A stretch of 64,000 nucleotides of DNA, taken from positions 1 through 64,000 of the IMG/VR virus record IMGVR_UViG_3300009514_000888; one strand, 5' to 3'. The stretch is from a virus. Below, one piece after another: positions 1-64,000 of this stretch; positions within the stretch are counted from its first letter, which is position 1, and the number at the start of each line of letters is the position of its first letter. The notes beneath the pieces are model-generated. The model saw nothing but the letters and a program-made list of their open reading frames with translations. It was not told the DNA's origin and made no database searches. The position numbers and the translations under genes are program-made.

Positions 1-96
1 GATAGTGCAAGACCTAAGACTAATCCTAATTGGAAGAGTCAAGGGCAGTTGTCGTTGAACTGAGAATCCCCCACCCTTGTGGTGGGGGTACTTCAA
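1..96 (+). mobile_element. 3' end of an IS200/IS605-family (tnpB-like) element: end of a CDS running off the left edge (stop TGA 61-63) plus right-end palindrome
   Basis: Frame 1 reads DSARPKTNPNWKSQGQLSLN*, immediately followed by GAATCCCCCACC-CTTGT-GGTGGGGG-TACTTCAA, the hairpin plus TAxTTCA pattern typical of tnpB right ends. The transposase itself is outside the window. Confidence 0.55.
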
Positions 97-122
97 ATCG
101 CACGCCCCATTCGGCTGTTCGA

Positions 123-314
123 ATGAAAGTGATTGATTTTATCGAGGAGTATTTTAACTCCGGAGAATCTTTGACTTTTGTCACTGGTAATAGCGAGCGT
201 ATGCAGCGCATCATCATCGCGGTAATTGATGAATATCGACTAGAGCATACGGTGGGCGATCCTTTTGATAGCAGCAACAAGGGATATATCAAGGTGCAAA
301 CATCGACTGCCTGA
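123..314 (+). CDS. small Smr-like domain protein, possibly 5'-truncated by the upstream element
   Basis: H-SAVRMKVIDFIEEY...LTFVTGNSERMQRII resembles small phage Smr-like proteins, but the usual N-terminal DLHG is absent. Confidence 0.4.
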   Translation: MKVIDFIEEYFNSGESLTFVTGNSERMQRIIIAVIDEYRLEHTVGDPFDSSNKGYIKVQTSTA

Positions 315-332
315 GTATCCCTGGCAAGGGCT

Positions 333-545
333 ATGAAACTAGAGTTTTGTCCATTTTGCGGGATCGACACGCAGTGTACGGAGCGACCAGAGAATCGATC
401 CTATACGGTGCGAGGTAAACGCATTGAGCTGCGCGCCGTTCCCTTTTTGAAATGCTCGAAGTGCCAGGAGTCGTTCATTGACGACAGGTTCGGCGACCCG
501 ATTGAGAAGGCGCATGCCATAGCGACGAATTTGCGCGGCTCTTGA
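333..545 (+). CDS. YgiT/MqsA-type zinc finger protein
   Basis: CPFCG...CSKCQESF with a V-P-x-x-x-C spacing like the MqsA N-terminal domain; no HTH follows. Confidence 0.6.
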   Translation: MKLEFCPFCGIDTQCTERPENRSYTVRGKRIELRAVPFLKCSKCQESFIDDRFGDPIEKAHAIATNLRGS

Positions 546-685
546 CGAGACGACAACATCATATGGAGATCGATCAGATTGGGCGTGTAGAGCAATGTCT
601 TCGAAACCGGCGATAATTATCACCAGAAATATCTTGAGGCTGTTGGCTTTTCTCCGGCGAATTTTCGACATAGGATATATTCCCT

Positions 686-1036
686 ATGCTATCAGAGCGT
701 GTAAAACAACTGTTTCGAGGAGCCTCCATACAGGCTCGCCTACACAGCGATCCTGGCGGATTCAATCTGGGGCCGGACGAGAAAAATATGGGAGATGTTT
801 TGCGGCAGGCGAACGAGCAGGCAGAAGGCGCGATCCCCAATGGGACTCGTGTGGAGAAGATTAATTCAAATTCATCTGATGCTCATGTAGATGGCTCAGA
901 AGGAATAATTGTGGCCTCGGTCGGGCCTATAGTGCATTTGGGAAGAATGACGATATCATACTTTGTATGCTGGGACGATGCCCCAGACTTCCCCGTTGGC
1001 ATACTTGATAGTCGAGTCCGTCCATTAAACAAGTAA
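686..1036 (+). CDS. hypothetical protein (start may be ATG 788)
   Basis: ORF in the gene-dense + strand run. Confidence 0.5.
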   Translation: MLSERVKQLFRGASIQARLHSDPGGFNLGPDEKNMGDVLRQANEQAEGAIPNGTRVEKINSNSSDAHVDGSEGIIVASVGPIVHLGRMTISYFVCWDDAPDFPVGILDSRVRPLNK

Positions 1037-1153
1037 CAGGAGCGTAGCCATGTCAGTATTCGTATCTTCTTGTTCTGGTCTAGGTAGGCAACTAACTGCC
1101 AGACTTTGGTCTAACACGCACATGTGTAAGTCCAAGAACAACAAGGAGCCATT

Positions 1154-2092
1154 ATGCGACCTGACATGGATAAGCAAATCTGCGAGTGCTATCGCTCGGG
1201 CGCGATCCCCTATCGCGTCCATCGGGCCCGGTTGAAGTATAAACTTCGCTCAGCCGTCCTGCTTGACGACTTCGACGGACTGGTTCCTCGCGAATCAATT
1301 CGGAGTTGGGCTAATCTTAACTGGTCGAGAAAGGAATTTGGCGAGAACCTTAGTCCTCTTCGCCGCTTCATCCTTAGCTCCATTGGACGCCCCTGGAATG
1401 ATATCCATTCCGAGATGTCCCGGCATATTCGCTTGGATTCAACAGTTCAGCGACATATCTGGGAGCATGTCCAATGGTATATCGAAGAGCATACGCTGCT
1501 CGATGAAAATGGCGAGGTTCGCTATTATCCGAATCGAGGATGGGATGATCTCGGTCCACCGCCGAAGATTGAAGAGTCGTTCGCTCTCGTTTACGTTTGT
1601 CCCGAAACCGGAGTTTTGAAGAAGGTACCGCGTGCCAGATATCGCTATCGCAGTAGCTTCGTTCCCTATAAAAAGGTCCGTGTTGAAATCGATAAGTGGA
1701 CTCAGGCTCATAATCTCAAGGGGAATTGGTACCTATTGTACCTGGATCCAATTCCCAAGGCGTATTGGAAACCCTGGACTGATCGCGAAAAGAAGAGATG
1801 CGAAAGGAAAATCAACGAATATGTTGCCCTTGGAGAATCCGGTAGATTGGGGGATTCTGCCAGCCAGTATTGTCGAAACGCAGAAGGGCGATGGGTGATC
1901 CCTAAATATCGTGACTGCGCCATCGACGACATTATTGATGAATGGGATCGGTTCTTGCACACTGGAGGATATGATCCCGATCTGAATGAGCAGGTGTATG
2001 GGCGAATCGGGGTTTATGCGATACGTCGTAAGCAGATGAACAAACGAGAAATCCGTCGTTACAAGGTTCGAGAACATATGGCGATTCGTTAG
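1154..2092 (+). CDS. hypothetical protein
   Basis: 312-aa ORF with AAGGAG RBS upstream. Confidence 0.7.
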   Translation: MRPDMDKQICECYRSGAIPYRVHRARLKYKLRSAVLLDDFDGLVPRESIRSWANLNWSRKEFGENLSPLRRFILSSIGRPWNDIHSEMSRHIRLDSTVQRHIWEHVQWYIEEHTLLDENGEVRYYPNRGWDDLGPPPKIEESFALVYVCPETGVLKKVPRARYRYRSSFVPYKKVRVEIDKWTQAHNLKGNWYLLYLDPIPKAYWKPWTDREKKRCERKINEYVALGESGRLGDSASQYCRNAEGRWVIPKYRDCAIDDIIDEWDRFLHTGGYDPDLNEQVYGRIGVYAIRRKQMNKREIRRYKVREHMAIR

Positions 2093-2134
2093 CCGGATGG
2101 TCGAAATACCTTCAAGACGACTGCATGAGAGGTC

Positions 2135-2911
2135 ATGGGCGTAGACCCAGAAGAGTCCTTCATCGCGACAGCCGTCCTTGATAGAATGCCCCATTCGCTT
2201 CGCAATGTGGACCAGGCGATGTCAAAAACTTTATCCAGGAAGAAATCCTCGCGATTATGGCGTAACATTATGGATTATTGCACCAAAGGCACGCCTATGA
2301 TTAAGGGGAAGGATGCGTGGGTGCTGATCCTACTGTTGAAGAAGACGTTATCGGTTCCTGGCGATGTAGTTGAGATCGGATGTCATAAGGGCAGGACCAC
2401 AGTTGCTTTTCAGTCGTTGTTGAACTATTTTGGAGTTTCTAAGCAGATATATGCCTATGATTCGTTTCAAGGATTGCCCCCAGAACGCCCGGATGAATCG
2501 TATGATCTTTCGTATTATGAAAAAACGGTAACGGACAAGAGTTGGACGAAAGGCTCTACGCAGGGATTGTGTCATGCGACCATAGGCGACTTTGAAAAGA
2601 ATATGCTTCGAGCGGGTGTTGAAATGCCCATCGTTCGAGAGGGGTGGTTGGAGGATACGCTCGATAGTAGCATGCCGGATAGGATTAGCTTTGCTTTTTT
2701 CGATGTTGATATGTACTCGTCCACCAAGACAGCTCTGAATCGGCTGGTTCCCAGGATGAGCATAGGGGCGATAGGGTGCATACATGATTACTCATGGCAT
2801 CCTTGGCGAGAAGGGGTTCGGAGGGCGTGCCAGGAGGAGTTAAGATATTTAGTTAGACCTATTGGAGCATATGGTGTGTTCCAAATAACGCAAGGAGCCA
2901 ATCATGGCTAA
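2135..2911 (+). CDS. TylF/MycF-family (macrocin-O-) methyltransferase
   Basis: VPGDVVEIGCHKG, YAYDSFQGLP, FAFFDVDMYSST and IHDY motifs. Confidence 0.85.
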   Translation: MGVDPEESFIATAVLDRMPHSLRNVDQAMSKTLSRKKSSRLWRNIMDYCTKGTPMIKGKDAWVLILLLKKTLSVPGDVVEIGCHKGRTTVAFQSLLNYFGVSKQIYAYDSFQGLPPERPDESYDLSYYEKTVTDKSWTKGSTQGLCHATIGDFEKNMLRAGVEMPIVREGWLEDTLDSSMPDRISFAFFDVDMYSSTKTALNRLVPRMSIGAIGCIHDYSWHPWREGVRRACQEELRYLVRPIGAYGVFQITQGANHG

Positions 2912-3684
2912 GAAACGAAAACGAGATCGCAAGATTCATCACTTGGATAGGCGTCCCGTCGAGGGTAAAGCGCAGGAGTGTCTTTGACCCATCCATATCT
3001 CATGAACTGATTCTAGAGATTCAGTTCGGTACTGGTGGCGAAGACAGCAAGCTCTTTGTCGAAGACTTGGCCGCCGCCTACCTAAAATATGCCAATCGTT
3101 TAGGGTTGTCCGCTGAGCTGCTCGACAGCTTCGACGGTCATATTGCGCTCAAGATGAGCGGGAGAGGCGTCTGGAGGGCTTTCTGCCACGAGTCAGGCAA
3201 GCATGTCGTCCAGCGTGTGCCGCCCACAGAACGCAGCGGAAGGCGGCAAACGTCTGTTGTGGCGGTATCCATTTTGCCGATCTTTGAACAGAAGGCATCC
3301 CCTTTGCCTGATGCAGATATAGAGATTATGCCGTTTAGCAGCGGCGGGCCGGGCGGACAGCATCGCAACCGCAAGAAGAAAGCGATACGGATGCGGCATA
3401 AGCCTACGGGCATTCAGTCCATTGTAGCAACCAAGGATCGTCAATACAATCTTAAAGAGGCGCGCAAGATTCTGACTGCACGGGTGAATATGAGAAAGTT
3501 AGAATCTCATCGTAAGGATTACGATGAGTCCCGTAAGCAGCAATGGGGAGGCGGGGGACGAACAGGCAAGATCAGGACGTATAACTTTATCGAGTCGAGA
3601 GTTACTGATCACCGCACAGGGCGAAAAACCAGGGCCATTGATTTGGTCATGAGAGGACAGATTGATCTGATCCTGCCTGCCTAA
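2904..3684 (+). CDS. class I peptide chain release factor (RF1-like, lacking domain 1), expressed via +1 frameshift at 2982-2988; about 259 aa
   Basis: ATG 2904 after AAGGAG gives 27 codons to TGA 2985. The +1 frame from 2986 is open to 3684 and encodes LILEIQFGTGGEDS, HVVQRVPPTERSGRRQTS (PxT), GGPGGQH (GGQ) and IRTYNF..SRVTDHR. Confidence 0.85.
2974..2988 (+). promoter_or_regulatory. RF2/prfB-type programmed +1 frameshift signal
   Basis: AGGAG-TGT-CTT-TGA-C: internal SD, 3-nt spacer, CUU-UGA-C, the same geometry as the prfB site. Confidence 0.85.
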
Positions 3685-3685
3685 A

Positions 3686-4807
3686 ATGGTTTCACAGTCA
3701 GCATATCTGATAAAACCCATACTCGATAATTCGGGTATGGGTTTTATTGCGCCTGAGCCTATACACGAATATGACCATTGCTTCAGCCGGAAATACGCGC
3801 AGGGGCAACATCGCTACTACTTCAATGCCACAGAATTCTCCTGGCCTGGTTCGGCAAGCCTGGAATGTGACTGTTTGGATCGCTTGTCAATAGATGCGTT
3901 CTGCGCGTCAACACAGAATGGGCTAAATGCGAACCATTTGCGGGCGCTCGCCTACGGCAACGCCTTGGCTTCCTTTTGGCCAGGGGCCAACGTTTGCGGT
4001 TCGCTGGTGATGAGAGATGGAAGTGTTTCGAAAGAGATTGATCGTTTTTATAAGATGCTTGGATTTCTTGGATGCAAAATGAATGTTCATAAGGACGCAG
4101 AATTTGTTCACACTAGATTAGATGGAGAATATGCTCTCGACGGAAAAAGGCTTATAGAAAATGTGATTACCGTGGATGATCAAGGCAGACGAACCAGAGC
4201 AAGAGATATTCTGTCTTTCATGCGGCATAACCGCCCCAGTCATTACATTGTCAGCATAGATCATGCCGGAGAGTTGGCACGCGTCGGGCAGACTAATGTT
4301 CATTACTTGGCCGGCGTCGATGGGGGCGATGCAATAGGTATGTTCGATTTGCTCGATACAGTTGAAGAGTCATTTGCAGGCCGAGGCGAAGATGCCAAGA
4401 AAATTGCGTGGAATTCAATTGCATATGCTATGTTTGCCGAAAGAAGGGGAGAGGTATTGTCTTTGGATGTAAAGGATTCCCAGGGTTCGTATCTATACGA
4501 CATACTAGAACGTGCTGATGGTTTATCCCGAGACATCTTAACTGGTGAAACCATAGAATTGCAGGATAAGGATGTGCAGATGTTAGGGTTTGCGGCGTAC
4601 GAATACTATTACCGTTATTTGTCCGCTCAAAAGTTTGATCCGTATCCGTTGGCTAAATACGCTTTAATGTTGGCTAGGCGCTTGGATCAGTATTGCGAAT
4701 CGGAAGAATATCATCGTCCAGCCTTTGAGTGGTCTATCATGGAAACAAAAATGGGGTTGATTAGTGCGATGATGTCCCTGGGACTATTCGTTCCCAAAGA
4801 CACATGA
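3686..4807 (+). CDS. hypothetical protein
   Basis: 373-aa ORF abutting the release factor stop. Confidence 0.7.
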   Translation: MVSQSAYLIKPILDNSGMGFIAPEPIHEYDHCFSRKYAQGQHRYYFNATEFSWPGSASLECDCLDRLSIDAFCASTQNGLNANHLRALAYGNALASFWPGANVCGSLVMRDGSVSKEIDRFYKMLGFLGCKMNVHKDAEFVHTRLDGEYALDGKRLIENVITVDDQGRRTRARDILSFMRHNRPSHYIVSIDHAGELARVGQTNVHYLAGVDGGDAIGMFDLLDTVEESFAGRGEDAKKIAWNSIAYAMFAERRGEVLSLDVKDSQGSYLYDILERADGLSRDILTGETIELQDKDVQMLGFAAYEYYYRYLSAQKFDPYPLAKYALMLARRLDQYCESEEYHRPAFEWSIMETKMGLISAMMSLGLFVPKDT

Positions 4808-4835
4808 ATAGCGTTTTTGCTAAGGGAGAAAGAAT

Positions 4836-5198
4836 ATGCCCTATGATATTGAGTATATTCGGGAGTCTGTTGGTGAGCTAAAGCGGCAAACACAGAGTTG
4901 GATGCCCATCCTTAAGGGAACAGAGAAAATCATATGCTGCGCCGAAATGGCAGGAATTGATGTCTCAGAGATACGGGGACTCCGTCATACGGCTATTGCT
5001 GACTTGCGAATCATACTTCGTAAAATTGAATTCCTCGAAAAAGATATGCTTTTTGCAGACGAATGGGATGAGGATGATTTTCATCTCTTTGGGGAACGAT
5101 TCATTGACTTCCAAGAATACGTTTGCTACGAAACGGATAGTTTCAAGAATCTTAGTGATAAAATGGATCAAATTCTCCAGCAATCGAGGGAAGAGTGA
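4836..5198 (+). CDS. hypothetical protein
   Basis: ORF with GGGAGA RBS. Confidence 0.6.
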   Translation: MPYDIEYIRESVGELKRQTQSWMPILKGTEKIICCAEMAGIDVSEIRGLRHTAIADLRIILRKIEFLEKDMLFADEWDEDDFHLFGERFIDFQEYVCYETDSFKNLSDKMDQILQQSREE

Positions 5199-5512
5199 TA
5201 TACTCCGAGGAACAGGCTCAAATTTGGGATGAGATCATCGATGCCGACCCCAAGATTCCCAAATTCTTCAAAAACTCAGAGCATGGCAGGGAATTGTGTC
5301 GAGCCTGGATATTTATGGGACAAAACCTTATTGAACGCGCCGGATATACTAGGGCAGAGGTCGCGGCTTTCGGTCGCCGGTTCTGCATGAAACACTTGGC
5401 CAGGCGATCCCCGATAGACGAGATATGGGATGCTGCCGAATCCCATGTTGAAGAATTGTGCCAAACGCCAGACGAAGAATCGAATATAAGGGGTCAACAT
5501 GAAATCTCGTAG
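5195..5512 (+). CDS. hypothetical protein
   Basis: ORF overlapping the upstream stop (GTGA). Confidence 0.55.
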   Translation: MIYSEEQAQIWDEIIDADPKIPKFFKNSEHGRELCRAWIFMGQNLIERAGYTRAEVAAFGRRFCMKHLARRSPIDEIWDAAESHVEELCQTPDEESNIRGQHEIS

Positions 5513-6029
5513 TTGGCATTTTGTGGACAAATCCGCTTGGGGCGATGGCCCTTGGCAGGATGAGCCTGACAAGAAACAGTGGGTAGACCAAGAGACTCAT
5601 CTGCCCTGTCTGATAGTGCGATCTAGGGTGACGGGATCGCTTTGCGGCTATGTGGGCGTTCCTGCTTCGCATCCGTGGTATGGCAAGTCTTATAATGACA
5701 TTCACCAGGAATATGAGGTAACGGTTCATGGCGGGTTGACCTTTGCGGGGACATGCGATGGCGAGCCTCGTGGTGTCTGTCATATCGTGGAAGATGGGGA
5801 AGATGACAATGTTTGGTGGGTTGGATTTGATTGCGCTCATGCCTGGGACTTAACCCCGTCGTCTGTAGCGATCATGCGAGCGATATATGACGCCAAGGGC
5901 GAGTTCTATCATCGCCGAATAGATGACATATACCGAGACGAAACATACGTAGCTGACTGTATTCGGTTATTGGCTGCGCAAGCGAAAGGCGCAGAGAAGG
6001 AAGAGGAAGATCGAAGCGCCATGTACTAG
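5499..6029 (+). CDS. phage hypothetical protein (CGYV..HP, HGGLTF, GFDCAH motifs)
   Basis: Motif pattern recurrent in uncharacterised phage proteins. Confidence 0.7.
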   Translation: MKSRSWHFVDKSAWGDGPWQDEPDKKQWVDQETHLPCLIVRSRVTGSLCGYVGVPASHPWYGKSYNDIHQEYEVTVHGGLTFAGTCDGEPRGVCHIVEDGEDDNVWWVGFDCAHAWDLTPSSVAIMRAIYDAKGEFYHRRIDDIYRDETYVADCIRLLAAQAKGAEKEEEDRSAMY

Positions 6030-6031
6030 GC

Positions 6032-6775
6032 ATGGCGTTTAAGCATCTTATCCTTGCGCTCGGACGGTCTGGCAGTACCACGTTGATGGAAGCGGTAAAC
6101 TGTCATCCGGATGCCTATCTTCTATCAGAGCCATTTAATAAACAGTGGGGCAAATTTTCGCATGTCAAATCTGTTTCAGGTATTGATGCCGCGATCCATA
6201 GTATGCAAGTATTCACTGGGTTTAAGCATACGATGGGAAATACCGCGTCATTTGATAGCGATGGCGTGATTTATCATCACATCTTGAATCATCATCCTCG
6301 CGTTATTTTACTGACGAGAGACAATATGTTGCGCCGGGCCGTATCCATGTCGATGTCTGCGCAAACTCAGGTATGGCATGTCAATCGGCAGCCCGATGCC
6401 AGAGAGAGGATATCTCAGTTTGAATTTCAACCTTTATGGGCGAATTATATCGAAAAGATTCTGCGAACGTCTGTTCTGTGGGTAGAGGCATGCGAAGCAT
6501 ATTTGAGGGAACATGGTATTATTTATCGCAAAATGACGTATGAAAATTTGATGGGCGAAGATGTTCTGGTGGGGTTGCGCATTAAGCGTTTTATGCGTGT
6601 TCTAAAGACCCTGGGATTGAGCAGGGATCATCCGAAATTCAATCCATCGAAGCTGGAAGTTATCTTGTCTCCAAAAAATAAGTTGAATTCCAGGGAAGTA
6701 TATAGGAGAGTTCCTAATATAGACGAAATAGAAGAGGTGTTTGGTAGCCCCGAAAATGGCTACTTGTTCCGATAA
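6032..6775 (+). CDS. sulfotransferase-family protein (Stf0/NodH-like)
   Basis: N-terminal PAPS-binding GRSGSTTL, LLSEPF and ILLTRDN..RAVS motifs. Confidence 0.75.
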   Translation: MAFKHLILALGRSGSTTLMEAVNCHPDAYLLSEPFNKQWGKFSHVKSVSGIDAAIHSMQVFTGFKHTMGNTASFDSDGVIYHHILNHHPRVILLTRDNMLRRAVSMSMSAQTQVWHVNRQPDARERISQFEFQPLWANYIEKILRTSVLWVEACEAYLREHGIIYRKMTYENLMGEDVLVGLRIKRFMRVLKTLGLSRDHPKFNPSKLEVILSPKNKLNSREVYRRVPNIDEIEEVFGSPENGYLFR

Positions 6776-6790
6776 TTTGGAAGGACTGCC

Positions 6791-7063
6791 ATGACTCCCG
6801 AAATGCAGCTGAATTGGGTGGGCGAGGTTTACAAGCAATACATGGCAGATGATACTGCAACTTACCACGAAATAGAAGTCAGGCTAAAGGGAGGCCAAGA
6901 CGCGGATCAAGAAGAATACCACGGGCAATCGTATGAGTTATGGGAGGCTGGTCCATTCTGGTGGGCAAGAACGCCAGATGAATTCGAGGAGCTTGCCTGG
7001 ACCCGAGAAGAGGCGGTCCGGCTGATTGAGAAACACATCGACCAAGCATGTCTCGTCAACTAG
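6791..7063 (+). CDS. hypothetical protein
   Basis: ORF with AAGGA RBS. Confidence 0.55.
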   Translation: MTPEMQLNWVGEVYKQYMADDTATYHEIEVRLKGGQDADQEEYHGQSYELWEAGPFWWARTPDEFEELAWTREEAVRLIEKHIDQACLVN

Positions 7064-8016
7064 TCAAGATAGGAGCGGCTCGAATACCCCAGGGGCCAAG
7101 AACTGAAGAAGACGCCAAGGAAAATGTGCGCTTTGTCATAAGAACACTTTTTGCTGATCAGAAATACGAATTCCAATTATCTGATGATCCTGATTATGTC
7201 ATCTATTTTGCGTCATTAGATGCCTGCCCGCCTGGGAAACATCCTTATGATCCGCAAAATGACCATATCAAAATCTTTGTCTCTTGGGAGCCTCCTACTC
7301 CAGATGATCTAAATCAATACGACTGGCTTTTTACCTGGGTGTATGACGATTTATTGGGCAACCCGCGACATTTGCGGGTTCCATATCACTATTACTTTGG
7401 ATCGCAGTATAGATTGTCGCAACCCAGGGATTGGGATCGGGTTTTTTCGCAAAAGACCAAGTTCTGTAACTTCATCTATTCTCGAGATGTGGAAGTCCGC
7501 AATGAATTTATGCGGAGATTGAACCGATACAAGAGGGTTGACTCGCCTGGCAGGTGTTGCCGCAACATGGTCATGCCGCTGGCCCACGCCGGCAAATCTT
7601 ACAAGCCGATAGACTTCTTGCGATCTTATAAGTTCACGATCTCATTTGAGAACTCGTCAATCGTGGGCTATACGACAGAGAAGATATGCGAATCCATGTA
7701 TGCAGACTCGATACCGATTTATTGGGGGAACCCTTGGATCGGCAGGGACTTTAACGCCGACAGTTTTGTCCATGTCTACGACAAGTCTGCTTTGCAGCAC
7801 CCGAGATTTGGCATGGATTATCAGGAGCCGGATTATTCGATTTCTCCGTCAGAGACTCTGTCTGAATCAATGGACGTTGTCATAGAGAGGATAATTCAAC
7901 TGGATAATGACGATGCACTGTATGCGGGTATGCTGCGACAGCCCTGGCGGGCGGAATACGGCATCCCAGATATGCAAGATCGGCTATCGAAGCGATGCCG
8001 AGAGATATTTGGATAG
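7048..8016 (+). CDS. glycosyltransferase family 10 (alpha-1,3-fucosyltransferase-like)
   Basis: KTKFCNFIYS, YKFTISFENS, GYTTEKI and PIYWG motifs. Confidence 0.85.
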   Translation: MSRQLVKIGAARIPQGPRTEEDAKENVRFVIRTLFADQKYEFQLSDDPDYVIYFASLDACPPGKHPYDPQNDHIKIFVSWEPPTPDDLNQYDWLFTWVYDDLLGNPRHLRVPYHYYFGSQYRLSQPRDWDRVFSQKTKFCNFIYSRDVEVRNEFMRRLNRYKRVDSPGRCCRNMVMPLAHAGKSYKPIDFLRSYKFTISFENSSIVGYTTEKICESMYADSIPIYWGNPWIGRDFNADSFVHVYDKSALQHPRFGMDYQEPDYSISPSETLSESMDVVIERIIQLDNDDALYAGMLRQPWRAEYGIPDMQDRLSKRCREIFG

Positions 8017-8223
8017 GAGACGGTATGTGGGGACTTCAGGCGTACGATGAAGACAACGACCGATGGGTAACAATCTTTGAGAACGCGGACGATTACGTCG
8101 TTCTAGATGAATATGAGAAAATGAGAAGTTCACCAGAAGCTCGCACAGGACTTCGGGTTCTGGATAGCGGAAGTCGAACATCTCGCCTATGCCATGCATG
8201 AATGCTCAAAGGAGAATTGAGAT

Positions 8224-8934
8224 ATGGCTAAAGATATCATGGAAATGTTGGACGATCAATCATTGGATCGGCTGACAGGGGAAATCATGGATGCAATTCG
8301 AGAACAACCCGAAGGCTCTCGTTGGGATTCCGAATTCGGCATTTCCAAGGGAAAAATGCAAAGCTCAGGGACGAATACGTGGTTCATGTTTGATGTGGAA
8401 GATCAATCGTATTTGCGAGAATTCATTGCGGCCCTTTATGGACGAGAGATGGAGGAAGACGAGAATCAGAAGATCAGCGAATTTGTGAATAGACTCTCTT
8501 ATAATATAATAGATGATATCGTCATGCTTCGAGAACAAATTCGCCAGTCGGTGATGCCGGATTCTGATGTCAAAATTTTCCCTCTAGACAAAATTGTCAT
8601 TGATGTTATTGATATTGTTGATTTCTCATCGGTGCCAGAAGACGGCAAGTATTTGACCAGATGGCGCAAGATTCCTGGGTTCTCAGTGGACATGCCTCGG
8701 GTCATGGAATTTGTGGCAGATGTACAGGAAACCGACCACGATTTGACAGTTCAAGACATAGTGGAGAGAGAGCAGCTTAAGGGGAATCAGCTGTTTGATG
8801 GCGTGATTTCTGCGGATCGCGGAACTAAGTATCTGTATGATGTTACGCTTTCGTTCTTTGTAGACTACTCTCCGGCGTCTCCTGAGGAAATTCTGGCGGC
8901 GATAGAAGGAGAAAAGAACAAAAAGAACGAATAA
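8224..8934 (+). CDS. hypothetical protein
   Basis: Acidic 236-aa ORF with AAAGGAG RBS. Confidence 0.7.
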   Translation: MAKDIMEMLDDQSLDRLTGEIMDAIREQPEGSRWDSEFGISKGKMQSSGTNTWFMFDVEDQSYLREFIAALYGREMEEDENQKISEFVNRLSYNIIDDIVMLREQIRQSVMPDSDVKIFPLDKIVIDVIDIVDFSSVPEDGKYLTRWRKIPGFSVDMPRVMEFVADVQETDHDLTVQDIVEREQLKGNQLFDGVISADRGTKYLYDVTLSFFVDYSPASPEEILAAIEGEKNKKNE

Positions 8935-9229
8935 TGCAATGGCTTACTCCTTCTAACCAACAGGCAATCCATTGAGACTGATTAGGGTCACTGCGCATGA
9001 ATATATGGCGATGGGACAGGATGGATTGCTTTGGTTTCGAATCAAGATGCCGCATTTGGACGAACAGTCTGGCAAATTGCTGGCAGGGCAAACATTCGCT
9101 AATCTTCAAGAATTATTGATGAAGGAAAAAGGTGGCATCCACGAAGAAGGAGGAAAAGGAAAAGAATGGATAGCATCAGAAGATGTAATTATTCAATAAG
9201 CAATTGCCCTTGACCCAAGGAGATAGATA

Positions 9230-9580
9230 ATGGCAATTACAGTATCACCAGTTCAACAGCCTATCATTACTCTGAATAATGCGCCATTGGACTTGGATGT
9301 CGTGTCATCAGGATTAAGCGTGACGAAGGCAGGCGTGACTACCGCTAATGCTCCTGCGGTACTCCGTATTACGGCAGGCGCAGGCGCAACCATCCGCTAT
9401 ACGCTGAATGGCCGCAACCCCAACCTGGGCTCCACCGTTTACGATGGTCCCATTACGCTTCGCGAAAACACTAATGGTTTTTCGTCCTCCCGAACCATTG
9501 TCAAAGCGAAGGCATATGTTAATGGCGACTCCTCCGTAATCACTAGAGCAGAAATCAAGATTCATGCGGTGAATACCTGA
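9230..9580 (+). CDS. chitobiase/beta-hexosaminidase C-terminal (Fn3-associated) domain protein, possibly virion-associated
   Basis: ATIRYTLNG..P...STVYDGPITL...TIVKAKAY motif. Confidence 0.7.
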   Translation: MAITVSPVQQPIITLNNAPLDLDVVSSGLSVTKAGVTTANAPAVLRITAGAGATIRYTLNGRNPNLGSTVYDGPITLRENTNGFSSSRTIVKAKAYVNGDSSVITRAEIKIHAVNT

Positions 9581-9803
9581 TCCCGACAACCCGCTATAAT
9601 GGCGGGATGAACGTTTTCGAGAATTTTCGCAGCTCGATTGGCATTATCCCAGTCGGGCTGTGTCTATTTGGGGACCACTTCTAGCCAAACTCCGGCACAT
9701 TTGAGGGTCTTGTTATTCATAAATGGATCGAACCTCGGTAACAACGCCGCGAGTTCATGTAGCAGGAATCGAACCCTTGTCACCTTTTTGAAAGGAATAA
9801 ATC

Positions 9804-10688
9804 ATGGGTGAAGCAGTAACGTCCTCCCTATCACAGGTGTTCAGCATTTTGCCGTTCTTCGGGCTCCTGTTCGTCGCTCTTTACCTGGGCAAGCTCGTCT
9901 ACGACAAGACAACCTCATATCACTTTGATGATGAGCTGACCAACAAAGACAACCCCGCATTTGGCGCTCACTTGGCGCTCTATATGGTGGGACTGGCCAT
10001 TGCCCTGACAGGCGTACTGTTCGGCGCAAGCACGGATGTCGAAAATCTTGGCAGGGAATTCGGTTCGATGGCGATCTATGCCGCGCTCGCCATCATCCTG
10101 GTGCGGCTGAGCGTTTGGGTCAATGATCGCTGCATTCTGAATAAGTTCTCGATCGAGAAAGAGATGATTCAGGATCGCAATGTTGGAACCGCGTTTGTCG
10201 TTGGCGGCAGCTGCGTGGCCACAGGTCTGATTATCAACGGCGCAATGACAGGGTTTTCCGAAGGTATCCTGCAAGGTATTCGAGATGTTGTCATTTATTT
10301 CGCCGTTGGACAAGTCATCCTGATTGCCGGTTCGCATGTCTTTCAAGCCATTACCTCATACGATGTCCATCAGGTCATCGAGCATGACAATAACGTGGCG
10401 GCAGGAATCAGCTTTGGGGGGTTTCTGGTTGCACTGGGCATCATCACGCGAGCGTCGCTAGTCGGAGCATCGAGCGATATACTGGCGGAGATTGTGACAA
10501 CGCTTATTATTGCGGCTATTGGGATAGTCATTCTGGTCGCTGCTCGCGTTATTGCGGATAGAGTGATCCTGCCGAAGTCGCCGTTGTCCAAAGAGGTTGC
10601 CGTTGATAAGAATGCAGGCGCAGCAGCGGTTGCGGCAAGCGTCTTCATTTGCTTGGCGCTCGTGTTCTCTGCGGCGATCACCATCTGA
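9804..10688 (+). CDS. DUF350-family membrane protein (duplicated domain)
   Basis: Eight hydrophobic segments; repeated (D/E)L..DN.A.G units. Confidence 0.8.
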   Translation: MGEAVTSSLSQVFSILPFFGLLFVALYLGKLVYDKTTSYHFDDELTNKDNPAFGAHLALYMVGLAIALTGVLFGASTDVENLGREFGSMAIYAALAIILVRLSVWVNDRCILNKFSIEKEMIQDRNVGTAFVVGGSCVATGLIINGAMTGFSEGILQGIRDVVIYFAVGQVILIAGSHVFQAITSYDVHQVIEHDNNVAAGISFGGFLVALGIITRASLVGASSDILAEIVTTLIIAAIGIVILVAARVIADRVILPKSPLSKEVAVDKNAGAAAVAASVFICLALVFSAAITI

Positions 10689-10730
10689 TCTGGTCTGTTT
10701 GAATTCCCACCACAAAAAAGGAACCAAAAG

Positions 10731-11417
10731 ATGAAGCACAAATTCAAGACATTCCTATTCGCGATGCTCGCGATTTTATCGGTTGCATTGGTTGTCCCCG
10801 AAGATGCTCTCGCTCGTCGCTCAGGCGGCGGGTTCAGCAGCGGCGGTAGCCGAAGCAGCAGCAGCAACAGCAACAGCCGAAGCAACAGCTGGAGTTCCAA
10901 GCGGCCATCCAGCGACACTGCCCGCGCCCCTTCCTCCACCCAAAAGACTACCACGCCTACGCGCTCGGCGGCGGACCAAAAGGCTTACGCTGCGGCGAAG
11001 AAGTCTGGAACGGCATATCAGAGCAAATCGCAGGCGCAGGACGCTTTCAAGACCAAGCATGCCAGCCAATACAAGCAGACGCCTACGCCTGGTTCGTCCG
11101 AGCCTGCTAAGAGGCCAGCCCATATCCCCGGCACGACCAGCGGCGCTGATGGCGCTACATACAATGTGACTTACAACGTAGAACGAGGCGGGTATGGGTA
11201 CATGTCTAGCGGGCGGTGGGTCATGTATGATGCTTTGGCGGATGCTGCGATGTTGAGCGTTCTCATGGGACAGCGGGGCTATTACTATCCCGGCGTTGCC
11301 GGTACACAGGGAACTGTGCAGACCTCAGCAGGCGCAGGAACGATTCTGTTAATCATCGGCATCGTGTTCATCGTCCTGCTGGTCATTGGCGCTGGTGTCG
11401 CGGCTGCAACGAGATAA
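10731..11417 (+). CDS. exported Gly/Ser-rich membrane-anchored protein
   Basis: Signal peptide ending ALA-RRSGGGFSSGGSRSSS; C-terminal TM helix. Confidence 0.7.
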   Translation: MKHKFKTFLFAMLAILSVALVVPEDALARRSGGGFSSGGSRSSSSNSNSRSNSWSSKRPSSDTARAPSSTQKTTTPTRSAADQKAYAAAKKSGTAYQSKSQAQDAFKTKHASQYKQTPTPGSSEPAKRPAHIPGTTSGADGATYNVTYNVERGGYGYMSSGRWVMYDALADAAMLSVLMGQRGYYYPGVAGTQGTVQTSAGAGTILLIIGIVFIVLLVIGAGVAAATR

Positions 11418-11468
11418 CGACCGTCGTTCAGGGGTGTGTTTCAGCCTATTTAACGAAGGTCAAAAAAA

Positions 11469-12134
11469 ATGCCATCACTAAACATAGCCGACTGGCGAAA
11501 AACCAAAAAGGGAGACATCGTCGTCCTCAAGGATGAGCAGACGCTTTCGGACTTGCTTGCGGACAAGAACCCGGATGCTCTGCGCGGGCTGGAACTGACA
11601 GTGGTCAGTCAGCAGTCGATCCGCCAAGAGCAAGGTATTGTTGAATGGCTGCTCTATGAGCTCAAGGGCTATGAAATCCCGTTGTTTTTTATGATCAAGA
11701 TCGTTGAAGATGAGGTAGACATTCGCATCTACTACGTCCCGGACGATTTTGAAGCAGGCTCCAGAAAAGATCAGATAAATGCTGGAAGATTTTGGCTGTT
11801 CCAGGAGCCAGATGATCCCGACAACTTCGTGCCATGCGACTTGGAATTCCAGGACCAATTCGAGCAGGACGTAGATGGCGGTAAAAGAACCATCCGATAT
11901 CCCGCGAAAGGCCCGCCTCTCTATGGCGAGAGCAAGTCTCCTGGAGATAATTCCCCGACTTTTACAACTGTCATTGAATACTTGGCGAATCAACCCTGCG
12001 AAAACCCTGAATGCCTCATCGTGGAGTATGGGGGCATGGACGCCAAAGGTAATGCCATCCCCGAAGGCGGACACGTGACGTTTATGCAAGGGGCGAACAT
12101 AAATGTCCATGACATTGAAATACTGCCAGTGTAA
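11469..12134 (+). CDS. DUF4178-like protein
   Basis: Beta-rich acidic sequence (W.LY.L, TTVIEY) in the DUF350-PspA gene context. Confidence 0.45.
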   Translation: MPSLNIADWRKTKKGDIVVLKDEQTLSDLLADKNPDALRGLELTVVSQQSIRQEQGIVEWLLYELKGYEIPLFFMIKIVEDEVDIRIYYVPDDFEAGSRKDQINAGRFWLFQEPDDPDNFVPCDLEFQDQFEQDVDGGKRTIRYPAKGPPLYGESKSPGDNSPTFTTVIEYLANQPCENPECLIVEYGGMDAKGNAIPEGGHVTFMQGANINVHDIEILPV

Positions 12135-12172
12135 CCCTGCTGTGTCACCACTGCATTATAAAGGAGCCAATC

Positions 12173-12637
12173 ATGGCAAATGCGTCGAATATCCAAACCC
12201 TTGACGATGTAGTCGAGGCGCTGAGCAAGCTGGGATACTCAGCGAAGAAAACCGAGGACGGAAGCGCCGTTCTTACGGCGGTCGGCGGCCCGAAGCAGCC
12301 ATTCAGTACCGTGATTACTCAAGACGAAAATCAAACGCATCTGACGATCAATTGCCAGGTTGCCGCTTCTGGTCAAATCAACGAGGATGCCAAGGATGAT
12401 TTCTTGGTATCTGCGCTGGATGCCAATACTCGTCTTGCTCCTTTCTCGATAGCGCTGATTACGGCGAGCGATGGGCATGAGGGAGATGACGACTTCCCTA
12501 TAGTCCTGACAAATCGTATCCCTGTTGGCGATTTGTCCATTGGGGAATTGGAAGCCGCCATGAATAGTCTCCTTCGCGCCATCATGGGTGCCCGCGAGAC
12601 ATTGGAGGTTGGACTGGGCAAAGCCGTTACTGCTTAA
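12173..12637 (+). CDS. YbjN/CesT-like (type III chaperone fold) protein
   Basis: Size, ALDAN..LAPF and final amphipathic helix pattern; adjacent to pspA-like gene. Confidence 0.6.
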   Translation: MANASNIQTLDDVVEALSKLGYSAKKTEDGSAVLTAVGGPKQPFSTVITQDENQTHLTINCQVAASGQINEDAKDDFLVSALDANTRLAPFSIALITASDGHEGDDDFPIVLTNRIPVGDLSIGELEAAMNSLLRAIMGARETLEVGLGKAVTA

Positions 12638-12700
12638 TCAGCAGTGGGCATGTCCATTGCTGATCATGGATCATTTATCACTAAAACAAAGGAATACACT

Positions 12701-13375
12701 ATGGCCAGTCTTTTTAAGGCAATCAAAAACTGGATACGAGGTAAGCGCGACGACGCGGCTAGCGCCATTGGCGATCCAGTCCGGGATGGCAAGTTTGCAA
12801 TCGAGGACTCGAAGAAGCAGATCGCGGAGTATCGGTCGCAGATCGCGAAAGCGATGGCTGCAACCAAGCAGATCGAGCGTGAGCGAGAATCTGCCCAGAA
12901 CGATGTCAAAAAGTATGGCAACATTGCCAAGCAAGCGGCGTCGATGGGATCGGAGAAGGATGTCCGCGAAGCCGTGACACAGAAGAATCGCGCCAAGGCG
13001 CGCGTCGATCAGCTGAAGGTGGATATCGACCGGAACAACAAGATCACCGATAACCTTCGGATGCATCTGCTGCGAGCAGAAGCCAAGATTGCAGATGCAG
13101 AAAACAACCATACCATTCTCGCTGCTCGGTCAGAGGGCGCAAAGGCTCGCAAGGCGCTTGCTCAGGCGCATACGGAGTTTACCACTGGCGACAATCCGCT
13201 GTCGGCTCTCGATGAGCTGGAGAATGCCGTGAACGCTGATGAGGCGGAAGCGGAAGCTATAGAGGAATTGGTTGGTTTGGACGAGGACGGGATGACGCTG
13301 GAAGAGCGCTACGGCAGCAGCGGCGATTCGAATGTCGATGCTGAAGTCGAAAAGCTCATGGCATCTGCCAAGTAA
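12701..13375 (+). CDS. pspA: PspA/IM30 family protein
   Basis: IGDPVRDGKFAIED, long coiled coil, C-terminal VDAEVEKL. Confidence 0.85.
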   Translation: MASLFKAIKNWIRGKRDDAASAIGDPVRDGKFAIEDSKKQIAEYRSQIAKAMAATKQIERERESAQNDVKKYGNIAKQAASMGSEKDVREAVTQKNRAKARVDQLKVDIDRNNKITDNLRMHLLRAEAKIADAENNHTILAARSEGAKARKALAQAHTEFTTGDNPLSALDELENAVNADEAEAEAIEELVGLDEDGMTLEERYGSSGDSNVDAEVEKLMASAK

Positions 13376-13448
13376 GGCTTCGGAGCGACGCTGTTCCTTA
13401 TGGCTGCTAGGGCACAAATGCCCTTGCAGCCTTTTCGGATGGGAAACC

Positions 13449-14522
13449 ATGAGGTACTGCCCAATTATTCTTGTTCTTCTGCTCATCAGCCCTGCGCTGG
13501 CTCAAAAAAAGCTAGTAGTCAATGTCCACGAGTTTGAGCCGATGGTCATCAAGCATGGCGATACCTGGACTGGATTCGATATCGAACTCTGGGATGCCAT
13601 TGCCAAGACAAATGGCTGGGAATATGAGATTCAAGAAACGGCGTTCCCTGACATCTTTGTCAATCTTCGTGACGGGAAGGCGGACGCTGGTTTGTCGGGA
13701 ATAACCATCAACAAGAAACGAGAGGAATCGATTGACTTCTCTCATTCTTACTATGACAGCGGACTCAAGATTGCTATTCGCAAGGGAGACGCCGAATATG
13801 ATTTGAGAGATATGCATTATCTTAAGCTGTTTGTGACTTCTCTGTTGAATCCTGCTCTTCTGGAGATAGGATTGTTCCTGGTCTTGTTCATATTGGTTGC
13901 GGCTCATGTTGTTTGGGCTGCGGAGAGAGGAACGGCGCACCTTGAGGGCGCATCTATTAATGATAACTACTGGACCGGCATTTGGCAATCGATTTATTTC
14001 TGCACGGTCACGACTTCTACGGTAGGTTATGGCGATTTTACAGCGCGGAGAATTGCTGGACGTATTGTGGTTCTTATGCTGATTATCTTCGGCATCGCGG
14101 TGTTTGCCAACTTTACCGCGATCTTGTCAGCAGACTATACGTTTGATAAGCTCAGTTACAACGTCAACAGCCTTGAGGACTTGAGAGGGAAGACGGTCGC
14201 TACGCGAGCCGAGACGACGAGCGTCCCTGTGATTGAGGAGGCGGGGGGGGAGGTTTTCGCGACGGAGACGCTGCGTGAGGCGTTTTTGAGTCTAGAGGCG
14301 GGTCGCGTAGATGCTGTCGTGTTCGACGCTCCAGCGGTCGATTTCTATGTCAAGAATGGCGATAACCTCGTCGTGGTGCCGGGCGTATTCAAGCCACAGG
14401 ACTATGGGATTGCGTTGCAGACCAATAGCGATTTGCGAGAGAGTATCAACCAGTCATTGTTGGAGATTCAAGAGAGCGGACGTTATAAAGAACTGCGCGA
14501 ACGCTGGTTTGGAGCACAATAA
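13449..14522 (+). CDS. ligand-gated K+ channel (periplasmic binding domain with inserted pore; GluR0-like)
   Basis: Signal peptide, FEPMV..TGFDIELW..I, TM1, pore TTSTVGYGD, TM2, second PBP lobe with DYGIAL. Confidence 0.85.
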   Translation: MRYCPIILVLLLISPALAQKKLVVNVHEFEPMVIKHGDTWTGFDIELWDAIAKTNGWEYEIQETAFPDIFVNLRDGKADAGLSGITINKKREESIDFSHSYYDSGLKIAIRKGDAEYDLRDMHYLKLFVTSLLNPALLEIGLFLVLFILVAAHVVWAAERGTAHLEGASINDNYWTGIWQSIYFCTVTTSTVGYGDFTARRIAGRIVVLMLIIFGIAVFANFTAILSADYTFDKLSYNVNSLEDLRGKTVATRAETTSVPVIEEAGGEVFATETLREAFLSLEAGRVDAVVFDAPAVDFYVKNGDNLVVVPGVFKPQDYGIALQTNSDLRESINQSLLEIQESGRYKELRERWFGAQ

Positions 14523-14658
14523 TGGTATGGATTTTTTCAATAACAGCCAGCGTCATTGCTATTGGCATCGGCATTTTGATATGGGGAGGCGGGTGAAGCT
14601 CCTCCAAGGAGGGCAAGTATTGCTCTACCAAAAAAAGCAAATCGATTAAAAAGGACAT

Positions 14659-15003
14659 TTGATGGCTCAGTTTTTTTCTATGCCCTATCATGTCGGCTGG
14701 GATTTCTTCTCTCCCGATCCTGGCAAAGAAGAATCCATGAATTGTCGCGCTTGCGGCGAGATTATGGATGTGACGCGGAATGTCGATGGGCCGAGGGGTT
14801 GGGCGTCGGCCATGTCCGGTCGCAAGTCATTGCATGACGCTTTTGTTTGTCCTCATGCCGGAAGAGGATGGCATGATCAATTGATTGAATTGCTGAAATT
14901 GATTCGCGATACTCCCAGCCAGAAAATTGCAGACATGCTTCAAGAGGAAGTGGATCAAGTTAAGCAAACAAAACGCTCATCTCGCAAAAAGTTTGAAGAC
15001 TGA
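14659..15003 (+). CDS. hypothetical protein (CxxC...CPH)
   Basis: ORF; start may be ATG 14737. Confidence 0.55.
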   Translation: MMAQFFSMPYHVGWDFFSPDPGKEESMNCRACGEIMDVTRNVDGPRGWASAMSGRKSLHDAFVCPHAGRGWHDQLIELLKLIRDTPSQKIADMLQEEVDQVKQTKRSSRKKFED

Positions 15004-15020
15004 ACTCATTTCTACGCGGA

Positions 15021-15102
15021 TGAACTGCCTACCACTTTAGGTAGTGGCCCCTCAAGAATATGCCACTCAAGTCATAACCAGATCAGACTTTCGTCGGCTT
15101 GA
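15021..15102. mobile_element. solo IS200/IS605-end-like palindromic element
   Basis: The minus strand ends GCCACTACC-TAAA-GTGGTAGGC-AGTTCA, next to a second hairpin CACTCAAG...CTTGAGTG; no transposase. Confidence 0.4.
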
Positions 15103-15740
15103 GTGAGAAGCATGTCTGTATTATCTGTTGCATGATCAACCCCGATTTTATCACGAACTATGAGCGCACTGTGGCTGAGCTTCAGGAGTTTCTCATGTTC
15201 TGTATTGTCGTGGCCGGGAAGCAGGCATGGGTTATGTCCAGGAAGCTGGACGGATTTATGATCGACTTGTTTATGGCTAGTGGTATCGAATTGCCTTTTG
15301 AAGCAATGGATGATGTGGATGATAACGGCTTATTGATGCAACTTCTGGTGTCTAATAAGTTGGGGAATTATAGAAAACTCTATCGGTGTTTTAAGGAGAT
15401 CATTAGGGCAGACCTCGATTTGAGAGGCTGTACCGTTGAAGAACTGGAAGAGATTCACGGGATCGGCCCCAAAACTGCTCGTTATTTTGTTCTGCACTCC
15501 AGAGAGGAGGCAGAAGTTGCCTGTCTAGACACGCATATCTTGAGATGGCTGCGATGGCAGGGACATGATGCGCCTTTCTCGACGCCAACTGGTAAAAAGT
15601 ATCAGGAGCTAGAAAGACAATTTATCCAGGAAGCTGCGAAGCGGGATATGACGATAGCAGAGTTAGACCTTAAGATTTGGGTGGAGAGCAGGCGTCCTAC
15701 GCCAAAGCCCTGGATTAAGCATGGAGCTGGAGTGGAATAG
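15099..15740 (+). CDS. HhH-GPD superfamily DNA glycosylase-like protein
   Basis: LEEIHGIGPKTARYF and ACLDTHILRWL motifs. Confidence 0.8.
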   Translation: MSEKHVCIICCMINPDFITNYERTVAELQEFLMFCIVVAGKQAWVMSRKLDGFMIDLFMASGIELPFEAMDDVDDNGLLMQLLVSNKLGNYRKLYRCFKEIIRADLDLRGCTVEELEEIHGIGPKTARYFVLHSREEAEVACLDTHILRWLRWQGHDAPFSTPTGKKYQELERQFIQEAAKRDMTIAELDLKIWVESRRPTPKPWIKHGAGVE

Positions 15741-16572
15741 ATTGTATTGCGGTGATAATATGCCCATCTTGGAGGAGATGGTGAGACAAAAATTATCATT
15801 CAATCTTATTCTTACTGATCCGCCATATTCGATTGGCAAGGACTTCGGCAATAATACGGATTCCCTGGAATTGCAAGAGTTCTTGAACGGGGTAGAAAAG
15901 CGTCTAGCACTGATGGATAATCTGCTATCTAACAATGGCAGCATTGTTTGGTTTTGCACTCATCGATATGTAGGTCATATTCAAATGCTTATGTATCAAT
16001 TCTTCAAATATCGCCGTCTGATGATCTGGCATTATAAGAATGGGATGTCTCGCCAGGTTAAAGAGCCTGTCACTGAATACGATCCTTTCCTCTGGTTTAG
16101 CAAGACTGATCGTTTCGTCTATAACCTTGACGATGTTCGTGTTCCATACAAAACGACCAGAGTCAAGAACCCTGTTTACAAGAAAGACAAGGATGGGAAT
16201 AAGCGGGCTTGGTTGCCAAATCCCAAGGGAGCGAAGCGGGGAGATGTTTGGGAATATCCTACTTTGGCAGGGAAAAGATACGAAGATGAGAGGACGGGGC
16301 ATCCTACACAGAAGCCACAGGAATTCATGATTGATCTGATTAAATCATTTTGCCCGAAGAATGCCGATGGAAAGTATGAGGGGCGTGTTCTGGACCCTTA
16401 TATTGGCTCTGGCACAACTGCTGTTTGTTGCGAGCATATCAACAAGATGGGAGATCACAAGATTCGCTGGATGGGCATAGAGATGGAGCGGCAATGGATA
16501 GATGAAGGGAATAGACGAATAGAGGAAGAGAGGGATCGTGTGGTGATTGATGTGGACTTATTTGGAGCCTGA
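15721..16572 (+). CDS. site-specific DNA methyltransferase (N6/N4, beta class)
   Basis: DPPY, HPTQKP and VLDPYIGSGTT motifs. Confidence 0.9.
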   Translation: MELEWNRLYCGDNMPILEEMVRQKLSFNLILTDPPYSIGKDFGNNTDSLELQEFLNGVEKRLALMDNLLSNNGSIVWFCTHRYVGHIQMLMYQFFKYRRLMIWHYKNGMSRQVKEPVTEYDPFLWFSKTDRFVYNLDDVRVPYKTTRVKNPVYKKDKDGNKRAWLPNPKGAKRGDVWEYPTLAGKRYEDERTGHPTQKPQEFMIDLIKSFCPKNADGKYEGRVLDPYIGSGTTAVCCEHINKMGDHKIRWMGIEMERQWIDEGNRRIEEERDRVVIDVDLFGA

Positions 16573-16755
16573 AATGAAAGATATCCATGAATTAGAAAAT
16601 GCTCAATTGGAGGCTGTTCAAGAGCAGATGAAGGCAAAGGATGAGATACGGTCAGCTATGAATAGATTTTTTGATGCCAGTCGAAAGAGAACAGAGACAG
16701 AAGTAAATCTTAGAGTAGCGGAAGAAATGCACCAAAGATTACAGGAGAAATAAAA

Positions 16756-17649
16756 ATGGAACCTACTAGACGGGAATTTTTGCAAGCAACATCAGCCGTA
16801 GCCGCAGGGTTGGCTCTGCCAGTAGCAACAGCGGATGGTAAGGTTGAGGCAAAAACAGGTCAGAATGTCATTACTATTAATGGGCACGAAGTTTATGTTT
16901 TTGACATTCCGTACCCAGTAGAAGCGGTCAAGTATAATACCAAAGAGCTAGTGGCTCCTAATTATAATTATGCTACATATACAGATTTTTATCTCATTCA
17001 GATGCAATATGTTTTCCCTCAAACTCCAAAAATACCCGAGAGAGCTAAGCAGCTAGAGAGACTAGAGTGGGCAAAAAAGAATTATGAGGATGAATATCAC
17101 AGATCAAAAGGGACAAAACCCTCAGATCGGAAGCACTTTGTTGCTAAACCCAAGAAGATGCCACCTGTTGTCTATAGCTCTCCTATGAATTTTGCCATGA
17201 AGAAAGACTTGAAGAAAAGACTGTTGAAACGAGAGGCTATGATCCCTGATTGGAGTGATGTTAAGAATATTTGGGAATCATGCCTAATGTCACAACGCTT
17301 TGCGGATGAAAACAAGATTCATGTATTATGTTTGTGCAAGTCTGATCCAGGCTTGGTTGGGGTACACTGTTTTCCTAAAGAGCATCTGGTTGCTGGGTAT
17401 GGTTCTTGGGAATTGGTAAAAGATGCTGCTCTTTTAAGGAGTCAGGAAATGAATAAATGGAGAGATGATCAAGAATACCAAAAAAAGTCCCAAGAGGCAT
17501 GGAAGCTGAAGAATCGTCATACTCTGCATAATGGGGGCAATCAGCTTAGTGGTAAGGAATTGGATGCCGAGATTGACGCTAAGCAGACTAGGGAGCTTGC
17601 TGGGCATAGAGATTATATACTAAAAAAATGGAAAAAAGATGTCACTTAA
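16756..17649 (+). CDS. hypothetical protein with a twin-arginine (Tat)-like signal
   Basis: N-terminus MEPTRREFLQATSAVAAGLALPVATA. Confidence 0.55.
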   Translation: MEPTRREFLQATSAVAAGLALPVATADGKVEAKTGQNVITINGHEVYVFDIPYPVEAVKYNTKELVAPNYNYATYTDFYLIQMQYVFPQTPKIPERAKQLERLEWAKKNYEDEYHRSKGTKPSDRKHFVAKPKKMPPVVYSSPMNFAMKKDLKKRLLKREAMIPDWSDVKNIWESCLMSQRFADENKIHVLCLCKSDPGLVGVHCFPKEHLVAGYGSWELVKDAALLRSQEMNKWRDDQEYQKKSQEAWKLKNRHTLHNGGNQLSGKELDAEIDAKQTRELAGHRDYILKKWKKDVT

Positions 17650-17971
17650 AGTAACTGAATCTGCCGCGAAGGAAGTTAAGAATATCATGGCGGAAAATGG
17701 CATGGACGCCGCCACGACATACCTGCGACTGGGAGTTCGCGGCGGCGGTTGCTCTGGATTCGAATACACGCTCGATTTAACACCAGATATCAATGAAAGT
17801 GACGAAACCTTTGAGATAGAGGGGGTCAAGATCGCATGCGATCCAAAAAGTTACCTTTATTTAGAAGGAACTATAGTGGACTTCAAGGACGGTATAATGG
17901 GACGCGGTTTTGCGTTCGATAACCCTGGCGCAACCGGCAGCTGCGGTTGTGGAAAATCTTTTTCCACCTAA
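17639..17971 (+). CDS. iscA: A-type Fe-S cluster carrier (IscA/HesB family)
   Basis: GVRGGGCSGFEY and NP.A.GSCGCGKSF motifs. Confidence 0.95.
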   Translation: MSLKVTESAAKEVKNIMAENGMDAATTYLRLGVRGGGCSGFEYTLDLTPDINESDETFEIEGVKIACDPKSYLYLEGTIVDFKDGIMGRGFAFDNPGATGSCGCGKSFST

Positions 17972-18481
17972 TAGCATAAGGAGCAGGACATGGCGGACTC
18001 TCGCCCTCCCAACGAAAGAGAACTGTATCTACTCAAAGATAAGCTTGAGGTCTTAGCGATGAAAGAAAGAGATAGCAAAATATACCATGCCTATTGGGCG
18101 GCGGCTTCCGCAATTGGCAATCTCAAGTGTTCGCTAGAAGATCGGGAAATGCAATCTAGCGGAGACCCACATCAATTGCCCCTATTTCCAGAGACTTAAT
18201 CTTGCTACGGAGTAGCAAATGGATAAACCCAAATATCGATCTAGATGCGTAGCCAGAGTTCTTGGTATGTCTCAGGATGAGGCGGAACAAGAACTGAAAG
18301 CCGATGGATATGACATTCGCTTTTTGGATGCCAAGTTACGCGGGCAACCAATTGACTTGAATGTCCGATCACGGGTGACTATGTTCATCCGCGATGGGTA
18401 TATCATTTCGTATATGATTGGATAGCCTTGCATAGTGAAATAGTTGATGCTATCATTTCCTAACTTTATAGGAGCATCTCT

Positions 18482-19066
18482 ATGCGTTATGCGATCATTA
18501 TCACTTGTTTTTGTCTCACTTCCTGCATCAACCAGCCTGAACCAGAAAAGATTGATCTCGCTCATCCGCGCCAAGAAGCGATGGCTTCTTTGGTAGACTA
18601 CGCCCAGCAGACCGCAGGCATGCCGCAGAAAGATGTCTATAACCTGGTGGCGAATATTCGGATGAAACTGGACCAAGACAATCCTCCCTTCTGTCCGCAC
18701 GCAGGTTCGCACCAGGGCCGCGACTCTTATCACGACCGTTACAGCTATCATTATCAGAATCGCAATCGTAGTCCTGAGCCATTCGAGGCAGAAGGATATC
18801 GCCTGGAAGACGCTATTGCGGATGTGAGTCTCAATGGAGACTATGCTAAAGCGAGGATGGCATATGAGAAGCACCTGGATAAGCATGTTGACGACTATAA
18901 GATCATGGATGAGATTGATCTTCGTAATCGAGAGAAGAATTATCAGGAGTCGATACGACAGGCCACAGAATTGATGAGGATACGGCATGAGGTCTTGGAT
19001 TTAGAGGCTATTCGCGAGGCTCGCGCACAAATCGATGCGAAAACCAGGACGGCTGGCAAGAAGTAA
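18482..19066 (+). CDS. putative lipoprotein
   Basis: Lipobox-like FCLTSC. Confidence 0.55.
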   Translation: MRYAIIITCFCLTSCINQPEPEKIDLAHPRQEAMASLVDYAQQTAGMPQKDVYNLVANIRMKLDQDNPPFCPHAGSHQGRDSYHDRYSYHYQNRNRSPEPFEAEGYRLEDAIADVSLNGDYAKARMAYEKHLDKHVDDYKIMDEIDLRNREKNYQESIRQATELMRIRHEVLDLEAIREARAQIDAKTRTAGKK

Positions 19067-19182
19067 ATTCCATCGATTTTAGCAACATCGCCGTCAGCGG
19101 CCCGGCGTTGACGGCGTTTTTGTTGGTCGATAAACTCCGGCGCTTTATGCATCGTTTTTTGTACAGTGGACTGCTGTAAGGG

Positions 19183-21210
19183 TTGGCTATGATTTCTGAA
19201 CAAAAACTGATGTTTTGGATCGAAAAGGGTTACAATGTTTTGTTTAGTGGTGCCCACGGGGTCGGGAAGTCGTCGGTAGTCATTGAGGTTTTTAAGAAAG
19301 CTCGTCTGAAATGGGCGTATTTTTCTGGCGCGACAATGGACCCGTTTATTGATTTCGTCGGAGTCCCTGTCAAGGTGGATGATGAAGACGGTAGCCATAT
19401 CAAGCTCATCCTGCCAGAGCATATTCGACCGAATGAGATTGAGGCGATTTTTATTGACGAGTACAACAGGTGTTTGTCAGGGGATACAAAGATTTCCCTA
19501 TTAGATGGGCGATCTGTTCCTATTAAAGAGCTAGAATCAGAACCAGAATTCTTTGTATATTCCTTTGACTCAAAGAGCGGAAAAATCGTAGCGGGCAGAG
19601 GGCATAGTTGCCGAAAAACCGGGGTTAGACAAAAAATGGTGGAAGTTGAATTAGATAATGGAGAATCAGTAAAATGCACTCCAGATCATCCCTTTTTACT
19701 ATCCAATGGAGACTATGTTCTTGCTTTTAACCTGAGGGCAGGTGACATTCTAATGTCATTATATCGTCGTCTGTCTGAATGTGTAAAGAAAAACAAGTAT
19801 GTCATGGAGGGTTATGAAGAAGTATATCAGCCATTGGATGATGTATGGGAGTATACTCATGTATTATCCGATGATTACAATCTAAGAGTTGGAAAATACC
19901 GGAATTTCAAAGGCAGGATGAATCATACGGTCATATCTGTTAAAGAGTCTGAAAACGAAGATGTTTATGATATTACTGTTGATGATTATCATAATTTCGC
20001 TATCGAATCTGGGGTTTTTGTTCACAACTCCCACAAGAAGGTTCGCAACGCCACAATGGAATTGATTCAGTTTCGATCCATCAATGGGCGTCCGTTCCCT
20101 AATCTGAAGCTCATTTGGGCGGCAATCAATCCCGATAACGAAGCCGATGATCTGCCCAGTTACGATGTCGAGACGATGGACCCGGCGCAACGCGACCGCT
20201 TTCATGTCCATGTCACGATCCCTTACAAACCCATCCCCTCTTACTTCACCAGTAAGTATGGAGATGAGATTGGCAAGGCTGGCCTGCAATGGTGGGATGA
20301 GCTGCCTGATAAGGCAAAAGAAGAAGTTTCGCCGAGACGACTAGATTATGCTTTACAGATGTTTCAGGATGGTGGAGATATCCATGATGTTTTGCCGCGC
20401 ATCTCAAATCCGGCTCTACTGAAATTGCTGCTGCATACGGGACCAGCCGAAGAAAAACTTGATAATTTCATGAAGAATAAAGATGAAACTGGCGCAAAGT
20501 CGTGGTTGGCAGCGGACAATAATTTTGAATATGTCAAGACGACCATCTTCAAATTTGCCAAGTATCGTCGTTGGTTTGTCCCGCTCATGCTGACGGAACG
20601 TGTTTCGCAGTATATGGCATCTGATGCTCGTCTGAAATGGGAGATACTGGACGACATGATAAAGAAGGGCGTTTCCTCTGCTTACATCGATATGCTGAGG
20701 GAAATTGTACAATCGGATGTCGATGCCAAGCTTTGCGAGGATATTAGGAAGAAAATGGAAGCCGCTGGCCTGGACGTTCCAGCGATAAAGGCGATTCCTG
20801 TGTATCAGACTGGCAGCCCGCCAGCAGATTTCTCCGATAGACTGGGAAAATTGGCCACCTACTCAACGTCCAGTGCCAGGACCAAGACCTATCAACGGCG
20901 GGCGATGTATCAGCGGTTGCTCAAACTGGTGCCGCCGAGCATGACCGCGGCGCAGGCGTGGCAGGTCTTGGATATTTGTAACGGAATTATTGGGCCGTCT
21001 TACCATCATACCATTGATAAGTTTTTCCCCAAGGTAATTGCCATATCCAATGCGGCTATTATTCAACTGATCGAGCATCGAGAGCCGTTGAAAAATATAG
21101 AAGATAGACTGTCGGTCTTGAAGCGGATTAGGCTTTTACGTAAACGCAAGTGTGCGCCAGGGCTGACGGACATAGTTCGGTATTGTAAGTCTCGCAAACA
21201 AGCGCCGTAA
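19183..21210 (+). CDS. MoxR-like AAA+ ATPase with intein
   Basis: Walker A GAHGVGKS, Walker B IFIDEYNR, WAAINP, MDPAQRDRF. Confidence 0.85.
   Translation: MAMISEQKLMFWIEKGYNVLFSGAHGVGKSSVVIEVFKKARLKWAYFSGATMDPFIDFVGVPVKVDDEDGSHIKLILPEHIRPNEIEAIFIDEYNRCLSGDTKISLLDGRSVPIKELESEPEFFVYSFDSKSGKIVAGRGHSCRKTGVRQKMVEVELDNGESVKCTPDHPFLLSNGDYVLAFNLRAGDILMSLYRRLSECVKKNKYVMEGYEEVYQPLDDVWEYTHVLSDDYNLRVGKYRNFKGRMNHTVISVKESENEDVYDITVDDYHNFAIESGVFVHNSHKKVRNATMELIQFRSINGRPFPNLKLIWAAINPDNEADDLPSYDVETMDPAQRDRFHVHVTIPYKPIPSYFTSKYGDEIGKAGLQWWDELPDKAKEEVSPRRLDYALQMFQDGGDIHDVLPRISNPALLKLLLHTGPAEEKLDNFMKNKDETGAKSWLAADNNFEYVKTTIFKFAKYRRWFVPLMLTERVSQYMASDARLKWEILDDMIKKGVSSAYIDMLREIVQSDVDAKLCEDIRKKMEAAGLDVPAIKAIPVYQTGSPPADFSDRLGKLATYSTSSARTKTYQRRAMYQRLLKLVPPSMTAAQAWQVLDICNGIIGPSYHHTIDKFFPKVIAISNAAIIQLIEHREPLKNIEDRLSVLKRIRLLRKRKCAPGLTDIVRYCKSRKQAP
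19471..20028 (+). mobile_element. intein (186 aa) in the AAA+ ATPase
   Basis: DEYNR|CLSGDTKI...CTPDHPF...VYDITV..YHNF..GVFVHN|S. Confidence 0.92.
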
Positions 21211-21248
21211 ACGACCACCACTGCAACGGCGCAGGGCGTATATCATCA

Positions 21249-22547
21249 ATGGCAAAAGAAGTAGCGCCAACCAAACCGCTCCCCTCGCTAACGACCGAAG
21301 AGTATTTCGCGATCAGCCGCCAATTGGAGCAGTATCATGCTGTCTTCTATCGTGTCTGGGAGATGGGCAAGCCCATGTTCACCTACAGCATCGAACGCGC
21401 AGCAGTCGTGTTCGACAAGAAGGGCAATCTGCTTAGCTTCATCTTCAATCCCGATTTTTGGGAATCACTATCTCCCACTGAACGACTGTTTGTGATCTGT
21501 CATGAAGCATTGCATATCGTCCTGGAGCATGGCAAGAGGGCGAAGGATGCAGACGATAGCATGCGTAGCGCCCTCAATGTCGCGATGGACTTGGTGATAA
21601 ATCATGCCTTGATCAATCGATTCGGTTTCTCTCGCAAAGAGATCGATCCATATGGACAGTATTGCTGGATCGATACGGTTTTCAAAGATCGGAATCCAGA
21701 CAACATCCCGGACGATGAGTCTTTTTTCTACTACTATAACCGTCTTGATGTTGGGGCGATTACTACCGGCGTTACCGGCGGGATACTCGTAGATGAGCAT
21801 ATGTTTAGCGAGTCCATGAGCGACCTGATTCCCCTTCTGAATGACGAATTGACACCGGAAGAAAAGTCTGGCCTGCAAGGCTTGATCGAAAAGAATACGC
21901 CGCAGAATCAAACCGACGCCTCCGAAGGCAAGTCCAGAGGGACAGAAGCGGGTAATAGCTGGACGTTTGTGGATAATGAACCCGTCAAGAAGAAGCGAAA
22001 ATGGGAAACGGTCATCAAGGTTTGGAGTCGCAAATTTCTTAAGCAGGAATTCGATACGTTTGAGCATTGGGCGCAAGTTAATCGACGATGGGTGCTGCTG
22101 CCCTCGGATGTTATTCTACCTACTGAAATGGAGTTGCAAGAGAAAGAAGATCATGGCAAGGTGCAGGTCTATTTCTTCCTTGATACGTCTGGCTCATGCG
22201 CAGGTCTGTCAGCCCGCTTCTGGAATGCCACCAAGTCGTTACCCGAGCAGCGGTTTGACAAGCGACTGTTCTGCTTCGATACGCAAGTTTATGATGTAGA
22301 CGAGAAGATCGGAAAGCTCTACGGTTTTGGCGGGACAAGGTTTGATGTTCTTGAACATCGCATCCAACAGATCATGAAATATGAACAGACCAAATACCCC
22401 GAAGCCGTTTTTGTTTTGACCGATGGTTATGGCAACCAGGTTCAGCCGCAACGGGTTGAAAGATGGCATTGGTTCTTGACGGAGCGTAGTGCCACGCATT
22501 GCATACCCAAAGGCTGCCATGTCCATCCTCTCAAGGATTACGAGTGA
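21249..22547 (+). CDS. metallopeptidase-like (HExxH) plus vWA domain protein (DUF2201-like), MoxR partner
   Basis: FVICHEALH, FFLDTSGSC and FVLTDGY motifs. Confidence 0.8.
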   Translation: MAKEVAPTKPLPSLTTEEYFAISRQLEQYHAVFYRVWEMGKPMFTYSIERAAVVFDKKGNLLSFIFNPDFWESLSPTERLFVICHEALHIVLEHGKRAKDADDSMRSALNVAMDLVINHALINRFGFSRKEIDPYGQYCWIDTVFKDRNPDNIPDDESFFYYYNRLDVGAITTGVTGGILVDEHMFSESMSDLIPLLNDELTPEEKSGLQGLIEKNTPQNQTDASEGKSRGTEAGNSWTFVDNEPVKKKRKWETVIKVWSRKFLKQEFDTFEHWAQVNRRWVLLPSDVILPTEMELQEKEDHGKVQVYFFLDTSGSCAGLSARFWNATKSLPEQRFDKRLFCFDTQVYDVDEKIGKLYGFGGTRFDVLEHRIQQIMKYEQTKYPEAVFVLTDGYGNQVQPQRVERWHWFLTERSATHCIPKGCHVHPLKDYE

Positions 22548-22553
22548 TTAAGA

Positions 22554-23075
22554 GTGATTATTCTCCGCAAAGTTGTGTCTGGTGGACAAACCGGCGCAGA
22601 TCGAGCTGGGCTGATTGTTGCCAGAGAGTTCGGTTTGGAAACTGGAGGCTGGTTGCCCAAGGGCTGCCAGACGGCAGCAGGTCCACGGCCTGATCTCATA
22701 GAAAAATACGGAATGCAAGAGCACCCGTCGCCCAATTATGCCGCCAGAACATACGCCAATGCTAAGGATTCGGATGCCACGATCCGTTTGGCGATGGATT
22801 TCGGGTCCAGAGGCGAAATTTGCACGCTTAATGCGATCAAACGCTACCACAAGCCTTGGACCGACATAGACCTAGCCAAGCCAAGGCCGCCGGTCGAGGT
22901 CGCAGAATGGCTCACAGAGCATCAGGTGGGTATCTTGAATGTGGCAGGTAACAGCGAAAAGACATTCTCCGGGACTTTCGATCTTTGCACCATATATTTG
23001 AGGTCGGTGCTGTCCGCATTGGGGCTGGATTCAAGAGTAGGGAACCAATGGGACGATATTTTGGAAGGAATTTGA
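22554..23075 (+). CDS. SLOG superfamily protein (cpYpsA / 'putative molybdenum carrier' type)
   Basis: VSGGQTGADRAGL, RT.AN..DSDAT and LNVAGN motifs. Confidence 0.8.
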   Translation: MIILRKVVSGGQTGADRAGLIVAREFGLETGGWLPKGCQTAAGPRPDLIEKYGMQEHPSPNYAARTYANAKDSDATIRLAMDFGSRGEICTLNAIKRYHKPWTDIDLAKPRPPVEVAEWLTEHQVGILNVAGNSEKTFSGTFDLCTIYLRSVLSALGLDSRVGNQWDDILEGI

Positions 23076-23099
23076 TTCCAGAGGTTGAATGGTGAGGAT

Positions 23100-23210
23100 A
23101 TGCATGCTAGGGTAGACATCATGAACGTCAACGGCCTTCACAACCAGTATTTCACTTCGTATTGCTCTAGTAGCAGTTGCTCATGTAGCAACGGCTATTA
23201 TTCGAGCTAA
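23100..23210 (+). CDS. putative Ser/Cys/Tyr-rich leader peptide (36 aa)
   Basis: MHARVDIMNVNGLHNQYFTSYCSSSSCSCSNGYYSS*; GGTGA SD; TAA ends at 23210 and the tRNA-like sequence starts at 23211. Confidence 0.6.
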   Translation: MHARVDIMNVNGLHNQYFTSYCSSSSCSCSNGYYSS

Positions 23211-23313
23211 GACCTATTTACAACTTGGCTTCGAATACTCGGCCTGCTATCCGCCTGGGGCGGGGTCCGTCTGCAAAACGGATGCAATAAGGGTTCGAAT
23301 CCCTGGTGGGTCT
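23211..23313 (+). tRNA. tRNA-Cys(GCA)-like with ambiguous or expanded 5'/D region
   Basis: Anticodon arm TCCGT-CTGCAAA-ACGGA; T arm AGGG-TTCGAAT-CCCT; 3' GTGGGTC pairs with GACCTAT (23211), or more weakly with the strand near 23242; U73. Confidence 0.6.
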
Positions 23314-23362
23314 ATGAAACTCCAGCGATCTTTGACAAGTAAATATTCTAGTTATGACAGAT

Positions 23363-23438
23363 GCCCGGCTGCCCGAGTCTGGACAAAGGGAGCGGACTGC
23401 AACTCCGCTAATCGTGGGTTCAAATCCCACGCCGGGCT
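23363..23438 (+). tRNA. tRNA-Cys(GCA)
   Basis: GCCCGGC/GCCGGGC acceptor, GCGGA-CTGCAAC-TCCGC anticodon arm, GTGGG-TTCAAAT-CCCAC T arm, U73. Confidence 0.92.
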
Positions 23439-23647
23439 ATATGAAAGCGCACAGGAAAGAGTTCGGCGTATCATCTGGATACATTCGACAATGTAACGCT
23501 ACTGATCGAAGCATTTGATGATCTGGATGACGCCGTAGACTTCGTGGTTCATAACAGATACAAGGATCGCATCTCCGCGAGGGACTGATTAGGTGTATCT
23601 CGTTGATCGGGACGGAAACATCGTTAAGAAGTATTCGGTGAAATAGC

Positions 23648-23732
23648 GGAGAGCAAATCGTCGAGGCGACGACCCCGCTTCGAAAACGGGTGGAGCCTAA
23701 CAAGGCTTGCGGGTCAGGACCGCTGCTCTCCT
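23648..23732 (+). tRNA. tRNA-Ser(CGA), atypical T loop
   Basis: GGAGAGC/GCTCTCC acceptor, loop TTCGAAA, long variable arm, T arm GCGG-GTCAGGA-CCGC. Confidence 0.7.
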
Positions 23733-23738
23733 TTTGAT

Positions 23739-23829
23739 GGAAGATAGGCGACTGTTGGTTCGTCGCGATAGTTTTGAAAACTGTTCCGCATGAAAGATGG
23801 CGGCAAGGGTTCGATTCCCTTATCTTCCT
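23739..23829 (+). tRNA. tRNA-Ser(TGA)
   Basis: GGAAGAT/ATCTTCC acceptor, loop TTTGAAA, long variable arm, AAGGG-TTCGATT-CCCTT T arm. Confidence 0.85.
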
Positions 23830-24512
23830 GTCCCCAGTTTGGAATTGATGATATTTATGATGATGTCTAGGAACTTTTGTGCTTTTTGAGGCTTGAAATA
23901 CTTCATGCTAGAAATGTCGATGATGCAGAGTTCGATTTGGTTTTCTAGACATGCTTGGAATTTGCGATGGTCATTGTTGCGAACTTGAGACAGTTTTTCT
24001 TTCCAAAAATAGGTTCATAATGGAAGATGCCATTAAGCTCAAAGGCCAGGAACATGCTGGGAATGAATATGTCTAACTCGGAGTTAATATGTTCTTTTTC
24101 GTTGAAACGAATATCGAGGTTTGGGTATTTGGCTTTTAGTTTCTCTTCTATCCATGCCTCGATCTTGGACCGTCGATGACCATGCTTGCGGTTACGGTTG
24201 TTATAACTGCCTGAGCAAGACCTGCTGCAAAAATGGTTTCCGCTTTTGGACTTGGCGAGCTTAGATGGTGTGCGATCAAAAGATTTGCTGCATTCAGTGC
24301 ATGAGACTGTTACTCTATTTTGCCGAAACTTATCTCTGCATTTAATAGAGCAAAAGCGGTTGGAAGCGTTTTGAGATTTTGGATTGTTGTCACAGGACAG
24401 ATTTACAGTGAAATGGTTATTACAATAGGAGCAGGTTCGGGTAATCATGGTTGGCATACATAGCAATTCGACCAGTATGCTTAAAAACCTTTTTCGATTC
24501 CCTTATCTTCCT
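23810..24512. repeat. 20-bp direct repeat TTCGATTCCCTTATCTTCCT (23810-23829 and 24493-24512) flanking the endonuclease gene
   Basis: Exact duplication of the tRNA-Ser(TGA) 3' end. Confidence 0.9.
23820..24466 (-). pseudogene. zinc-finger plus PD-(D/E)xK (Vsr/DUF559-like) homing-endonuclease-like gene, frameshifted near 23994-24002
   Basis: CxxC...FCSxxC repeats and ELDIFIP..AFELNGIFHYEPIFG. The alternative frame continues KLSQVRNNDHRKFQACLENQIELCIID...GTGR* to a TAA at 23822-23820. Confidence 0.7.
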
Positions 24513-24514
24513 TT

Positions 24515-24607
24515 GGACAGGTAGCGATCCCCGCGGGAGGCTGTAACCCTCTTGCCATGATAATTAGCGGGGTGGTCGGCATAGGGGTTCGATTCCTCCG
24601 CTGCCTA
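24515..24607 (+). tRNA. degenerate tRNA-Tyr(GTA)-like
   Basis: GGAGG-CTGTAAC-CCTCT anticodon arm, GGGG-TTCGATT-CCTC T arm, very short D loop, imperfect acceptor. Confidence 0.5.
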
Positions 24608-24623
24608 TTATGGGTGCTAAATT

Positions 24624-25115
24624 ATGAGTGAAGACCAAAACAAATATGCTGTGCCTATTAAGGCCGACGATATCCTTTGGAACATCCACGCCAAGCCTGT
24701 CAAGGTTGGCACCACCCCGCCCATCGGCGTAAAGCTCGAATGGGGCTGGACAGCAGGCAAGACAGAGGAAGAACTGGCAAGCTATGCCCATGATGCGCCA
24801 ACGGGCAGCGCGTCAGTCACAACAACGCTAGACTTGGCGATTGAGTTGAGAAATAAACTGAACAAGATCATCAAGGAGTATAATGTAGAGCCGGTTGACC
24901 AATGCGATAGATGTAAGGAAGAGATTTTCCCTTACGAAGAATCGGAAGATACCGCAGGGGGGACGGTTCACACAGACCAGGAGAGATGCGATCAGTTGAA
25001 GAAACTGAATGAGTCGAGCGCGAAACTGCAAAAGTTGTTTGAAGAACATCCAGAACTGTTGAATCTACAACCAGAGATAGGGACAGAAGAGGAAGAGGAG
25101 AGTCCGTTTGATTGA
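24624..25115 (+). CDS. hypothetical protein
   Basis: 163-aa ORF. Confidence 0.65.
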   Translation: MSEDQNKYAVPIKADDILWNIHAKPVKVGTTPPIGVKLEWGWTAGKTEEELASYAHDAPTGSASVTTTLDLAIELRNKLNKIIKEYNVEPVDQCDRCKEEIFPYEESEDTAGGTVHTDQERCDQLKKLNESSAKLQKLFEEHPELLNLQPEIGTEEEEESPFD

Positions 25116-25500
25116 CATAGGACATAGAACAAAGGAAGCAGTCATGATTCCAGCAATTGGCAAAAGCACTTTGCTCGGTTTTCGGTATCAACTGGTTGGC
25201 TTTCTTTTCATGGACAACCCGATGAATTGTCACGGCAAGGTCGAAGTTACTTTTTTTAAGCAAGACAGTAGCAGTGACTTGTACTTGATTTGCCTTAGTG
25301 AAGTCACGAAAGATCAAGCCAAGACATATGCGGAGATTCTGAAAAATAAGTTGGGAGAGATGGTTGCGGCCGAAGAAGTAATTCCGTATGTTCAGCGCAG
25401 TTTGGGAGACGTGGAGTATGAGGCTTTTCAGGGCTTGATGGAAGCATCTTTCGCTTTGAAAATAGAATGGAGTAGCCCGACTGCCAGCAAAGATAGGTAA
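25108..25500 (+). CDS. hypothetical protein (start may be ATG 25145)
   Basis: ORF with AAGGA RBS. Confidence 0.55.
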   Translation: MIDIGHRTKEAVMIPAIGKSTLLGFRYQLVGFLFMDNPMNCHGKVEVTFFKQDSSSDLYLICLSEVTKDQAKTYAEILKNKLGEMVAAEEVIPYVQRSLGDVEYEAFQGLMEASFALKIEWSSPTASKDR

Positions 25501-25576
25501 TGTTGAAAACATAGCAGCCTATTGACGAGCAGGCATCGTTTTCTCTGTATGCTAAAGCATTGGGAAGGCTTTCTCG

Positions 25577-25999
25577 ATGACGACGTTCCAGATTAACGGG
25601 CAAACGATTGAGTTCGATGAGACTCTTTCTTATGCCGATTTTTGGGTCGATGGATCAAGTTATGTGTTTGCTTGGATTCAATGGGACAAAATACTCACGG
25701 CATTATCAGAGGGCAGAGAATGGGACGCAGGAATACGCAGGTTTGTTAAATTGCTTTCCAGATGGGTTCACGAGGCTCCCAGGAAGCGTGTCTATCGCGG
25801 CTTGAAGATGTCTGGCGTAACGGTGGTGAGCTCTGAATTTTTCTTTGAGCAGCAGGGAGGGGATGAGATGATTAACTCACTGGAAAACACTGGCAAATTT
25901 GCGGTTAGGCTCCTGGAGGTTTACGACGAGAGTCCAATGGAACCGATAAAACATGAAGGGAGAAACCCGATTCGCGTAGATCAATTAAAGATAGAATAG
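25577..25999 (+). CDS. hypothetical protein
   Basis: 140-aa ORF ending at the first base of the tRNA. Confidence 0.6.
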   Translation: MTTFQINGQTIEFDETLSYADFWVDGSSYVFAWIQWDKILTALSEGREWDAGIRRFVKLLSRWVHEAPRKRVYRGLKMSGVTVVSSEFFFEQQGGDEMINSLENTGKFAVRLLEVYDESPMEPIKHEGRNPIRVDQLKIE

Positions 26000-26089
26000 G
26001 ACAGGTGGCCGAGTGGCTGAAGGCAACGGTTTGCTAAACCGTCGTAGGGGGTATTCCTCCTACCGCGGGTTCGAATCCCGCCCTGTCCG
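25999..26089 (+). tRNA. tRNA-Ser(GCT)
   Basis: GGACAGG/CCTGTCC acceptor, ACGGT-TTGCTAA-ACCGT anticodon arm, long variable arm, GCGGG-TTCGAAT-CCCGC T arm, G73. Confidence 0.95.
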
Positions 26090-26115
26090 TTGTCCAGGAA
26101 GCGCATAATATTTTC

Positions 26116-26382
26116 ATGCCAGAAAAAGAAAGGCAACCTCCCCTGAACGACGGCGACCTGTTCCGAGTGTCAGCTCGGCGCAATGGGAAATGGAATGCAT
26201 ACGTTGGTCGCGTTATTAGCAAAGCAGAGCAGACATTTGAGACTGTTTGGATGACTGACTTCGTCTATGATACGGAAGCAGAAGCCGAGCAGGCTATAGA
26301 AGACGCAGTCAACAAGGCGCGGGCGAAAGAATGGGGTTGGAATGACAATATAACCGGGAAGGTTGATCAAGACGGAGAGTAA
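26116..26382 (+). CDS. hypothetical protein
   Basis: ORF in the + strand run. Confidence 0.5.
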   Translation: MPEKERQPPLNDGDLFRVSARRNGKWNAYVGRVISKAEQTFETVWMTDFVYDTEAEAEQAIEDAVNKARAKEWGWNDNITGKVDQDGE

Positions 26383-26724
26383 ACTAGCGAGGCGCTAGCT
26401 CCGGTTGGAAGCCGGATGGAGCTGAAATACGCTTACGGATCGTGACCGTTGCTCTCCTTTTTCATTACTTTTGGACAGGATATGGCCATGATGAAAGAAG
26501 AAGATATCCAAACCGCTGACGATCTTCTGTCCTACATTCTTGAGTTTCAGGATGTGATATATGTGCGAGAGCAAGTCAATGGGAAATGGGGATCGTTTAG
26601 CCTGGAAGAGCTGCCTGATGATTTGCGTCAGAATCATGTGAATAGATTTTTGGACGAAGGGCGCATTCCTTTTCGGCTCAAGCGAGACGCTGAGCAATCA
26701 GGCGATTAATACTCCGGCATTCTG

Positions 26725-27276
26725 TTGAGCGGCATATATACTGACATGATTGTTCAAGAACTAGAACAAGAGGGTCACGGTTGCCCAACGTCCTGGAATT
26801 TCTTCACGGACGGCGGGCGTGCTGCATATATTCGATATCGTGGCGGTCAATTCAATCTCAACGTTCGCGCCATCGAGGGCGATCCTCAGCCCGAAGACGG
26901 CGAAAGCCTAGATTGGTTTCACATTTACAATGCCACTATCGGCGGCTGTTTTGACGGCTTCCTAGATTGGAATGTTGCTTACGAGCATATCAAAGACCTG
27001 GATGTCAAGAAAGAAATTGCTCTCGCTGTGGTAGCAATAGATGAGCATAGTCGGAAGATGCATGGGAGCGCCGAGTATCGCAGGAATTACTGGTACAAAT
27101 GGATGCGAGGCATCTGGGAGGGTATGGCGAAAACTACCAGAGAAATGAATGAGTTGAATAAACCTGGTTCGGGCGGTCATAATTATGTGCCACCCGAGGA
27201 TCAGATCGAAGAGGAAGCCATTAAACATGCCGATAAGAAAGAGGCTCAGTGGCAAGTCGAACACGATGGAAATTGA
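26725..27276 (+). CDS. hypothetical protein
   Basis: ORF in the + strand run. Confidence 0.6.
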   Translation: MSGIYTDMIVQELEQEGHGCPTSWNFFTDGGRAAYIRYRGGQFNLNVRAIEGDPQPEDGESLDWFHIYNATIGGCFDGFLDWNVAYEHIKDLDVKKEIALAVVAIDEHSRKMHGSAEYRRNYWYKWMRGIWEGMAKTTREMNELNKPGSGGHNYVPPEDQIEEEAIKHADKKEAQWQVEHDGN

Positions 27277-27555
27277 AGTCATACAATTCTCCCTCCCGTA
27301 TGGCAGGCAAAAATTAGTTATATTTGATGCCCCAGATGCTTTGGAGCCCAAGTACTTATCTATACAACGTTGTGGCTGTCGCTTGACTGCCGAGGCATTG
27401 ACGACAGGACTTATCTCTTTGACCATTGAAGAGCCTAATCTGGGCGACTATATGATTCAGTTGGTGCAGAGAGTTGAGGAAATTGAGCAAACGTTCGCGG
27501 AGATGTTGGATAAATTTGATGAAAGAATGTTTGATCGCTGGGTTTCGGTGCAAGA

Positions 27556-28062
27556 ATGGAACGAATAGACAGGAATATACAGTTTCGAATTTTTAGTCGC
27601 CAACTCGCTGAAATTGAATCCGTGGTGAATGCCAATGCGATGATGTCGCATGTTTGGATCAGTATTCATAATACGACTGATCCTGATTTGCCCATTCCGC
27701 ATCAAAACGAGATGTGCCGAGAGGTTCTGACCCTAGGTTTTGATGATACGGATGTTGCGGGATGGATTGTCATGGGGCAAGAGATGCAACTCATGACAGA
27801 AGATCAGGCGGACCAGATTCTACAATTCATCGAAAAACACCTGGGCCATATCGGGATGATTTGCGTTCATTGTGAGGCGGGCATTTCTCGAAGCGCAGCC
27901 ACGGCAGCTGCGCTGAGCTTATTGATCAATGGACATGACTCCAATATACAGAATAGCGGCTGGTACTGCCCAAATGCGCATGTCAAAAGTTTGATTCTTC
28001 AGCGCGGAAGTGATTTGCGAACGCGATCTATCGAGCTGGGTTTCTGTTCAGACGATATATAG
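27556..28062 (+). CDS. protein-tyrosine-phosphatase-like (CX5R) protein
   Basis: L.FDD and VHCEAGISRSAA motifs. Confidence 0.85.
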   Translation: MERIDRNIQFRIFSRQLAEIESVVNANAMMSHVWISIHNTTDPDLPIPHQNEMCREVLTLGFDDTDVAGWIVMGQEMQLMTEDQADQILQFIEKHLGHIGMICVHCEAGISRSAATAAALSLLINGHDSNIQNSGWYCPNAHVKSLILQRGSDLRTRSIELGFCSDDI

Positions 28063-28279
28063 TCTATGTGGAAAATGAGATGCAAAGCAATCGCTTCTCA
28101 CAAGCGGTCTGCGTGATCTTATTGCAGGCGTGTTTGCGGAGGTATGGGGTCTGGGGGTGTTGAAAAGGCCAACCAATAGAACAATTCTGTTTGGATTTCG
28201 ACCATGCTTCTGGACGGAAGTTGGATGGTTTGGGTCACTTAAGTCAAGGATTTCTCGATGATTTTTCGAAACACTACCT

Positions 28280-28738
28280 ATGTATTGGCGAAAAATCGAG
28301 GCAGAGATCATCGGTATGAACCGTGTCTATAAACTCCGTAATAACCGGGAATTGCGAGAGTGGATTCAGGAGAGACGGAAAGTCTATATACAGGTCGTCC
28401 GGGTCAATGCCCATTTTATCGAAGAATTTGCCGGTAGCGATGTAATACAGGGGATGCTTGAGTTTCGTCCTTTAATCCCTGATTTGAGAGAAATGTCCAG
28501 GGATGCCAGGATCGTTTTGCGCCGTCTTGATATGCTGCTCGAAATCACTTCAACTCATAACAGTTTTACGGAATTTGATACGCACAAGAGCAAGGCGGAA
28601 TCGATTCACGAATCCTCGATTCGCTATCGTTCCAAATGGAATGATATTATGTCTTTGTCTGAAAAGGCGCATCGTATTCTCAATAATCAACCGGAGTCTG
28701 ACGATAAAGAAGAGGAATCTCCGCCGTTCGCAGATTAA
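28280..28738 (+). CDS. hypothetical protein
   Basis: 152-aa ORF. Confidence 0.55.
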   Translation: MYWRKIEAEIIGMNRVYKLRNNRELREWIQERRKVYIQVVRVNAHFIEEFAGSDVIQGMLEFRPLIPDLREMSRDARIVLRRLDMLLEITSTHNSFTEFDTHKSKAESIHESSIRYRSKWNDIMSLSEKAHRILNNQPESDDKEEESPPFAD

Positions 28739-28744
28739 GGCTTA

Positions 28745-29164
28745 TTGAGAAGGATGGACCGCATGCCCAGACACCAATTCGCAATTCGTAAAGTAAACAC
28801 ATATCTTATCGACGACCCTGGTCCGCCTCGACGAATTGAGGAAAATGTCAAAGTGGGAGAATGCTCGCTCGATGTCCCAGAAGATATAGACCTTTCAGAC
28901 CTGCCAGATTGTTCAACTGACAAGACGTACACTGGCTACGGTTTCGTATTGGCGCAAACCTTGGACGGCCAAGTGGTTCCGCAAGAGTTACCATTTATGA
29001 TCGATGCAGAATCAATTGAAGAAGCTTTTAGCAAGTTTGAGTCTGGTATTGAGTCTAAAATTCGTGAATTAGAGAAGCAGAACCAGGGCGTTAAGCCTCC
29101 GACGCCGCAAGAATTGGCGGCTTTGTCCAGGGGGAACAATAGCGGCGGCATAATCGTGCCATGA
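28745..29164 (+). CDS. hypothetical protein
   Basis: ORF coupled to the next gene by an ATGA overlap. Confidence 0.6.
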   Translation: MRRMDRMPRHQFAIRKVNTYLIDDPGPPRRIEENVKVGECSLDVPEDIDLSDLPDCSTDKTYTGYGFVLAQTLDGQVVPQELPFMIDAESIEEAFSKFESGIESKIRELEKQNQGVKPPTPQELAALSRGNNSGGIIVP

Positions 29165-29538
29165 GCGATTTGCAGAAATTACAATTGGTTGAGCATCTGT
29201 TCAAATTGAAGAGAGTTGAGCCTGAGTGCGAGGCTTGGGTTCGTAATGCATTCCGTCTGTTGCAGGTGAAATTTCCCGATCTTTCGTTGGAGTTCTTTGA
29301 AGACCTATATACGACTTATGGACCGAGTTATCTTATCGAAAAATGGAAAGAGTTGCATTTGGAGTATTTCTCGGAAGGCGAACTCCGCAAGATGAATGAG
29401 TTCTGGGCATCGGATGTGGGCAAGAAATTGGTAATAGGAGATTATCCAGCCGAACACATCTCGGTATCTGTCCAATGGGCGCAGTCGCTGGACAGCCGTT
29501 GCGAATCAGCAGAGAGACGAAGGAGACAACCATGTTAG
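29161..29538 (+). CDS. DUF2059-like protein
   Basis: YFSEGELRKMNEFWASDVGKK resembles the DUF2059 core. Confidence 0.6.
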   Translation: MSDLQKLQLVEHLFKLKRVEPECEAWVRNAFRLLQVKFPDLSLEFFEDLYTTYGPSYLIEKWKELHLEYFSEGELRKMNEFWASDVGKKLVIGDYPAEHISVSVQWAQSLDSRCESAERRRRQPC

Positions 29539-30021
29539 ACACGATTGATCGTTTGCGATGTCACTGGAGTCGAAATCTCACTATTTACTCAGACATCATT
29601 GATGACTTCTGCCATGCGAGCGGTTATTCACTTTGTCAAGAAGACCTGCGTATGATTCATTCGTTACGACAGAGCCAAAGGAACCTCAGCATCTTGGCTA
29701 GAAAAGCAGAAATTCTGATGCTCGCCTGCCAAGATTCAATCGCAAGAGCGTCTACATTGACAGCATCACTTCTGGAGGCTGTTAAGGGCTATCGCGATGA
29801 TCTGATCGCGTCCGACCAGAAAGCCGCTATATTGCTGGCCCGTATGCAGAATCGCACGTGATTCTCCAGCATTAATCGCCTTCCCGCTATAATCTAGAGG
29901 GAAGGAACCCGCCTGCCAATGCTGCTAACACGCAAGCCCTTATATGTCAATAAGTTAGCAGTTATGGCGGTCTAGTATGGTTGTTTTGCGTGAATACTGC
30001 TATAATCTTTGGGAGTATCCA

Positions 30022-30777
30022 ATGAGCAGATCATTGAGCATTACGTCTACCTGGGGCTTGCAGGAATCCATCCGCCGAAGATGGGGCGAGAGAAAAGCCC
30101 CGCCTTCGCAGCCAAGGGGTGCCAAGAAAGCAACGAAACGGGTGTTGCTTGTTTTGGCCAAGGACGAAAGCCGGAGTATTCAGTCTTACCGAGTGGATAT
30201 TCAGCGTTGTATACAGGACATCATTCGGGGATGCTCGCTGGAGAAGGGGGCTGATGATTACAGGCTGATGCATATCTCTTTTGGCGACAATATACAGCAA
30301 CATCATGACTTCAAGCCGTTGAATCAGTGCCAACCAGATGATTATGTTGGACAGGAAAGAAAGTCCCGTTCGACTGCTTTGTCTGATGCGATTGTTTACG
30401 CCGTTAACTCACTGGTGGTAAAATCAGATTACATGAAAAACGATGATGTTAGCGGTATCGTGTTGGTTCTGAGCGACGGGAGATCGACCAAGTCATCGTA
30501 TAACCGGGAATACTTAAGGCGAATTATCACTAAGTCCGCCTCTAGCTCATCTCTTCGTTCCCTGAAAGTCATTTTAATCGGCGTCGGCGATGACCCGTAT
30601 GCGCAGGAGGAAATGGAAGAATTCTGTCGCGAGGCAGGGATCGCTCAATACGTATCGCTTCGTGATGTAAATCATGAGACAATTGCTATGCTGATATCCT
30701 GTGTGCACCGGAACATCATGTCGCAACGTCACGCCATGCATATCGGCAGGGAGCCCAGGAAGTTGTGCGTCGAATAG
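30022..30777 (+). CDS. vWA-like domain protein (degenerate MIDAS)
   Basis: LVLAKDESRS, STALSDA, LVLSDG and ILIGVG motifs. Confidence 0.7.
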   Translation: MSRSLSITSTWGLQESIRRRWGERKAPPSQPRGAKKATKRVLLVLAKDESRSIQSYRVDIQRCIQDIIRGCSLEKGADDYRLMHISFGDNIQQHHDFKPLNQCQPDDYVGQERKSRSTALSDAIVYAVNSLVVKSDYMKNDDVSGIVLVLSDGRSTKSSYNREYLRRIITKSASSSSLRSLKVILIGVGDDPYAQEEMEEFCREAGIAQYVSLRDVNHETIAMLISCVHRNIMSQRHAMHIGREPRKLCVE

Positions 30778-30798
30778 ACAAAGCCCTTACTCTACAGA

Positions 30799-30838
30799 AG
30801 CCCTCGGATGGCATTGGTCGTCCGAGGGCTTTTTTTTT
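30799..30838 (+). terminator. intrinsic terminator
   Basis: AGCCCTCGGA...TCCGAGGGCT followed by a T run. Confidence 0.85.
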
Positions 30839-30898
30839 AAGATAAGTGCTTGAGATTGTTGCATAATTGGACTGGTTCGTTACGGAAGGATACCGCCC

Positions 30899-31408
30899 AT
30901 GAAAAAGCCTACTGATGTATTGACTACGGGGCAGATTGCCAATCTTTGTCGTTGCGCCCCCAGGACTGTTGCCAAGTGGATTGACGACGGCGCACTCAAG
31001 GGTTTCCGTCTTCCAGGCTCCAAGGACCGCCGCGTAGTCCTGGTGCAATTGTTTTGCTTTATGCGCGAGCGCGGCATGCCGCTGGAATGGCTCGCGTCTA
31101 TGACAGATATTCAGGAAATCAAGAGATATTGCGACATTCACATGATTGAGGATACTGTTGAGATGGAGCCCGGACAGGCTCCGAAGGCCGTGTTGGATGT
31201 AGTTGGGGAAATTCTCATCTCGCTAAGAGAGGTCTTTGGGAAGGTGGTTACGATTAGCAAAAGGCGAGGGACTAATGCTCCGATATTAACTATAGCTGTT
31301 GAGGGAACGACCCAAACAATCACGTTGCAGCGAGAGCATGTATCGGCGATAATACCGATTCTTACTTGTTTTATGAATACTGGGCAATTGACAGAGTCCA
31401 TGGCCTAA
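30899..31408 (+). CDS. excisionase/MerR-type HTH DNA-binding protein
   Basis: LTTGQIANLC.CAPRTVAKWID.G.LKGFRLPGS.DRRV. Confidence 0.8.
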   Translation: MKKPTDVLTTGQIANLCRCAPRTVAKWIDDGALKGFRLPGSKDRRVVLVQLFCFMRERGMPLEWLASMTDIQEIKRYCDIHMIEDTVEMEPGQAPKAVLDVVGEILISLREVFGKVVTISKRRGTNAPILTIAVEGTTQTITLQREHVSAIIPILTCFMNTGQLTESMA

Positions 31409-31420
31409 AGCGAGGACAAG

Positions 31421-32029
31421 ATGGCGGACAATGATATTTATATTGGGAAGATTTGTGCTTCGTCGGACAATACCTTAGCTGTCGTAACGTCCAAAAAGCG
31501 AATACCGATCAAGGGGATGAGATGGTTTGGATTCACACTTGACGGATATCCTTGGAAAAGCCGCAATCCCAGGGTGGTCGCAGATAGCCTTAACGAATAC
31601 ATTCATCAAAAGATTGACGAGAGAGCCTTCTCTTTGCGAGATATGTATACGGACAAACTTGCTGTTGAAAAAATCAGGATACAGCGTGAACGCGATCAGC
31701 AGTTGGTAGATGCGAAAAAAGAGTGGGATAAAGAAAATGAGAAATGCATTGTTGAGGCAGCTGGCGAGATGGCGAAGATCAAACAAGAGATCGCTAATCT
31801 ACAAGCAGAGTATGCAGGCAGCGACGGCGCATGCAGCCGCTTGGTAGAACGGCAGATCAACGAAGAGCGGAAAGCTTACTTGGGCATTTTGCGCAGTTTG
31901 CTTAAGAACGCAAACAAATCTACTACAACGGCCATTGAGAGAGCGGTCGTACGCATTGACGAAAGAGCGAAAGAGCGTAAACAGAAAAGATTGGAGTCTC
32001 TAAATGCACCAGATACAATGGGTGTATGA
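31421..32029 (+). CDS. hypothetical coiled-coil protein
   Basis: 202-aa ORF. Confidence 0.6.
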   Translation: MADNDIYIGKICASSDNTLAVVTSKKRIPIKGMRWFGFTLDGYPWKSRNPRVVADSLNEYIHQKIDERAFSLRDMYTDKLAVEKIRIQRERDQQLVDAKKEWDKENEKCIVEAAGEMAKIKQEIANLQAEYAGSDGACSRLVERQINEERKAYLGILRSLLKNANKSTTTAIERAVVRIDERAKERKQKRLESLNAPDTMGV

Positions 32030-32056
32030 TGGCTATCTTTGGGTATTTAGCGGGAC

Positions 32057-32094
32057 GAAGGCAGGAAACCCCACCCTTGCGGTAGGATAGTTCA
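32057..32094 (+). mobile_element. solo IS200/IS605 right-end-like remnant
   Basis: GAAGGCAGGAAACCCCACCCTTGCGGTAGGATAGTTCA closely resembles the end at 64-96. Confidence 0.5.
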
Positions 32095-32111
32095 ACATAT
32101 GGGGAGAGTCG

Positions 32112-32486
32112 ATGCGATACAAGTATGCGAATACGCTAAAAGCAGACTTGTATTTCTATAAGGCTCATGTCGTAAGCGTGTATGACGGGGATACGCTGAC
32201 GGCTCGAATCGATCTTGGTTTTGATACCAGCGTTCAGCATAAGCTTCGACTATCTGGCATTGATACGCCCGAGATACGGGGCAGGGATCGAGTGCAGGGT
32301 CTAAAGGTCCGAGACATAGTTCGGGAACTGGTCTTGGGCAAAGATATATTTGTGGAAACAGTTCAGGACAAACAAGGCAAATATGGAAGATATCTGGCGG
32401 TTGTTTGGTATGGCAATGGCAATGGCAATAGGTATTACTGTCTAAATGAGTTCCTTCTGGAAGAAAATCTGGCAAGGCCCTACTGA
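32112..32486 (+). CDS. thermonuclease (SNase) family protein
   Basis: VYDGDT, RLSGIDTPE and KYGRYLA motifs. Confidence 0.9.
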   Translation: MRYKYANTLKADLYFYKAHVVSVYDGDTLTARIDLGFDTSVQHKLRLSGIDTPEIRGRDRVQGLKVRDIVRELVLGKDIFVETVQDKQGKYGRYLAVVWYGNGNGNRYYCLNEFLLEENLARPY

Positions 32487-32929
32487 TCGCCTGGTTTGTC
32501 GCAAGATCGAATGTATTGTATGGTGCCTTTTGATGACGGCCGGCTTTGCTATTTTTGGATGGCTTTGCTTCGAGTTAATCAAAACTCTGGTTCAAGCCAT
32601 GTGTCATAAACTGCCGATATGATAATGTTGCTCATCGAGCGGAGAAGCCAGTGACTACCATCAAGCAAGATTTCAATGTGGTTCCGCGACAGGACGTGGA
32701 GCGCCTAGCCAAAGTGATAGGCGCTAAATCTGCTGTTGCGCGGGCGCTGAAAGATGCTGATAGCCATAATGGTGATGTCCGCTTTTGGGTGGGGCGTCAT
32801 AAGCGCCAATATTCAATTCTGGTAGAGAAAGTCCTCTCAACAGACGAAGATTGTTGAAATTTTCGCTTTCTTCAAACTCCGGCAACATTCTAGAGCGAGT
32901 ATTCTCCCATAAGGACAGAATCGGAAGGC

Positions 32930-34531
32930 GTGAATATGACCCAGACAACCGCACTCGACCAGCCGCATGCCCTTGCGTTTTACCACGAAGGCAAGGTCCG
33001 CGTTCATCCTGACGCATCCCAGGATGTCAAGAGCGCGGTTCTTACCTTTATTGACACTGTGCTGACGGCCAGCGGACAGGCGACGTATTACAACACCAAG
33101 AAAGAGCAGTATCGCGCGCTCTACGAGGTTCATGATGCGATTTTTCGCGTCAATCGCGGACTGTATGGCGCGATGCTGTGTCTGCCTGGCATCATGGACA
33201 AGAGCCGTCAAATTGGTTTTACCAAGCTCCTGGAAGATAACAGTGAGGGCAGGGAAGCATCGTTCTTAACCCCAGAACAGGAAAATTGGGTTATTGCCTA
33301 TCTGTCCAGAAATATTAGACCCAGCGCGCTGTTCCGGCAGTTCGTGGAAATTCGCAATAAGAGGGTGAATAACAGCCGCGTGCGCAAGTTCATTTTTGGC
33401 GCGATCCTGCCGAGTAATTCGCTGCCGCTTTGGTCGGTCAAGTATCGATCCAAGGTTCGCGCTGCGCTAGAACATGCTTGGAGCCGGCAAATGGCTTCTG
33501 CGATTCGTTGTATTCTGAGCAAACCTGCCCAGTCGAGAACAGATAAGGAAAGGTCCATCCTTGATAAGAACATTGATCGCTGGGTACGGCGCGGCAATAG
33601 CGAGCTGACCCCCGACGAGGTTTATCAGTGTATTTGCTTTGTTTTGGGCGGGAAGATGGGTAGCAAGTATACCGTCAAACTGTTGATGCAGCGGCTTGAT
33701 GCCCGAGAGAGCCTGGACAAGGGCAAGGACTTACCGCCGGAAGTCCTGGAAGGCATTCGAAGTCGCTATCACAAGGATGCTGCTAAGGGCGCGGTCTTGG
33801 CGGTCACTAAGGATACGATGACCAATACCCAGAAGCGCCGCGTACAGCGCTCGGCCAAGGAAGCGAATGTTGATGTTAAAATGGACCCGCTCAAGCAGGA
33901 CATTATTCCGCTGTATGTTTACGCGCTTGAAATGGGGATGACTCGCGAAATCTTCCAGGCCCTCGACACGAAGGCTCGCAAAATCGCGCAGACAATCCCT
34001 GTTCGATATAGGCGCGTCGGCATTGTGGTGGATAACTCCGAGTCGATGTTCGGCACGGATCAGGCGAAGCGCAAGCCGTTGGCTATCGCCCTGGCTATGC
34101 GAGACATCCTTGCGGCGTCCGCGACAGAATATGCCTTCGCCATCCCATCGCAGGGACAGTTCGATGACTTCGGCATGACAACGTCGCGCGGCGACACGAG
34201 TCTTGCCGAGCCTCTGATTCGAGTAATCGAGGAAGGGGTTGATGCGGTCTACCTGATTACTGATGGATACGAGAACAGTCCGGCAGGCAGGACCGGCGAA
34301 GTTATTGAACGTTTGAGGGAAATCGGCATTGAGGTTCCTATCTTCCAGGTGTCGCCTGTTGTGTCCGTCGAGGCGGCAGGTATTCGTGCGCTTTCGGATC
34401 GTGTCGCTCCGATGCCGGTTGCGAACCCAGCAGGCATCGGCTTGTCGATGATTCGAGCAACGATTACGAGCGATGTCGAGACGGGCATCGAAGCGCTTTT
34501 GGAAACCACGCGACCGCTACTGGAGGGTTAA
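32930..34531 (+). CDS. Ro60/TROVE-like protein (helical N-terminal region plus C-terminal vWA)
   Basis: 533 aa; vWA MIDAS-like IVVDNSESM, T(S)LAEP and YLITDGYEN at Ro60-like positions; basic helical N-terminal two thirds; a Y-RNA-like array lies downstream. Confidence 0.55.
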   Translation: MNMTQTTALDQPHALAFYHEGKVRVHPDASQDVKSAVLTFIDTVLTASGQATYYNTKKEQYRALYEVHDAIFRVNRGLYGAMLCLPGIMDKSRQIGFTKLLEDNSEGREASFLTPEQENWVIAYLSRNIRPSALFRQFVEIRNKRVNNSRVRKFIFGAILPSNSLPLWSVKYRSKVRAALEHAWSRQMASAIRCILSKPAQSRTDKERSILDKNIDRWVRRGNSELTPDEVYQCICFVLGGKMGSKYTVKLLMQRLDARESLDKGKDLPPEVLEGIRSRYHKDAAKGAVLAVTKDTMTNTQKRRVQRSAKEANVDVKMDPLKQDIIPLYVYALEMGMTREIFQALDTKARKIAQTIPVRYRRVGIVVDNSESMFGTDQAKRKPLAIALAMRDILAASATEYAFAIPSQGQFDDFGMTTSRGDTSLAEPLIRVIEEGVDAVYLITDGYENSPAGRTGEVIERLREIGIEVPIFQVSPVVSVEAAGIRALSDRVAPMPVANPAGIGLSMIRATITSDVETGIEALLETTRPLLEG

Positions 34532-34535
34532 GGTT

Positions 34536-35567
34536 ATGGCTATGGCGAATATCAGCGTAGGCGAACTTTTGCACGGCTGTGTGCCTGGCCGGATTCAGTC
34601 TGTAGGCTACATGCAGGTCATCCCTCTTATCTCTGGTATTGAGGATGAGCGTTTCGTGTCTCCGAGACGGGCGAAGGTTTCGACCACGACATACGGCACA
34701 CTTGTTTTCGACAACACCGAAAACAAGGAGGTTATTGTCCCGGCTCAGGCGGCTTATATTGTTAAGCAGGCAGCGCAGGACCATGCGATGACGACGGTTG
34801 GGCTGGTTCCCAAGAAGAAGACGATATCGTTCAATACGGCAGCATGTATCCAGCAGACTCAGGGTGGAACTATTTACTCTGACGAGCATGAGATGATTAT
34901 CTTGCCGGTCGAATTGCGCAATGATGCCCACCAAGTCCGCAAGAAGCTGGGCTACGAAAAACTGTGGCCTGCCATTAACGCTATGAATGAGAGGTATGGC
35001 GTTAGCCGCGGATATGGCGCGCAGGGGCATTTGGAATACTTCATGGATGCGTTCAAGACTCAACTGGATTGCTTCGTCGCCGAGTTTGAGCCTGTTCCTA
35101 AACAGGTCGGCGCGATTGTGTTGGTTGGCGGCAGGGTCGTTGGCATTGAACGCACCCCGAACGAGGAATATTGGCGAGACATCTGGCGCACCTTGATCAG
35201 GGAGTGCTATGGGTCGCTGGCGATTCTTGAACAGCGAAAACATGCCACGAAGGCTCCTCCAGTCCCCAAGACCCGAGAGGCTTTGCCCAAGGCAACCGAT
35301 CTGTCGGACCTCAAGACGAAACTCCGGCAGACCCAGGACCGAGAGTATTCTAATGTGAAAACCATCGTGGAGAACGTTGCGGCACTGAAGCTTGATCGGT
35401 CAACGGACGCCACCAGCGGCTCGTTTGTGGTCGATGCGGTAGAGGGCGACTCTTTCGTAGGCCAGGTGGTTGTAGACGGCGAGAAGATTGTGTACGCTTC
35501 TCTCGTCGCTCGCGGATCGCAGGCCAAGAATGAGGATTGGTTCCTGGGTAAACGGTTTGCGATGTAA
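34536..35567 (+). CDS. ARPP-1/DUF6569-like protein
   Basis: MQVIPL, AQDHA and ACIQQTQGG pattern; start is ATG 34536 or the next ATG. Confidence 0.5.
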   Translation: MAMANISVGELLHGCVPGRIQSVGYMQVIPLISGIEDERFVSPRRAKVSTTTYGTLVFDNTENKEVIVPAQAAYIVKQAAQDHAMTTVGLVPKKKTISFNTAACIQQTQGGTIYSDEHEMIILPVELRNDAHQVRKKLGYEKLWPAINAMNERYGVSRGYGAQGHLEYFMDAFKTQLDCFVAEFEPVPKQVGAIVLVGGRVVGIERTPNEEYWRDIWRTLIRECYGSLAILEQRKHATKAPPVPKTREALPKATDLSDLKTKLRQTQDREYSNVKTIVENVAALKLDRSTDATSGSFVVDAVEGDSFVGQVVVDGEKIVYASLVARGSQAKNEDWFLGKRFAM

Positions 35568-35582
35568 AATTGCCCCCGGTAG

Positions 35583-35619
35583 CTCCTCCTGGCGGCTTCG
35601 GTCGCTAGGGGGAGTTTTT
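35583..35619 (+). terminator. intrinsic terminator
   Basis: CTCCTCCTGGCG-GCTTCGGT-CGCTAGGGGGAG followed by a T run. Confidence 0.75.
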
Positions 35620-35667
35620 CTTGAGGCATAAATTGAAGAAAATGCAGAAAATTGACGCCAGGATGCA

Positions 35668-35695
35668 TTGACATTAAAGGTTCGGACGTTACTAT
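35668..35695 (+). promoter_or_regulatory. sigma70-like promoter upstream of the ncRNA array
   Basis: TTGACA-16 nt-TACTAT, ending about 15 nt before ncRNA unit 1. Confidence 0.65.
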
Positions 35696-35709
35696 GACGA
35701 ATAAGAAAG

Positions 35710-35773
35710 CTGGGGACTTGAACGTCAATACCGCGATCTTCGGATAGTTGGCATGACCTTTAACCTACCCCAG
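35710..35773 (+). ncRNA. Y-RNA-like unit 1 (small insert)
   Basis: CTGGGG/CCCCAG terminal stem; GGACTTGAACGTCAATACCG ... TTTAACCTACC. Confidence 0.6.
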
Positions 35774-35845
35774 ATACTATTTTGTCGCAAGTGCGATGTA
35801 GATGAACGCATGACAAGTGAATAATGGTGGTTTTGGGATGCCCAA

Positions 35846-35948
35846 CTACTAACAGAGGGTGGGGTCAGGACTTTCGCGTCAATTCCGTGATTAGACAATT
35901 TCACACCCTTTGACCCGCCCCCTACCTGATCCTATCCCCTGTTAGTAG
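35846..35948 (+). ncRNA. Y-RNA-like unit 2 (hairpin insert)
   Basis: CTACTAACAG/CTGTTAGTAG stem; GGACTTTCGCGTCAATTCCG ... TTTGACCCGCCCCCTACC. Confidence 0.65.
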
Positions 35949-35953
35949 AACAT

Positions 35954-36105
35954 AAACGGGAACTCTTGCGTCAATACCGAGTAGGCATTATAAACCCCAG
36001 GATACGGGTTCGAATCCCGTTCGGCGCTTTGCGTAGTTTAGTACGCGCCGATAGCTCAATTGGCAGAGCAGGAATCTCAACGTTGACCCAAACCTTATCC
36101 CGTTT
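35954..36105 (+). ncRNA. Y-RNA-like unit 3, YrlA-like (permuted tRNA-like insert)
   Basis: AAACGGGA/TCCCGTTT stem; conserved core; order is T arm, loop-closed acceptor stem (TCGGCGC/GCGCCGA), D arm. Confidence 0.75.
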
Positions 36106-36115
36106 TTTAATACTG

Positions 36116-36268
36116 ACCGCCGGAAGCGAATAGATAGGACTCGCGCGTTAATACCGTGACATAGCTCAATGGTAGAGCAACACCCCTAAAGGTGCGATTG
36201 AAGGTTCAAACCCTTCTGTCTCAACAGAACTTAACCCGCAACCTACCTATCTATTTCCTTCCGGCGGT
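36116..36268 (+). ncRNA. Y-RNA-like unit 4 (complete tRNA-like insert, 6-nt CCUAAA loop)
   Basis: ACCGCCGGAAG/CTTCCGGCGGT and ATAGATAGG/CCTATCTAT stems; conserved core; insert has GCTC/GAGC D arm, CACC/GGTG arm and GAAGG-TTCAAAC-CCTTC T arm. Confidence 0.7.
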
Positions 36269-36310
36269 TTTTTAATGCGCAGAAAAATCTATTAATTAGT
36301 TACATAGTGT

Positions 36311-36440
36311 ACCGTGGGAAGCACGGAAACAAACGCTCGTGGAGACTGCTTAAGGTTCATGCTCGTTTTACGAGCAGGGGTACTCCAACGACAAGATTCT
36401 CCGGCGAAAATGCCGACTGCATCATATGATGTAGGCAACC
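36311..36440 (+). ncRNA. orphan TnpB omega-RNA-like structured RNA
   Basis: CCGTG-GGAAG-CACGG hairpin, A-rich linker, ACGCTCGTGGAG...CTCCAACGA long stem, possible GGGAA/TTCTC pseudoknot. Confidence 0.45.
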
Positions 36441-36442
36441 AT

Positions 36443-36515
36443 GGCCGCGTAGCTCAGCGGAAGAGCAAAGCGTCTCTAAAACGCTAGGTCCAGGGTTCGA
36501 GTCCCTGCGCGGCTT
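36443..36515 (+). tRNA. amber suppressor tRNA (anticodon CTA)
   Basis: GGCCGCG/CGCGGCT acceptor, GCTC/GAGC D stem, AGCGT-CTCTAAA-ACGCT anticodon arm (CTA at 36476-36478), CAGGG-TTCGAGT-CCCTG T arm. Confidence 0.85.
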
Positions 36516-36516
36516 T

Positions 36517-36801
36517 ATGAATGTACGAGATTATCTTAAAGACGAGATTGTCAAGTACGTTGAGTCGGCTCAGGGCTGTAAGGCCACTGAAATTGCTCCT
36601 GCGATAATTGATGCCATCACCCCCACCCAAAGGGAGGATGGGACAATGGCTGCATTTCTAGAACTTCCATTTATAATTGAAGAGCTGATTGATGAAGGAC
36701 GGATTGTATCTGTCTGTTACTCATTGCCGAGTATGCCATACCGAGAAAAACAGTTTTTGTTACCTGCTGGCACATCAGTATTAGCAAGGAGCTTGCTATG
36801 A
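36517..36801 (+). CDS. hypothetical protein
   Basis: ORF starting right after the tRNA. Confidence 0.55.
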   Translation: MNVRDYLKDEIVKYVESAQGCKATEIAPAIIDAITPTQREDGTMAAFLELPFIIEELIDEGRIVSVCYSLPSMPYREKQFLLPAGTSVLARSLL

Positions 36802-37163
36802 AGAGTGTGGTAGCATTGATTATTCTGATCATTCCGTCTTTCGCATTTGCCGGTCAAAAGATTCATATTGGCATTTATTCTACCAGCGGCTTTCATCGCG
36901 CTCATTACCAGCCAGCTTATTATGGAAGCCGACCGTTCAGCTATACATCTTTCATCCGCATGCCTCCACCGCAGAAAACGCCGCCATTGGCTTACGATAA
37001 TAACAAGGCGGCATATGGGTATGTACAATCTCGTATCATTGCGGCGAAGCAAAGAGAAGTGGAGAAGCAGGAAAAGGCGAAGTGGCAGGATGACCAGCAG
37101 AGACGAAATGTAATTTGGGAACAGCAAAGGAATCAATTCGCTCGAAGTTGGATTTTTGATTAG
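36798..37163 (+). CDS. exported hypothetical protein
   Basis: Signal peptide ending AFA. Confidence 0.55.
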   Translation: MKSVVALIILIIPSFAFAGQKIHIGIYSTSGFHRAHYQPAYYGSRPFSYTSFIRMPPPQKTPPLAYDNNKAAYGYVQSRIIAAKQREVEKQEKAKWQDDQQRRNVIWEQQRNQFARSWIFD

Positions 37164-37175
37164 AAAGGAATTGAA

Positions 37176-37778
37176 ATGTCATTGATTCTGAAAGCGGCGC
37201 GACTGGCACGGAAAGCTCATGGGGGACAGACCCGCAAACATAATGGGCTACCATATGATGCTCATGTTTCTCGCGTTGCGGGTCGGGTAGCCACTCATGA
37301 CATCGCCTGCGAAGAAAGTGTAGCGGCGGCCTTTCTTCATGACGTGAAAGAGGACACGTCATATACATTCGATGATATCCTTACTGAATTACACGATGAG
37401 CGGGCAGAAGATGTGCTCGATCTCGTCCGTGAATTGACCAATCCGTCCAAGGGTTCTCGCTTATCCAGGACGGAACGTAAGTGCATGGATAGAGATCATC
37501 TATCTAATGTCAGCTATGAGGCGAAGGTTATAAAACTCATTGACCGCTGCGATAACCTAATGGAAATACTGTCTAACTGGACGAGGCTGACTATAGACGA
37601 AAAAAACTTTGTTCAGCTCTATGTCGAAGAATCTATATTATTGGCGAAAGTGATAGGACATGCGGATGAACGTTTGGAAGAGGAACTGATGATGTATGCC
37701 CATCAGTTGCGAAAGTTGGTTCGCCAAGAAGTCTCGCATCGGCGAACTTCTCCGGACTCTATCGAAACTGCATCATAG
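37176..37778 (+). CDS. HD-domain hydrolase, RelA/SpoT-hydrolase (Mesh1/SAH)-like
   Basis: AHGGQTRK..GLPY..H, AAFLHDVKEDT and IKLIDRCDN motifs. Confidence 0.85.
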   Translation: MSLILKAARLARKAHGGQTRKHNGLPYDAHVSRVAGRVATHDIACEESVAAAFLHDVKEDTSYTFDDILTELHDERAEDVLDLVRELTNPSKGSRLSRTERKCMDRDHLSNVSYEAKVIKLIDRCDNLMEILSNWTRLTIDEKNFVQLYVEESILLAKVIGHADERLEEELMMYAHQLRKLVRQEVSHRRTSPDSIETAS

Positions 37779-37794
37779 GTAGATAGGTAGATAG

Positions 37795-38013
37795 GTGATA
37801 ACGATGTTTCAACCAAACAACATTGAGACGTTCATGGGGGGAACTTTTGGGCTGCCTAAGCATGGGATCAAGACAGTGGGTGACTTGCGTATACTGCTTC
37901 GATCCTGGGCGCAAGAGGTAGATGATTGGGGCGACGACGATACCCCGATCAGCGAAGTAGCGATTGTCAAAGACAGAGTCAGCGTGACTCTTGCGGCAGG
38001 TATTGTTCAGTGA
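37795..38013 (+). CDS. hypothetical protein
   Basis: Small ORF. Confidence 0.45.
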   Translation: MITMFQPNNIETFMGGTFGLPKHGIKTVGDLRILLRSWAQEVDDWGDDDTPISEVAIVKDRVSVTLAAGIVQ

Positions 38014-38039
38014 GAACCCTCAATATAAGGAGACCAACT

Positions 38040-38402
38040 ATGGGATTCTCGTAGGTTGACAATTCGGTTTCGTATCTTTACGTTATCACACGTAGGGACT
38101 TGCCATTTCCTGTCTGCGCCGTTCAGGCGTGTCATGCCGCAATCGAAGCGGCCAGGTTCATTCCCCCATAGGTAGAGCATCCTCATCTCGTTTTGTGCGC
38201 CGTCAGAGATGAGGAGCGACTTGAACGCGCAGCTGAGAAGCTGGAGCGTAAGGGTATCCGTCTGCGCCGATGGCGAGAGCCGGATATCGATCAGTTAACC
38301 GCAATTGCGACAGAGCCTATTTCAGGCGATGCGCGTCGTTACTTCAAAGACTTCCAACTTCTTAAAGGAGACCACGATGGCTACGCTCACACAGTATCGT
38401 AA
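38040..38402 (+). CDS. Pth2-like peptidyl-tRNA hydrolase with two in-frame TAG codons (38052-38054, 38169-38171)
   Basis: AAGGAG RBS then MGFS*VDNSVSYLYVITRRDLPFPVCAVQACHAAIEAARFIPP*VEHPHLVLCAV...REPDIDQLTAIATEPI; the Pth2-family motifs lie on both sides of the second amber. Confidence 0.75.
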
Positions 38403-38799
38403 TGTTTACAAGACCCGCTTCGGCTACGTTTCGTGTAGCTACAGGATGTATCAGAAGCTCAGAAGGCTTAACTACCTTTGCCTTCTGACTCGCCAACAGA
38501 ATGCGAGATGGGAGCGGTGGAACCGCAAAGACCCCCAGAACCGAGTCATCCGTCAATGGATCAGGAACAGCCAGGGCCAGAAGGTCGGTTCGGTTGTTTC
38601 TGGTCCACAGCCCGAGCCTAAGAGATACCGTGTCCTCGAATCTCATCTGGAGAGCATTGAGTTCGCTTATCGATTGGCCAAGTATCCGATGCCGCAGGCG
38701 ACGTTGGCGATGGAGGCGGCTCGCTTGATATCTGTCGAAGACAGCAACAGAGACTTCGACCGGCTCTTGGAAACAGCTGAGCAGGAGATTATATCCTGA
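38377..38799 (+). CDS. hypothetical protein overlapping the Pth2-like 3' end
   Basis: AAGGAG RBS, ATG 38377. Confidence 0.7.
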   Translation: MATLTQYRNVYKTRFGYVSCSYRMYQKLRRLNYLCLLTRQQNARWERWNRKDPQNRVIRQWIRNSQGQKVGSVVSGPQPEPKRYRVLESHLESIEFAYRLAKYPMPQATLAMEAARLISVEDSNRDFDRLLETAEQEIIS

Positions 38800-38803
38800 T
38801 AGT

Positions 38804-38835
38804 TAGCTGGCGGAGGCCAGCGTCTCCGCCAGCTA
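38804..38835. terminator. hairpin terminator between convergent genes
   Basis: TAGCTGGCGGAG/CTCCGCCAGCTA perfect 12-bp stem followed by TTGTTTTT. Confidence 0.7.
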
Positions 38836-39102
38836 TTGTTTTTGAGCGGTAAATCGCTTAGCAGGACAGGCAAATTCTGGATCGCGAGTGATCGTGTGAA
38901 TCAGTTTATCTACTTTGACGCATCGGCTTGCGGTGGTTAGCCCGCCGGTTGCCTTATATCGCGGGCTGGGGTTCTTGGTTGCGTATTTACATTTACGGCA
39001 TTTGTCGCGTCGGTAGTGTATGACGGTGAGAGATACAGATGTCTTGGAGTCCGTCTTACCAACATGCTTTCCTGGTTGTCTTTTTCCGCATTTACAGGGC
39101 AT
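38833..39102 (-). CDS. small Cys-rich basic protein
   Basis: MPCKCG...CRKC...C...CP; converges on the terminator. Confidence 0.5.
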   Translation of the reverse strand: MPCKCGKRQPGKHVGKTDSKTSVSLTVIHYRRDKCRKCKYATKNPSPRYKATGGLTTASRCVKVDKLIHTITRDPEFACPAKRFTAQKQ

Positions 39103-39467
39103 ACTCTGGGTGTCGATATAAAGTTTTTAAGTTCGTTAAGACGAACCATAATTTGTGATAGACAAGCAATTGCAAAGCCTCGCCGTAGATTGGGCAGACA
39201 AGGTGTTCCAGGATATCTATACAGCTTGCCATAGCCCTGAGCATGTTCTTTACGGCGAATCTCTTAAGATGTACAAGATACTAAGCGACTGGGGTTGGTT
39301 TGAGTTATGTCCGATAGAGGAGGATCAGGGCGAGGCGGTTACTCGTCAATGGTTGGCTATGAACAAATATGCGAAACTTGAATGGGCAAAGCGACACCCA
39401 GGAGCCGACAAGAAAATAAAGCCCAGCAAATGGGACATTGTAACTGGCCGGGCGAAGAGGAAATGAT

Positions 39468-39815
39468 ATGCTGATTTACCTGATTATAGCCGTATTGTCC
39501 GCCTGTGGCTTATCGATTTTGGTGGTAGAGAAGGGCAACGACTATCCTATCCGCTTCGTTGTTCAACCTTTGCGGATGTTGCTGGAAGCAGTTCACGAGA
39601 AGACGGGGGGAGTCTTTGATTGCGGAGTATGTTTTTCGTTTTGGGCGGCATTGTTGTGTGATTGGTTGTTGTATTATGTTTTTACAGATCAGGTCTATTT
39701 TTTGTGGCCCATATCGGGCTTAGTAGCGGTATTTGTGATGTGGCTGGTTTATGAAATTCTGAATGCGTTTGACCCTCTAATGGGGGAGGATTCGGACGAG
39801 GAAGTTGGTATATAG
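39468..39815 (+). CDS. small membrane protein (CxxC)
   Basis: Hydrophobic segments with CGVCFSFW. Confidence 0.6.
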   Translation: MLIYLIIAVLSACGLSILVVEKGNDYPIRFVVQPLRMLLEAVHEKTGGVFDCGVCFSFWAALLCDWLLYYVFTDQVYFLWPISGLVAVFVMWLVYEILNAFDPLMGEDSDEEVGI

Positions 39816-39846
39816 ATGATAGGAGAAGGTAGAGAGATTACCGTGC

Positions 39847-40551
39847 ATGAGCTTGTCATCTTTATTTTCGCGCGAGCATTACGAATCCTGGACACTAAGA
39901 GTTGCATCTAGCCTTGACGAAGTTTACAGTGCTTGGAGGTTGGTATACCGCGAATATCGCTCATTTGGGTTTCTGCATGAGAACAAATATAAGATTGTTG
40001 TTCCTCGGCATTTCAATCATGATTCGTTGGTCATACTGACCAGTATCTACCACGTAGCCATCTCAACATTAACTTGTTCTCTGGATAGCGAACATGGCTT
40101 GACTTTGGACACAGTCTTCCGGGATCAGATAGATCAACTACGAGATGACGGGAGGCATGTCGCAGAAATAGGGATGTTTGCTAGTGTTCGGGGGCATGAG
40201 GCTTATCGGTCCTTGGCCAGAGACTTGCTGGAAATGATGCGCTACTCGTACTATTACTTACGATACCAAAAAATAGATGATATTGTGGTTGGAGTTCACC
40301 CAGACCATGTATCATTTTATAAGGATGTATTTGGTCTGGACATATTTAGCGATGAGAGATCGTATGCCAGATATAGCAACAATCCTGTGGTTTTGATGAG
40401 AGCTGGGCTTCAAAACTGGTCTAAAAAAGATCATCCTGTAGTTAGATACTACGGCGACAATCGCATTCCTGAGTTACAATTCAAACATCGATATGACTTC
40501 AATCCAGTAGAGGTTCGCGATTCCGCCATAGGAAAATTCCTGGACTCTTAG
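39847..40551 (+). CDS. GNAT-fold N-acyl amino acid synthase (FeeM-like)
   Basis: AWRLVYREY...G, VAEIG.FA, VGVHP.H..FY and NNPVVL motifs. Confidence 0.7.
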   Translation: MSLSSLFSREHYESWTLRVASSLDEVYSAWRLVYREYRSFGFLHENKYKIVVPRHFNHDSLVILTSIYHVAISTLTCSLDSEHGLTLDTVFRDQIDQLRDDGRHVAEIGMFASVRGHEAYRSLARDLLEMMRYSYYYLRYQKIDDIVVGVHPDHVSFYKDVFGLDIFSDERSYARYSNNPVVLMRAGLQNWSKKDHPVVRYYGDNRIPELQFKHRYDFNPVEVRDSAIGKFLDS

Positions 40552-40585
40552 TATTAAAAGCATATCTATCGCAGGAGATTGACTA

Positions 40586-41551
40586 ATGGCTCGAAACCAG
40601 AATATGATCCTTGTAGCGTGGGCGATGCTTACAACCTCCCTGGTTGTTGTCGCTTGCACAAAAGACATGACTATTGGCGGTCCATTCGTGGATCACAATG
40701 TCCATGATAGGATTGAGAAGGTGCATGATAATCTCACCAATGCCAATGACAAGGTGAGTGAGGCGTCCAGCCATATCAAGGATGACGCTGACGCCATCAA
40801 GGATGAGGCAAACCAGGCTAGAAACAAGTTGACTCCAGAGGCCAAGCCCTCTGTGCAGCCTCATCTCGAGAACATCGTGCATAGCGCAGACCGCATCAGG
40901 GACAAGACCAAGCTGCTGGAAGAAGCGATGATTTTGTTGACGCTGGCGGATGAGGAATTACTGGAAGCCGCCGACCGCATTAAAAAGATGGAGGCGGAAG
41001 CTAAGGATGCTTATGCTGCGCGCATAGCCGCAGAGAAGGACAGGGACGAGGCATTGCAGAGAGAGAAAGAGGCGACCGGCAAGATGATCCGTTGGCTTAT
41101 TGTCATATGTATTATTGGCGTTGGGCTGGCCTTGCCTGTCGGCATATTTGGCAGTCCCTATGTTGGACTGCTCCTGGGAGCCGCCTCTATTGGCACGCTG
41201 GTTATCGCCATTACAGTCAGTCAATACTTCGACTACATCGCGATAGGCGGGTTGGTCGTCATTGGTTTGGCAGCCGCTATGGTCGCCTATAAACTGTTTG
41301 TGAGGGATAAGGCCGTCAAGGAGATCGTTCAGACGACGGAGATCGCCAAGCAGGGTATGGGCGAACAGGAGCGTCGCCGCGTTTTTGGATACAAGGCATC
41401 GCCTGGGTTGGCGTATCAGATGCAAAGCGGCTCTACCGAAAGCCTCGTCAACAGGGTTCGTCACAGAATGAAGGGCATGTGGGAAGAAACTATTGCTGGG
41501 TCCAGGGGCAGCGAGTCTCATGGCGATACATCGAACGCTTTAGCAACTTAA
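40586..41551 (+). CDS. lipoprotein-like coiled-coil membrane protein
   Basis: VVVAC lipobox, coiled coil, three C-terminal TM helices. Confidence 0.6.
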   Translation: MARNQNMILVAWAMLTTSLVVVACTKDMTIGGPFVDHNVHDRIEKVHDNLTNANDKVSEASSHIKDDADAIKDEANQARNKLTPEAKPSVQPHLENIVHSADRIRDKTKLLEEAMILLTLADEELLEAADRIKKMEAEAKDAYAARIAAEKDRDEALQREKEATGKMIRWLIVICIIGVGLALPVGIFGSPYVGLLLGAASIGTLVIAITVSQYFDYIAIGGLVVIGLAAAMVAYKLFVRDKAVKEIVQTTEIAKQGMGEQERRRVFGYKASPGLAYQMQSGSTESLVNRVRHRMKGMWEETIAGSRGSESHGDTSNALAT

Positions 41552-41928
41552 TTATTATTCGCGTTTTCGTTCTTGATATGCTGGGTTATTCTTTCGGCTA
41601 TGCTTTTCGCCATTGATAGGGGAATACTTCCACGGGCTAGGTCACTTAATGTTTCGTCGTGATCGTCGGATATTTTGTGAACGCAAAATGGGCAGCAGCA
41701 ATGGATTTTGCTGACTTCCGGGTATGTCTTGGCGATATGATCTAGTACGTCTGTCCCCAGCCATACTTTTTTCTTGCAGTAATGGCAATGTTTTTGAACG
41801 GCCTTGGGGTTATACGGAACTGGCAAATCCTGCACCCGCACCACCATAACATATGCTGTATCGTTATCCTTTTGCATACCAGAGAATATCGTTCCTGTAA
41901 AAACACTGGAGAAAGTGAAGGTCGTCAC
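41548..41928 (-). CDS. putative Zn-binding hypothetical protein
   Basis: CHYC...CCPFC. Confidence 0.45.
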   Translation of the reverse strand: MTTFTFSSVFTGTIFSGMQKDNDTAYVMVVRVQDLPVPYNPKAVQKHCHYCKKKVWLGTDVLDHIAKTYPEVSKIHCCCPFCVHKISDDHDETLSDLARGSIPLSMAKSIAERITQHIKNENANNN

Positions 41929-42014
41929 TTTTTTAGACGATCAAGTGATAAAGAGGAGTATATCTCATTTTCGGGGAAAGAGTAGGGCCGCAAACTTTGT
42001 ATAAGGAGGAACTA

Positions 42015-42842
42015 ATGGGTTGTAGACAGTTGGACGAGGAGGCGTTGAATTGCCTCTGGAAGAGCTACCGGAAGAAGAAGGACAAAAAGAAAAAACAAAC
42101 ACTTGTAGAGCATTACTTTCCTTTTGTTCAGAAAATCGCTTACCGATTGGCAAAGAAGATCAATTGGCAAGTAGAGCCAGATGCCTTATCCAGCTTCGGA
42201 GTTGATGGGTTGTATCGGGCCATTGATGGTTATCGCCCTTCCCGTGGCGTTCGTTTCGAATCCTACGCCAATAGACGTATCCGAGGCGCAATGATAGACG
42301 GACTCCGTCGAGAGGATATGGTGCCTCGTAGCGTTCGTATCTTAGGCGAGAGGTTTGAAAGACATAAGCAGAAAATACAGAACCATCTTGGACGAAAAGT
42401 ATCCGATGTGGAAGCGTCAGACTTGTTGGGTATGGACGAATCCTACTTTCAAAGGAACTACCGCAAGTTTCTTCCTTCGGCATTTTCCAGTTTGGAAACA
42501 GGACTTGAAACTGACCAGGAAGAGTTCAAAGAGGACTGCAATATCGTCCTCAAAGACGAGAGTGATCCTCCAGGCAATCCTGCGGTTCGTAAAGAGTTCT
42601 TCAATAAACTGATGGGAGATGGATTCTCGCCTATTGAACGACGCATCGTTTGGCTCTATTACTACGAAGGGCTGACAATGGATCGCGTGTCTAAGCGAAT
42701 CAAATTATCCGAGTCTCGCGTGAGCCAGATGCACAAAGCCATGCTCCCGCGTTTGGCCGATAAGATTAAGAGAAACCCTGAATATTTTGGGGACATACAC
42801 TCTTTTATCGGCTATAGTGGCAAGGCTGGCGCGATTCGGTGA
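42015..42842 (+). CDS. FliA/WhiG-family RNA polymerase sigma factor
   Basis: LVEHYFPFV, GLYRAIDGY, FESYANRRIRGAMIDGLR and LSESRVSQMH motifs. Confidence 0.9.
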   Translation: MGCRQLDEEALNCLWKSYRKKKDKKKKQTLVEHYFPFVQKIAYRLAKKINWQVEPDALSSFGVDGLYRAIDGYRPSRGVRFESYANRRIRGAMIDGLRREDMVPRSVRILGERFERHKQKIQNHLGRKVSDVEASDLLGMDESYFQRNYRKFLPSAFSSLETGLETDQEEFKEDCNIVLKDESDPPGNPAVRKEFFNKLMGDGFSPIERRIVWLYYYEGLTMDRVSKRIKLSESRVSQMHKAMLPRLADKIKRNPEYFGDIHSFIGYSGKAGAIR

Positions 42843-42875
42843 TTCTCCGGAAAACTCGCAATTTGCGTCATATAG

Positions 42876-43439
42876 GTGGAAGCGGGCGATTACCGCGCTA
42901 TAGATATGATTGAGGCGAGAGTTGGAGACATTGCGTATCCCAAGTCGGTGGCTGTAGTTACACCTGCCAATGGATGCGGGATTATGTCGCGGGGCGTCGC
43001 AGCAATTTTGAGCGATGTCCGGCATGGCGGCAAAACGCTGGAACAGCAGGGCAAGGCTCTGGTGGCGAAGCGGGAGAAGCCGTTCGCGGCAGGCGAGATG
43101 TTTTTTACGGGGCCTGGAAGGCTCAGGCGACGCGGTGTGCAGCGTGTGTATCATGCTGTGTTGCAGGAGTTCCCAGGAGGATACACGAGCTTGCATTGGG
43201 TAAATCAGGCTATGAGGGCCGTCATGAAGGCGGCGGTGGATGAGGGATACGACAGCATTACCTTGCCCGCGATTGGGGCAGGGCCAGAAAGGCTTGATCC
43301 GGTATCGGTTGCCGGACAGATGACAATTGTGGCAAAGGCGTATTCTCATCTGATAGGTATCAAGTTCATCGATGCTAACGAGGTCTTTATCAACGAGATC
43401 AAAAGTCTGATAGGCATGGAACAGGAAAGTCATGAGTAG
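42876..43439 (+). CDS. macro domain protein
   Basis: VGDI, VVTPANG..MSRGVAAI, VYHAV and SITLPAIGAG motifs. Confidence 0.85.
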   Translation: MEAGDYRAIDMIEARVGDIAYPKSVAVVTPANGCGIMSRGVAAILSDVRHGGKTLEQQGKALVAKREKPFAAGEMFFTGPGRLRRRGVQRVYHAVLQEFPGGYTSLHWVNQAMRAVMKAAVDEGYDSITLPAIGAGPERLDPVSVAGQMTIVAKAYSHLIGIKFIDANEVFINEIKSLIGMEQESHE

Positions 43440-44040
43440 CGTCCTAGATCATCCAGTATTGGTACTGAACAAGGGATGGCTTGCTATCCACATTGACACT
43501 GTTCGCGAAGCGATTGTGAAGGCGTGCAGCGGCGCGGCTAACATCATTCACGCGGACGGCGGCTATGCTCTTTACTCAATGGGAGAGTGGATGGAGCTGC
43601 CGGTCAATGAAGGGAATCGTTTCATTCAGGCAGGACATCAGAAAGTCCTGGCTCCGGTCATTATCGTTTTGACTGATTACAACGAGATTCCTTCGTTTGA
43701 AGTGAAGTTGACTCGTCGGAACATCATGATCCGCGATGGCTTTACCTGCCAGTATTCGGGTCGCAGACTGCGTCCTCGCGAAGCAACGCTCGATCACATT
43801 ATGCCGCGCTCTCGCGGCGGGCGTTCCACTTGGGAAAACCTGGTTTGCTCGCATCCGGACATCAACTTTCGTAAGGGTGACAAAACGCCGCAGGAAGCCG
43901 GGCTGACTTTGCGCAGAGTGCCATATAAGCCTGAATGGGGTCCGGCTTTCACGGCGACTGTTTCCAATGCGCCCAAAGAGTGGGAACCGTTTTTGACGAA
44001 ACGAGAGAAGGAACTGTTCTTTCCTCAAGCCGTCGCATGA
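43432..44040 (+). CDS. HNH endonuclease
   Basis: VLVLN, RD.FTCQY.G, TLDHIMPRSRGG.STWENLV and N.RKGDKTP motifs. Confidence 0.9.
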   Translation: MSSVLDHPVLVLNKGWLAIHIDTVREAIVKACSGAANIIHADGGYALYSMGEWMELPVNEGNRFIQAGHQKVLAPVIIVLTDYNEIPSFEVKLTRRNIMIRDGFTCQYSGRRLRPREATLDHIMPRSRGGRSTWENLVCSHPDINFRKGDKTPQEAGLTLRRVPYKPEWGPAFTATVSNAPKEWEPFLTKREKELFFPQAVA

Positions 44041-44732
44041 TCAGAAAACGGATCAAAAGTCAGAAAATCGGGTATCGCGGTTCAATCAAAGGCTGGAACA
44101 ACGCTTTAGCGGATGTTCCAGCCTTTATCCTTGGCAACTGTCCCTTTCTGCTTGAGCATGATCTGGGCTTGCTTCGTCATGAATTCTCGATAGGCATCAA
44201 TCGCGTATTCTACCACTTTGATCCGACCATTCTAATGTGGCAGGACCCGGAGCTGTGGTATACAGAGAAATCGAGAATTCCCAAGTTGGAAGCCATTAAG
44301 TTTTGCCGCGATAGTGCAGATGTACAGGGGAGGTTCCTGCATTTTAAGTTGACAGGCAATGGTTTTCAAATGCCAGAGAATCCATCAGTTCTTCATGGGC
44401 GTGGATCGACAGGCCCGCTGGCATTTGAACTGGCATATCTTTTAGGATGTAATCCTATTATTTTGCTTGGCATGTCTTGCCGATATTATGATGGTAAGAC
44501 GGATTTTTATGGAAAAAACCCGTCTCATAAGCCCCATACGTTGCGCAATTGTAGACGCGGACTATATTGGGTAAAGAAATGCGAAAGGCTTGGACGACGA
44601 ATCATCAATTGCTCTCCCAACAATGTGTTCGAAGAAACATTATCATTGGAACAGGCGATTGCAGAGATGGGAAAGAGGCCACCTCAGAACCGCCAAAGCC
44701 TCATCAAGCGTCTTTTGAAATCAAAAAAGTAA
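44037..44732 (+). CDS. DUF115/MptE-like (glycosylation-associated) protein
   Basis: AFILGNCP, IGINR, AYLLGCNPIILLGM and IINCS motifs. Confidence 0.65.
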   Translation: MIRKRIKSQKIGYRGSIKGWNNALADVPAFILGNCPFLLEHDLGLLRHEFSIGINRVFYHFDPTILMWQDPELWYTEKSRIPKLEAIKFCRDSADVQGRFLHFKLTGNGFQMPENPSVLHGRGSTGPLAFELAYLLGCNPIILLGMSCRYYDGKTDFYGKNPSHKPHTLRNCRRGLYWVKKCERLGRRIINCSPNNVFEETLSLEQAIAEMGKRPPQNRQSLIKRLLKSKK

Positions 44733-44906
44733 TCAGCCGCTATCAGATGGCCTAGTGTTGGGGAAAAAAAATCACTTGCTAACGTGGCATTCCTTATCGA
44801 GTTACAAATGTGCTCACAGAAAGTTCGGTTAACTCAAAAGGAATCAAACAGCGGGAAGTGAACTAGGTCAGATATATATTCGGACCATTAGGATTAGGAG
44901 AAATCT

Positions 44907-47900
44907 GTGCCTGACATATCAGTAAAGAAACGAAATGGTCGTCTCGAAAAACTCAATTTAGACAAAATCAATCGTTGTGTTCAGCGCGCTTGCGATGACG
45001 TAGAGGCGGTTTCGGCGAGCGAGGTTATACTGGATGCCCAGGTGCAGCTTTATAACAAGATTACCACAACCGAAATTGATAAAGCGCTTATTTTATCCGC
45101 CAGAAGTAAAATCGAGAAAGACCCCAACTATTCCACGGTTGCCGCTCGACTACTCCTCAATACCATATACAAAGAAGTCTTTGGAGAAGGCGTCGATAGC
45201 GATGTCTTCGACATGCAATATCACAAGTCGTTCGTGACAAATCTCAAGAATTTGGTTAAAGTTGGGCGTATTGATGCAGAGCTGTTGAAATTCGACCTGA
45301 ATCGCCTTGCGAAGGCGCTGGATACGCGCAGGGATCATTTGTGGAACTATTTGGGTATCCAGACGGTCTACGACAGATACCTGTTACACATCAACGGACG
45401 GCGTATGGAGACTCCGCAGGGATTTTGGATGCGAGTTGCGATGGGACTGGCGATTAACGAAGAAGATCGGGAAACCAAGGCTATCGAATTCTATGATGCT
45501 CTATCTCGCAATTTATGCCTTTCTGGCACGCCGACATTGTTTAATAGCGGCACCGTTCATCCTCAGCTGAGTAGTTGTTATCTTTCAAGCGTTGACGACT
45601 CGATTAACGGTATTTTCGGAACGATACATAACCAAGCATGTTTGTCCAAATTTGCTGGCGGACTGGGAGTAGACTGGACTCCTATCCGCGGGACCGGCTC
45701 TTATATTCGAGGAACCAATGGCAAAAGCCAGGGCTTAGTGCCGTGGCTTAAAATCTTTAACGATACGTTGGTCGCAGTCAATCAATGCTTTGATCCTGAG
45801 ACACATGTATTTACGGGCAAGGGTATAAAGCAAATGAAAGATGTTGAGAAAGGCGATTTTATACTTTCCGGAAATGGCGAACAATGCGAAGTTGAACAGG
45901 TGATGTTTTATGAGCAGAATGATAGCATGGTCGAAATCGATGTTGAGCATTCTGTTGACAAGATGAGGGTCACTTCTGGTCATCCGCTTTTGGCTTTACG
46001 CAATGTTCCAGTAGAAGTTGAGAACGATAGGACTTATAGGAGGTTGGATAAGGGAATGATCGCGACGGAATGGGTCGAGGCAGGCGACTTGAAACAGGGC
46101 GATTATGTCGCATTCCCCATACCGCAAGAGACATTGAAGGTGGATGGATTTGCGGATGAAGATGCTTATCTGTATGGATTGATGCTAGGAGACGACCATG
46201 CCTCCATAGATCAAGACGAACGTGGAGTATCCTTTCGCCAAGATACCGCAAATGGCAGTTTGCCGTTTGATTATGATGATTTATATGACAAAGATCATAA
46301 CAAAAGAATATCTGCGAAATTCATGCACCTTCCTAGACCTCAGTCTTTGCAGATGATCAAGGGATTGCTGGATTCGGATGAAAATCTGTCTATAGGAGAC
46401 GAGATAATCTTTGGCAATGCTTCTAGATTACTAGTGGAAGGCATGAGGTATCAGCTTCTTCGTATGGGGATACCGTCTGCTGGTAATAAAAGAGAAAGAA
46501 ATTATGATCCTGAATTTCCTTGCAGCGATGGCCCAGCGGTCGCCGCGAAAGGAACGACGGTTGTTTATGATTTAAGAATTCCAGCTGTTCAGGAGATTGC
46601 AGATTTGGTAGGGTCTAAAGTGTTGACTAAGCCAAACTGGTTACGTGTTCATAACTTGATATTAAGTAGAGTGAAGTCTGTAAATCCAATGGACAAATTG
46701 CCAGTGGTAGTTGATCTGAAGATAAAACGAGATGAGACGTACGTGACCAGCTCTGGATTAGCTCATAATGGCGGTAGGCGGAAGGGGGCAGGATGCGCTT
46801 ATTTAGAGACATGGCATTGCGATCTTGAGGACTTTTTGGAGTTACGTAAAAATACCGGCGATGATCGTCGGCGTTGTCATGATATGCATATGGCCAACTG
46901 GATTCCTGATGAATTTATGCGCCGCGTTCAGGGAGATGAGCAGTGGTATCTTTTCAGCCCAAGCGACACTCCCGATCTACATGATCTATTTGGGAAAGAG
47001 TTCGATAAGGCATACAAGCTATACTGCAAGCAGGCGGATGCTGGGGAAATCCCCAGTAGGATAGTTCCCGCCAAACATCTTTGGAAGAAGATGCTACGGT
47101 CTTTATATGAAACTGGACACCCGTGGATGACCTGGAAAGACCCGTCTAACATTCGCTATCCCAATCAGCATGTGGGGACGGTTCATTCGTCTAACTTGTG
47201 TACCGAAATCCTCTTGCACACTAAGGCGACTAAGTATGGAGACACAGGCGAGGTTGAGGAAATCGGAGAGACAGCTGTGTGTAACTTAAGTAGTCTCAAC
47301 TTGGCAGCTCATATCGAAAATGGTAATATGAACTGGGATTTGCTTCAAAAAACCATTGGCACAGCAATGCGAATGCTCGATAATGTCATTGATATTAACT
47401 ACTATCCGACCAAAGAATCTCGCAAGTCCAATACGACTCATCGCCCTGTCGGACTGGGAATTATGGGCTTTCATGACATGCTTCATCTGTTGGGTATCAC
47501 TTATGATTCAAATGAGGCCGTTGAACTTTCTGGGCAGGTGCAAGAGTTTGTTTCGTACCACGCCATTTTGAACTCTAGCAAGTTGGCCAAGGAGCGCGGG
47601 ACGTACCGCACTTACGAAGGCTCGACCTGGGATCAGGGGTTGCTGCCTATCGACACTTATCGAGAGTTGATCAAATATCGTGGCAATGAAGATGCTACAA
47701 TAGTTCAACGGCTGGATTGGAGTGAAGTTAAAGATCACGTAGCGCAGCATGGTATGCGTAACTCGAATACGATGGCAATTGCTCCAACCGCTACAATTAG
47801 TTATATCGCCGGATGCTCGCAAAGTATCGAGCCAGACTTTGGCGTTCTTTACGTTTATACGACGCTATCCGGCGAATTTACAATGGCGAACCGCTTCTTC

Positions 47901-48371
47901 GCAGACGATATGAAAAGGCTAGGATTGTGGGGCAAGGACTTGATCGATGCTCTTAAGGTTGTGGATGGAGATATCGATCAACTGAACCTCCCTGAGGATA
48001 TTAAGCACAAGTATAAGTCAGCTTTTCATATGCCACCTGAGCGGCTCATCGACTGCGCTGCCGCCAGGCAACAGTGGATTGATCAGGGGCAGAGTCTTAA
48101 CCTATATGCTGATACGACCAGCATGAAGTACCTGCATGATATGTATATGTATGCCTGGCAAAAATGCCTGAAAACAACCTATTATTTGCGGGCGAAGGCA
48201 GCCAGCCGCATTGAGAAATCTACTGGCTCTAAAAATGGCAATGGGTATCTCAAGGTAAATGGCAATGGCAATGGCAATGGCCAAGAGCCGCAGGAGAACG
48301 TATTGACTGATGGCGATGTTTGTTCGACGGAATCTCGCATGCGCGGCGAGATTTGTGAAGCATGTCAATAA
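44907..48371 (+). CDS. nrdA: ribonucleotide reductase alpha subunit with ATP cone and intein
   Basis: VKKRNG ATP cone, TPTLFN, SSCYL, NLCTEI, CNLSS, APTAT, KTTYY and a C-terminal Cys pair. Confidence 0.95.
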   Translation: MPDISVKKRNGRLEKLNLDKINRCVQRACDDVEAVSASEVILDAQVQLYNKITTTEIDKALILSARSKIEKDPNYSTVAARLLLNTIYKEVFGEGVDSDVFDMQYHKSFVTNLKNLVKVGRIDAELLKFDLNRLAKALDTRRDHLWNYLGIQTVYDRYLLHINGRRMETPQGFWMRVAMGLAINEEDRETKAIEFYDALSRNLCLSGTPTLFNSGTVHPQLSSCYLSSVDDSINGIFGTIHNQACLSKFAGGLGVDWTPIRGTGSYIRGTNGKSQGLVPWLKIFNDTLVAVNQCFDPETHVFTGKGIKQMKDVEKGDFILSGNGEQCEVEQVMFYEQNDSMVEIDVEHSVDKMRVTSGHPLLALRNVPVEVENDRTYRRLDKGMIATEWVEAGDLKQGDYVAFPIPQETLKVDGFADEDAYLYGLMLGDDHASIDQDERGVSFRQDTANGSLPFDYDDLYDKDHNKRISAKFMHLPRPQSLQMIKGLLDSDENLSIGDEIIFGNASRLLVEGMRYQLLRMGIPSAGNKRERNYDPEFPCSDGPAVAAKGTTVVYDLRIPAVQEIADLVGSKVLTKPNWLRVHNLILSRVKSVNPMDKLPVVVDLKIKRDETYVTSSGLAHNGGRRKGAGCAYLETWHCDLEDFLELRKNTGDDRRRCHDMHMANWIPDEFMRRVQGDEQWYLFSPSDTPDLHDLFGKEFDKAYKLYCKQADAGEIPSRIVPAKHLWKKMLRSLYETGHPWMTWKDPSNIRYPNQHVGTVHSSNLCTEILLHTKATKYGDTGEVEEIGETAVCNLSSLNLAAHIENGNMNWDLLQKTIGTAMRMLDNVIDINYYPTKESRKSNTTHRPVGLGIMGFHDMLHLLGITYDSNEAVELSGQVQEFVSYHAILNSSKLAKERGTYRTYEGSTWDQGLLPIDTYRELIKYRGNEDATIVQRLDWSEVKDHVAQHGMRNSNTMAIAPTATISYIAGCSQSIEPDFGVLYVYTTLSGEFTMANRFFADDMKRLGLWGKDLIDALKVVDGDIDQLNLPEDIKHKYKSAFHMPPERLIDCAAARQQWIDQGQSLNLYADTTSMKYLHDMYMYAWQKCLKTTYYLRAKAASRIEKSTGSKNGNGYLKVNGNGNGNGQEPQENVLTDGDVCSTESRMRGEICEACQ
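45786..46769 (+). mobile_element. intein (328 aa, degenerate LAGLIDADG) in NrdA, Gly at +1
   Basis: AVNQ|CFDPETHV...VTSGHP...YLYGLMLGD...KGLLDSD...GLAHN|GGRRKG. Confidence 0.9.
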
Positions 48372-48383
48372 AAAGGGCTGGCC

Positions 48384-49403
48384 ATGAAGAAGATTCAAAA
48401 AAGGGCAGGGCTGTTGGTTGGAGAAATTGCTGGTGTCAACCAAATATGCCCCGTGATCTATGACTGGGCTTGGGACAGCTATATCAAGGGCGTAGCCAAT
48501 AACTGGGTTCCTACCGAAGTTCCCATGAACAGGGATATCGAACAATGGAAATCCCAAACTGAACTGACTGAAGACGAAAGACTCGTTATTAAACGCTGCC
48601 TGGGATTTTTTGCTGGCAGCGAAAGCCTGGTTGCTAACAACCTGTTGCTGGCAATCTTTAGATGGATTACCAATCCCGAATGTAGGCAATACATCGGTCG
48701 GCAGAACTATGAAGAACTGTTGCACAACCATACGATTGTTTACATCTGTGATAGTCTAAATCTGGATATTGCAGAAATCTACGAGGCATATAAAAACGTC
48801 GCGTCGATCAAGGCCAAAGACGACTTCCTCATGGGGATTACATCTGACATCTCTCGTCCGGGCTTTGATATAAGCAATAACGAAGGCAGGAAAGAATTAG
48901 TGAGAAATCTTTTGTCCTACTATATCATTTGCGAGGGCATCATGTTTTATAGCGGCTTTGCCATGATGCTGTCGTTCGGACGCCAGAACAAAATGCCAGG
49001 TATTTCAGAACAGATTCAGTACACACTACGAGATGAATCGTTGCATATACAGTTTGGCGTCAATCTTATCAATACCCTGCGCAAGGAGCATCCCGGCATC
49101 TGGACCAAAGCTTTTGAAGAAGAGACTATTGATCATATCAAAAAAGCTGTTGAACTGGAGATCGCATATGCCCATGATGTAATGCCAAACGGAATCTTGG
49201 GGTTGAACGCGCCCATGTTTGTGGACTATGTGCAATACATAGGGAATCGCAGGCTTGAAGCGTTGGAATTGGATTTCCGATATAACTCTGATGTTAACCC
49301 GTTCCCGTGGATGAGCGAAGTCATCGACTTGCAGAAAAACAAGAATTTCTTCGAGTCAAGAGTGACGGATTATCAAACGGGAACCATAGAGGATGATTTT
49401 TAA
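48384..49403 (+). CDS. nrdB: ribonucleotide reductase beta subunit (class Ic-like)
   Basis: FFAGSESLVANN, EELLHNHT, EGIMFYSGF, RDESLH and KNFFE motifs. Confidence 0.92.
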   Translation: MKKIQKRAGLLVGEIAGVNQICPVIYDWAWDSYIKGVANNWVPTEVPMNRDIEQWKSQTELTEDERLVIKRCLGFFAGSESLVANNLLLAIFRWITNPECRQYIGRQNYEELLHNHTIVYICDSLNLDIAEIYEAYKNVASIKAKDDFLMGITSDISRPGFDISNNEGRKELVRNLLSYYIICEGIMFYSGFAMMLSFGRQNKMPGISEQIQYTLRDESLHIQFGVNLINTLRKEHPGIWTKAFEEETIDHIKKAVELEIAYAHDVMPNGILGLNAPMFVDYVQYIGNRRLEALELDFRYNSDVNPFPWMSEVIDLQKNKNFFESRVTDYQTGTIEDDF

Positions 49404-49413
49404 GGAGATAGCG

Positions 49414-49791
49414 ATGCGGCCAGAGCAGTATGTAGAAGGCGTATTAGGCACTAAAAGTCAGTTTTATCACTGGGACAGAGTTGATCCTGATTTGCTTCAT
49501 GCGATTATGGGGTGCGAAACGGAAGTGGGAGAGATGATGGATGCTATCAAGCGCACTATTTTTTATGGGAAAGAACTGGACATAGTAAACGTAAAAGAAG
49601 AGTTGGGCGATCTTCTGTATTATGTCGCTCTTGCCATGCACGCTTGCGGCACTTCGTTCGAAGAGGTTATGAAAGCGAACCATGCAAAACTGAAAGCTAG
49701 ATATCCAGATGGATTCAGTAAAGTTAGAGCTTCGGAGCGCAATTTGGCAGAGGAAAGAAAAGTATTAGAAGACAATATGGTTGATCGATGA
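49414..49791 (+). CDS. MazG-like NTP pyrophosphohydrolase
   Basis: LLHAIMG..EVGE..D, KEELGDLLYY and N..KL.ARYP motifs. Confidence 0.85.
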   Translation: MRPEQYVEGVLGTKSQFYHWDRVDPDLLHAIMGCETEVGEMMDAIKRTIFYGKELDIVNVKEELGDLLYYVALAMHACGTSFEEVMKANHAKLKARYPDGFSKVRASERNLAEERKVLEDNMVDR

Positions 49792-50534
49792 TCCGTGAAG
49801 ATCAAATTATTCATGGAGATTGCCGGCAAATATTCCCAGATGTACCGGATTCTTTGGCTAAGATAGTAATCACGTCTCCTCCATACCGAGCTGGCAAGGC
49901 ATATGAAGAGTCCATGTCTGTCGAGGAATATAGACAGTTTGCGGAGTCATGGGTTTCTCGAATTCCTCGCATTGTAGATGATAACGGATCATTTTGGCTT
50001 AATGTAGGGTATACCAAGATTGGAAAAAATGAAACACTACCATTGACGTACCTATACTATCCCTTGGTCAAGATGCGTCTTGTACAAGAGATCGTTTGGC
50101 ATTATGAAGGAGGAATGTCATACAAAAAAAGATTTACACATCGCACAGAAAGATGGATGTGGTTTGCTAAAAATCCTGATAATGTAATATTCAATCTCGA
50201 TGATATTAGAGATATCTCTCTAAACAAAACAGATGATAAAAGAAATCATCCTCTCGGGAAAAACCCGTCTGATTACTGGTCGTTTAATAGAGTTGTCTCT
50301 GGCACTGGAAAAACAAAAGAAAAAACCTCTCACCCATGTCAATTCCCTATCTCAATGATAAAAAGAATCATTCGATCTTGCTCCAATACAGGCGACCTGA
50401 TTATAGACCCGTTCTCCGGGTCTGGCACTGTTTGCGCAGCTGCCAAAGAACTTGGACGTAAATATATAGGAATAGAACAATGCCAGCAATATGTCGATGA
50501 ATCCAGGGAACGGTTAAGGAACATCAGCGGCTAA
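49788..50534 (+). CDS. site-specific DNA methyltransferase (N4/N6, beta class)
   Basis: TSPPY, HPCQFP and DPFSGSGT motifs. Confidence 0.9.
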   Translation: MIREDQIIHGDCRQIFPDVPDSLAKIVITSPPYRAGKAYEESMSVEEYRQFAESWVSRIPRIVDDNGSFWLNVGYTKIGKNETLPLTYLYYPLVKMRLVQEIVWHYEGGMSYKKRFTHRTERWMWFAKNPDNVIFNLDDIRDISLNKTDDKRNHPLGKNPSDYWSFNRVVSGTGKTKEKTSHPCQFPISMIKRIIRSCSNTGDLIIDPFSGSGTVCAAAKELGRKYIGIEQCQQYVDESRERLRNISG

Positions 50535-50590
50535 AGGGAAACATCATACAGATCAGAAAATAATAATGGATTTGGCTCCGACTATAGATC

Positions 50591-52348
50591 ATGCCTGTAT
50601 CAGCATCAAACACTGTCGTCGCATATCGATCCGGTGATACCCAAAGCGAAGAGGTCACCGATCTCTATGTCGCCAGACATAACCTGCCTGCTGCGCATAA
50701 AGTTGCGCTGCCATGTAGCTCAAATGAAATATTGAACAATGAAGCAGCATTTGATGCGCAGGTTCGTTTGCCGCTTAAGGCGGCTGTCGATGCCCTGGAG
50801 GTCGGCGGCGCAAATATTATGGTCATTGTTCTGAGCTTCCGCGTTCCAGGCGGATTTCGCTCTGGCAACGATGTCATATCGTCAACATCACGAATCTCTC
50901 GTATCCATAAACCATTTGTGAAGCAGATTCGGAATGACTTGTTTGATCGGAGGGTCTTCTCTCGATTTGAAACAGCAGATAAAGGCGTTGCCCTGATTGC
51001 ATCTCGTATCGATGCTCCAACGATACAACTGGCTAAGGACATGGTAGAGAATGCCGATAGGCTCAGGAAGAGAGCCTTTGTGAATGGCAAATTTTATCTC
51101 GATCCATATTCTGATCGTCATGCTCCAGGATCAGATGATTATACCAATGAACTACTGGACTTCCAGACCAGAACATTGCCCGTCCTGAATCTGGAAGAAT
51201 TCTCAACCGTATTCCTCGACCCCTATGTAGATGTGGTGATCCCATTCGCGGAAAATGATTCTTTTATTTGGTCATGGTTTACAGATAGAACATCCCTCTC
51301 GTTCTTCAAAGATACAGGCTCATTCCGCGTCTTCCTGTACAATGCCGACTTTGATGGCGCAGCGACTGTTCGTGGTTTGACGGATGGCAGATGGACTAGC
51401 ACAGGGATACAGGCTGGATACCTGTCAACCGCTGGGGCAATGTCTGCCCCTACGATTGACGGATTCTTGCGACCTCAGCCGTTTTTCGAAACGTTGATTC
51501 GAGGAGGTACGCTGGGAGAAGCATACCTGTTCAGCCAGCCATTCTTCGATTGGACAATCTCTTTTTTAGGCGATCCGCTCGTTTCAATGTCCTTTCCGGC
51601 TGAACTGACGATTGACGCCGAGGGGACGAATGAGATCGAAAGCATACGGCTGATGAGCCAGAGCCTTTCTCGCGCGCTGGCGTATGGACTAAGGAAAGAA
51701 ACGGAATTGGAACAGGTCAGAGATAGGATCGTTCTTAGTTTGGATATCGCTACAGAAGTGGACCTGCTGCTGCCTGCGAGCAATTTGTACCAAGAAAATA
51801 CGAATGAAGCTATCAATGGGCAATACTCTGATTTGGTGGTTACGTTTGCAGACTATATTGAGAACAGAAATAGATTTGCTAATTTGACAGAGATTCAGCC
51901 CAATGTCAGTACCATTCTCAGTAACAATGAACTCCAATTTAGCGAACTGATACAAGACGCGGAGCCAGATGTCAATCGCTATTCCTCTAATGTGATATTG
52001 AATCAAGGAAGCTGGCAACTGGAATTCGTGGTACAGGATGATGCCGGATCATTCGCTTTCTATCATTTTGGTATAGAAGTTTCTGAGAGCGTGGATTTCG
52101 ATACTATCGATCTTGCTGTTAACAGCCAGGATAATCAGAACGGTTGGTTCTTTGAAGCGAACGAAAACGAATTCTCTCCGATCACTGTTGGCGGGGTAAG
52201 GTCCAGCTTTGTTGGCAAGAGAGTCAGATATGAGTCTCAGTCGGGGCAGAATCTAAGTCGTAGCGGTATTTACAACTTTAGGGTTAGACAGATCGACCAG
52301 TTGACAACATACGATTTTCGAGAATTTGCCGATATCATATTCACATGA
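50591..52348 (+). CDS. TIGR03790-like protein
   Basis: VVAY...S....Y...H, SSTSRI, ASRIDAP, TLGEAY and FLGDPL motifs. Confidence 0.65.
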   Translation: MPVSASNTVVAYRSGDTQSEEVTDLYVARHNLPAAHKVALPCSSNEILNNEAAFDAQVRLPLKAAVDALEVGGANIMVIVLSFRVPGGFRSGNDVISSTSRISRIHKPFVKQIRNDLFDRRVFSRFETADKGVALIASRIDAPTIQLAKDMVENADRLRKRAFVNGKFYLDPYSDRHAPGSDDYTNELLDFQTRTLPVLNLEEFSTVFLDPYVDVVIPFAENDSFIWSWFTDRTSLSFFKDTGSFRVFLYNADFDGAATVRGLTDGRWTSTGIQAGYLSTAGAMSAPTIDGFLRPQPFFETLIRGGTLGEAYLFSQPFFDWTISFLGDPLVSMSFPAELTIDAEGTNEIESIRLMSQSLSRALAYGLRKETELEQVRDRIVLSLDIATEVDLLLPASNLYQENTNEAINGQYSDLVVTFADYIENRNRFANLTEIQPNVSTILSNNELQFSELIQDAEPDVNRYSSNVILNQGSWQLEFVVQDDAGSFAFYHFGIEVSESVDFDTIDLAVNSQDNQNGWFFEANENEFSPITVGGVRSSFVGKRVRYESQSGQNLSRSGIYNFRVRQIDQLTTYDFREFADIIFT

Positions 52349-52713
52349 TTAGCAGCGCAGATTACCAGTTTATTGCAGATCGTATTGGGCATGCCAAGGC
52401 TAACGGGCCTGGTATGGCGTTCAACCTCTTGTCTATGAGATCGCATCTAAGGGACAACGAGGTTGCTGCAAGTAATGAATTCAAGCTGTGGTTGACCAAA
52501 ATCATCACGGATACGTATGACGTTATTGTGGAGTCTCATCTTAGAACGCCGCCCATCTTACTGAACTTTGTGGATATATTGCAAACTCATGTCGAAAAAC
52601 ACTATGGATCAGTCGATGCCTTCCTGTCCAGCAATGGCGTCAAGGTTAACCAGGATTTTGCTGACCTATCGGATGAAGCAGGGTTTGAAATTGACCTGGC
52701 AAATATAGAGTAA
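52345..52713 (+). CDS. hypothetical protein
   Basis: ORF with ATGA overlap. Confidence 0.6.
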   Translation: MISSADYQFIADRIGHAKANGPGMAFNLLSMRSHLRDNEVAASNEFKLWLTKIITDTYDVIVESHLRTPPILLNFVDILQTHVEKHYGSVDAFLSSNGVKVNQDFADLSDEAGFEIDLANIE

Positions 52714-52769
52714 TTTCGCTATTTTCTTGGTAATAGTAGATTTGGGAAGTTGATACTTGGAGAAACGAA

Positions 52770-55700
52770 ATGGCGAAGAGGAAGTCCAGTAGAGCCGGAG
52801 AATTCCTGTCTTCTCTTAGAGAGAGCCTGAAAGGGGATGGAGAGTCTAATATACCAGATATTATCTCCTTCGTAGAGGATGAGAGATACCTGGGATTGCC
52901 GCATGGACATAATCCTATTAATCTGTTTCCTGCCCAAAAATTGACGCTCAAGGCGTTTTATAGAGGCTCTGTCGGAAACGAAAATCTAGAAATTACCGAT
53001 GAAGATTATGCGTTGTGTCGCAAGATGGGGCTGACGGATCATGATGATCGTGGTAATCTGCTCGAAAAGATTCAAAGCAATAGCATCTTTAGAGAGCTGG
53101 TGCTGGTTTGGGGGCGTCGGTGCGTCTCAGAAGATATGGAAATAATCGATCCGGATACAGGCACCGTTTGGACATTTGGAGAATTGTGGGATCATGGCAG
53201 GAGACGTATAGACTCCTGGACTTATGATGAAAATAGCAGAAAAATGAGGATCATCAAAGACGCAGATATCCTGTTTCAGGGTAAAAGAGAAGTTTTCGAA
53301 TTAGAAACTAAAAGCGGGCATAAAATAGAAGCTACCTTAAATCACCCGTTCTTGACTAAACATGGATGGAAAAAACTAGAAGATTTAGAAATCAACAAAG
53401 ATGCTGTCGCATTGTGCACTGAACAGCCATTCTTCGGCAAGTCAGATGCTATCAGCGAAGATGAAGCTGCACTGCAAAGCATTGGATTTGCAGGAGATAA
53501 GCAGAGAGAGTTTCCGGACAGACCATATGCCCCTACCAAGCGGAGAGCAATTAATCAGTCATGCCTAAAGTTTTCCAAGATTAATTCTATCAAGCCCATT
53601 GGGCGTAAACGAACATTTGACCTTTCTGTTAGCGATAAAAAATCGTTGCAAAACTTTACTACACAAGGGTTTGTAATCTCGAACTCAGGTAAGGATTTTA
53701 GTGGTAGTATTATTGCTGCCTATGAGGCCATGAAGTTATTGGAGGTTCCCGGCGGCGATCCGTATGCTTATTATAACATCGGTTCTGCTGTTCCCATCTC
53801 AATTCTTACCGTTGCTACGTCTAAGCCCCAGGCCAGGATTGCGTTCCAGGAGATTAGGGAAAAAGTTATTTACAGCCAATACTTTCAGGACAAATACCTG
53901 CCAGAGGGCATTGAAACTGAGGCTATTCACCTTTTGACCCCCAAGGACAAGAAAGATAACCAGGAATTTGCCGCCAAGGGATTACCCTTAAAGAAAGGAT
54001 CAGTTTGTATTGAAGTTGGTCACTCTAACTCCGACTCCTTGCTTGGTAAAGGCTGCATTGTTTTGATTCTTGATGAGGTTGCTTCTTATAAGAACACTGG
54101 CGGGTCATCATCCGGAGACCGTATCTATACTGCTTTGCAACCAACCTTGAATACCTATTATCGCCGCATCCCTATTGAGGACGAATTTGGCAACATCAAA
54201 ATGGATGAGGATGGCAAGGCATGCTATAATATTGAGTATCATGGTAAGATCATCTCGATTTCATCTCCCAGAGGCAAGGAAGGTAAGTTCTATGATTTGT
54301 GGCAGGGAGCGGCTGGCGCTCCTGAAAGACTTGCCTGCCGTCTCCCGACTTGGGAAGTAAATAACCAGCATAGCTATGACTCCTTGCGAGCCGCTAATAG
54401 CGAAATGAGCGAGGAAGTCTTTATGATGGAATTTGGTGCCGAGTTTTCAGGCACAGCAGGTGAGGCGTTCTTCGAAAGAGACCAGGTTGAGCGATGCTTT
54501 AGGGGGCATGTGTTCATTGAGAATCGTTTAATTGGAGAGCCAGGAAAGGTTTATTTTGCCCATCTCGACCCTGCCACGAATAGCCACAATTATGCTTTGG
54601 TGGTTTTGCATAAAGAGATGTTTATCAATCGCGTAGACAAGAAATCGGATTTCTATGTGGTGGTGGATCACATCAAAACATGGCATCCTGGGCAGGACAA
54701 GCCTATCGATATTGATGCAGTTGATGAATACATGATTCAATTGAAGCGCCGATTTCATTTGGGAGTTGTAACGTATGACCATTGGAACTGTACTAGTCCT
54801 GAATCCTGGATTTTTTCCTCTAAAGGGCTGGTCCAGGTCAAGGATTTGAAATTAGGAGATCATGTGCAGGGGCAGGGCGGACAACTTAATAAAGTGATGT
54901 CATTAGGATATAAAAGGGATGTTAAGGGATATAGAGTCCGAACAAAATTTGGTTATGAATTACAGGCTAATGATGTTCATCCTGTTTTGGATAAAGAAAA
55001 TGGCTTTGTTCAATTGAAAGACCTGTCAGTTGGATCGACTGTTTGTCTTAAGGATTTCGAAGGCATTTTTGGAGAAGAAGACGCCGTAAATGAAGCGGCT
55101 ATGTCTGGGTATTTGATTTCAGAAGGTCATTTTGCTAGTAAAAGAAATAGCGTAGAATTCACGACTACATCAGATGACAATTTACATGATTATTGTAAAC
55201 TTGCAATATCAGTGGTTGGGGATGAGCCAAGAATTTATGTCAAAAAGTTCAAAAATCATTGGAAAGATTCGTACAATGCTAGATACATGCAGTCTGATCA
55301 TGTAGAAAAGATTATGGGATTATGTGATTGCGGATTATCTCACGATAAGAAAATCCCACAGTTTGTAATGAAAGGCAACAAACGAACTGTTGCTGCATTT
55401 TTGTCCGCTTTGTACGAAGGGGACGGGACTGTAATAAAAGATATCAACTGTCTTTCTGTACAATATGACACTGTTAGCGAGGAATTGTCTAAGCAAGTCC
55501 AGATGCTTTTGTTAGCATTTGGAATTAAATCTAGTAGGAAATATTTCGAAAACAAGTATTTCAAAGATAAGAAATGTCCATATTATAGAGTTAGTTTGTA
55601 TGGATACAATATATTTGCTTTTCATAACAATATTGGTTTTAGGTCAAAAGAAAAGAGAGATAGGTTGGATAATGTTGTTGATTTGCAAGGTTCTGACAAA

Positions 55701-56330
55701 AGATATAAGTACAAAAGGCAGGCTAAGGGATTAAGAAAATCATCTAAAAAGAAGTCTCGTAGTCAATACATGTGGGATAAGGTTGTATCCATAGAGGCGG
55801 TTAGTACAGACATTGTTCATCTAGAAGTTGATGGAGACCATACATATGTCTCTAATGGGATAGTGTCCCATAATAGTCAACAGAGCATTCTGAGGCTGAG
55901 AAAGCACGGCATTCCAGCGAGAATGACCCGGTATAATCGACAATACAAGATGGAAATCTATTCTGAGCTAGAATCCTTGGTGAATTCAGGCCGTATCAAG
56001 ATACCTTATTATAGTCTTTTGCATGATGAAATGGTTGGTTTGCAAAGAAAGTATACCGATAATGGGTTTAAGGTGTATGCCCAGCAAGAGGGAGATGGCT
56101 GTCATACGGATGATGTAGTTGATGCCCTTGCTGGTGCCGCATTTATGGCAATGTCAGTCGATAACAAGAGGCTACCCAAGGGCAAGCTGGCGCATTCCGG
56201 AAATCCGTCAAGCGCAGCGAACAATATCGTTTGGCGCAACATGCAGGGCGGAGTTTACGGCGTAGGCAGCGGGCAATCCGTGGCCAACCAGTTGGAAAGA
56301 AGGAATTCCTGGCCACGATATAAAAGGTAA
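52770..56330 (+). CDS. terL: terminase large subunit with two inteins
   Basis: Spliced Walker A WGRR|SGK, Walker B LILDEVA, ISSPRG, nuclease AHLDPA, DD.VDA.AGA. Confidence 0.88.
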   Translation: MAKRKSSRAGEFLSSLRESLKGDGESNIPDIISFVEDERYLGLPHGHNPINLFPAQKLTLKAFYRGSVGNENLEITDEDYALCRKMGLTDHDDRGNLLEKIQSNSIFRELVLVWGRRCVSEDMEIIDPDTGTVWTFGELWDHGRRRIDSWTYDENSRKMRIIKDADILFQGKREVFELETKSGHKIEATLNHPFLTKHGWKKLEDLEINKDAVALCTEQPFFGKSDAISEDEAALQSIGFAGDKQREFPDRPYAPTKRRAINQSCLKFSKINSIKPIGRKRTFDLSVSDKKSLQNFTTQGFVISNSGKDFSGSIIAAYEAMKLLEVPGGDPYAYYNIGSAVPISILTVATSKPQARIAFQEIREKVIYSQYFQDKYLPEGIETEAIHLLTPKDKKDNQEFAAKGLPLKKGSVCIEVGHSNSDSLLGKGCIVLILDEVASYKNTGGSSSGDRIYTALQPTLNTYYRRIPIEDEFGNIKMDEDGKACYNIEYHGKIISISSPRGKEGKFYDLWQGAAGAPERLACRLPTWEVNNQHSYDSLRAANSEMSEEVFMMEFGAEFSGTAGEAFFERDQVERCFRGHVFIENRLIGEPGKVYFAHLDPATNSHNYALVVLHKEMFINRVDKKSDFYVVVDHIKTWHPGQDKPIDIDAVDEYMIQLKRRFHLGVVTYDHWNCTSPESWIFSSKGLVQVKDLKLGDHVQGQGGQLNKVMSLGYKRDVKGYRVRTKFGYELQANDVHPVLDKENGFVQLKDLSVGSTVCLKDFEGIFGEEDAVNEAAMSGYLISEGHFASKRNSVEFTTTSDDNLHDYCKLAISVVGDEPRIYVKKFKNHWKDSYNARYMQSDHVEKIMGLCDCGLSHDKKIPQFVMKGNKRTVAAFLSALYEGDGTVIKDINCLSVQYDTVSEELSKQVQMLLLAFGIKSSRKYFENKYFKDKKCPYYRVSLYGYNIFAFHNNIGFRSKEKRDRLDNVVDLQGSDKRYKYKRQAKGLRKSSKKKSRSQYMWDKVVSIEAVSTDIVHLEVDGDHTYVSNGIVSHNSQQSILRLRKHGIPARMTRYNRQYKMEIYSELESLVNSGRIKIPYYSLLHDEMVGLQRKYTDNGFKVYAQQEGDGCHTDDVVDALAGAAFMAMSVDNKRLPKGKLAHSGNPSSAANNIVWRNMQGGVYGVGSGQSVANQLERRNSWPRYKR
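53121..53684 (+). mobile_element. mini-intein (188 aa) in the TerL Walker A motif
   Basis: GRR|CVSEDM...ATLNHPFL...TFDLSV...FVISN|SGK. Confidence 0.9.
54789..55874 (+). mobile_element. intein (362 aa) with LAGLIDADG endonuclease in the TerL nuclease domain
   Basis: DHWN|CTSPESW...GYLISEG...FLSALYEGDG...IVSHN|SQQ. Confidence 0.92.
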
Positions 56331-56337
56331 TGTATAC

Positions 56338-56345
56338 TATAAATA
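56338..56345 (+). promoter_or_regulatory. possible T4-like late promoter TATAAATA
   Basis: Exact octamer in the short gap before the GAGG RBS and ATG 56358. Confidence 0.4.
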
Positions 56346-56357
56346 AGAGGAATAGCA

Positions 56358-57383
56358 ATGTTTAATATCCGCAAGTTGGCGCAGAAAGTCAGTCCATTCA
56401 AGAAGTCTCCCAGGGCGAAGCCTTATGAGAAGCATTTGCATGACAACAACGAAGGTCATGGGCTGAAGTCCGACCCACACAATGGCGTGACCGATTGGCA
56501 GCTCCAGCAACAGGGTCATAAGAATAAGGACAACCTTGTTCCATTTGAAGAGCAGTTGGGAGCGGCTCGCGCCGATGTTAACGCTCATGTTTTGGAAAAA
56601 GCGCTGGACGAAAATCCTCAGCTTTATGCCACTCGGAGGTTGCCGAAGGTTTGGGATACAAAGATTAAGTCCATTGATATGCTGGCAGAAGCCTATGACC
56701 AGGCTCGCAATGCTGCGTATTCCAGGGTTAATAAGGGAGAATTTGATGCTCCTTTGCAGAATGAGAACCCAGGTTCTCAGATGCTCGGTCCCAAGACAAA
56801 GATCAAGGGGAATGTCCAGCCAAGTCAGCTGGAAAATCATCCTGACCGATTCCAGGGATTAGAAAACAAATACCCCATTCATACAGATGTGAGCAAGAAC
56901 AGAAAGACGCTCGATAAGTCTGATAATATCAAAGACCTCGCGGTTGCGGGCGCTCTGCATCACCTCAAGAGCGCAGATGCCATGTTGTTCCATATTTTCG
57001 CAACAGCTGCCGAAGAAGGCAGGGAGATAACCGCTCATGAGCATCAGATGGTGAAAGATATTAATAGCAGCAAAGCAAGGCTCCTGTCCTTCGCCCAATG
57101 GTTTGATGACTCTAGCCTGTCATTGAATGACTACCAAGTCAAGGCTTTTTTGGTGCAAAATGCCAGCAGCGATCCTTTGGTTGGTGCAATATATCAGAAG
57201 GTTGGACAGAACCCCAATGCCTTGAGCCTGATTACGGCTATGTTCCAGAGTTTCATGAATGATCCGGGTTTGATTAGCAGGTTTCGAAACTGGCTGACTC
57301 AACAGTCAAATGCGCAGGCTCAGCCTCAGCAGCAGACTGATCCCGCCGCAGCCCCGGCGGCTATGCATCAGCAAGTGGCGTGA
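56358..57383 (+). CDS. hypothetical protein (putative virion)
   Basis: Follows terL; RKLAQ / SFAQ motifs. Confidence 0.7.
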   Translation: MFNIRKLAQKVSPFKKSPRAKPYEKHLHDNNEGHGLKSDPHNGVTDWQLQQQGHKNKDNLVPFEEQLGAARADVNAHVLEKALDENPQLYATRRLPKVWDTKIKSIDMLAEAYDQARNAAYSRVNKGEFDAPLQNENPGSQMLGPKTKIKGNVQPSQLENHPDRFQGLENKYPIHTDVSKNRKTLDKSDNIKDLAVAGALHHLKSADAMLFHIFATAAEEGREITAHEHQMVKDINSSKARLLSFAQWFDDSSLSLNDYQVKAFLVQNASSDPLVGAIYQKVGQNPNALSLITAMFQSFMNDPGLISRFRNWLTQQSNAQAQPQQQTDPAAAPAAMHQQVA

Positions 57384-57386
57384 GCA

Positions 57387-58034
57387 ATGCACAATTTCAA
57401 TATGCGCAAACAGAAACAGATGCCTATCTTTGCCTGTAAGCGATGCGGCGCTCAGACAATCCATAAAGTGGCTACTAACGGATGCCCCTTATGCGGTTTC
57501 CACCTATTTAGGGTAGCCGACAAAGGGTATCCTCGCATGTTGAGATGGGACTTCCCCCATAACCCTGATGGCTCTTATAACCCATACAAGAGCAAGCACA
57601 GCCCTGGCGATGGGGAGGGAGAAGATAAGACCAGGGCTGGCAGCGAAGGCTTCGTTAACGAGCCTGGATCAGGGAACTTCTCAAGTATTTTCGGCAATCC
57701 TGACAGGGACGGAATTAAAAACGATTCTCTACATGGCGTCAATCCTGATCCGAGCGGCAGGGACAGGGTTCCTGGGTCGCATGATGACTATATATCCAAC
57801 CCTCTTATGCCAACGGATTTGAAGCCCTGGGACGTTAGTGAAATATTTATGCCGCCTGGAAGCCCTTTGGGGCTGGACTCTAGAGTGACTAGGGAGATGG
57901 ATGGGCGAGATAAGCTAGATAGCGGAGGGATGGATCAGCAGTTGGGATTGTCAAGAATGTTGCATCATAGAGACGATAAAAGACGTAGTGTGTTCAAACA
58001 GATCGCACCACGCTTACGAGGAGCCAACCGATGA
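57387..58034 (+). CDS. hypothetical protein with N-terminal Zn ribbon
   Basis: CKRCG...CPLCG. Confidence 0.65.
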   Translation: MHNFNMRKQKQMPIFACKRCGAQTIHKVATNGCPLCGFHLFRVADKGYPRMLRWDFPHNPDGSYNPYKSKHSPGDGEGEDKTRAGSEGFVNEPGSGNFSSIFGNPDRDGIKNDSLHGVNPDPSGRDRVPGSHDDYISNPLMPTDLKPWDVSEIFMPPGSPLGLDSRVTREMDGRDKLDSGGMDQQLGLSRMLHHRDDKRRSVFKQIAPRLRGANR

Positions 58035-59020
58035 TCGTAGTCAGGGTAAAGCAGAGTCTCAGGGGAGAGCTTGTCCTCCCGACAGTTGGTTATGCTGTCA
58101 AAGCTAATTGCAAGCTCAGCCTAAGCAGGAATCAATTCTATGCGAATGACATCCAAGCCGCCCTTAGAAGTGGCATGATTGAGATGGAGGATGATAGTGC
58201 CAAGGAGCAATGGTCTCCTATCCGCCATTTCAAGGTCAAGAATGTGAGCGGGAAAGCGCTAACTGTAGCCGAGAGTTTGGCTTTCCTTGTGGGAGAGGCT
58301 AAGTTCCTGAATGAGACATCCTATCTTGATGCAGGCGTGCAATCCGCCCTGCGAGCAGGTTGGCTTGAGTCGGAAGAGTTGGCAGATGTCGAAGTGCGCA
58401 AAGACACTTACCGCTCTAGAGAGCGGAAGAGAGAGAACCAGCGCAAGTATGAAGAAGAACAGACAAGCGCTACAGAGGCTTCTCCCGATCCTAAGCATAG
58501 ACCGAAAAAGAAAGCCAAGCCCAAGAAGGCAGCGCGCAAGCCAAGGTCGAAGCCCAAGCCTGGACCAAAAACCCAGCAAAACGAGGGCGGATATCGCCCC
58601 GAGGAGCCGCTGACCACCATGCAGTCATGGAATGCGTCAGAGCAGAAGGCAGTGCCCAGAGACGAGAGCAATCAGATGGTAGCGCCTCGCATTGAAGGTC
58701 ATGAGCCGGAGTACAGAGAAGAGGCGGAAGTTCAAGTTGGTGAAATCGACTTCTCTGACATCAAGCCCAAATCTGCCTCCAAGAAGGGCAAGGTTGCCAA
58801 GGGCAAGGCCGCCAAGAAGGGTAAGGGGCGCAAGGGTTTGCGGGCAGTGGGTCGCAGGAGAGCGGAGAGTAGGCCCGGGGGCGAACTATCGTTACTGGAC
58901 GTGCCTTTACCCAATGAGTCTAGCGCGGTAGATGGATTCGTTGATACTGAGCAATTATCTACGCAAATGTCTCGACATCCAGATAACAGAATCTCAGAAA
59001 ACAACAGTGAAGTTGAATGA
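58031..59020 (+). CDS. hypothetical protein with basic low-complexity C-terminal half
   Basis: 329-aa ORF. Confidence 0.7.
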   Translation: MIVVRVKQSLRGELVLPTVGYAVKANCKLSLSRNQFYANDIQAALRSGMIEMEDDSAKEQWSPIRHFKVKNVSGKALTVAESLAFLVGEAKFLNETSYLDAGVQSALRAGWLESEELADVEVRKDTYRSRERKRENQRKYEEEQTSATEASPDPKHRPKKKAKPKKAARKPRSKPKPGPKTQQNEGGYRPEEPLTTMQSWNASEQKAVPRDESNQMVAPRIEGHEPEYREEAEVQVGEIDFSDIKPKSASKKGKVAKGKAAKKGKGRKGLRAVGRRRAESRPGGELSLLDVPLPNESSAVDGFVDTEQLSTQMSRHPDNRISENNSEVE

Positions 59021-59150
59021 AGATCATCAAAACACAAAAATTGATAGAGAAAGAGAAGAAGCGACTGAAACGATATTGGAAGAAAGTATATCCGAAAGAC
59101 TATGCGGATGAACTGGTAGAAAATCTTCCACATTCTTCTCTCAAACCAAC

Positions 59151-59927
59151 ATGAACGATACCTGGGACATTTTGCAGAAAGAGCTGGCATACTTTAATGT
59201 AACCATCCTTGATAACGGAGATTGTGAATGTGTCGAGGATGGAGAAAGGAAGTCCATGTCGATTGAGCAACGGATTGCTCAGTATCAAGAAGATATTAAT
59301 GAAAACGTATTGATTTTGAATAGTCTTTGGAGAGAAGCTACTCACCTACTTTTTTCTACAAGCGCATCTAATTTGGCTGCCGATGAGAAGGGTATTGATC
59401 TGTTTATCTTTTCTCTCAAGGACATGGCTAAGTTCCTGGAAATATTTGAGGAACTAGATCATTCATCGCTCAAGCAATGCATTGAAAAAGCCCTGTTACA
59501 AGACATCGTATCTTATAGTCATGAGCAAGTGCATGAATTGCCCAGTTATAAGATGGCAATTGATTGGGTGAATAGACTTATCTCTCATGCGAAATACATG
59601 ATTCATTTGTTGAAGTTTTCTCTTTGCGGAGAAAATCATGCCGTAAGCATTAAGATTGCTACTGGTATTTCCGGTCCCTGGGCAAACCTGGACCTGCCCA
59701 TGTTGGAGAGGGTTTTTCCTTGGGGAGATATTGATGAAGAGGCGAGGGGCAGGGATCGAGATATCCGTCGTCAGAGGAGATACAGAAAAGGTTTTGAAGC
59801 TTATAACAACGGAGGGGCTGTGGGGGAGGGGCACTATTGGCGGGAAATCAAGAATGAGCCATATAGCTGGTATGATCGCAGCACAGAAGAACCTTACTAC
59901 AAAAGATACCTACTTACAAGAGATTAA
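59151..59927 (+). CDS. hypothetical protein
   Basis: 258-aa ORF. Confidence 0.7.
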   Translation: MNDTWDILQKELAYFNVTILDNGDCECVEDGERKSMSIEQRIAQYQEDINENVLILNSLWREATHLLFSTSASNLAADEKGIDLFIFSLKDMAKFLEIFEELDHSSLKQCIEKALLQDIVSYSHEQVHELPSYKMAIDWVNRLISHAKYMIHLLKFSLCGENHAVSIKIATGISGPWANLDLPMLERVFPWGDIDEEARGRDRDIRRQRRYRKGFEAYNNGGAVGEGHYWREIKNEPYSWYDRSTEEPYYKRYLLTRD

Positions 59928-59943
59928 CAGGACAGGGATCAAT

Positions 59944-60381
59944 ATGCGTAAGGTTAGCCAATCTTTCATAGATCGACTCATCGGCTTAATGCCCAGCTTG
60001 TTGCCTTTAGTGACTCATACGAAGCCAGGTATTGACGAAAAGGCGGCAATGAATCTATTTCATATTTGGAAGAATGATCAGAACAAGGTAGGGGAGAACG
60101 TTTATAAGCGTCCCACATCTTTTTCTGCGGAAGATGTTAATATCATGAAGCGAGAGGGGCTGGTTCGCACAGTGGGCGACAAGATTGAGATTACATCCAA
60201 AGGATCAGGCATTATTAACGTTATGATTCTGGGAGACGATTCCTCATCTTTCGACGATGATGGATCAATTGTCGGCTATATGGATGCCTTGGCCAAGAGC
60301 AATAGTCCCACGGTTCGCACGGCCAAGAGCATGTCCAAGTCTGCATCAGACAATTGGTGGGGCAGGTTCGAGAAGAAATAA
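59944..60381 (+). CDS. hypothetical protein
   Basis: ATG 59944 within the longer ORF-track call. Confidence 0.65.
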   Translation: MRKVSQSFIDRLIGLMPSLLPLVTHTKPGIDEKAAMNLFHIWKNDQNKVGENVYKRPTSFSAEDVNIMKREGLVRTVGDKIEITSKGSGIINVMILGDDSSSFDDDGSIVGYMDALAKSNSPTVRTAKSMSKSASDNWWGRFEKK

Positions 60382-60710
60382 TGCCTATCATTCGCGTTGA
60401 GACGCAGAAAACATCTATGGAGGATGTCAAACTTGAATATGATCTGTTTTGGTATGATCATGTTACCAAGCAGATGCTTAAATTTAATGGCGGCCGTCTC
60501 AATATGAGATACCGACTCGAAGAAGAAGGTGAAGTTGCGGATCAAGAGGCTGGACCGCAGACTCGATGGCTGCCGGTCGTAGAAGATATTTTTCATAGAC
60601 GGTCAGTGACGAAAGACACAGAACGTATCTTTGAGATACCTGATGACGAGGCTCAAGAATTCATCGATGAATTGAAAGAGAATGACTATGAGTATGAGAT
60701 TATTGGGTAA
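60381..60710 (+). CDS. hypothetical acidic protein
   Basis: TAATG overlaps at both ends. Confidence 0.6.
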   Translation: MPIIRVETQKTSMEDVKLEYDLFWYDHVTKQMLKFNGGRLNMRYRLEEEGEVADQEAGPQTRWLPVVEDIFHRRSVTKDTERIFEIPDDEAQEFIDELKENDYEYEIIG

Positions 60711-61657
60711 TGCTTAGTGTAGAAATAGCTGATACTCCTTACAGTCAAGCCCAGGGCTTGATGTTCAGAAGCCATCTTCATCCCGATTCCGGGATGATTT
60801 TTGTATTCCGGAAACCTCAAAAACTGAGCTTCTGGGGCGTCAATACCCTTGTGCCTCTCGATATTGCCTTTGTTAAAGACGATGGCAAGATTTCCAAGAT
60901 TTCCACTATTCATCCACTGTCTGATCGTTCAGTGGTCAGCAATGAGGACTGTACTATAGCTATAGAAGCCAACCTGGGATACTTTGGAGAGCGTAGAATC
61001 AACATCGGGGATCACATTAATCTTGAGAGACTATCGAAGGAAACGGGAATAGTTCGATTCACGAAAAGGAAGGATTTGGCGGAAAATGTATCGAAGCAAA
61101 AAGTATCGCAAGTTGTTGAGAATGGAAATTTCGTGGGACTTCAAAGAGCGGTTCCGCACCCGAATGACGAATCCAGCCAACGTATTCATGAACTTGGCAG
61201 AGTTGTGGATGAACAGGGTAGTTTGCCAGTCTACGACCTCGAAGAGCTAATTGAGGCTCTCGAAGATAAGTTTGATGATACCACGCAAGAGGTAGAGACC
61301 AGAGAAGAAGATGCTTTGGTGGAAGCGCCAGAAGTTGCGCCAACCGAAGAAGAATATCCTGAATTTGCAAATCCAGAACAGGCGTTGAGTTGGGCGCAGC
61401 AGAACCAGGAGGTTGTCAGAATATTCTATCGCACGAAAGGCGGTAGAGACATTCAAAGGAGAGTTCACCCTCACTTACAGTTTACAGCCAAGACGACTGG
61501 CAACGACATTGTGGTTACTTATGACGAAACAGTAAAGGATATTAGAGCTTTTGTCGTAAGTAACATTATGTATTATGACTTTGCCGGTCAGCAATTTAGG
61601 CCAAGTTTCTTAGTAAGAGGACAAACAGATAATGGACAAGGCACTCTTAATCCTTGA
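60710..61657 (+). CDS. DUF192-domain protein with C-terminal WYL-like domain
   Basis: VEIADT...QGLMFR..L....GMIFVF...FW..NT.VPLDIAF; C-terminal VRIFYR......RRVHP....YDE....IRAF. Confidence 0.7.
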   Translation: MLSVEIADTPYSQAQGLMFRSHLHPDSGMIFVFRKPQKLSFWGVNTLVPLDIAFVKDDGKISKISTIHPLSDRSVVSNEDCTIAIEANLGYFGERRINIGDHINLERLSKETGIVRFTKRKDLAENVSKQKVSQVVENGNFVGLQRAVPHPNDESSQRIHELGRVVDEQGSLPVYDLEELIEALEDKFDDTTQEVETREEDALVEAPEVAPTEEEYPEFANPEQALSWAQQNQEVVRIFYRTKGGRDIQRRVHPHLQFTAKTTGNDIVVTYDETVKDIRAFVVSNIMYYDFAGQQFRPSFLVRGQTDNGQGTLNP

Positions 61658-63302
61658 GAAAGTAGGCGATGAACTAGATCATCGCAAGATGACTGACCTG
61701 GCGAATGAAGTGACTGCTGCTATGCGTCACGGACTCATGATTAAGCAGGCCCAGTATAACGGCATTCAGGGGTATTGGATTCGTAATCGTCGTTGCTGGG
61801 ACAACTGTTACCGACAAAAGCGGGCGTCCAATAAGTCTAAATCAGCCCAAGAAGTTTGGTTTGAATGCCATAGCGAATATCTGAAGTCTATTAATAATGA
61901 TCGCACGGAATGGGATAAGTACGCCGACAGTATCTCTAAGAAAATCAAGGTTGCTTCTGCCGAACAGGAACAGTCCTTCTTCTTGACGCGAGTTGCAGAT
62001 CGACTGCATAAAGGCGCATCCCCAGAATCATCTATCAGGAATACGCTTCGCGAGGGCGAAGATCGCTATGACCAAAATATCTATATGGTTGCATCCTCTT
62101 TGAGCAAAATAGCTGAACGGCTCAATGAAAGAGGCGAGGAAGAGTTGGCAAAATGTATTGTTGCTGCGACGGATGAGATCATCAAAGAGTCCTGGATAGG
62201 ACTCGATATGATTGAGCGTAGAAACAAAAATAAAAAGCCAGGAGATGAAGTTAAGCTGGGCGATGAAGCCAAGCCAGAAGATGAAGCCAAACCCATGTGG
62301 GGCGCTAAGAAGAACTGGTTTGGCGGCAAGAAGGCTCAGCCCGTTGATCCGGCCATGTCAGATCGTGGCCCTCTAGATGATAATATGATGGGTGCATCCG
62401 AGAATAAATTTAGGTATGTCTTGGGAGACCCCGAGTATAGAGAGCAAGCTATCAATCTTATTTTTTCAGAGCCTTGGCTCTTGAATCAGCTCGCAAAGGC
62501 GGTTAATGCTCGCGGCAAGGTTCGGATTGCTCCAGGCCGCAGCGCTAAGCAGCATAAGGGTATTAAGACAGCCCGGCTCATGCAACCAGTTACAGATTTG
62601 AACGAGGTTGCGGACCTGATTACTCAGAATCCAAGCCAGTTCATGAATTCTTTGCTGGATAGCGGCTTCGATCCAGCTGCCGAAGGTCATCGCTTTACCG
62701 CCGAAGGTTATAACGTTACAGATGTTGCGACAGGTAAGCCCTTGGGGATGCAGTCCGCCGACCCTGGCTCGGTTTCTGATCCGTGGGAGGCTGCGCGGGG
62801 CGAAGTTGGGCAGGGCGGATTCAATCAGCAAAACCTGGGATTCAACCCGCAGGTTGGCCAGCAAGATTTTCAAGGCGCAGATATGTCCTCTCTACATGAT
62901 ACTGGCGTCATCGGAGAGGGAACTGAGGCTGCGGAGCAGCAAGCCGCTGAGCAAGCGGAGCAGCAGACAGGGGTTTCTCTTGAACAGGTTAAGTCCTTTA
63001 TGGAGAATCTGAGAGATTCGGAGTTCACCAGGGGACGATGGAGCGATGCGACTAGAACAAAGTATTTGAACGGGACTATCGCATTGCTCGATGACTTGGC
63101 TCAACAACAGTCCGTCCCTAGCCAAATAGAGGCGCTGGGCAACCCAAGACCTGCTGGCGTTACGCCCAGAGGCGTAGGCGGCAAGGAGCAGGGGCGTGGG
63201 GGAGGAAGGGCGGCTTCTGTCGATACATCATTTGTGGGTGTAAAAATAGCTAATCTAATTAAAGATTGGGAAAAGAAGGGTTTTTCAAGCAGACCCTTCT
63301 AA
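61632..63302 (+). CDS. hypothetical protein (putative virion)
   Basis: 556-aa ORF with repeated KxA motifs. Confidence 0.7.
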   Translation: MDKALLILEKVGDELDHRKMTDLANEVTAAMRHGLMIKQAQYNGIQGYWIRNRRCWDNCYRQKRASNKSKSAQEVWFECHSEYLKSINNDRTEWDKYADSISKKIKVASAEQEQSFFLTRVADRLHKGASPESSIRNTLREGEDRYDQNIYMVASSLSKIAERLNERGEEELAKCIVAATDEIIKESWIGLDMIERRNKNKKPGDEVKLGDEAKPEDEAKPMWGAKKNWFGGKKAQPVDPAMSDRGPLDDNMMGASENKFRYVLGDPEYREQAINLIFSEPWLLNQLAKAVNARGKVRIAPGRSAKQHKGIKTARLMQPVTDLNEVADLITQNPSQFMNSLLDSGFDPAAEGHRFTAEGYNVTDVATGKPLGMQSADPGSVSDPWEAARGEVGQGGFNQQNLGFNPQVGQQDFQGADMSSLHDTGVIGEGTEAAEQQAAEQAEQQTGVSLEQVKSFMENLRDSEFTRGRWSDATRTKYLNGTIALLDDLAQQQSVPSQIEALGNPRPAGVTPRGVGGKEQGRGGGRAASVDTSFVGVKIANLIKDWEKKGFSSRPF

Positions 63303-63345
63303 TTAACAAAGAATAACTGTCCAAACTGTTTGGGAGAAAGAACCT

Positions 63346-64000
63346 ATGCAGTTCATAACGAACAAGATCAGTACTGGAAAGGCGAAGACCTTTGAGGAAT
63401 TAGTCTCTGCGTACGTAGAGAAGAAGAACCAGGCGAAGACGGCTGATGCGTCTCAGGCAATCAAGACTGCTCAGGTCGAAGTTGTAGAAGCTTCCGGCCG
63501 CGGCGATGCTTCTGCTGGGGAGAAAGACGAAGCCGAATCTTCGGGTCAGCTGGATGTCGAACCTCTCCACCAGGAAGGCGAATCGACTCCAAGTCCCCAC
63601 AAGGATAAGACCGAATGTTCTGCTGACTCCGAAGTCAAGCAAGCAGATGTTAAGATGAGTGATCCTTGTGAAGACGAATGCGATTCCTCTGGCCATCCCG
63701 AATGGGAAGGCAAGGATGAGCATAACAACGATCCTGAGGCTGGACGACACCGCGAAGGCGATGGCGACCAGAAGGAAGCCGCTGGCGAAGCCGAGGTTAA
63801 GAAGGCTAATCTTGACAATCTTGGTGACAAGAAGGCTAAGCCGTTTGGCAAGGAAGAAAAGGAAGAGGAAGAAGAAGAAGTTAAGGCTTCTGCTGATTCC
63901 GAAACCAAGGAAGCTGCTTCCAAAAAGACGGCTGGCTGTGACTGCGGACCCGATTGCGACTGCCCAGGCAAGGCCGGCGGTGACTGCGAATGTAAGTCTT
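63346..64000 (+). CDS. acidic low-complexity protein, partial (scaffold/head-associated candidate)
   Basis: ATG 63346 after GGGAGA; open to the window end: MQFITNKISTG...AKTADA..IKTAQV...VKQADV...VKKAN...VKASA...KKTAG. Confidence 0.65.
   Translation, partial: MQFITNKISTGKAKTFEELVSAYVEKKNQAKTADASQAIKTAQVEVVEASGRGDASAGEKDEAESSGQLDVEPLHQEGESTPSPHKDKTECSADSEVKQADVKMSDPCEDECDSSGHPEWEGKDEHNNDPEAGRHREGDGDQKEAAGEAEVKKANLDNLGDKKAKPFGKEEKEEEEEEVKASADSETKEAASKKTAGCDCGPDCDCPGKAGGDCECKS

Follow-up and report, generated by a model that had tools for sequence, protein, structure and literature searches.

The window considered here is the first 64 kb (64,000 nucleotides) of IMG/VR virus record IMGVR_UViG_3300009514_000888, which is 186 kb long. 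CheckV rates the record as 39% complete, so that it represents a fragment of a very large phage. The window carries a gene for a Ro60-like protein, an ARPP-1 family gene whose ATG lies 4 nt past the Ro-like stop codon (a tightly coupled pair), and an array of handle RNAs behind one candidate promoter. Unit 4, the subject of this report, is the fourth and last RNA of this array and is located 1.6 kb downstream of the Ro-like gene, on the same strand. The features of the locus are as follows; R1 denotes a covariance model that is introduced below.

32930..34531, + strand: gene for a Ro60-like protein of 533 aa, modelled as a helical TROVE-type ring plus vWA domain (AF2 model, Foldseek, VIA)
34536..35567, + strand: ARPP-1 family gene, 343 aa (PF20208, 100.8 bits)
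35581..35616, + strand: terminator-like hairpin 3' of the ARPP gene (terminator scan)
35668..35695, + strand: sigma-70-like candidate promoter ahead of the RNA array, TTGACA, 16 nt, TACTAT (matches at 10 of 12 positions)
35710..35773, + strand: unit 1, handle with a short hairpin cargo (R1, 32.5 bits)
35849..35945, + strand: unit 2, handle whose short cargo is unstructured or a hairpin (handle comparison)
35954..36105, + strand: unit 3, handle carrying a permuted tRNA mimic of YrlA type, with a T6 run behind it (R1, 29.1 bits)
36115..36269, + strand: unit 4, detailed below
36443..36515, + strand: tRNA with anticodon CUA, of amber-suppressor type, outside unit 4 (Rfam, 58.6 bits; ARAGORN)

The TTGACA/TACTAT pair is treated as a candidate promoter, a consensus match alone being no proof of function. 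In unit 3 the cargo is arranged in the order T arm, closed acceptor, D arm; it scores 33.5 bits with the Rfam YrlA model, short of the 69 bits of the gathering score. A run of six T (36103-36108) immediately follows the outer stem of this unit, and transcription of the array may therefore partly terminate between units 3 and 4. The 165-nt non-coding stretch from the terminator of unit 4 to the CUA tRNA (36276-36442) had no Rfam match at E values up to 10. The remaining tRNA-type genes of the 186-kb record form one cluster at 23241-26458 of the window: two are Cys(GCA) and the others Ser, and of these five genes three are under the Rfam tRNA threshold.

The Ro-like protein had no match in Pfam, TROVE included, and a profile of its family found no Ro60 among the PDB sequences; with these searches blank, the relationship to Ro60 is visible by fold comparison only. 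Searching 50,697 GenBank phage records with the protein by tblastn retrieved only one uncultured 462-kb phage, and blastn of the locus against GenBank phages gave no match. More than 120 relatives of the protein were found, and a DxSxS MIDAS motif (D368, S370, S372) is invariant in 30 sequences. The AF2 model has a pLDDT of 90. The top Foldseek matches of this model are all Ro60/Rsr proteins (frog, human, Deinococcus and Thermus phage phiLo) and extend over the whole length, with E values of 4e-7 to 1e-3. VIA aligns 406 residues with 1yvr (Z 19.1, rmsd 4.5 Å), and its next class of matches is well below Ro60 and covers the vWA domain only. When the protein is compared with the Ro60/TROVE family, the sequence-level signature is thus absent, and the helical-repeat ring and the vWA/MIDAS domain are present in the model. 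The whole-length fold match together with the MIDAS motif indicates that the protein is a very diverged Ro60-type ring with a vWA/MIDAS domain.

Of 81 viral loci, 79 have the ARPP gene adjoining the Ro-like gene, and the remaining two are truncated by the contig end. ARPP, with its conserved Cys and Gln residues, is predicted to be an enzyme, for which ribose moieties have been proposed as the target; the contexts given for it do not include pairing with a Ro-type protein (PMC9503650). Complex prediction for the two window proteins gave an ipSAE of 0.65, compared with 0.12 for the best control; this mark is reached by 58 of 80 solved complexes and by 2 of 110 mismatched pairs, a calibration that is rough, custom alignments having been used. 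At least 93% of contacts are common to the runs, and the partner pLDDT is at least 81. The predicted interface brings MIDAS residues 370-372 and a vWA face (420-467) together with ARPP residues 178-188, a stretch that holds the invariant F180, F184 and E185 and that comes to lie beside the MIDAS serines. The prediction supports binding of ARPP to the Ro-like protein and, if true, would give a Ro60-type MIDAS site a protein ligand.

In unit 4 (36115-36269), a cloverleaf sits on a handle composed of a 23-bp outer stem, an internal loop and a bulged inner helix of 7 bp. The parts of unit 4 are:

36115..36138, + strand: outer stem, 5' strand, pairing with 36246-36269 (12 + 11 bp)
36139..36154, + strand: handle core, 5' side, with internal loop ACUCGC, inner-helix strand GCGUUAA and junction UAC
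36145-36151 with 36231-36239, + strand: inner helix, GCGUUAA with UUAAC-CC-GC (coordinates checked)
36155..36224, + strand: cargo, a cloverleaf in normal order (Rfam tRNA, ARAGORN)
36155-36161 with 36217-36223, + strand: acceptor, 5 of 7 pairs formed, C1.A72 and U3.U70 mismatched
36164-36178, + strand: D arm (coordinates checked)
36185..36190, + strand: anticodon-like loop CCUAAA, 6 nt, on the 4-bp stem CACC/GGUG (ARAGORN, Rfam alignment)
36200-36216, + strand: T arm (coordinates checked)
36225..36245, + strand: handle core, 3' side, with tail CAGAAC, inner-helix strand UUAAC-CC-GC and internal loop AACCUA
36246..36273, + strand: outer stem, 3' strand, and U-run (36268-36273), a likely intrinsic terminator

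The A at 36224, which precedes the tail CAGAAC, is counted in the cargo, and the conserved GGACU straddles the border between outer stem and internal loop. The 3' strand of the outer stem and the U-run are likely to form the intrinsic terminator of the array, as judged from their sequence; the terminator scan missed it because the enclosed 'loop' exceeds the size rule of the scan. The fold has a z-score of -6.84 against 200 shuffles. The comparative structure lies 6.3 kcal/mol above the computed minimum free energy, a gap that is unremarkable for a multi-branched RNA that has tertiary contacts.

The cargo scores 46.5 bits with the Rfam tRNA model RF00005 at 36155-36224 (gathering score 29; E 9e-7, whole window), and ARAGORN calls a tRNA at 36155-36225 with a 2-base anticodon, which equals a 6-nt loop. 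All nucleotides of the tRNA elbow and tertiary contacts are present: U8, A14, G18G19, A21, A15:U48, G53-C61 and the T loop UUCAAAC. The arms run acceptor, D, anticodon, T, acceptor, which bears out the original prediction of a complete cloverleaf mounted by its acceptor end on a clamp, in normal order, unlike YrlA. Unit 4 had no match with the Rfam YrlA model (RF02553) at E values up to 10, so that it lacks both the score and the permuted order of that family. The expectation that the insert is no ordinary tRNA also holds: the score is that of RF00005, and yet the 7-nt loop with U33 and the 7-bp acceptor with CCA are both missing. Two acceptor pairs are mismatched, ACAG in place of CCA stands directly past the acceptor, and both ends run on into the handle. 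An extra A after the D stem had been reported as shared with the neighbouring amber tRNA. This feature depends on the register chosen, since the segment can alternatively be drawn as a 5-position stem whose first pair is A.C.

The anticodon-like arm reads CACCCCUAAAGGUG in the assembled sequence across 36181-36194, and the 6-nt loop CCUAAA that had been predicted is present in it. A search of viral and metagenome contigs with a gapped exact pattern around this loop gave no match. It could be supposed that the short loop arose from an error of assembly or sequencing in the C-run (ACCCCU) and that the true loop has 7 nt, for example CCCUAAA with the triplet CUA. A run of four C does abut the loop, and 59 of the 63 full-length copies of the class described below have 7-nt loops. 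The other four have 6 nt and stem from four separate metagenome assemblies; besides unit 4 these are the loops CUUCAA (L007 and L015, on different stems) and AUUCUA (L021), all three in contexts without homopolymers. Four-base runs are not error-prone in short-read assemblies, and position 33 would be C, not U, even in a 7-nt loop. The error is accordingly rated as very improbable. A 6-nt loop, CUUUAA, is also present in a permuted unit of L003. As short loops recur in the class and one was modelled in the Y RNA Yrn1 of Deinococcus radiodurans, the loop is best regarded as a tolerated minority state of a non-decoding mimic. It is a rare variant and not the key feature of unit 4.

The handle is conserved beyond unit 4. 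A 5' motif, GGACU..GCGUYAAUNCCG, and a 3' motif, UURAC-CC..AACCUACC, are common to the four window units and to the units of the two closest IMG/VR loci, and the spacing between motif and outer stem is identical across all of these. The central GUYA/URAC pairing covaries in 10 of 10 units (window, L002 and L003). Covariation was also measured in 21 handle-mounted cloverleaves, taken from different phages and aligned independently with MAFFT; the consensus comprises the outer stem and inner helix of the handle and the D, anticodon and T arms of the cargo. Compensatory changes were found in 26 of 30 pairs, and 89.2% of pairing cells are paired, compared with 64.4% in shuffles. The covariation score was 0.682, against 0.215 for shuffled alignments, none of 500 of which reached this value, and 0.11-0.19 when the pairing partners were slid. 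Both parts of the molecule contribute: in the handle, the outer stem covaries in 7 of 8 pairs and the inner bulged helix in 8 of 8, and in the cargo, compensatory changes occur in 5 of 5 pairs of the anticodon stem and in 4 of 5 of the T stem.

As a Y RNA, unit 4 shows the location near a Ro60-type gene on the same strand and the paired ends with a bulged helix. The canonical Ro-binding motif (GGUCCGA or GNCGAAN0-1G) is absent from all four window units; the 5' strand of unit 4, GGACUCGCGCGUUAAUACCG, holds neither form. With a handle of this kind, it is gene linkage and analogy with known particles that point to docking on the Ro-like protein.

R1, the covariance model of handle plus normal-order cloverleaf, was built from the 21-sequence alignment, unit 4 being in the seed. 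It identified 63 full-length copies, which score 59-129 bits and lie in 62 non-redundant phage loci with the Ro-like/ARPP pair. All 63 copies are on the strand of the Ro-like gene, and 42 are outside the seed. Unit 4 itself scores 108.9 bits across model positions 1-162, a value that is partly due to its membership of the seed. On the 186-kb home record R1 finds unit 4 only, in addition to weak, handle-borne matches to units 1 and 3. (Classification of handle-mounted tRNAs by the energy of the flank duplex was tried and was dropped in favour of the covariance model; that energy is unreliable because neighbouring GC-rich tRNAs in dense arrays pair together.) The normal-order, acceptor-mounted cloverleaf is the commonest cargo type of the family, and the other recurrent type is the permuted YrlA-like layout seen in unit 3. 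The check in relatives that the original prediction had suggested has thereby been carried out, and it returned the same layout in 63 copies and 6-nt loops in three further loci. With 63 copies in the family, the mounting found in unit 4 is no oddity of one phage.

The nearest relative, L087, has a Ro-like protein of 58% identity, the same gene order and the same CUA tRNA past the array. Its syntenic terminal unit has the same long outer stem, handle and U-run and contains no tRNA cargo, so that the cargo of unit 4 is either dispensable or recently acquired. This comparison, together with the defective acceptor stem and anticodon loop of unit 4, would fit a decaying and functionless tRNA pseudogene that came to lie by chance inside the terminator hairpin of the array. 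Such an origin is nevertheless rated as extremely improbable, in view of the 63 copies of the same cargo type, which are kept across Ro-like proteins of 25-58% identity and show compensatory changes in their stems.

Several further observations were made in the related loci. The tRNA mimic in the first array unit of L087 (7872-8030) is permuted and includes an anticodon-like arm, with the loop CUUGAAA; its acceptor hairpin loop opens with ACCA, and the permuted-tmRNA model gives a weak match of 28.8 bits (threshold 47). In a distant clade (L033-L082), a tRNA(CAU) is located directly past the handle-mounted mimic in nearly every locus, e.g. at 2634-2708 of L043, and its flanks do not pair. The tRNA(CAU) at 67-145 of L008 has three G-C pairs at the base of the anticodon stem, a mark of initiator tRNAs. 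Position 1-72 is unpaired in about one third of the non-handle tRNAs of the distant-clade loci. Downstream of the ARPP gene of L007, two tRNA-like genes (6144-6220 and 6233-6307) have 8-nt anticodon loops, the anticodon given by ARAGORN being the four-base GGGA. In L008, from a 192-kb phage, 28 tRNA genes surround the Ro-like/ARPP pair, and the ARPP homologue (5003-6055) contains one in-frame stop codon, for which recoding or a broken gene is possible.

The cargoes differ from true tRNAs as a class. A full 7-bp acceptor was found in 2 of 49 cargoes; the corresponding figure for the ordinary tRNAs of the same loci is 68 of 108. A further 14 cargoes were not called tRNAs by ARAGORN. Position 1-72 is unpaired in about half of the cargoes. 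[quoted passage not shown] The anticodon positions hold 28 different triplets in 59 cargoes. A34 is present in 12 of the 59; in bacterial tRNAs, A34 is essentially confined to tRNA-Arg(ACG). Leu- and Ser-type triplets occur in cargoes that have no long variable arm. Near-identical bodies can carry differing triplets: the group with anticodon stem UCGGU/ACCGA and acceptor ACAAUGA holds UGC, AGU, UGA and UAU. These are the features of an RNA whose shape is maintained and whose loop is either unconstrained or under diversifying pressure; they are not those of a decoder.

The main rival reading takes the cloverleaf as a caged pre-tRNA, in which the handle would be a leader/trailer duplex, RNase P and a 3' nuclease would free a tRNA or tRNA-like RNA, and the Ro-like protein would act as chaperone or gate. 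The junction between inner helix and acceptor is indeed single-stranded on both sides (UAC and ACAGAAC), as in a pre-tRNA, and ACC or ACCA stands directly past the acceptor stem in 12 of 63 relatives, which fits processing. In vivo, YrlA of Mycobacterium smegmatis is a substrate of RNase P and has CCA added (PMC4201824). Were RNase P to nick unit 4 at the 5' end of its mimic, the cargo would not be freed, because 31 bp of handle would still join the pieces. The mismatched acceptor, absent CCA and 6-nt loop of unit 4 are difficult to reconcile with release of a tRNA, as are, in the class, the scarcity of full acceptors and the frequency of A34 and of Leu/Ser-type triplets without a long variable arm. 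Covarying handle helices and conserved loop motifs would not be expected of disposable flanks. On balance the caged pre-tRNA is considered unlikely, and a non-decoding mimic is preferred. Handle RNAs of this type are readily annotated as tRNAs in the genomes of large phages; tRNA counts are then inflated, and suppressor or odd-anticodon tRNAs can be suggested that do not decode.

The loop of unit 4 is one base shorter than that of the neighbouring tRNA at 36443-36515, as the original prediction had it: the latter has CUCUAAA, and CCUAAA equals CUCUAAA minus U33. The special tie to the amber suppressor that had been proposed from this likeness did not hold up. The cargo of unit 4 is 59% identical to the amber tRNA, 55-61% to the other window tRNAs and 60-68% to class members, and its derivation as a recent copy of the amber tRNA was rejected, this identity not being above that of unrelated window tRNAs. 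Stop anticodons, present in 9 of 59 cargoes, appeared to be enriched against a uniform expectation (p 0.0016); the effect disappears against the position-specific composition (expected 0.14, p 0.45), the A/U-rich loops of the class predicting the observed stop-triplet frequency. Several of the cargoes with stop anticodons are, moreover, close relatives of one another. In L087 the CUA tRNA is kept in a syntenic copy (8434-8504) and the cargo is missing. Based on these three checks (identity, stop-triplet frequency and the terminal unit of L087), the likeness of CCUAAA and CUCUAAA is treated as a coincidence. The roles raised in the original prediction, namely anticodon-nuclease decoy, ribosome A-site ligand and antagonist, are conjectural, the sequence analysis speaking neither for nor against them.

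A PTH2-type peptidyl-tRNA hydrolase ORF was noticed at 38040-38402 of the window (+ strand; PF01981, 26.7 bits, cut-off 23), which is open only with readthrough of two in-frame TAG (codons 5 and 44). The amber-suppressor-type tRNA is located 1.5 kb upstream of it; elsewhere in this phage TAG serves as an ordinary stop. Global reassignment of TAG was considered and rejected, since 39 of 178 long ORFs end in TAG. In a more speculative reading, the cloverleaves would be exchangeable 'bait', each phage tuning the fast-changing anticodon loop either to a given tRNA or to a host weapon directed at tRNAs, such as an anticodon nuclease or a defence enzyme that modifies tRNA, and the Ro-like/ARPP particle would capture, block or disarm the enzyme or the damaged tRNA. 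In the present phage, the U33-less loop C-CUA-AA would then be an uncleavable stand-in that shields the amber suppressor needed by the PTH2-like gene with its two in-frame TAG. This reading is doubtful.

The closest known counterparts of unit 4 are the YrlA Y RNAs bound by Rsr/Ro60 (RF02553; PMC4201824). These, too, are non-coding RNAs beside a Ro60-type gene on the same strand, several Y RNAs per locus can come from one precursor, the paired ends form the protein-binding stem, and a tRNA mimic with D and T arms makes elbow contacts (PMC4201824). YrlA differs in that it is permuted, the Ro stem replacing the anticodon arm, whereas unit 4 keeps the normal order, is mounted by its acceptor and has an anticodon arm. 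It differs also in its GNCGAAN0-1G motif, absent from unit 4, and in its partner, which is Rsr/Ro60 and not a protein without TROVE sequence signature. The published model of Yrn1 of D. radiodurans is likewise a cloverleaf, in which a loop of 6 nt closes a 5-bp 'anticodon arm' (PMC4201824); Yrn1 has no full D arm or variable arm and carries a canonical Ro-binding helix, while unit 4 has all four arms. Yrn1 tethers Rsr to PNPase (PMC4201824), and the constant partner in the present family is ARPP-1. From an ordinary tRNA (RF00005), with which it shares the cloverleaf, the conserved tertiary-contact nucleotides and a score above the Rfam threshold, unit 4 is set apart by a loop without U33, by the lack of free ends and by its embedding in a separately conserved handle of 31 bp.

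Two other phage systems can be compared. The Ro60 of Thermus phage phiLo (PDB 9KOP, 9L5Y) also combines a ring with a vWA domain and adjoins RNA genes, Yrl1 and Yrl2; its structural match to the window protein has a Z of 15.7. The phiLo RNAs have a CGAA motif and no tRNA-like cloverleaf, and an ARPP partner is not reported in the available part of their description (PMC12135203). In phage Bas63, the Ro60-like protein gp130 is encoded upstream of genes annotated as tRNAs and counters the ppl defence system, and the authors guess that some of the adjoining 'tRNAs' are Y RNAs (PhageMaP preprint, PMC11482910). At the sensitivity of the GenBank-phage tblastn, gp130 is no close relative of the window protein. 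In the full-text literature on Ro60 or Y RNA with phage, anticodon or ARPP, no description was found of this protein family, of the ARPP pairing or of Y RNAs with an acceptor-mounted cloverleaf. The unit 4 family thus appears to be an undescribed, widespread branch of Ro60/Y-RNA particles with tRNA-mimic RNAs.

The preferred reading, to which a probability of about 0.7 is assigned, is that unit 4 is a non-decoding scaffold RNA of Y-RNA type with a tRNA-mimic effector module, and the last cistron of an array that serves the particle encoded next to it. The paired ends would form the handle, made up of the outer stem, the GGACU internal loop, the bulged GUYAA/UURAC helix and the 3' loop AACCUAC. 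By linkage and by analogy with Ro60/Y-RNA particles (PMC4201824; PMC12135203), this handle would dock on the diverged Ro60-like ring, on whose vWA metal site ARPP-1 may sit. The L-shaped tRNA mimic would be held by its acceptor end, with elbow and anticodon arm directed away from the protein. The mimic, itself non-decoding, would most likely be an effector module that recruits a tRNA-recognising factor, such as a host or phage enzyme, a nuclease or a repair protein, to the Ro-like/ARPP complex; alternatively, it may occupy the factor's own tRNA site. The long outer stem and the U-run would in addition terminate the array transcript.

The family bears on two questions of the Ro60 field, namely the role of the tRNA-like modules that bacterial Y RNAs carry (PMC4201824) and the ligand of the Ro60 MIDAS. 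It presents a second wiring of a tRNA mimic to a Ro-type handle, in which the cloverleaf is complete and the anticodon arm is free. It also offers anticodon positions that change almost freely within an otherwise conserved RNA, and a constant enzyme-like partner, ARPP-1, which is predicted to sit on the MIDAS site.

Follow-up and report, generated by a model that had tools for sequence, protein, structure and literature searches.

A probable amber suppressor tRNA beside a stop-interrupted Pth2-like gene in a standard-code phage

A CUA tRNA in a phage that keeps TAG as a stop

Jumbo phages with the standard genetic code have been found time and again to carry amber or opal suppressor tRNAs for which no target is known. 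The locus described here raises the question of what such a tRNA reads in a phage that ends its own genes with the same codon. The window, the 64 kb that open a single 186,298-bp IMG/VR contig, carries on its plus strand, at 36443-36515, a 73-nt tRNA gene to which ARAGORN assigns the anticodon CTA. A preliminary description had called it a clean cloverleaf, and on this the ARAGORN call, the Rfam tRNA model (RF00005, 58.6 bits against a gathering score of 29, E 4e-10, matched in full at positions 1-71) and the minimum-free-energy fold, which is the cloverleaf itself, agree. The acceptor stem has 7 bp, with G1-U72 and the discriminator U73 read from the sequence, and the combination of G18G19, the T-loop GTTCGAG and a 5-nt variable loop places the tRNA in class I. 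Both ARAGORN and the Rfam alignment put CUA at positions 34-36 of the anticodon loop CUCUAAA (C32 U33 C U A A37 A38), the placement that defines an amber suppressor, and in A36-A37-A38 the tRNA has the MiaA (i6A37) determinant, as is usual for readers of U-initial codons. No CCA is encoded. The linker between the D stem and the anticodon stem is 2 nt long, with an extra unpaired A after position 26; this base and G1-U72 are the only oddities in what is otherwise a canonical elongator tRNA.

ARAGORN labels any tRNA with a CUA anticodon tRNA-Pyl, a molecule marked by a 3-nt variable loop, a 6-bp anticodon stem, a very small D loop without G18G19 and an atypical T loop. That identity was rejected here on account of the 5-nt variable loop, the 5-bp anticodon stem, G18G19 and the GTTCGAG T loop. 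The 186-kb contig contains only seven tRNA-like genes, all of them in the window: two Cys, three Ser, an aberrant element with a 6-nt loop at 36155-36225 and the CUA tRNA. No near-identical copy of the latter was found in IMG/VR, nor any DNA match to GenBank phages. Suppressor tRNA units assisted by theta or HDV-like ribozymes have been described in which a small HDV-like ribozyme directly flanks the tRNA (PMC10879173); in the window, no Rfam family except tRNA reached its gathering score (Rfam 15, in which theta ribozymes are possibly not included).

The preliminary description had also held that the charged amino acid cannot be read off a tRNA with G1-U72 and U73, and this stands. The two features together fit no class-I isoacceptor one mutation away from CUA, and the nearest relatives among 177 phage tRNAs are other suppressors rather than a single isotype. 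An assignment by similarity was accordingly rejected, as the other suppressors are followed by Ile, Lys and Arg tRNAs with no isotype signal. The class I structure argues against the bacterial Tyr, Leu and Ser types, and U73 would fit the Gly or Cys types better than Gln, Lys, Glu or Trp. Synthetases of the GlnRS/GluRS and TrpRS/TyrRS families are not encoded in the contig.

Whether TAG is a sense codon in this phage was assessed by comparing coding density under code 11 and under TAG reassignment, as had been proposed. Greedy non-overlapping ORF coverage of the 186 kb is 0.931 in both cases, and the controls in which TGA or TAA was read through gave the same coverage as code 11. TAG terminates 45 of the 203 raw ORFs and 32 of the 171 that pass a codon-usage filter, the latter being spread along the whole contig, so that its share of the stops, ~19-22%, is not depleted. 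Proteins of 1787 and 1245 aa are among those that end in TAG, and each of the five TAG stops listed earlier (2092, 6029, 30777, 37778, 40551) closes a real ORF. The earlier statement that no long core gene is interrupted by TAG holds for the 186-kb contig, in which no long gene with an internal TAG was found; under code 11, the terminase (1186 aa) and the portal (1330 aa) are each a single unbroken frame. The marks of a code 15-type genome, namely interrupted conserved genes, a gain in density and rare TAG stops, are thus absent. Genome-wide recoding was rejected, since treating TAG, TGA or TAA as sense brings no gain in coverage over code 11, and by the same measure of ORF coverage 19 related loci gave no sign of TAG recoding. 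Wholesale reassignment of TAG is excluded for the available 186 kb, which CheckV estimates at ~39% of the phage genome; the recoding tests span these 186 kb, with ~61% of the roughly 480-kb genome unseen.

A Pth2-like gene with two in-frame amber codons

The statement about interrupted genes needs qualifying in view of one short gene, which the preliminary description had missed. It begins 1.5 kb downstream of the CUA tRNA on the same strand (Table 1), where an AAGGAG Shine-Dalgarno sequence precedes ATG GGA TTC TCG TAG, and its frame, which contains two TAG codons, ends in TAA. When both are read through, the product matches the Pfam family PTH2 (PF01981) with 26.7 bits against a cut-off of 23, and a profile built from eight homologs matches solved Pth2 structures with E values of 2.6e-5 and 2.8e-4. 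From the first TAG to the invariant VQACHAAIE motif, the frame of this gene offers no other start codon (ATG, GTG or TTG), and a functional Pth2-like protein would therefore need both UAG codons to be decoded. Both fall at positions with varied residues in the homologs, so that any inserted amino acid would do. The second TAG has a counterpart in the same place in only one other locus, L011. Two components are thus found together in an otherwise standard-code genome, and are referred to below as the module: a Pth2-like gene with an in-frame stop, the gate, 2-8 codons past its ATG, and within a few kb of it a suppressor tRNA that matches the gate.

Table 1. The CUA tRNA, the gated gene and other features of the window
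Feature	Position	Strand	Basis and remarks
RF1-type release factor	3067..3684	+	Pfam RF-1 70.6 bits, PCRF 47.3 bits; PPT (PxT-type) and GGQ motifs
Terminator-like hairpin, upstream end of putative unit	35581-35616		consensus scan, pattern match only
Promoter-like site	35668-35695		consensus scan, pattern match only
tRNA(CUA)	36443-36515	+	ARAGORN; Rfam RF00005
orf94	36517-36801	+	ORF list; between tRNA(CUA) and Pth2-like gene
orf121	36798-37163	+	ORF list; signal-peptide-like N-terminus
HD_4 phosphohydrolase	37176-37778	+	Pfam/PHROGs; ordinary RBS and ATG, ungated
orf69	37804-38013	+	ORF list
Pth2-like gene, 120 codons	38040..38402	+	sequence; TAG-read-through ORF; Pfam PF01981
Gate 1, TAG as codon 5 (MGFS-TAG-V), then G	38052..38054	+	sequence
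Gate 2, TAG as codon 44, in variable loop directly before conserved EHPH	38169..38171	+	sequence; homolog alignment
Strong terminator-like hairpin	38804..38835	+	consensus scan, pattern match only

Between the tRNA and the gated gene lie four ORFs. The ATG of orf94 begins 2 nt past the discriminator base of the tRNA, so that processing of the tRNA 3' end would give a nearly leaderless mRNA, unless the true start is further downstream. Five codons on from the TAG of orf121, and in its frame, the HD_4 gene begins, so that amber suppression at this TAG would yield a fusion protein; the HD_4 gene itself ends in TAG, followed by a second TAG and then TGA within 16 codons. A gated HD gene was nonetheless rejected, because the HD_4 gene has an ordinary Shine-Dalgarno sequence and ATG directly after the orf121 TAG. 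No relatives of the HD_4 gene were found in viral contigs.

The consensus scan called no plus-strand terminator between the tRNA and the Pth2-like gene, and the terminator-like and promoter-like elements upstream, with the strong hairpin downstream, bracket a possible unit of the two. A long stem with a T-run at ~36119-36275, upstream of the tRNA, could stop transcription before it. The same stretch belongs to an array of tRNA-like elements (window 35690-36275), preceded by a repeated GCGTCAATACCG-like motif. One unit of the array is permuted, its T arm and 3' acceptor strand (~35985-36030) lying ahead of its 5' acceptor strand and D arm (~36048-36085), and the element with the 6-nt loop is enclosed by a stem of 36119-36140 with 36250-36275, plus the T-run. 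The idea that this last tRNA-like RNA is a paralogue of the suppressor was rejected, as among 206 tRNAs ordered by their similarity to this RNA the suppressor comes only 48th. Just downstream of the tRNA and the Pth2-like gene, window 39847-40551 encodes a FeeM-type N-acyl amino acid synthase (PF21926, 122 bits).

A possible antagonist of the suppressor is encoded near the start of the window. The RF1-type release factor contains the sole RF-1 domain of the contig and, judging from its domains and motifs, would terminate at UAG and UAA and so oppose suppression. Its N-terminal part extends further upstream with no start codon in that frame (window 2904-3684), and a nearby ATG frame ends at CTT-TGA-C, an arrangement that fits a +1 frameshift gate.

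Gates and suppressors at homologous loci

Homologs of the Pth2-like gene were gathered from IMG/VR, metagenomes and GenBank phages and represent ~45 distinct loci. In ~35 distinct homologs, an in-frame stop follows 2-8 codons after a Shine-Dalgarno-preceded ATG, and in the closest relatives (L052-L071 and window 38040-38054) the residues directly before this stop are G-F-(T/S/L/R). TAG gates pair with CUA tRNAs in all loci with enough flanking sequence. In L070 a TAG gate has as its neighbour an ochre-type UUA tRNA, and a UUA anticodon can wobble-read UAG. The same stretch (L070:5612-5947) also carries a tRNA with a 9-nt loop containing CUCUAAA, called Arg-TCT by ARAGORN, and a further aberrant tRNA. 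In two loci both partners differ, a TGA gate being accompanied by a UCA tRNA 333 nt upstream in L010 (MK-TGA) and 163 nt upstream in L069 (MST-TGA). No gate was found beside a suppressor of the wrong type among the loci examined.

A further variant is found in two GC-rich loci, L012 and L013, where the leader reads MSGFT-TGA-A, with TGA-A at codon 6, and the Shine-Dalgarno-preceded ATG is out of frame, so that a +1 shift is needed. In L012 (9865-10318), the anticodon loop of a tRNA 136 nt upstream of the Pth2-like gene has 8 nt (ACUUCAAA) and includes UUCA, complementary to UGAA, and reading TGAA as one step restores an intact Pth2-like homolog of 121 residues. An identical copy of this stretch is present in L013/L021/L022. 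The TGAA gate and the tRNA with the 8-nt loop are a candidate for a natural pair of quadruplet codon and quadruplet-reading tRNA.

When only loci flanked on either side by 3 kb or more are counted, a compatible suppressor accompanies 19 of 19 gated genes and 3 of 8 ungated ones (Fisher p 7e-4, a value that ignores phylogenetic relatedness). Three ungated homologs, those of L025, L035 and L041, have adjoining CUA tRNAs. The loci share only the Pth2-like gene, their other neighbours being different, and their suppressor tRNAs are diverse, with differing acceptor stems and discriminators; the link between gene and tRNA is thus functional rather than that of an inherited synteny block. The base on the 3' side of the TAG gates is a purine in 33 of 33 cases, compared with 17 of 32 genuine TAG stops in the phage studied here. 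In E. coli, a 3' purine favours suppression by tRNAs, and the purine after all 33 gates suggests a context tuned for read-through.

This covariation bears on whether the CUA tRNA decodes at all. It might instead be a decaying gene, a decoy for host nucleases that target tRNAs or a further cargo of the adjacent Ro60-like/Y-RNA module, and it does lie 170 nt past an array of tRNA-like Y-type RNAs, with its odd linker and lack of an encoded CCA. Such a role is nonetheless scarcely credible for a tRNA with a full cloverleaf, all universal features and a 7-nt loop, set against a neighbouring mimic of which it is no paralogue and which has a 6-nt loop and a mismatched acceptor stem; moreover, the covariation of codon and anticodon across loci makes sense only if the tRNAs decode.

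The module is also present in cultured phages with the standard code, namely GAP32, ME3, BF, Arash and XacN1. Cronobacter phage GAP32 (L045, gate MAQ-TAG) has an annotated Sup-tRNA 3.1 kb downstream, Acinetobacter phage ME3 (L046, MT-TAG) a CUA tRNA 0.5 kb upstream, Serratia phage BF (L048, MTH-TAG) a tRNA-Sup 3.6 kb downstream, and Salmonella phage Arash (L051, ML-TAG) a CUA tRNA 1.3 kb downstream that is annotated as tRNA-Phe; the 595-kb record LR756511.1 (L050) contains the module as well. In the GenBank annotations of these five records, the gated gene is truncated or split, which is a point for annotation in general. In the Xanthomonas phages XacN1 (ORF364) and Xoo-sp13, the Pth2-like domain is the C-terminus of a longer ORF, and a few codons before the annotated start there is in each an unannotated, in-frame, Shine-Dalgarno-preceded leader: ATG-AAG-TAG (MK-TAG; L044:3440-3470) in XacN1 and ATG-AAG-AAG-TAG (MKK-TAG; L049:4440-4470) in Xoo-sp13. 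The notion that the N-terminal domain of XacN1 ORF364 is an HD domain was rejected, having no Pfam support and a BLASTP E value of 0.34.

A second alternative places the tRNA at the beginning of a reassignment of TAG, or treats it as a relic of one. The TAG codons of the Pth2-like gene would then be merely incidental, read as sense, and the 61% of the genome outside the contig might be recoded. Borges et al. report that standard-code relatives of recoded phages acquired suppressor tRNAs, and consider that a standard-code phage with a suppressor may be on its way to recoding (10.1101/2021.08.26.457843); the contig, moreover, is just 39% complete. Against this, TAG is not depleted as a stop, the terminase and portal genes are uninterrupted although late genes are the class usually affected by recoding, and complete cultured phages with the standard code have the module. 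The early position of the gate is kept in distant homologs, and its switches between TAG, TGA and TGAA go along with the tRNA, neither of which drift predicts. The release factor encoded here is moreover of the RF1 type, whereas TAG-recoded phages are accompanied by RF2 and TGA-recoded ones by RF1 (10.1101/2021.08.26.457843). This alternative is therefore very unlikely, and the earlier proposal that the suppressor is regulatory rather than part of a code reassignment gains support from the standard code, the double-amber Pth2-like gene and a gate stop that covaries with the suppressor anticodon.

A proposed gate for one gene and its relation to known systems

The CUA tRNA is probably a working amber suppressor and the key of a translational gate on a single gene, rather than an agent of code reassignment. 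It is inferred to be transcribed, provided with CCA and charged by a host synthetase, and would then compete with RF1 at the gates. Ribosomes starting at 38040 would run into two UAGs, at codons 5 and 44. Where the suppressor is lacking, RF1 would release a 4-residue peptide, or the short peptidyl-tRNA would drop off; where it is charged, it would read both stops and allow the 120-residue Pth2-like enzyme to be made, with UAG elsewhere in the genome staying a normal stop. With two gates in series, the output of Pth2-like protein would rise roughly as the square of the ratio of suppressor to RF1 activity. TAG ends about a fifth of the phage genes, which a strong suppressor would extend, so the activity must be modest or limited by context. 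A phage with its own RF1-type factor as well as a suppressor may have both sides of this contest tuned. The preferred reading, held with low confidence, makes the gate a read-out of how suppressor and RF1 are balanced at the time: the hydrolase would be made in proportion to read-through and would recycle tRNAs lost by drop-off or read-through, or feed back on the suppressor. More tentative still, and doubtful at present, is the extension of this reading to a circuit of suppressor tRNA, frameshift-gated RF1-type factor and amber-gated hydrolase that sets and senses UAG read-through. In this reading the tRNA and its gate would be a natural orthogonal pair of key and lock, re-keyed several times in evolution from UAG to UGA and even to a four-base UGAA codon.

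Other targets were sought in the contig by scoring codons at all 264 TAGs with open flanks. The TAG-interrupted genes that this suggested (37161, 82478, 115240, 184178 and others) were all rejected, being same-frame neighbours with their own RBS and ATG, and no Pfam or PHROG domain spans a TAG junction in the contig. Other early gates were rejected too, the chance-like hits in the contig numbering 6 for TAG, 11 for TGA and 10 for TAA, and in a leader-motif scan of the 186 kb only 38040 opens into a long frame. Nor is there a signal of backup stops after TAG-terminated genes, where the median extension is 19 codons compared with 21.5 after TAA and 22 after TGA.

These results weigh on the possibility that the main job of the tRNA lies elsewhere, in low-level UAG read-through of phage or host genes that would yield C-terminally extended isoforms or sabotage the host, with the Pth2-like gate only a governor or sensor. 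At least 32 phage ORFs end in TAG, a single TAG joins orf121 in frame to the HD_4 gene, TAG-ATG joins 183764-184180 in frame to 184181-185482, and the CUA tRNAs beside three ungated homologs mean that the tRNA may have further targets. Same-frame neighbours joined by TAG are, however, no commoner than chance and each has its own RBS and ATG, no Pfam domain crosses such a junction in the contig, and extensions past TAG are neither shorter nor longer than those past TAA or TGA. In XacN1, which has two CUA tRNAs, read-through of 18 amber stops likewise revealed no similarity and no target (PMC5852040). A main role outside the Pth2-like gene is thus unlikely.

As in the phage described here, the codon read by the suppressors of the jumbo phages XacN1, RsoM2USA, Atu_ph07, GAP32 and BF stays a normal stop. 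The papers on RsoM2USA (CUA) and Atu_ph07 (UCA) count stop codons and name no targets, as is also true of the literature on XacN1, whereas here a concrete Pth2-like target is seen. The code-change module of suppressor tRNA, aminoacyl-tRNA synthetase and release factor (Borges et al.; code 15 crAss-like and Lak phages) resembles the present one in that a suppressor licenses stop-bearing genes and in having been proposed as a regulatory switch. It differs in scale, as phages recoded in that manner have many recoded late, structural and lysis genes, rare TAG, and RF2 where TAG is the recoded codon, while this phage has one small gated gene, TAG at the end of ~20% of its genes, an RF1-type factor and an unchanged coding density. 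A second likeness is to prfB, the gene for RF2, in which synthesis of the factor also depends on a release-factor contest at an early in-frame stop. There, however, the stop is UGA and is bypassed by slippage of the ribosome in a +1 frameshift, instead of by a dedicated tRNA, the TGAA gate of L012 with its 8-nt-loop tRNA being the exception; and the product is the release factor itself, not a Pth2-like hydrolase for which feedback is only a possibility.

The minigenes of lambda bar, mini-ORFs of 2-8 codons with a stop, are a classical source of peptidyl-tRNA drop-off and hence of Pth substrate, and every gated homolog likewise starts with a mini-ORF of 2-8 codons ending in a stop. Unlike in lambda bar, the mini-ORF here continues in frame into the hydrolase gene and would be opened by a suppressor tRNA. 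A link between the gate leader and peptidyl-tRNA drop-off, drawn from this analogy, is speculative. In the literature on phage Pth2 or peptidyl-tRNA hydrolase and suppressor tRNAs, no description of the gate was found, and a dedicated key for a single gated gene, re-keyed to UGA and to a quadruplet, appears to be new. It would represent a natural case of a suppressor tRNA dedicated to the control of a single gene, with decoding of a quadruplet as the means in one lineage, and a conserved gated gene whose stop covaries with the tRNA gives the suppressors of standard-code jumbo phages a concrete, testable function. Among the carriers of the module are cultured phages of Cronobacter, Serratia, Acinetobacter, Salmonella and Xanthomonas, which bring the proposal within reach of the bench.

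Some genes of the contig are unusual in size. The terminase (window 52770-56330), with its 1186 aa, and the portal (68046-72038 of the contig), with 1330 aa and an HNH-like tail, are both unusually long, and the large subunit of ribonucleotide reductase (window 44907-48371) has an insert of ~330 residues between two matched parts that is possibly an intein.

What the first reader, a model, noticed from the sequence alone, without database searches (positions are those of the whole stretch)
38040..38402. Pth2-like gene locked by two in-frame amber codons, 1.5 kb from the amber tRNA
Seen: a strong AAGGAG RBS, TAG at codons 5 and 44, and intact Pth2-type motifs (YVITRRDL...AVQACHAA, EPD...LTAIAT) spanning the second stop. 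Two independent stops both being TAG, with no frameshift or other decay, argues against simple pseudogenisation. Inference: a double-amber AND-type gate makes peptidyl-tRNA hydrolase output depend steeply on suppressor level or RF1 loss. The overlapping next gene (ATG 38377) may be coupled to read-through.
Basis: partly seen in the sequence, partly recalled or inferred. Interest (0 to 1): 0.92.

Follow-up and report, generated by a model that had tools for sequence, protein, structure and literature searches.

The report
Suppressor-tRNA-gated phage Pth2-like gene, double-amber form
A 186-kb phage that otherwise uses the normal genetic code keeps two UAG stop codons inside a small tRNA-hydrolase-like gene and carries a UAG-reading tRNA 1.5 kb upstream. 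The same lock-and-key pairing is conserved in dozens of distant phages, so the gene is most likely a natural translational switch and not a broken gene.

Summary
An AAGGAG ribosome-binding site (38027-38032) precedes ATG 38040. TAG is codon 5 (38052-54) and codon 44 (38169-71), and the frame ends at TAA 38400-02. Read through, the product passes Pfam PTH2's threshold and models as a Pth2 fold (pLDDT 91). A canonical tRNA-CUA lies at 36443-36515 on the same strand.

The genome is not recoded. Code-11 frames cover 91% of the + strand, and about 43 of 207 genes end in TAG.

The gene is not a pseudogene:
- Of 62 distinct family members, 49 have an SD-ATG, then 0-7 sense codons (usually 1-3), then a stop just before the conserved core.
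- The stop type matches the neighbouring suppressor anticodon without exception (32 TAG/CUA, 4 TGA/UCA; Fisher p = 1.7e-5).
- These genes avoid their gated codon as terminator.
- The base after the stop is a purine in 48 of 49.
- The second, loop TAG is kept in 12 distinct IMG/VR-derived sequences (the window among them) and in two further contigs, including the closest relative (about 65-69% identity).
- dN/dS is 0.06-0.3 while the TAGs persist.

No other TAG-interrupted gene was found in this genome. The inserted amino acid, the enzyme's substrate and actual read-through remain untested.

This scan has found the same cassette before on other DNA. I found no published description.

The parts
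35668..35695 (+). sigma-70-like promoter (TTGACA-16-TACTAT), downstream of the strong terminator at 35581-35616; possible start of the unit that contains the cassette
   Evidence: Consensus match only; the number of such sites in the region is not above the shuffled expectation.
36155..36225 (+). aberrant tRNA-like element: 6-nt anticodon loop CCUAAA and mismatched acceptor stem, embedded in a long hairpin that ends in a T-run. Probably not a decoding tRNA.
   Evidence: (Rfam tRNA 46.5 bits)
36443..36515 (+). amber-suppressor tRNA: anticodon CUA in the loop CUCUAAA, canonical cloverleaf, G1-U72, U73, no encoded CCA
   Evidence: (Rfam 58.6 bits, E 1.7e-11)
37176..37778 (+). HD-domain phosphohydrolase (HD_4, RelA/SpoT-hydrolase-like). 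It also lies between the tRNA-CUA and the Pth2-like gene in the closest syntenic locus, L012.
38027..38032 (+). Shine-Dalgarno AAGGAG of the Pth2-like gene
   Evidence: the same SD-ATG leader layout is seen across the family
38040..38402 (+). Pth2-like ORF, 120 codons plus TAA, readable only if both TAGs are decoded
38052..38054 (+). leader TAG (codon 5, context MGFS-TAG-V, +4 G), in the disordered N-terminal tail. This is the family-wide gate position.
38169..38171 (+). second TAG (codon 44, context IPP-TAG-VEHPH, +4 G), in the surface loop between helix 23-40 and strand 49-55. Conserved in a subset of the family.
38377..38799 (+). orf140, a conserved downstream partner of unknown family. It has its own AAGGAG at 38365-38370 and overlaps the Pth2-like gene by 26 nt.
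38804..38835 (+). strong intrinsic-terminator-like hairpin (14 pairs, T-run) closing the unit

Best explanation
The gene is a functional Pth2-fold gene whose translation is gated by the phage's own amber-suppressor tRNA.

Proposed mechanism:
- Ribosomes start at ATG 38040 and meet UAG after four codons.
- Without charged tRNA-CUA, release factor 1 ends translation after a tetrapeptide.
- With it, a fraction reads on, and must read through a second UAG at codon 44 to finish the enzyme.
- Output should therefore rise roughly with the square of suppression efficiency.

Shown by comparison: the stop codons are conserved, selected, matched to the neighbouring suppressor anticodon and specific to this gene.

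Inferred: the tRNA is expressed and charged, and read-through occurs. Also inferred is that the product is an ester hydrolase acting on peptidyl- or aminoacyl-tRNA, so that its amount is tied to, and perhaps feeds back on, suppressor activity.
For: 1. Family-wide leader stop. 49 of 62 distinct members have an SD-ATG, then 0-7 sense codons (usually 1-3), then a stop 6-13 codons before the conserved Y.Y..R.DL core. 35 of those 49 have no in-frame start codon after the stop.
2. Stop type covaries with the suppressor tRNA within 5 kb: 32 TAG with CUA only, 4 TGA with UCA only, no mismatch, Fisher p = 1.7e-5. TGA leaders arose at least three times inside TAG clades.
3. 26 of 30 loci with a single tRNA have a suppressor as that tRNA, and all the suppressors are co-oriented with the gene.
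4. Terminators avoid the gated codon: TAG-leader genes end in TGA (30), TAA (13) or TAG (1).
5. The base after the stop is a purine in 48 of 49, against 23 of 39 for ordinary TAG terminators of this genome.
6. The loop TAG is kept in 12 distinct IMG/VR-derived sequences (the window among them), and also in L090 (65-69% identical, the closest relative) and L091.
7. dN/dS is 0.06-0.31 in double-TAG pairs, with dS up to about 1.4 and the TAGs retained. The window against L090 gives pN 0.28 and pS 0.89.
8. Family-invariant residues are intact. The AF2 model has pLDDT 91, and the top fold matches are all Pth2.
9. The genome uses the standard code and no other TAG-interrupted gene was found. Most related loci are also standard-code.
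10. The tRNA and the gene lie on one strand between two strong terminators.
Against: - Nothing is experimental. Expression, processing, charging and the inserted amino acid of the tRNA are unknown.
- About 43 of 207 genes of this phage end in TAG, so a strong suppressor should be costly. The phage also encodes an RF1-like protein (3067-3684) that would oppose it.
- 12 leader-stop loci show no suppressor tRNA within 5 kb, although several are cut at contig ends.
- Some relatives (XacN1, Xoo-sp13, RaK2) have ungated or fused forms, so the gate is not obligatory for the family.
- The canonical Pth2 lysine is absent, so the enzymatic activity may differ.
- I could not obtain a background rate of suppressor tRNAs in unrelated phage loci.
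Confidence: 0.75

Rival explanations
1. Neutral tolerance, not regulation. Because the phage carries a suppressor tRNA, nonsense TAGs in a dispensable gene are only mildly harmful and have drifted in. They have no gating function.
For: Both TAGs lie at structurally tolerant, variable positions: the N-terminal tail and a surface loop. Borges et al. propose that acquiring a suppressor lets in-frame stops accumulate.
Against: Drift would scatter TAGs over many genes and positions. Instead they sit at the same two sites of one gene across deep divergence, switch to TGA exactly where the tRNA is UCA, keep a purine at +4 and avoid the gated codon as terminator. No other gene of this genome shows in-frame TAGs.
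Confidence: 0.12
2. Plain pseudogene: two independent CAG-to-TAG-type nonsense mutations have inactivated a Pth2-like gene.
For: Under code 11 the frame is broken twice. The public gene call keeps only the 69-aa C-terminal piece (P0001).
Against: The same stops occur in relatives 45-69% identical, with dN/dS of 0.06-0.3. There are no frameshifts or other stops, and the invariant residues are intact.
Confidence: 0.03
3. The phage uses an alternative code (TAG as sense, code 15) for part or all of its genome, and this gene is just one recoded gene among many.
For: Gene callers chose TAG=Q for short contigs carrying homologues. TAG-recoded phages with CUA tRNAs are well known.
Against: Code-11 frames already cover 91% of the + strand. 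About 43 of 207 genes end in TAG. Opening TAG gains no more coverage than opening TGA or TAA. In related loci, the median code-11 coverage is 0.85 and the gain is equal for code 15 and code 4.
Confidence: 0.03
4. The short leader (Met plus a few codons plus stop) acts by itself as a minigene or as a termination-reinitiation site, and the enzyme is made without suppression.
For: 14 of 49 leader-stop genes have an in-frame ATG, GTG or TTG between the stop and the core. Two-to-five-codon minigenes are known to provoke peptidyl-tRNA drop-off (lambda bar minigenes; recalled, not checked here).
Against: In the window there is no start codon between codon 5 and the core, and the second TAG, inside the domain, cannot be bypassed by reinitiation. 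The covariation between stop type and anticodon is unexplained by this model.
Confidence: 0.05

Closest known systems
Stop-codon recoding in phages with phage-encoded suppressor tRNAs (TAG read as Gln, 'code 15'; Borges et al., bioRxiv 10.1101/2021.08.26.457843; Peters et al., PMC9523058)
   Same: A phage-encoded tRNA-CUA decodes in-frame TAG in phage genes while the host uses the standard code. This has been proposed as a way to time gene expression.
   Different: There, many genes (structural and lysis) carry many TAGs, and TAG is depleted as a terminator. Here the genome is standard-code with about 21% TAG terminators. A single small gene next to the tRNA carries the stops, at fixed positions, and an opal/UCA version exists.
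Orphan suppressor tRNAs of standard-code jumbo phages (for example Xanthomonas phage XacN1, PMC5852040)
   Same: Standard-code large phages carry tRNA-CUA genes and a Pth2-like gene.
   Different: The XacN1 authors read through terminal ambers and found no targets. XacN1's own Pth2-like domain is fused and ungated. In this window the Pth2-like gene is a concrete client of the suppressor.
prfB (RF2) autoregulation through an in-frame UGA
   Same: A translation factor gene carries an early in-frame stop codon in its own mRNA, so its synthesis reports on how that stop codon is being handled.
   Different: prfB escapes by a +1 frameshift and senses release-factor level. Here escape needs a suppressor tRNA, there is no frameshift, and any feedback of the enzyme on suppression is only hypothesised.
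Archaeal/eukaryotic peptidyl-tRNA hydrolase 2 (Pfam PF01981; PDB 2zv3, 3erj, 1wn2, 1xty, 1q7s)
   Same: Same fold (TM 0.67-0.75), the shared VQxxHA helix motif, and a conserved Asp (D82) and Thr (T87) aligned to the canonical DAG...T positions.
   Different: About 20-25% identity. The canonical Lys of the GK motif is replaced (Val/Cys here, Gln in most members). The family has its own invariant HPH and ExD motifs. It occurs in phages, and its activity is untested.

Membership tests
Pth2 (PF01981) peptidyl-tRNA hydrolase family | Sequence match to the family profile above the curated threshold | tested here: met
   26.7 bits against a gathering score of 23, residues 13-97. The family profile against PDB gives 24bt_A at E 1.3e-6 and 2zv3_A at 1.9e-4.
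Pth2 (PF01981) peptidyl-tRNA hydrolase family | Pth2 alpha/beta fold | tested here: met
   The AF2 model has pLDDT 91.1 and pTM 0.82. The top Foldseek matches are Pth2 structures or unannotated structural-genomics entries (2zv3, 3erj, 1wn2, 1q7s, 1xty), with probability 1.00 and TM 0.67-0.75.
Pth2 (PF01981) peptidyl-tRNA hydrolase family | Catalytic residues (Lys of the GK motif, Asp, Thr; the residue roles are recalled from the S. solfataricus Pth2 literature and were not checked here) | tested here: inconclusive
   Asp (D82) and Thr (T87) align and are invariant. The Lys position is Val/Cys in the window and Gln in most members.
Pth2 (PF01981) peptidyl-tRNA hydrolase family | Hydrolysis of the peptidyl-tRNA ester bond | not testable with these tools
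   No biochemical data exist for this phage family.
Suppressor-tRNA-gated Pth2-like cassette (this scan's recurring finding; no paper found) | SD-ATG, a few codons, then an in-frame stop just upstream of the conserved core | tested here: met
   MGFS-TAG-V at 38040-38057; the same layout in 49 of 62 distinct members.
Suppressor-tRNA-gated Pth2-like cassette (this scan's recurring finding; no paper found) | Cognate, co-oriented suppressor tRNA nearby | tested here: met
   tRNA-CUA at 36443-36515, 1.5 kb upstream on the same strand. Family-wide match of 32 TAG/CUA and 4 TGA/UCA with no mismatch.
Suppressor-tRNA-gated Pth2-like cassette (this scan's recurring finding; no paper found) | Standard genetic code in the rest of the genome | tested here: met
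   91% coverage by code-11 frames, and about 43 of 207 genes end in TAG.
TAG-recoded (code 15) phage | Many genes interrupted by TAG, with TAG rare as a terminator | tested here: not met
Pyrrolysine decoding | tRNA-Pyl architecture (short variable loop, 6-bp anticodon stem; recalled) and pyl genes | tested here: not met
   ARAGORN's 'Pyl' label comes from the anticodon only. The tRNA has an ordinary cloverleaf with a 5-bp anticodon stem. The pyl genes were not searched for.

The most novel reading that the evidence does not exclude
The cassette may be a self-referential sensor. In this reading the Pth2-fold enzyme is the dedicated, perhaps only, client of the suppressor tRNA in standard-code phages. 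Its synthesis would measure suppressor activity and its tRNA-ester hydrolase activity would feed back on that activity. The double-amber form would give a squared, switch-like response. This would explain why standard-code phages carry 'orphan' suppressor tRNAs and would be a natural counterpart of synthetic amber-gated circuits.
Probability: 0.25. Interest if true: 0.9.

Novelty: new variant of a known kind. Interest (0 to 1): 0.8.

Why it matters
Suppressor tRNAs in phages that use the standard code have had no known targets; the XacN1 authors state this explicitly. This locus and its relatives supply one: a conserved gene that can be translated only by that tRNA, with the stop codon and the anticodon co-varying.

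It is a natural, compact, portable translational gate made of a tRNA and a 4-codon leader. The double-stop version should sharpen the response.

It also shows a step between the standard code and full recoding. Finally, it flags a systematic annotation error: these genes are called truncated, split or missing under code 11, or are silently translated with TAG=Q.

Tried and rejected
1. Gln inference from homologues. P0002, P0005 and P0008 show Q at the TAG positions, but these proteins had been called with TAG=Q, and their DNA has TAG there. So there is no homologue evidence for which amino acid is inserted.
2. Other clients in the 186-kb genome. I ran a coding-potential scan across every TAG, a leader-pattern scan, and Pfam and PHROG searches on six same-frame gene pairs read through. 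No domain spans a TAG.
3. 36798-37826 as one read-through gene. Rejected: it is a signal-peptide ORF followed by a separate HD gene with its own start.
4. Megablast of 36000-40000 against phage records gave no match.
5. Background rate of suppressor tRNAs in unrelated loci. Two control scans returned 0 and 1 loci, so there is no external baseline. I used internal counts instead.
6. RF-1-domain genes as regular partners: found in only 1 of 5 double-TAG records.
7. A search for an RAPP/RGPP-type arrest leader, as reported in another genome, found none here.
8. orf140 has no Pfam or PHROG family and no usable Atlas lead.
11. tRNA identity. The nearest phage tRNAs are Lys, Trp, Arg, Asn and a Sup. 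Cassette tRNAs are heterogeneous in acceptor stem and discriminator. Identity is undetermined.

Full report
**What is in the window.** The window is the first 64 kb of a single 186,298-bp virus record, and nearly all of its genes are on the + strand. At 38027-38032 there is an AAGGAG, followed after 7 nt by ATG 38040. The frame reads MGFS, TAG (38052-54), then 38 sense codons, TAG (38169-71), then 76 sense codons and TAA at 38400-02. Both TAGs are followed by G. With TAG read as a residue, the 120-aa product passes Pfam PTH2's gathering score (26.7 against 23 bits). A canonical 73-nt tRNA with anticodon CUA lies at 36443-36515 on the same strand (Rfam 58.6 bits).

**The genome is not recoded.** Code-11 stop-to-stop frames of 100 or more codons already cover 91% of the + strand. 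Opening TAG gains no more coverage than opening TGA or TAA. In a simple non-overlapping ORF set, 43 of 207 genes end in TAG, 83 in TAA and 81 in TGA. So TAG is an ordinary terminator in this phage and the Pth2-like gene is an exception.

**Relatives keep the stops.**
- IMG/VR scans with the protein and with a family alignment returned 89 loci. Adding the window gives 62 distinct sequences.
- In 49 of them, the conserved core (Y.Y..R.DL) is preceded in frame by an SD-ATG, 0-7 sense codons (usually 1-3) and a stop codon 6-13 codons upstream of the core. 35 of those 49 have no in-frame ATG, GTG or TTG after the stop.
- Several sequences that I scored as 'no leader' look like variants of the same design: a GTG start in L014 and L030, a longer N-terminal tail in L016 and L034, and two leader stops in L047.
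- The stop is TAG in 45 and TGA in 4.
- Where a suppressor tRNA lies within 5 kb, its anticodon always matches: 32 TAG with CUA only, 4 TGA with UCA only, none mismatched (Fisher p = 1.7e-5). One further TAG-leader locus (L035) carries both a CUA and a UCA tRNA.
- On the family tree, the TGA leaders arose at least three times inside TAG-leader groups. For example, L056 is sister to L069 with 99/88 support. These are compensatory changes in a gene and its neighbouring tRNA.
- In 26 of 30 loci with exactly one tRNA, that tRNA is a suppressor. All suppressors are co-oriented with the gene.
- The genes avoid their own gated codon as terminator: TAG-leader genes end in TGA (30), TAA (13) or TAG (1).
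- The base after the leader stop is a purine in 48 of 49, against 23 of 39 for ordinary TAG terminators of this genome. From my own recollection, a purine at +4 favours amber suppression in E. coli.
- Four Planctomycetota MAG contigs show the same layout, for example GFT-TAG-V, and three of them have an adjacent tRNA-CUA.
- The cultured Cronobacter phage GAP32 has the leader MAQ-TAG and an annotated Sup-tRNA 3.1 kb downstream.

**The second TAG.**
- The loop TAG (context PP-TAG or PG-TAG, shortly before the invariant HPH) occurs in 12 distinct sequences of the IMG/VR-derived set: the window, L010-L013, L021, L023, L027, L028, L031, L049 and L052.
- It also occurs in two short metagenome contigs. 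L090 encodes the closest relative (65-69% identical, depending on the alignment), and L091 is the other.
- These sequences form two to four groups on the tree, and a single origin is not excluded.
- Pairwise dN/dS among double-TAG genes is 0.06-0.31 with dS up to about 1.4, and the TAG is aligned to TAG in every such pair. The window against L090 has pN 0.28 and pS 0.89, so synonymous sites are saturated.
- This is purifying selection on a frame that contains two stop codons. It excludes a pseudogene.

**A correction I had to make.** Database homologues P0002, P0005 and P0008 show Q at exactly the two TAG positions, which at first looked like evidence for Gln decoding. Look-up of their contigs showed that they translate to the record only 'with TAG=Q', and their DNA has TAG at those sites. 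They are further carriers of the stops, not evidence for the inserted amino acid. The tRNA's identity stays open. It has G1-U72 and U73, as does the tRNA of the syntenic locus L012. Its nearest phage tRNAs are annotated Lys, Trp, Arg, Asn and Sup, and cassette tRNAs are heterogeneous.

**The protein.**
- The AF2 model built with a 31-sequence alignment has pLDDT 91 and pTM 0.82.
- The best structural matches are Pth2 structures or unannotated structural-genomics entries (2zv3, 3erj, 1wn2, 1q7s, 1xty; TM 0.67-0.75). The family profile finds solved Pth2 chains by sequence (24bt_A at 1.3e-6, 2zv3_A at 1.9e-4).
- Codon 5 lies in the low-confidence N-terminal tail.
- Codon 44 lies in the surface loop between helix 23-40 and strand 49-55, a variable stretch of the alignment. 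Both positions should tolerate any residue.
- Family invariants are Q29, H32, H47, P48, H49, E80, D82 and T87. D82 and T87 align with the canonical DAG...T positions.
- The Lys of the canonical GK motif is absent. The fold and family membership are therefore shown, but the activity is inferred.

**Context.**
- A strong terminator (35581-35616) and a promoter-like site (35668-35695) precede about 750 nt of structured non-coding RNA. This includes a sub-threshold YrlA-like match at 35997-36072 and an aberrant tRNA-like element at 36155-36225.
- Next come the tRNA-CUA, orf94, a signal-peptide ORF and an HD phosphohydrolase (37176-37778).
- These are followed by orf72, the Pth2-like gene, orf140 and a strong terminator at 38804-38835.
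- The closest syntenic locus, L012, has the order tRNA-CUA, HD, double-TAG Pth2-like gene, orf140, and then four more shared genes.
- orf140 homologues follow the Pth2-like gene in 16 loci. Most have their own SD-ATG, a few overlap it, and L046 has the two fused in frame.
- orf140 is thus a conserved partner, but nothing shows that its translation depends on read-through.

**Specificity within this genome.** I looked for other TAG-interrupted genes in three ways: coding potential on both sides of every TAG, the leader pattern, and Pfam and PHROG searches of six same-frame neighbours read through. I also tested the 36798-37826 frame. No domain spans a TAG, so the Pth2-like gene is the only client I could identify. 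Related loci are also mostly standard-code: median code-11 coverage is 0.85, and the gain is the same for code 15 and code 4.

**Mechanism.**
- The best reading is a translational gate. Without active tRNA-CUA, RF1 ends translation after four residues at almost no cost.
- With the tRNA, a fraction s of ribosomes passes each TAG, so the yield scales roughly as s squared in this double-amber form.
- This gives a steeper response to one input, not an AND of two inputs.
- What the enzyme does with this coupling is not shown. One option is recycling of tRNAs from drop-off products generated by suppression. Another is positive or negative feedback on the suppressor itself.
- The phage also encodes an RF1-like protein lacking domain 1 (3067-3684; best match to RF1 profiles at 172 bits). 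It would compete at UAG.
- RF-1-domain genes are not regular partners of the cassette: 1 of 5 records had one.

**Novelty and prior notes.** Full-text searches found no paper linking a Pth2-like gene to suppressor tRNAs or to an in-frame stop. The XacN1 paper reports two CUA tRNAs with no identifiable targets. Borges et al. describe suppressor acquisition by standard-code relatives as a step towards recoding. This scan has reported the same cassette on other DNA many times. I reached the same reading independently. What this window adds is the conserved double-amber form, in a complete-looking standard-code genome with many TAG terminators.

**Limits.**
- All evidence is comparative.
- No sequencing-run data could be obtained.
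- I have no external baseline for suppressor-tRNA frequency.

Noticed in passing
window 3067-3684 (+), with a short ORF at 2904-2987 upstream: Phage-encoded release-factor-like protein with GGQ and a PPT tripeptide. Its best match is to RF1 profiles (172 bits, profile positions 128-335 of 347), so it lacks domain 1. It would compete with the amber suppressor at UAG. Another first-reader note proposes a +1 frameshift at its start; I did not test that.
   Followed up: partly
window 35696-36272 (+): About 600 nt of structured non-coding RNA between a terminator/promoter pair and the tRNA-CUA. It holds a sub-threshold YrlA (Y RNA-like) match at 35997-36072 (33.5 bits against a gathering score of 69), a repeated GCGTCAATACCG-like motif, and a tRNA-like element (36155-36225, 6-nt anticodon loop CCUAAA) enclosed in a long hairpin ending in a T-run. 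orf533 upstream (32930-34531) gave no TROVE or other Pfam hit.
   Followed up: partly
window 44907-48371 (+): NrdA of 1154 aa matches phage NrdA proteins in two pieces covering only about 69% of its length, which suggests an intein or another large insertion. An HNH endonuclease gene lies just upstream (43432-44040).
   Followed up: no
window 34473-35567 (+): ARPP-1/ARPP-2 domain protein (a conflict-system-associated family), immediately upstream of the ncRNA array.
   Followed up: no
window 39847-40551 (+): FeeM-like N-acyl amino acid synthase (122.6 bits). It is syntenic with L012, downstream of the cassette.
   Followed up: no
window 23241-26458 (+): The phage's other tRNAs are only Cys (two copies) and Ser (three copies), an unusually narrow set. 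A 1.1-kb stretch at 23519-24620 has no code-11 ORF.
   Followed up: no
window 37776-37790 (+): The HD gene ends in TAG and has a second in-frame TAG four codons later, before a TGA 12 codons further on. This is a tandem amber arrangement in a genome that carries an amber suppressor.
   Followed up: no
L046:5001-5819; also L104 and L105 (XacN1 ORF364, Xoo-sp13_327): Fused forms exist. L046 has Pth2-like and orf140-like domains in one frame, behind a TGA leader with a tRNA-UCA. In the Xanthomonas jumbo phages, the Pth2-like domain is the C-terminus of an ungated protein of about 280 aa.
   Followed up: partly
L085/L086, codon about 76 of the Pth2-like gene: A third in-frame TAG position, in a member without the leader stop and with a tRNA-CUA 544 nt downstream.
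   Followed up: no
L107-L110 (Gemmataceae, Planctomycetaceae and Pirellulaceae MAG contigs): The same gated cassette, with the leader GFT-TAG-V resembling the window's MGFS-TAG-V, occurs on contigs binned with Planctomycetota. This is a possible hint to the host range of this clade, or binned phage DNA.
   Followed up: partly
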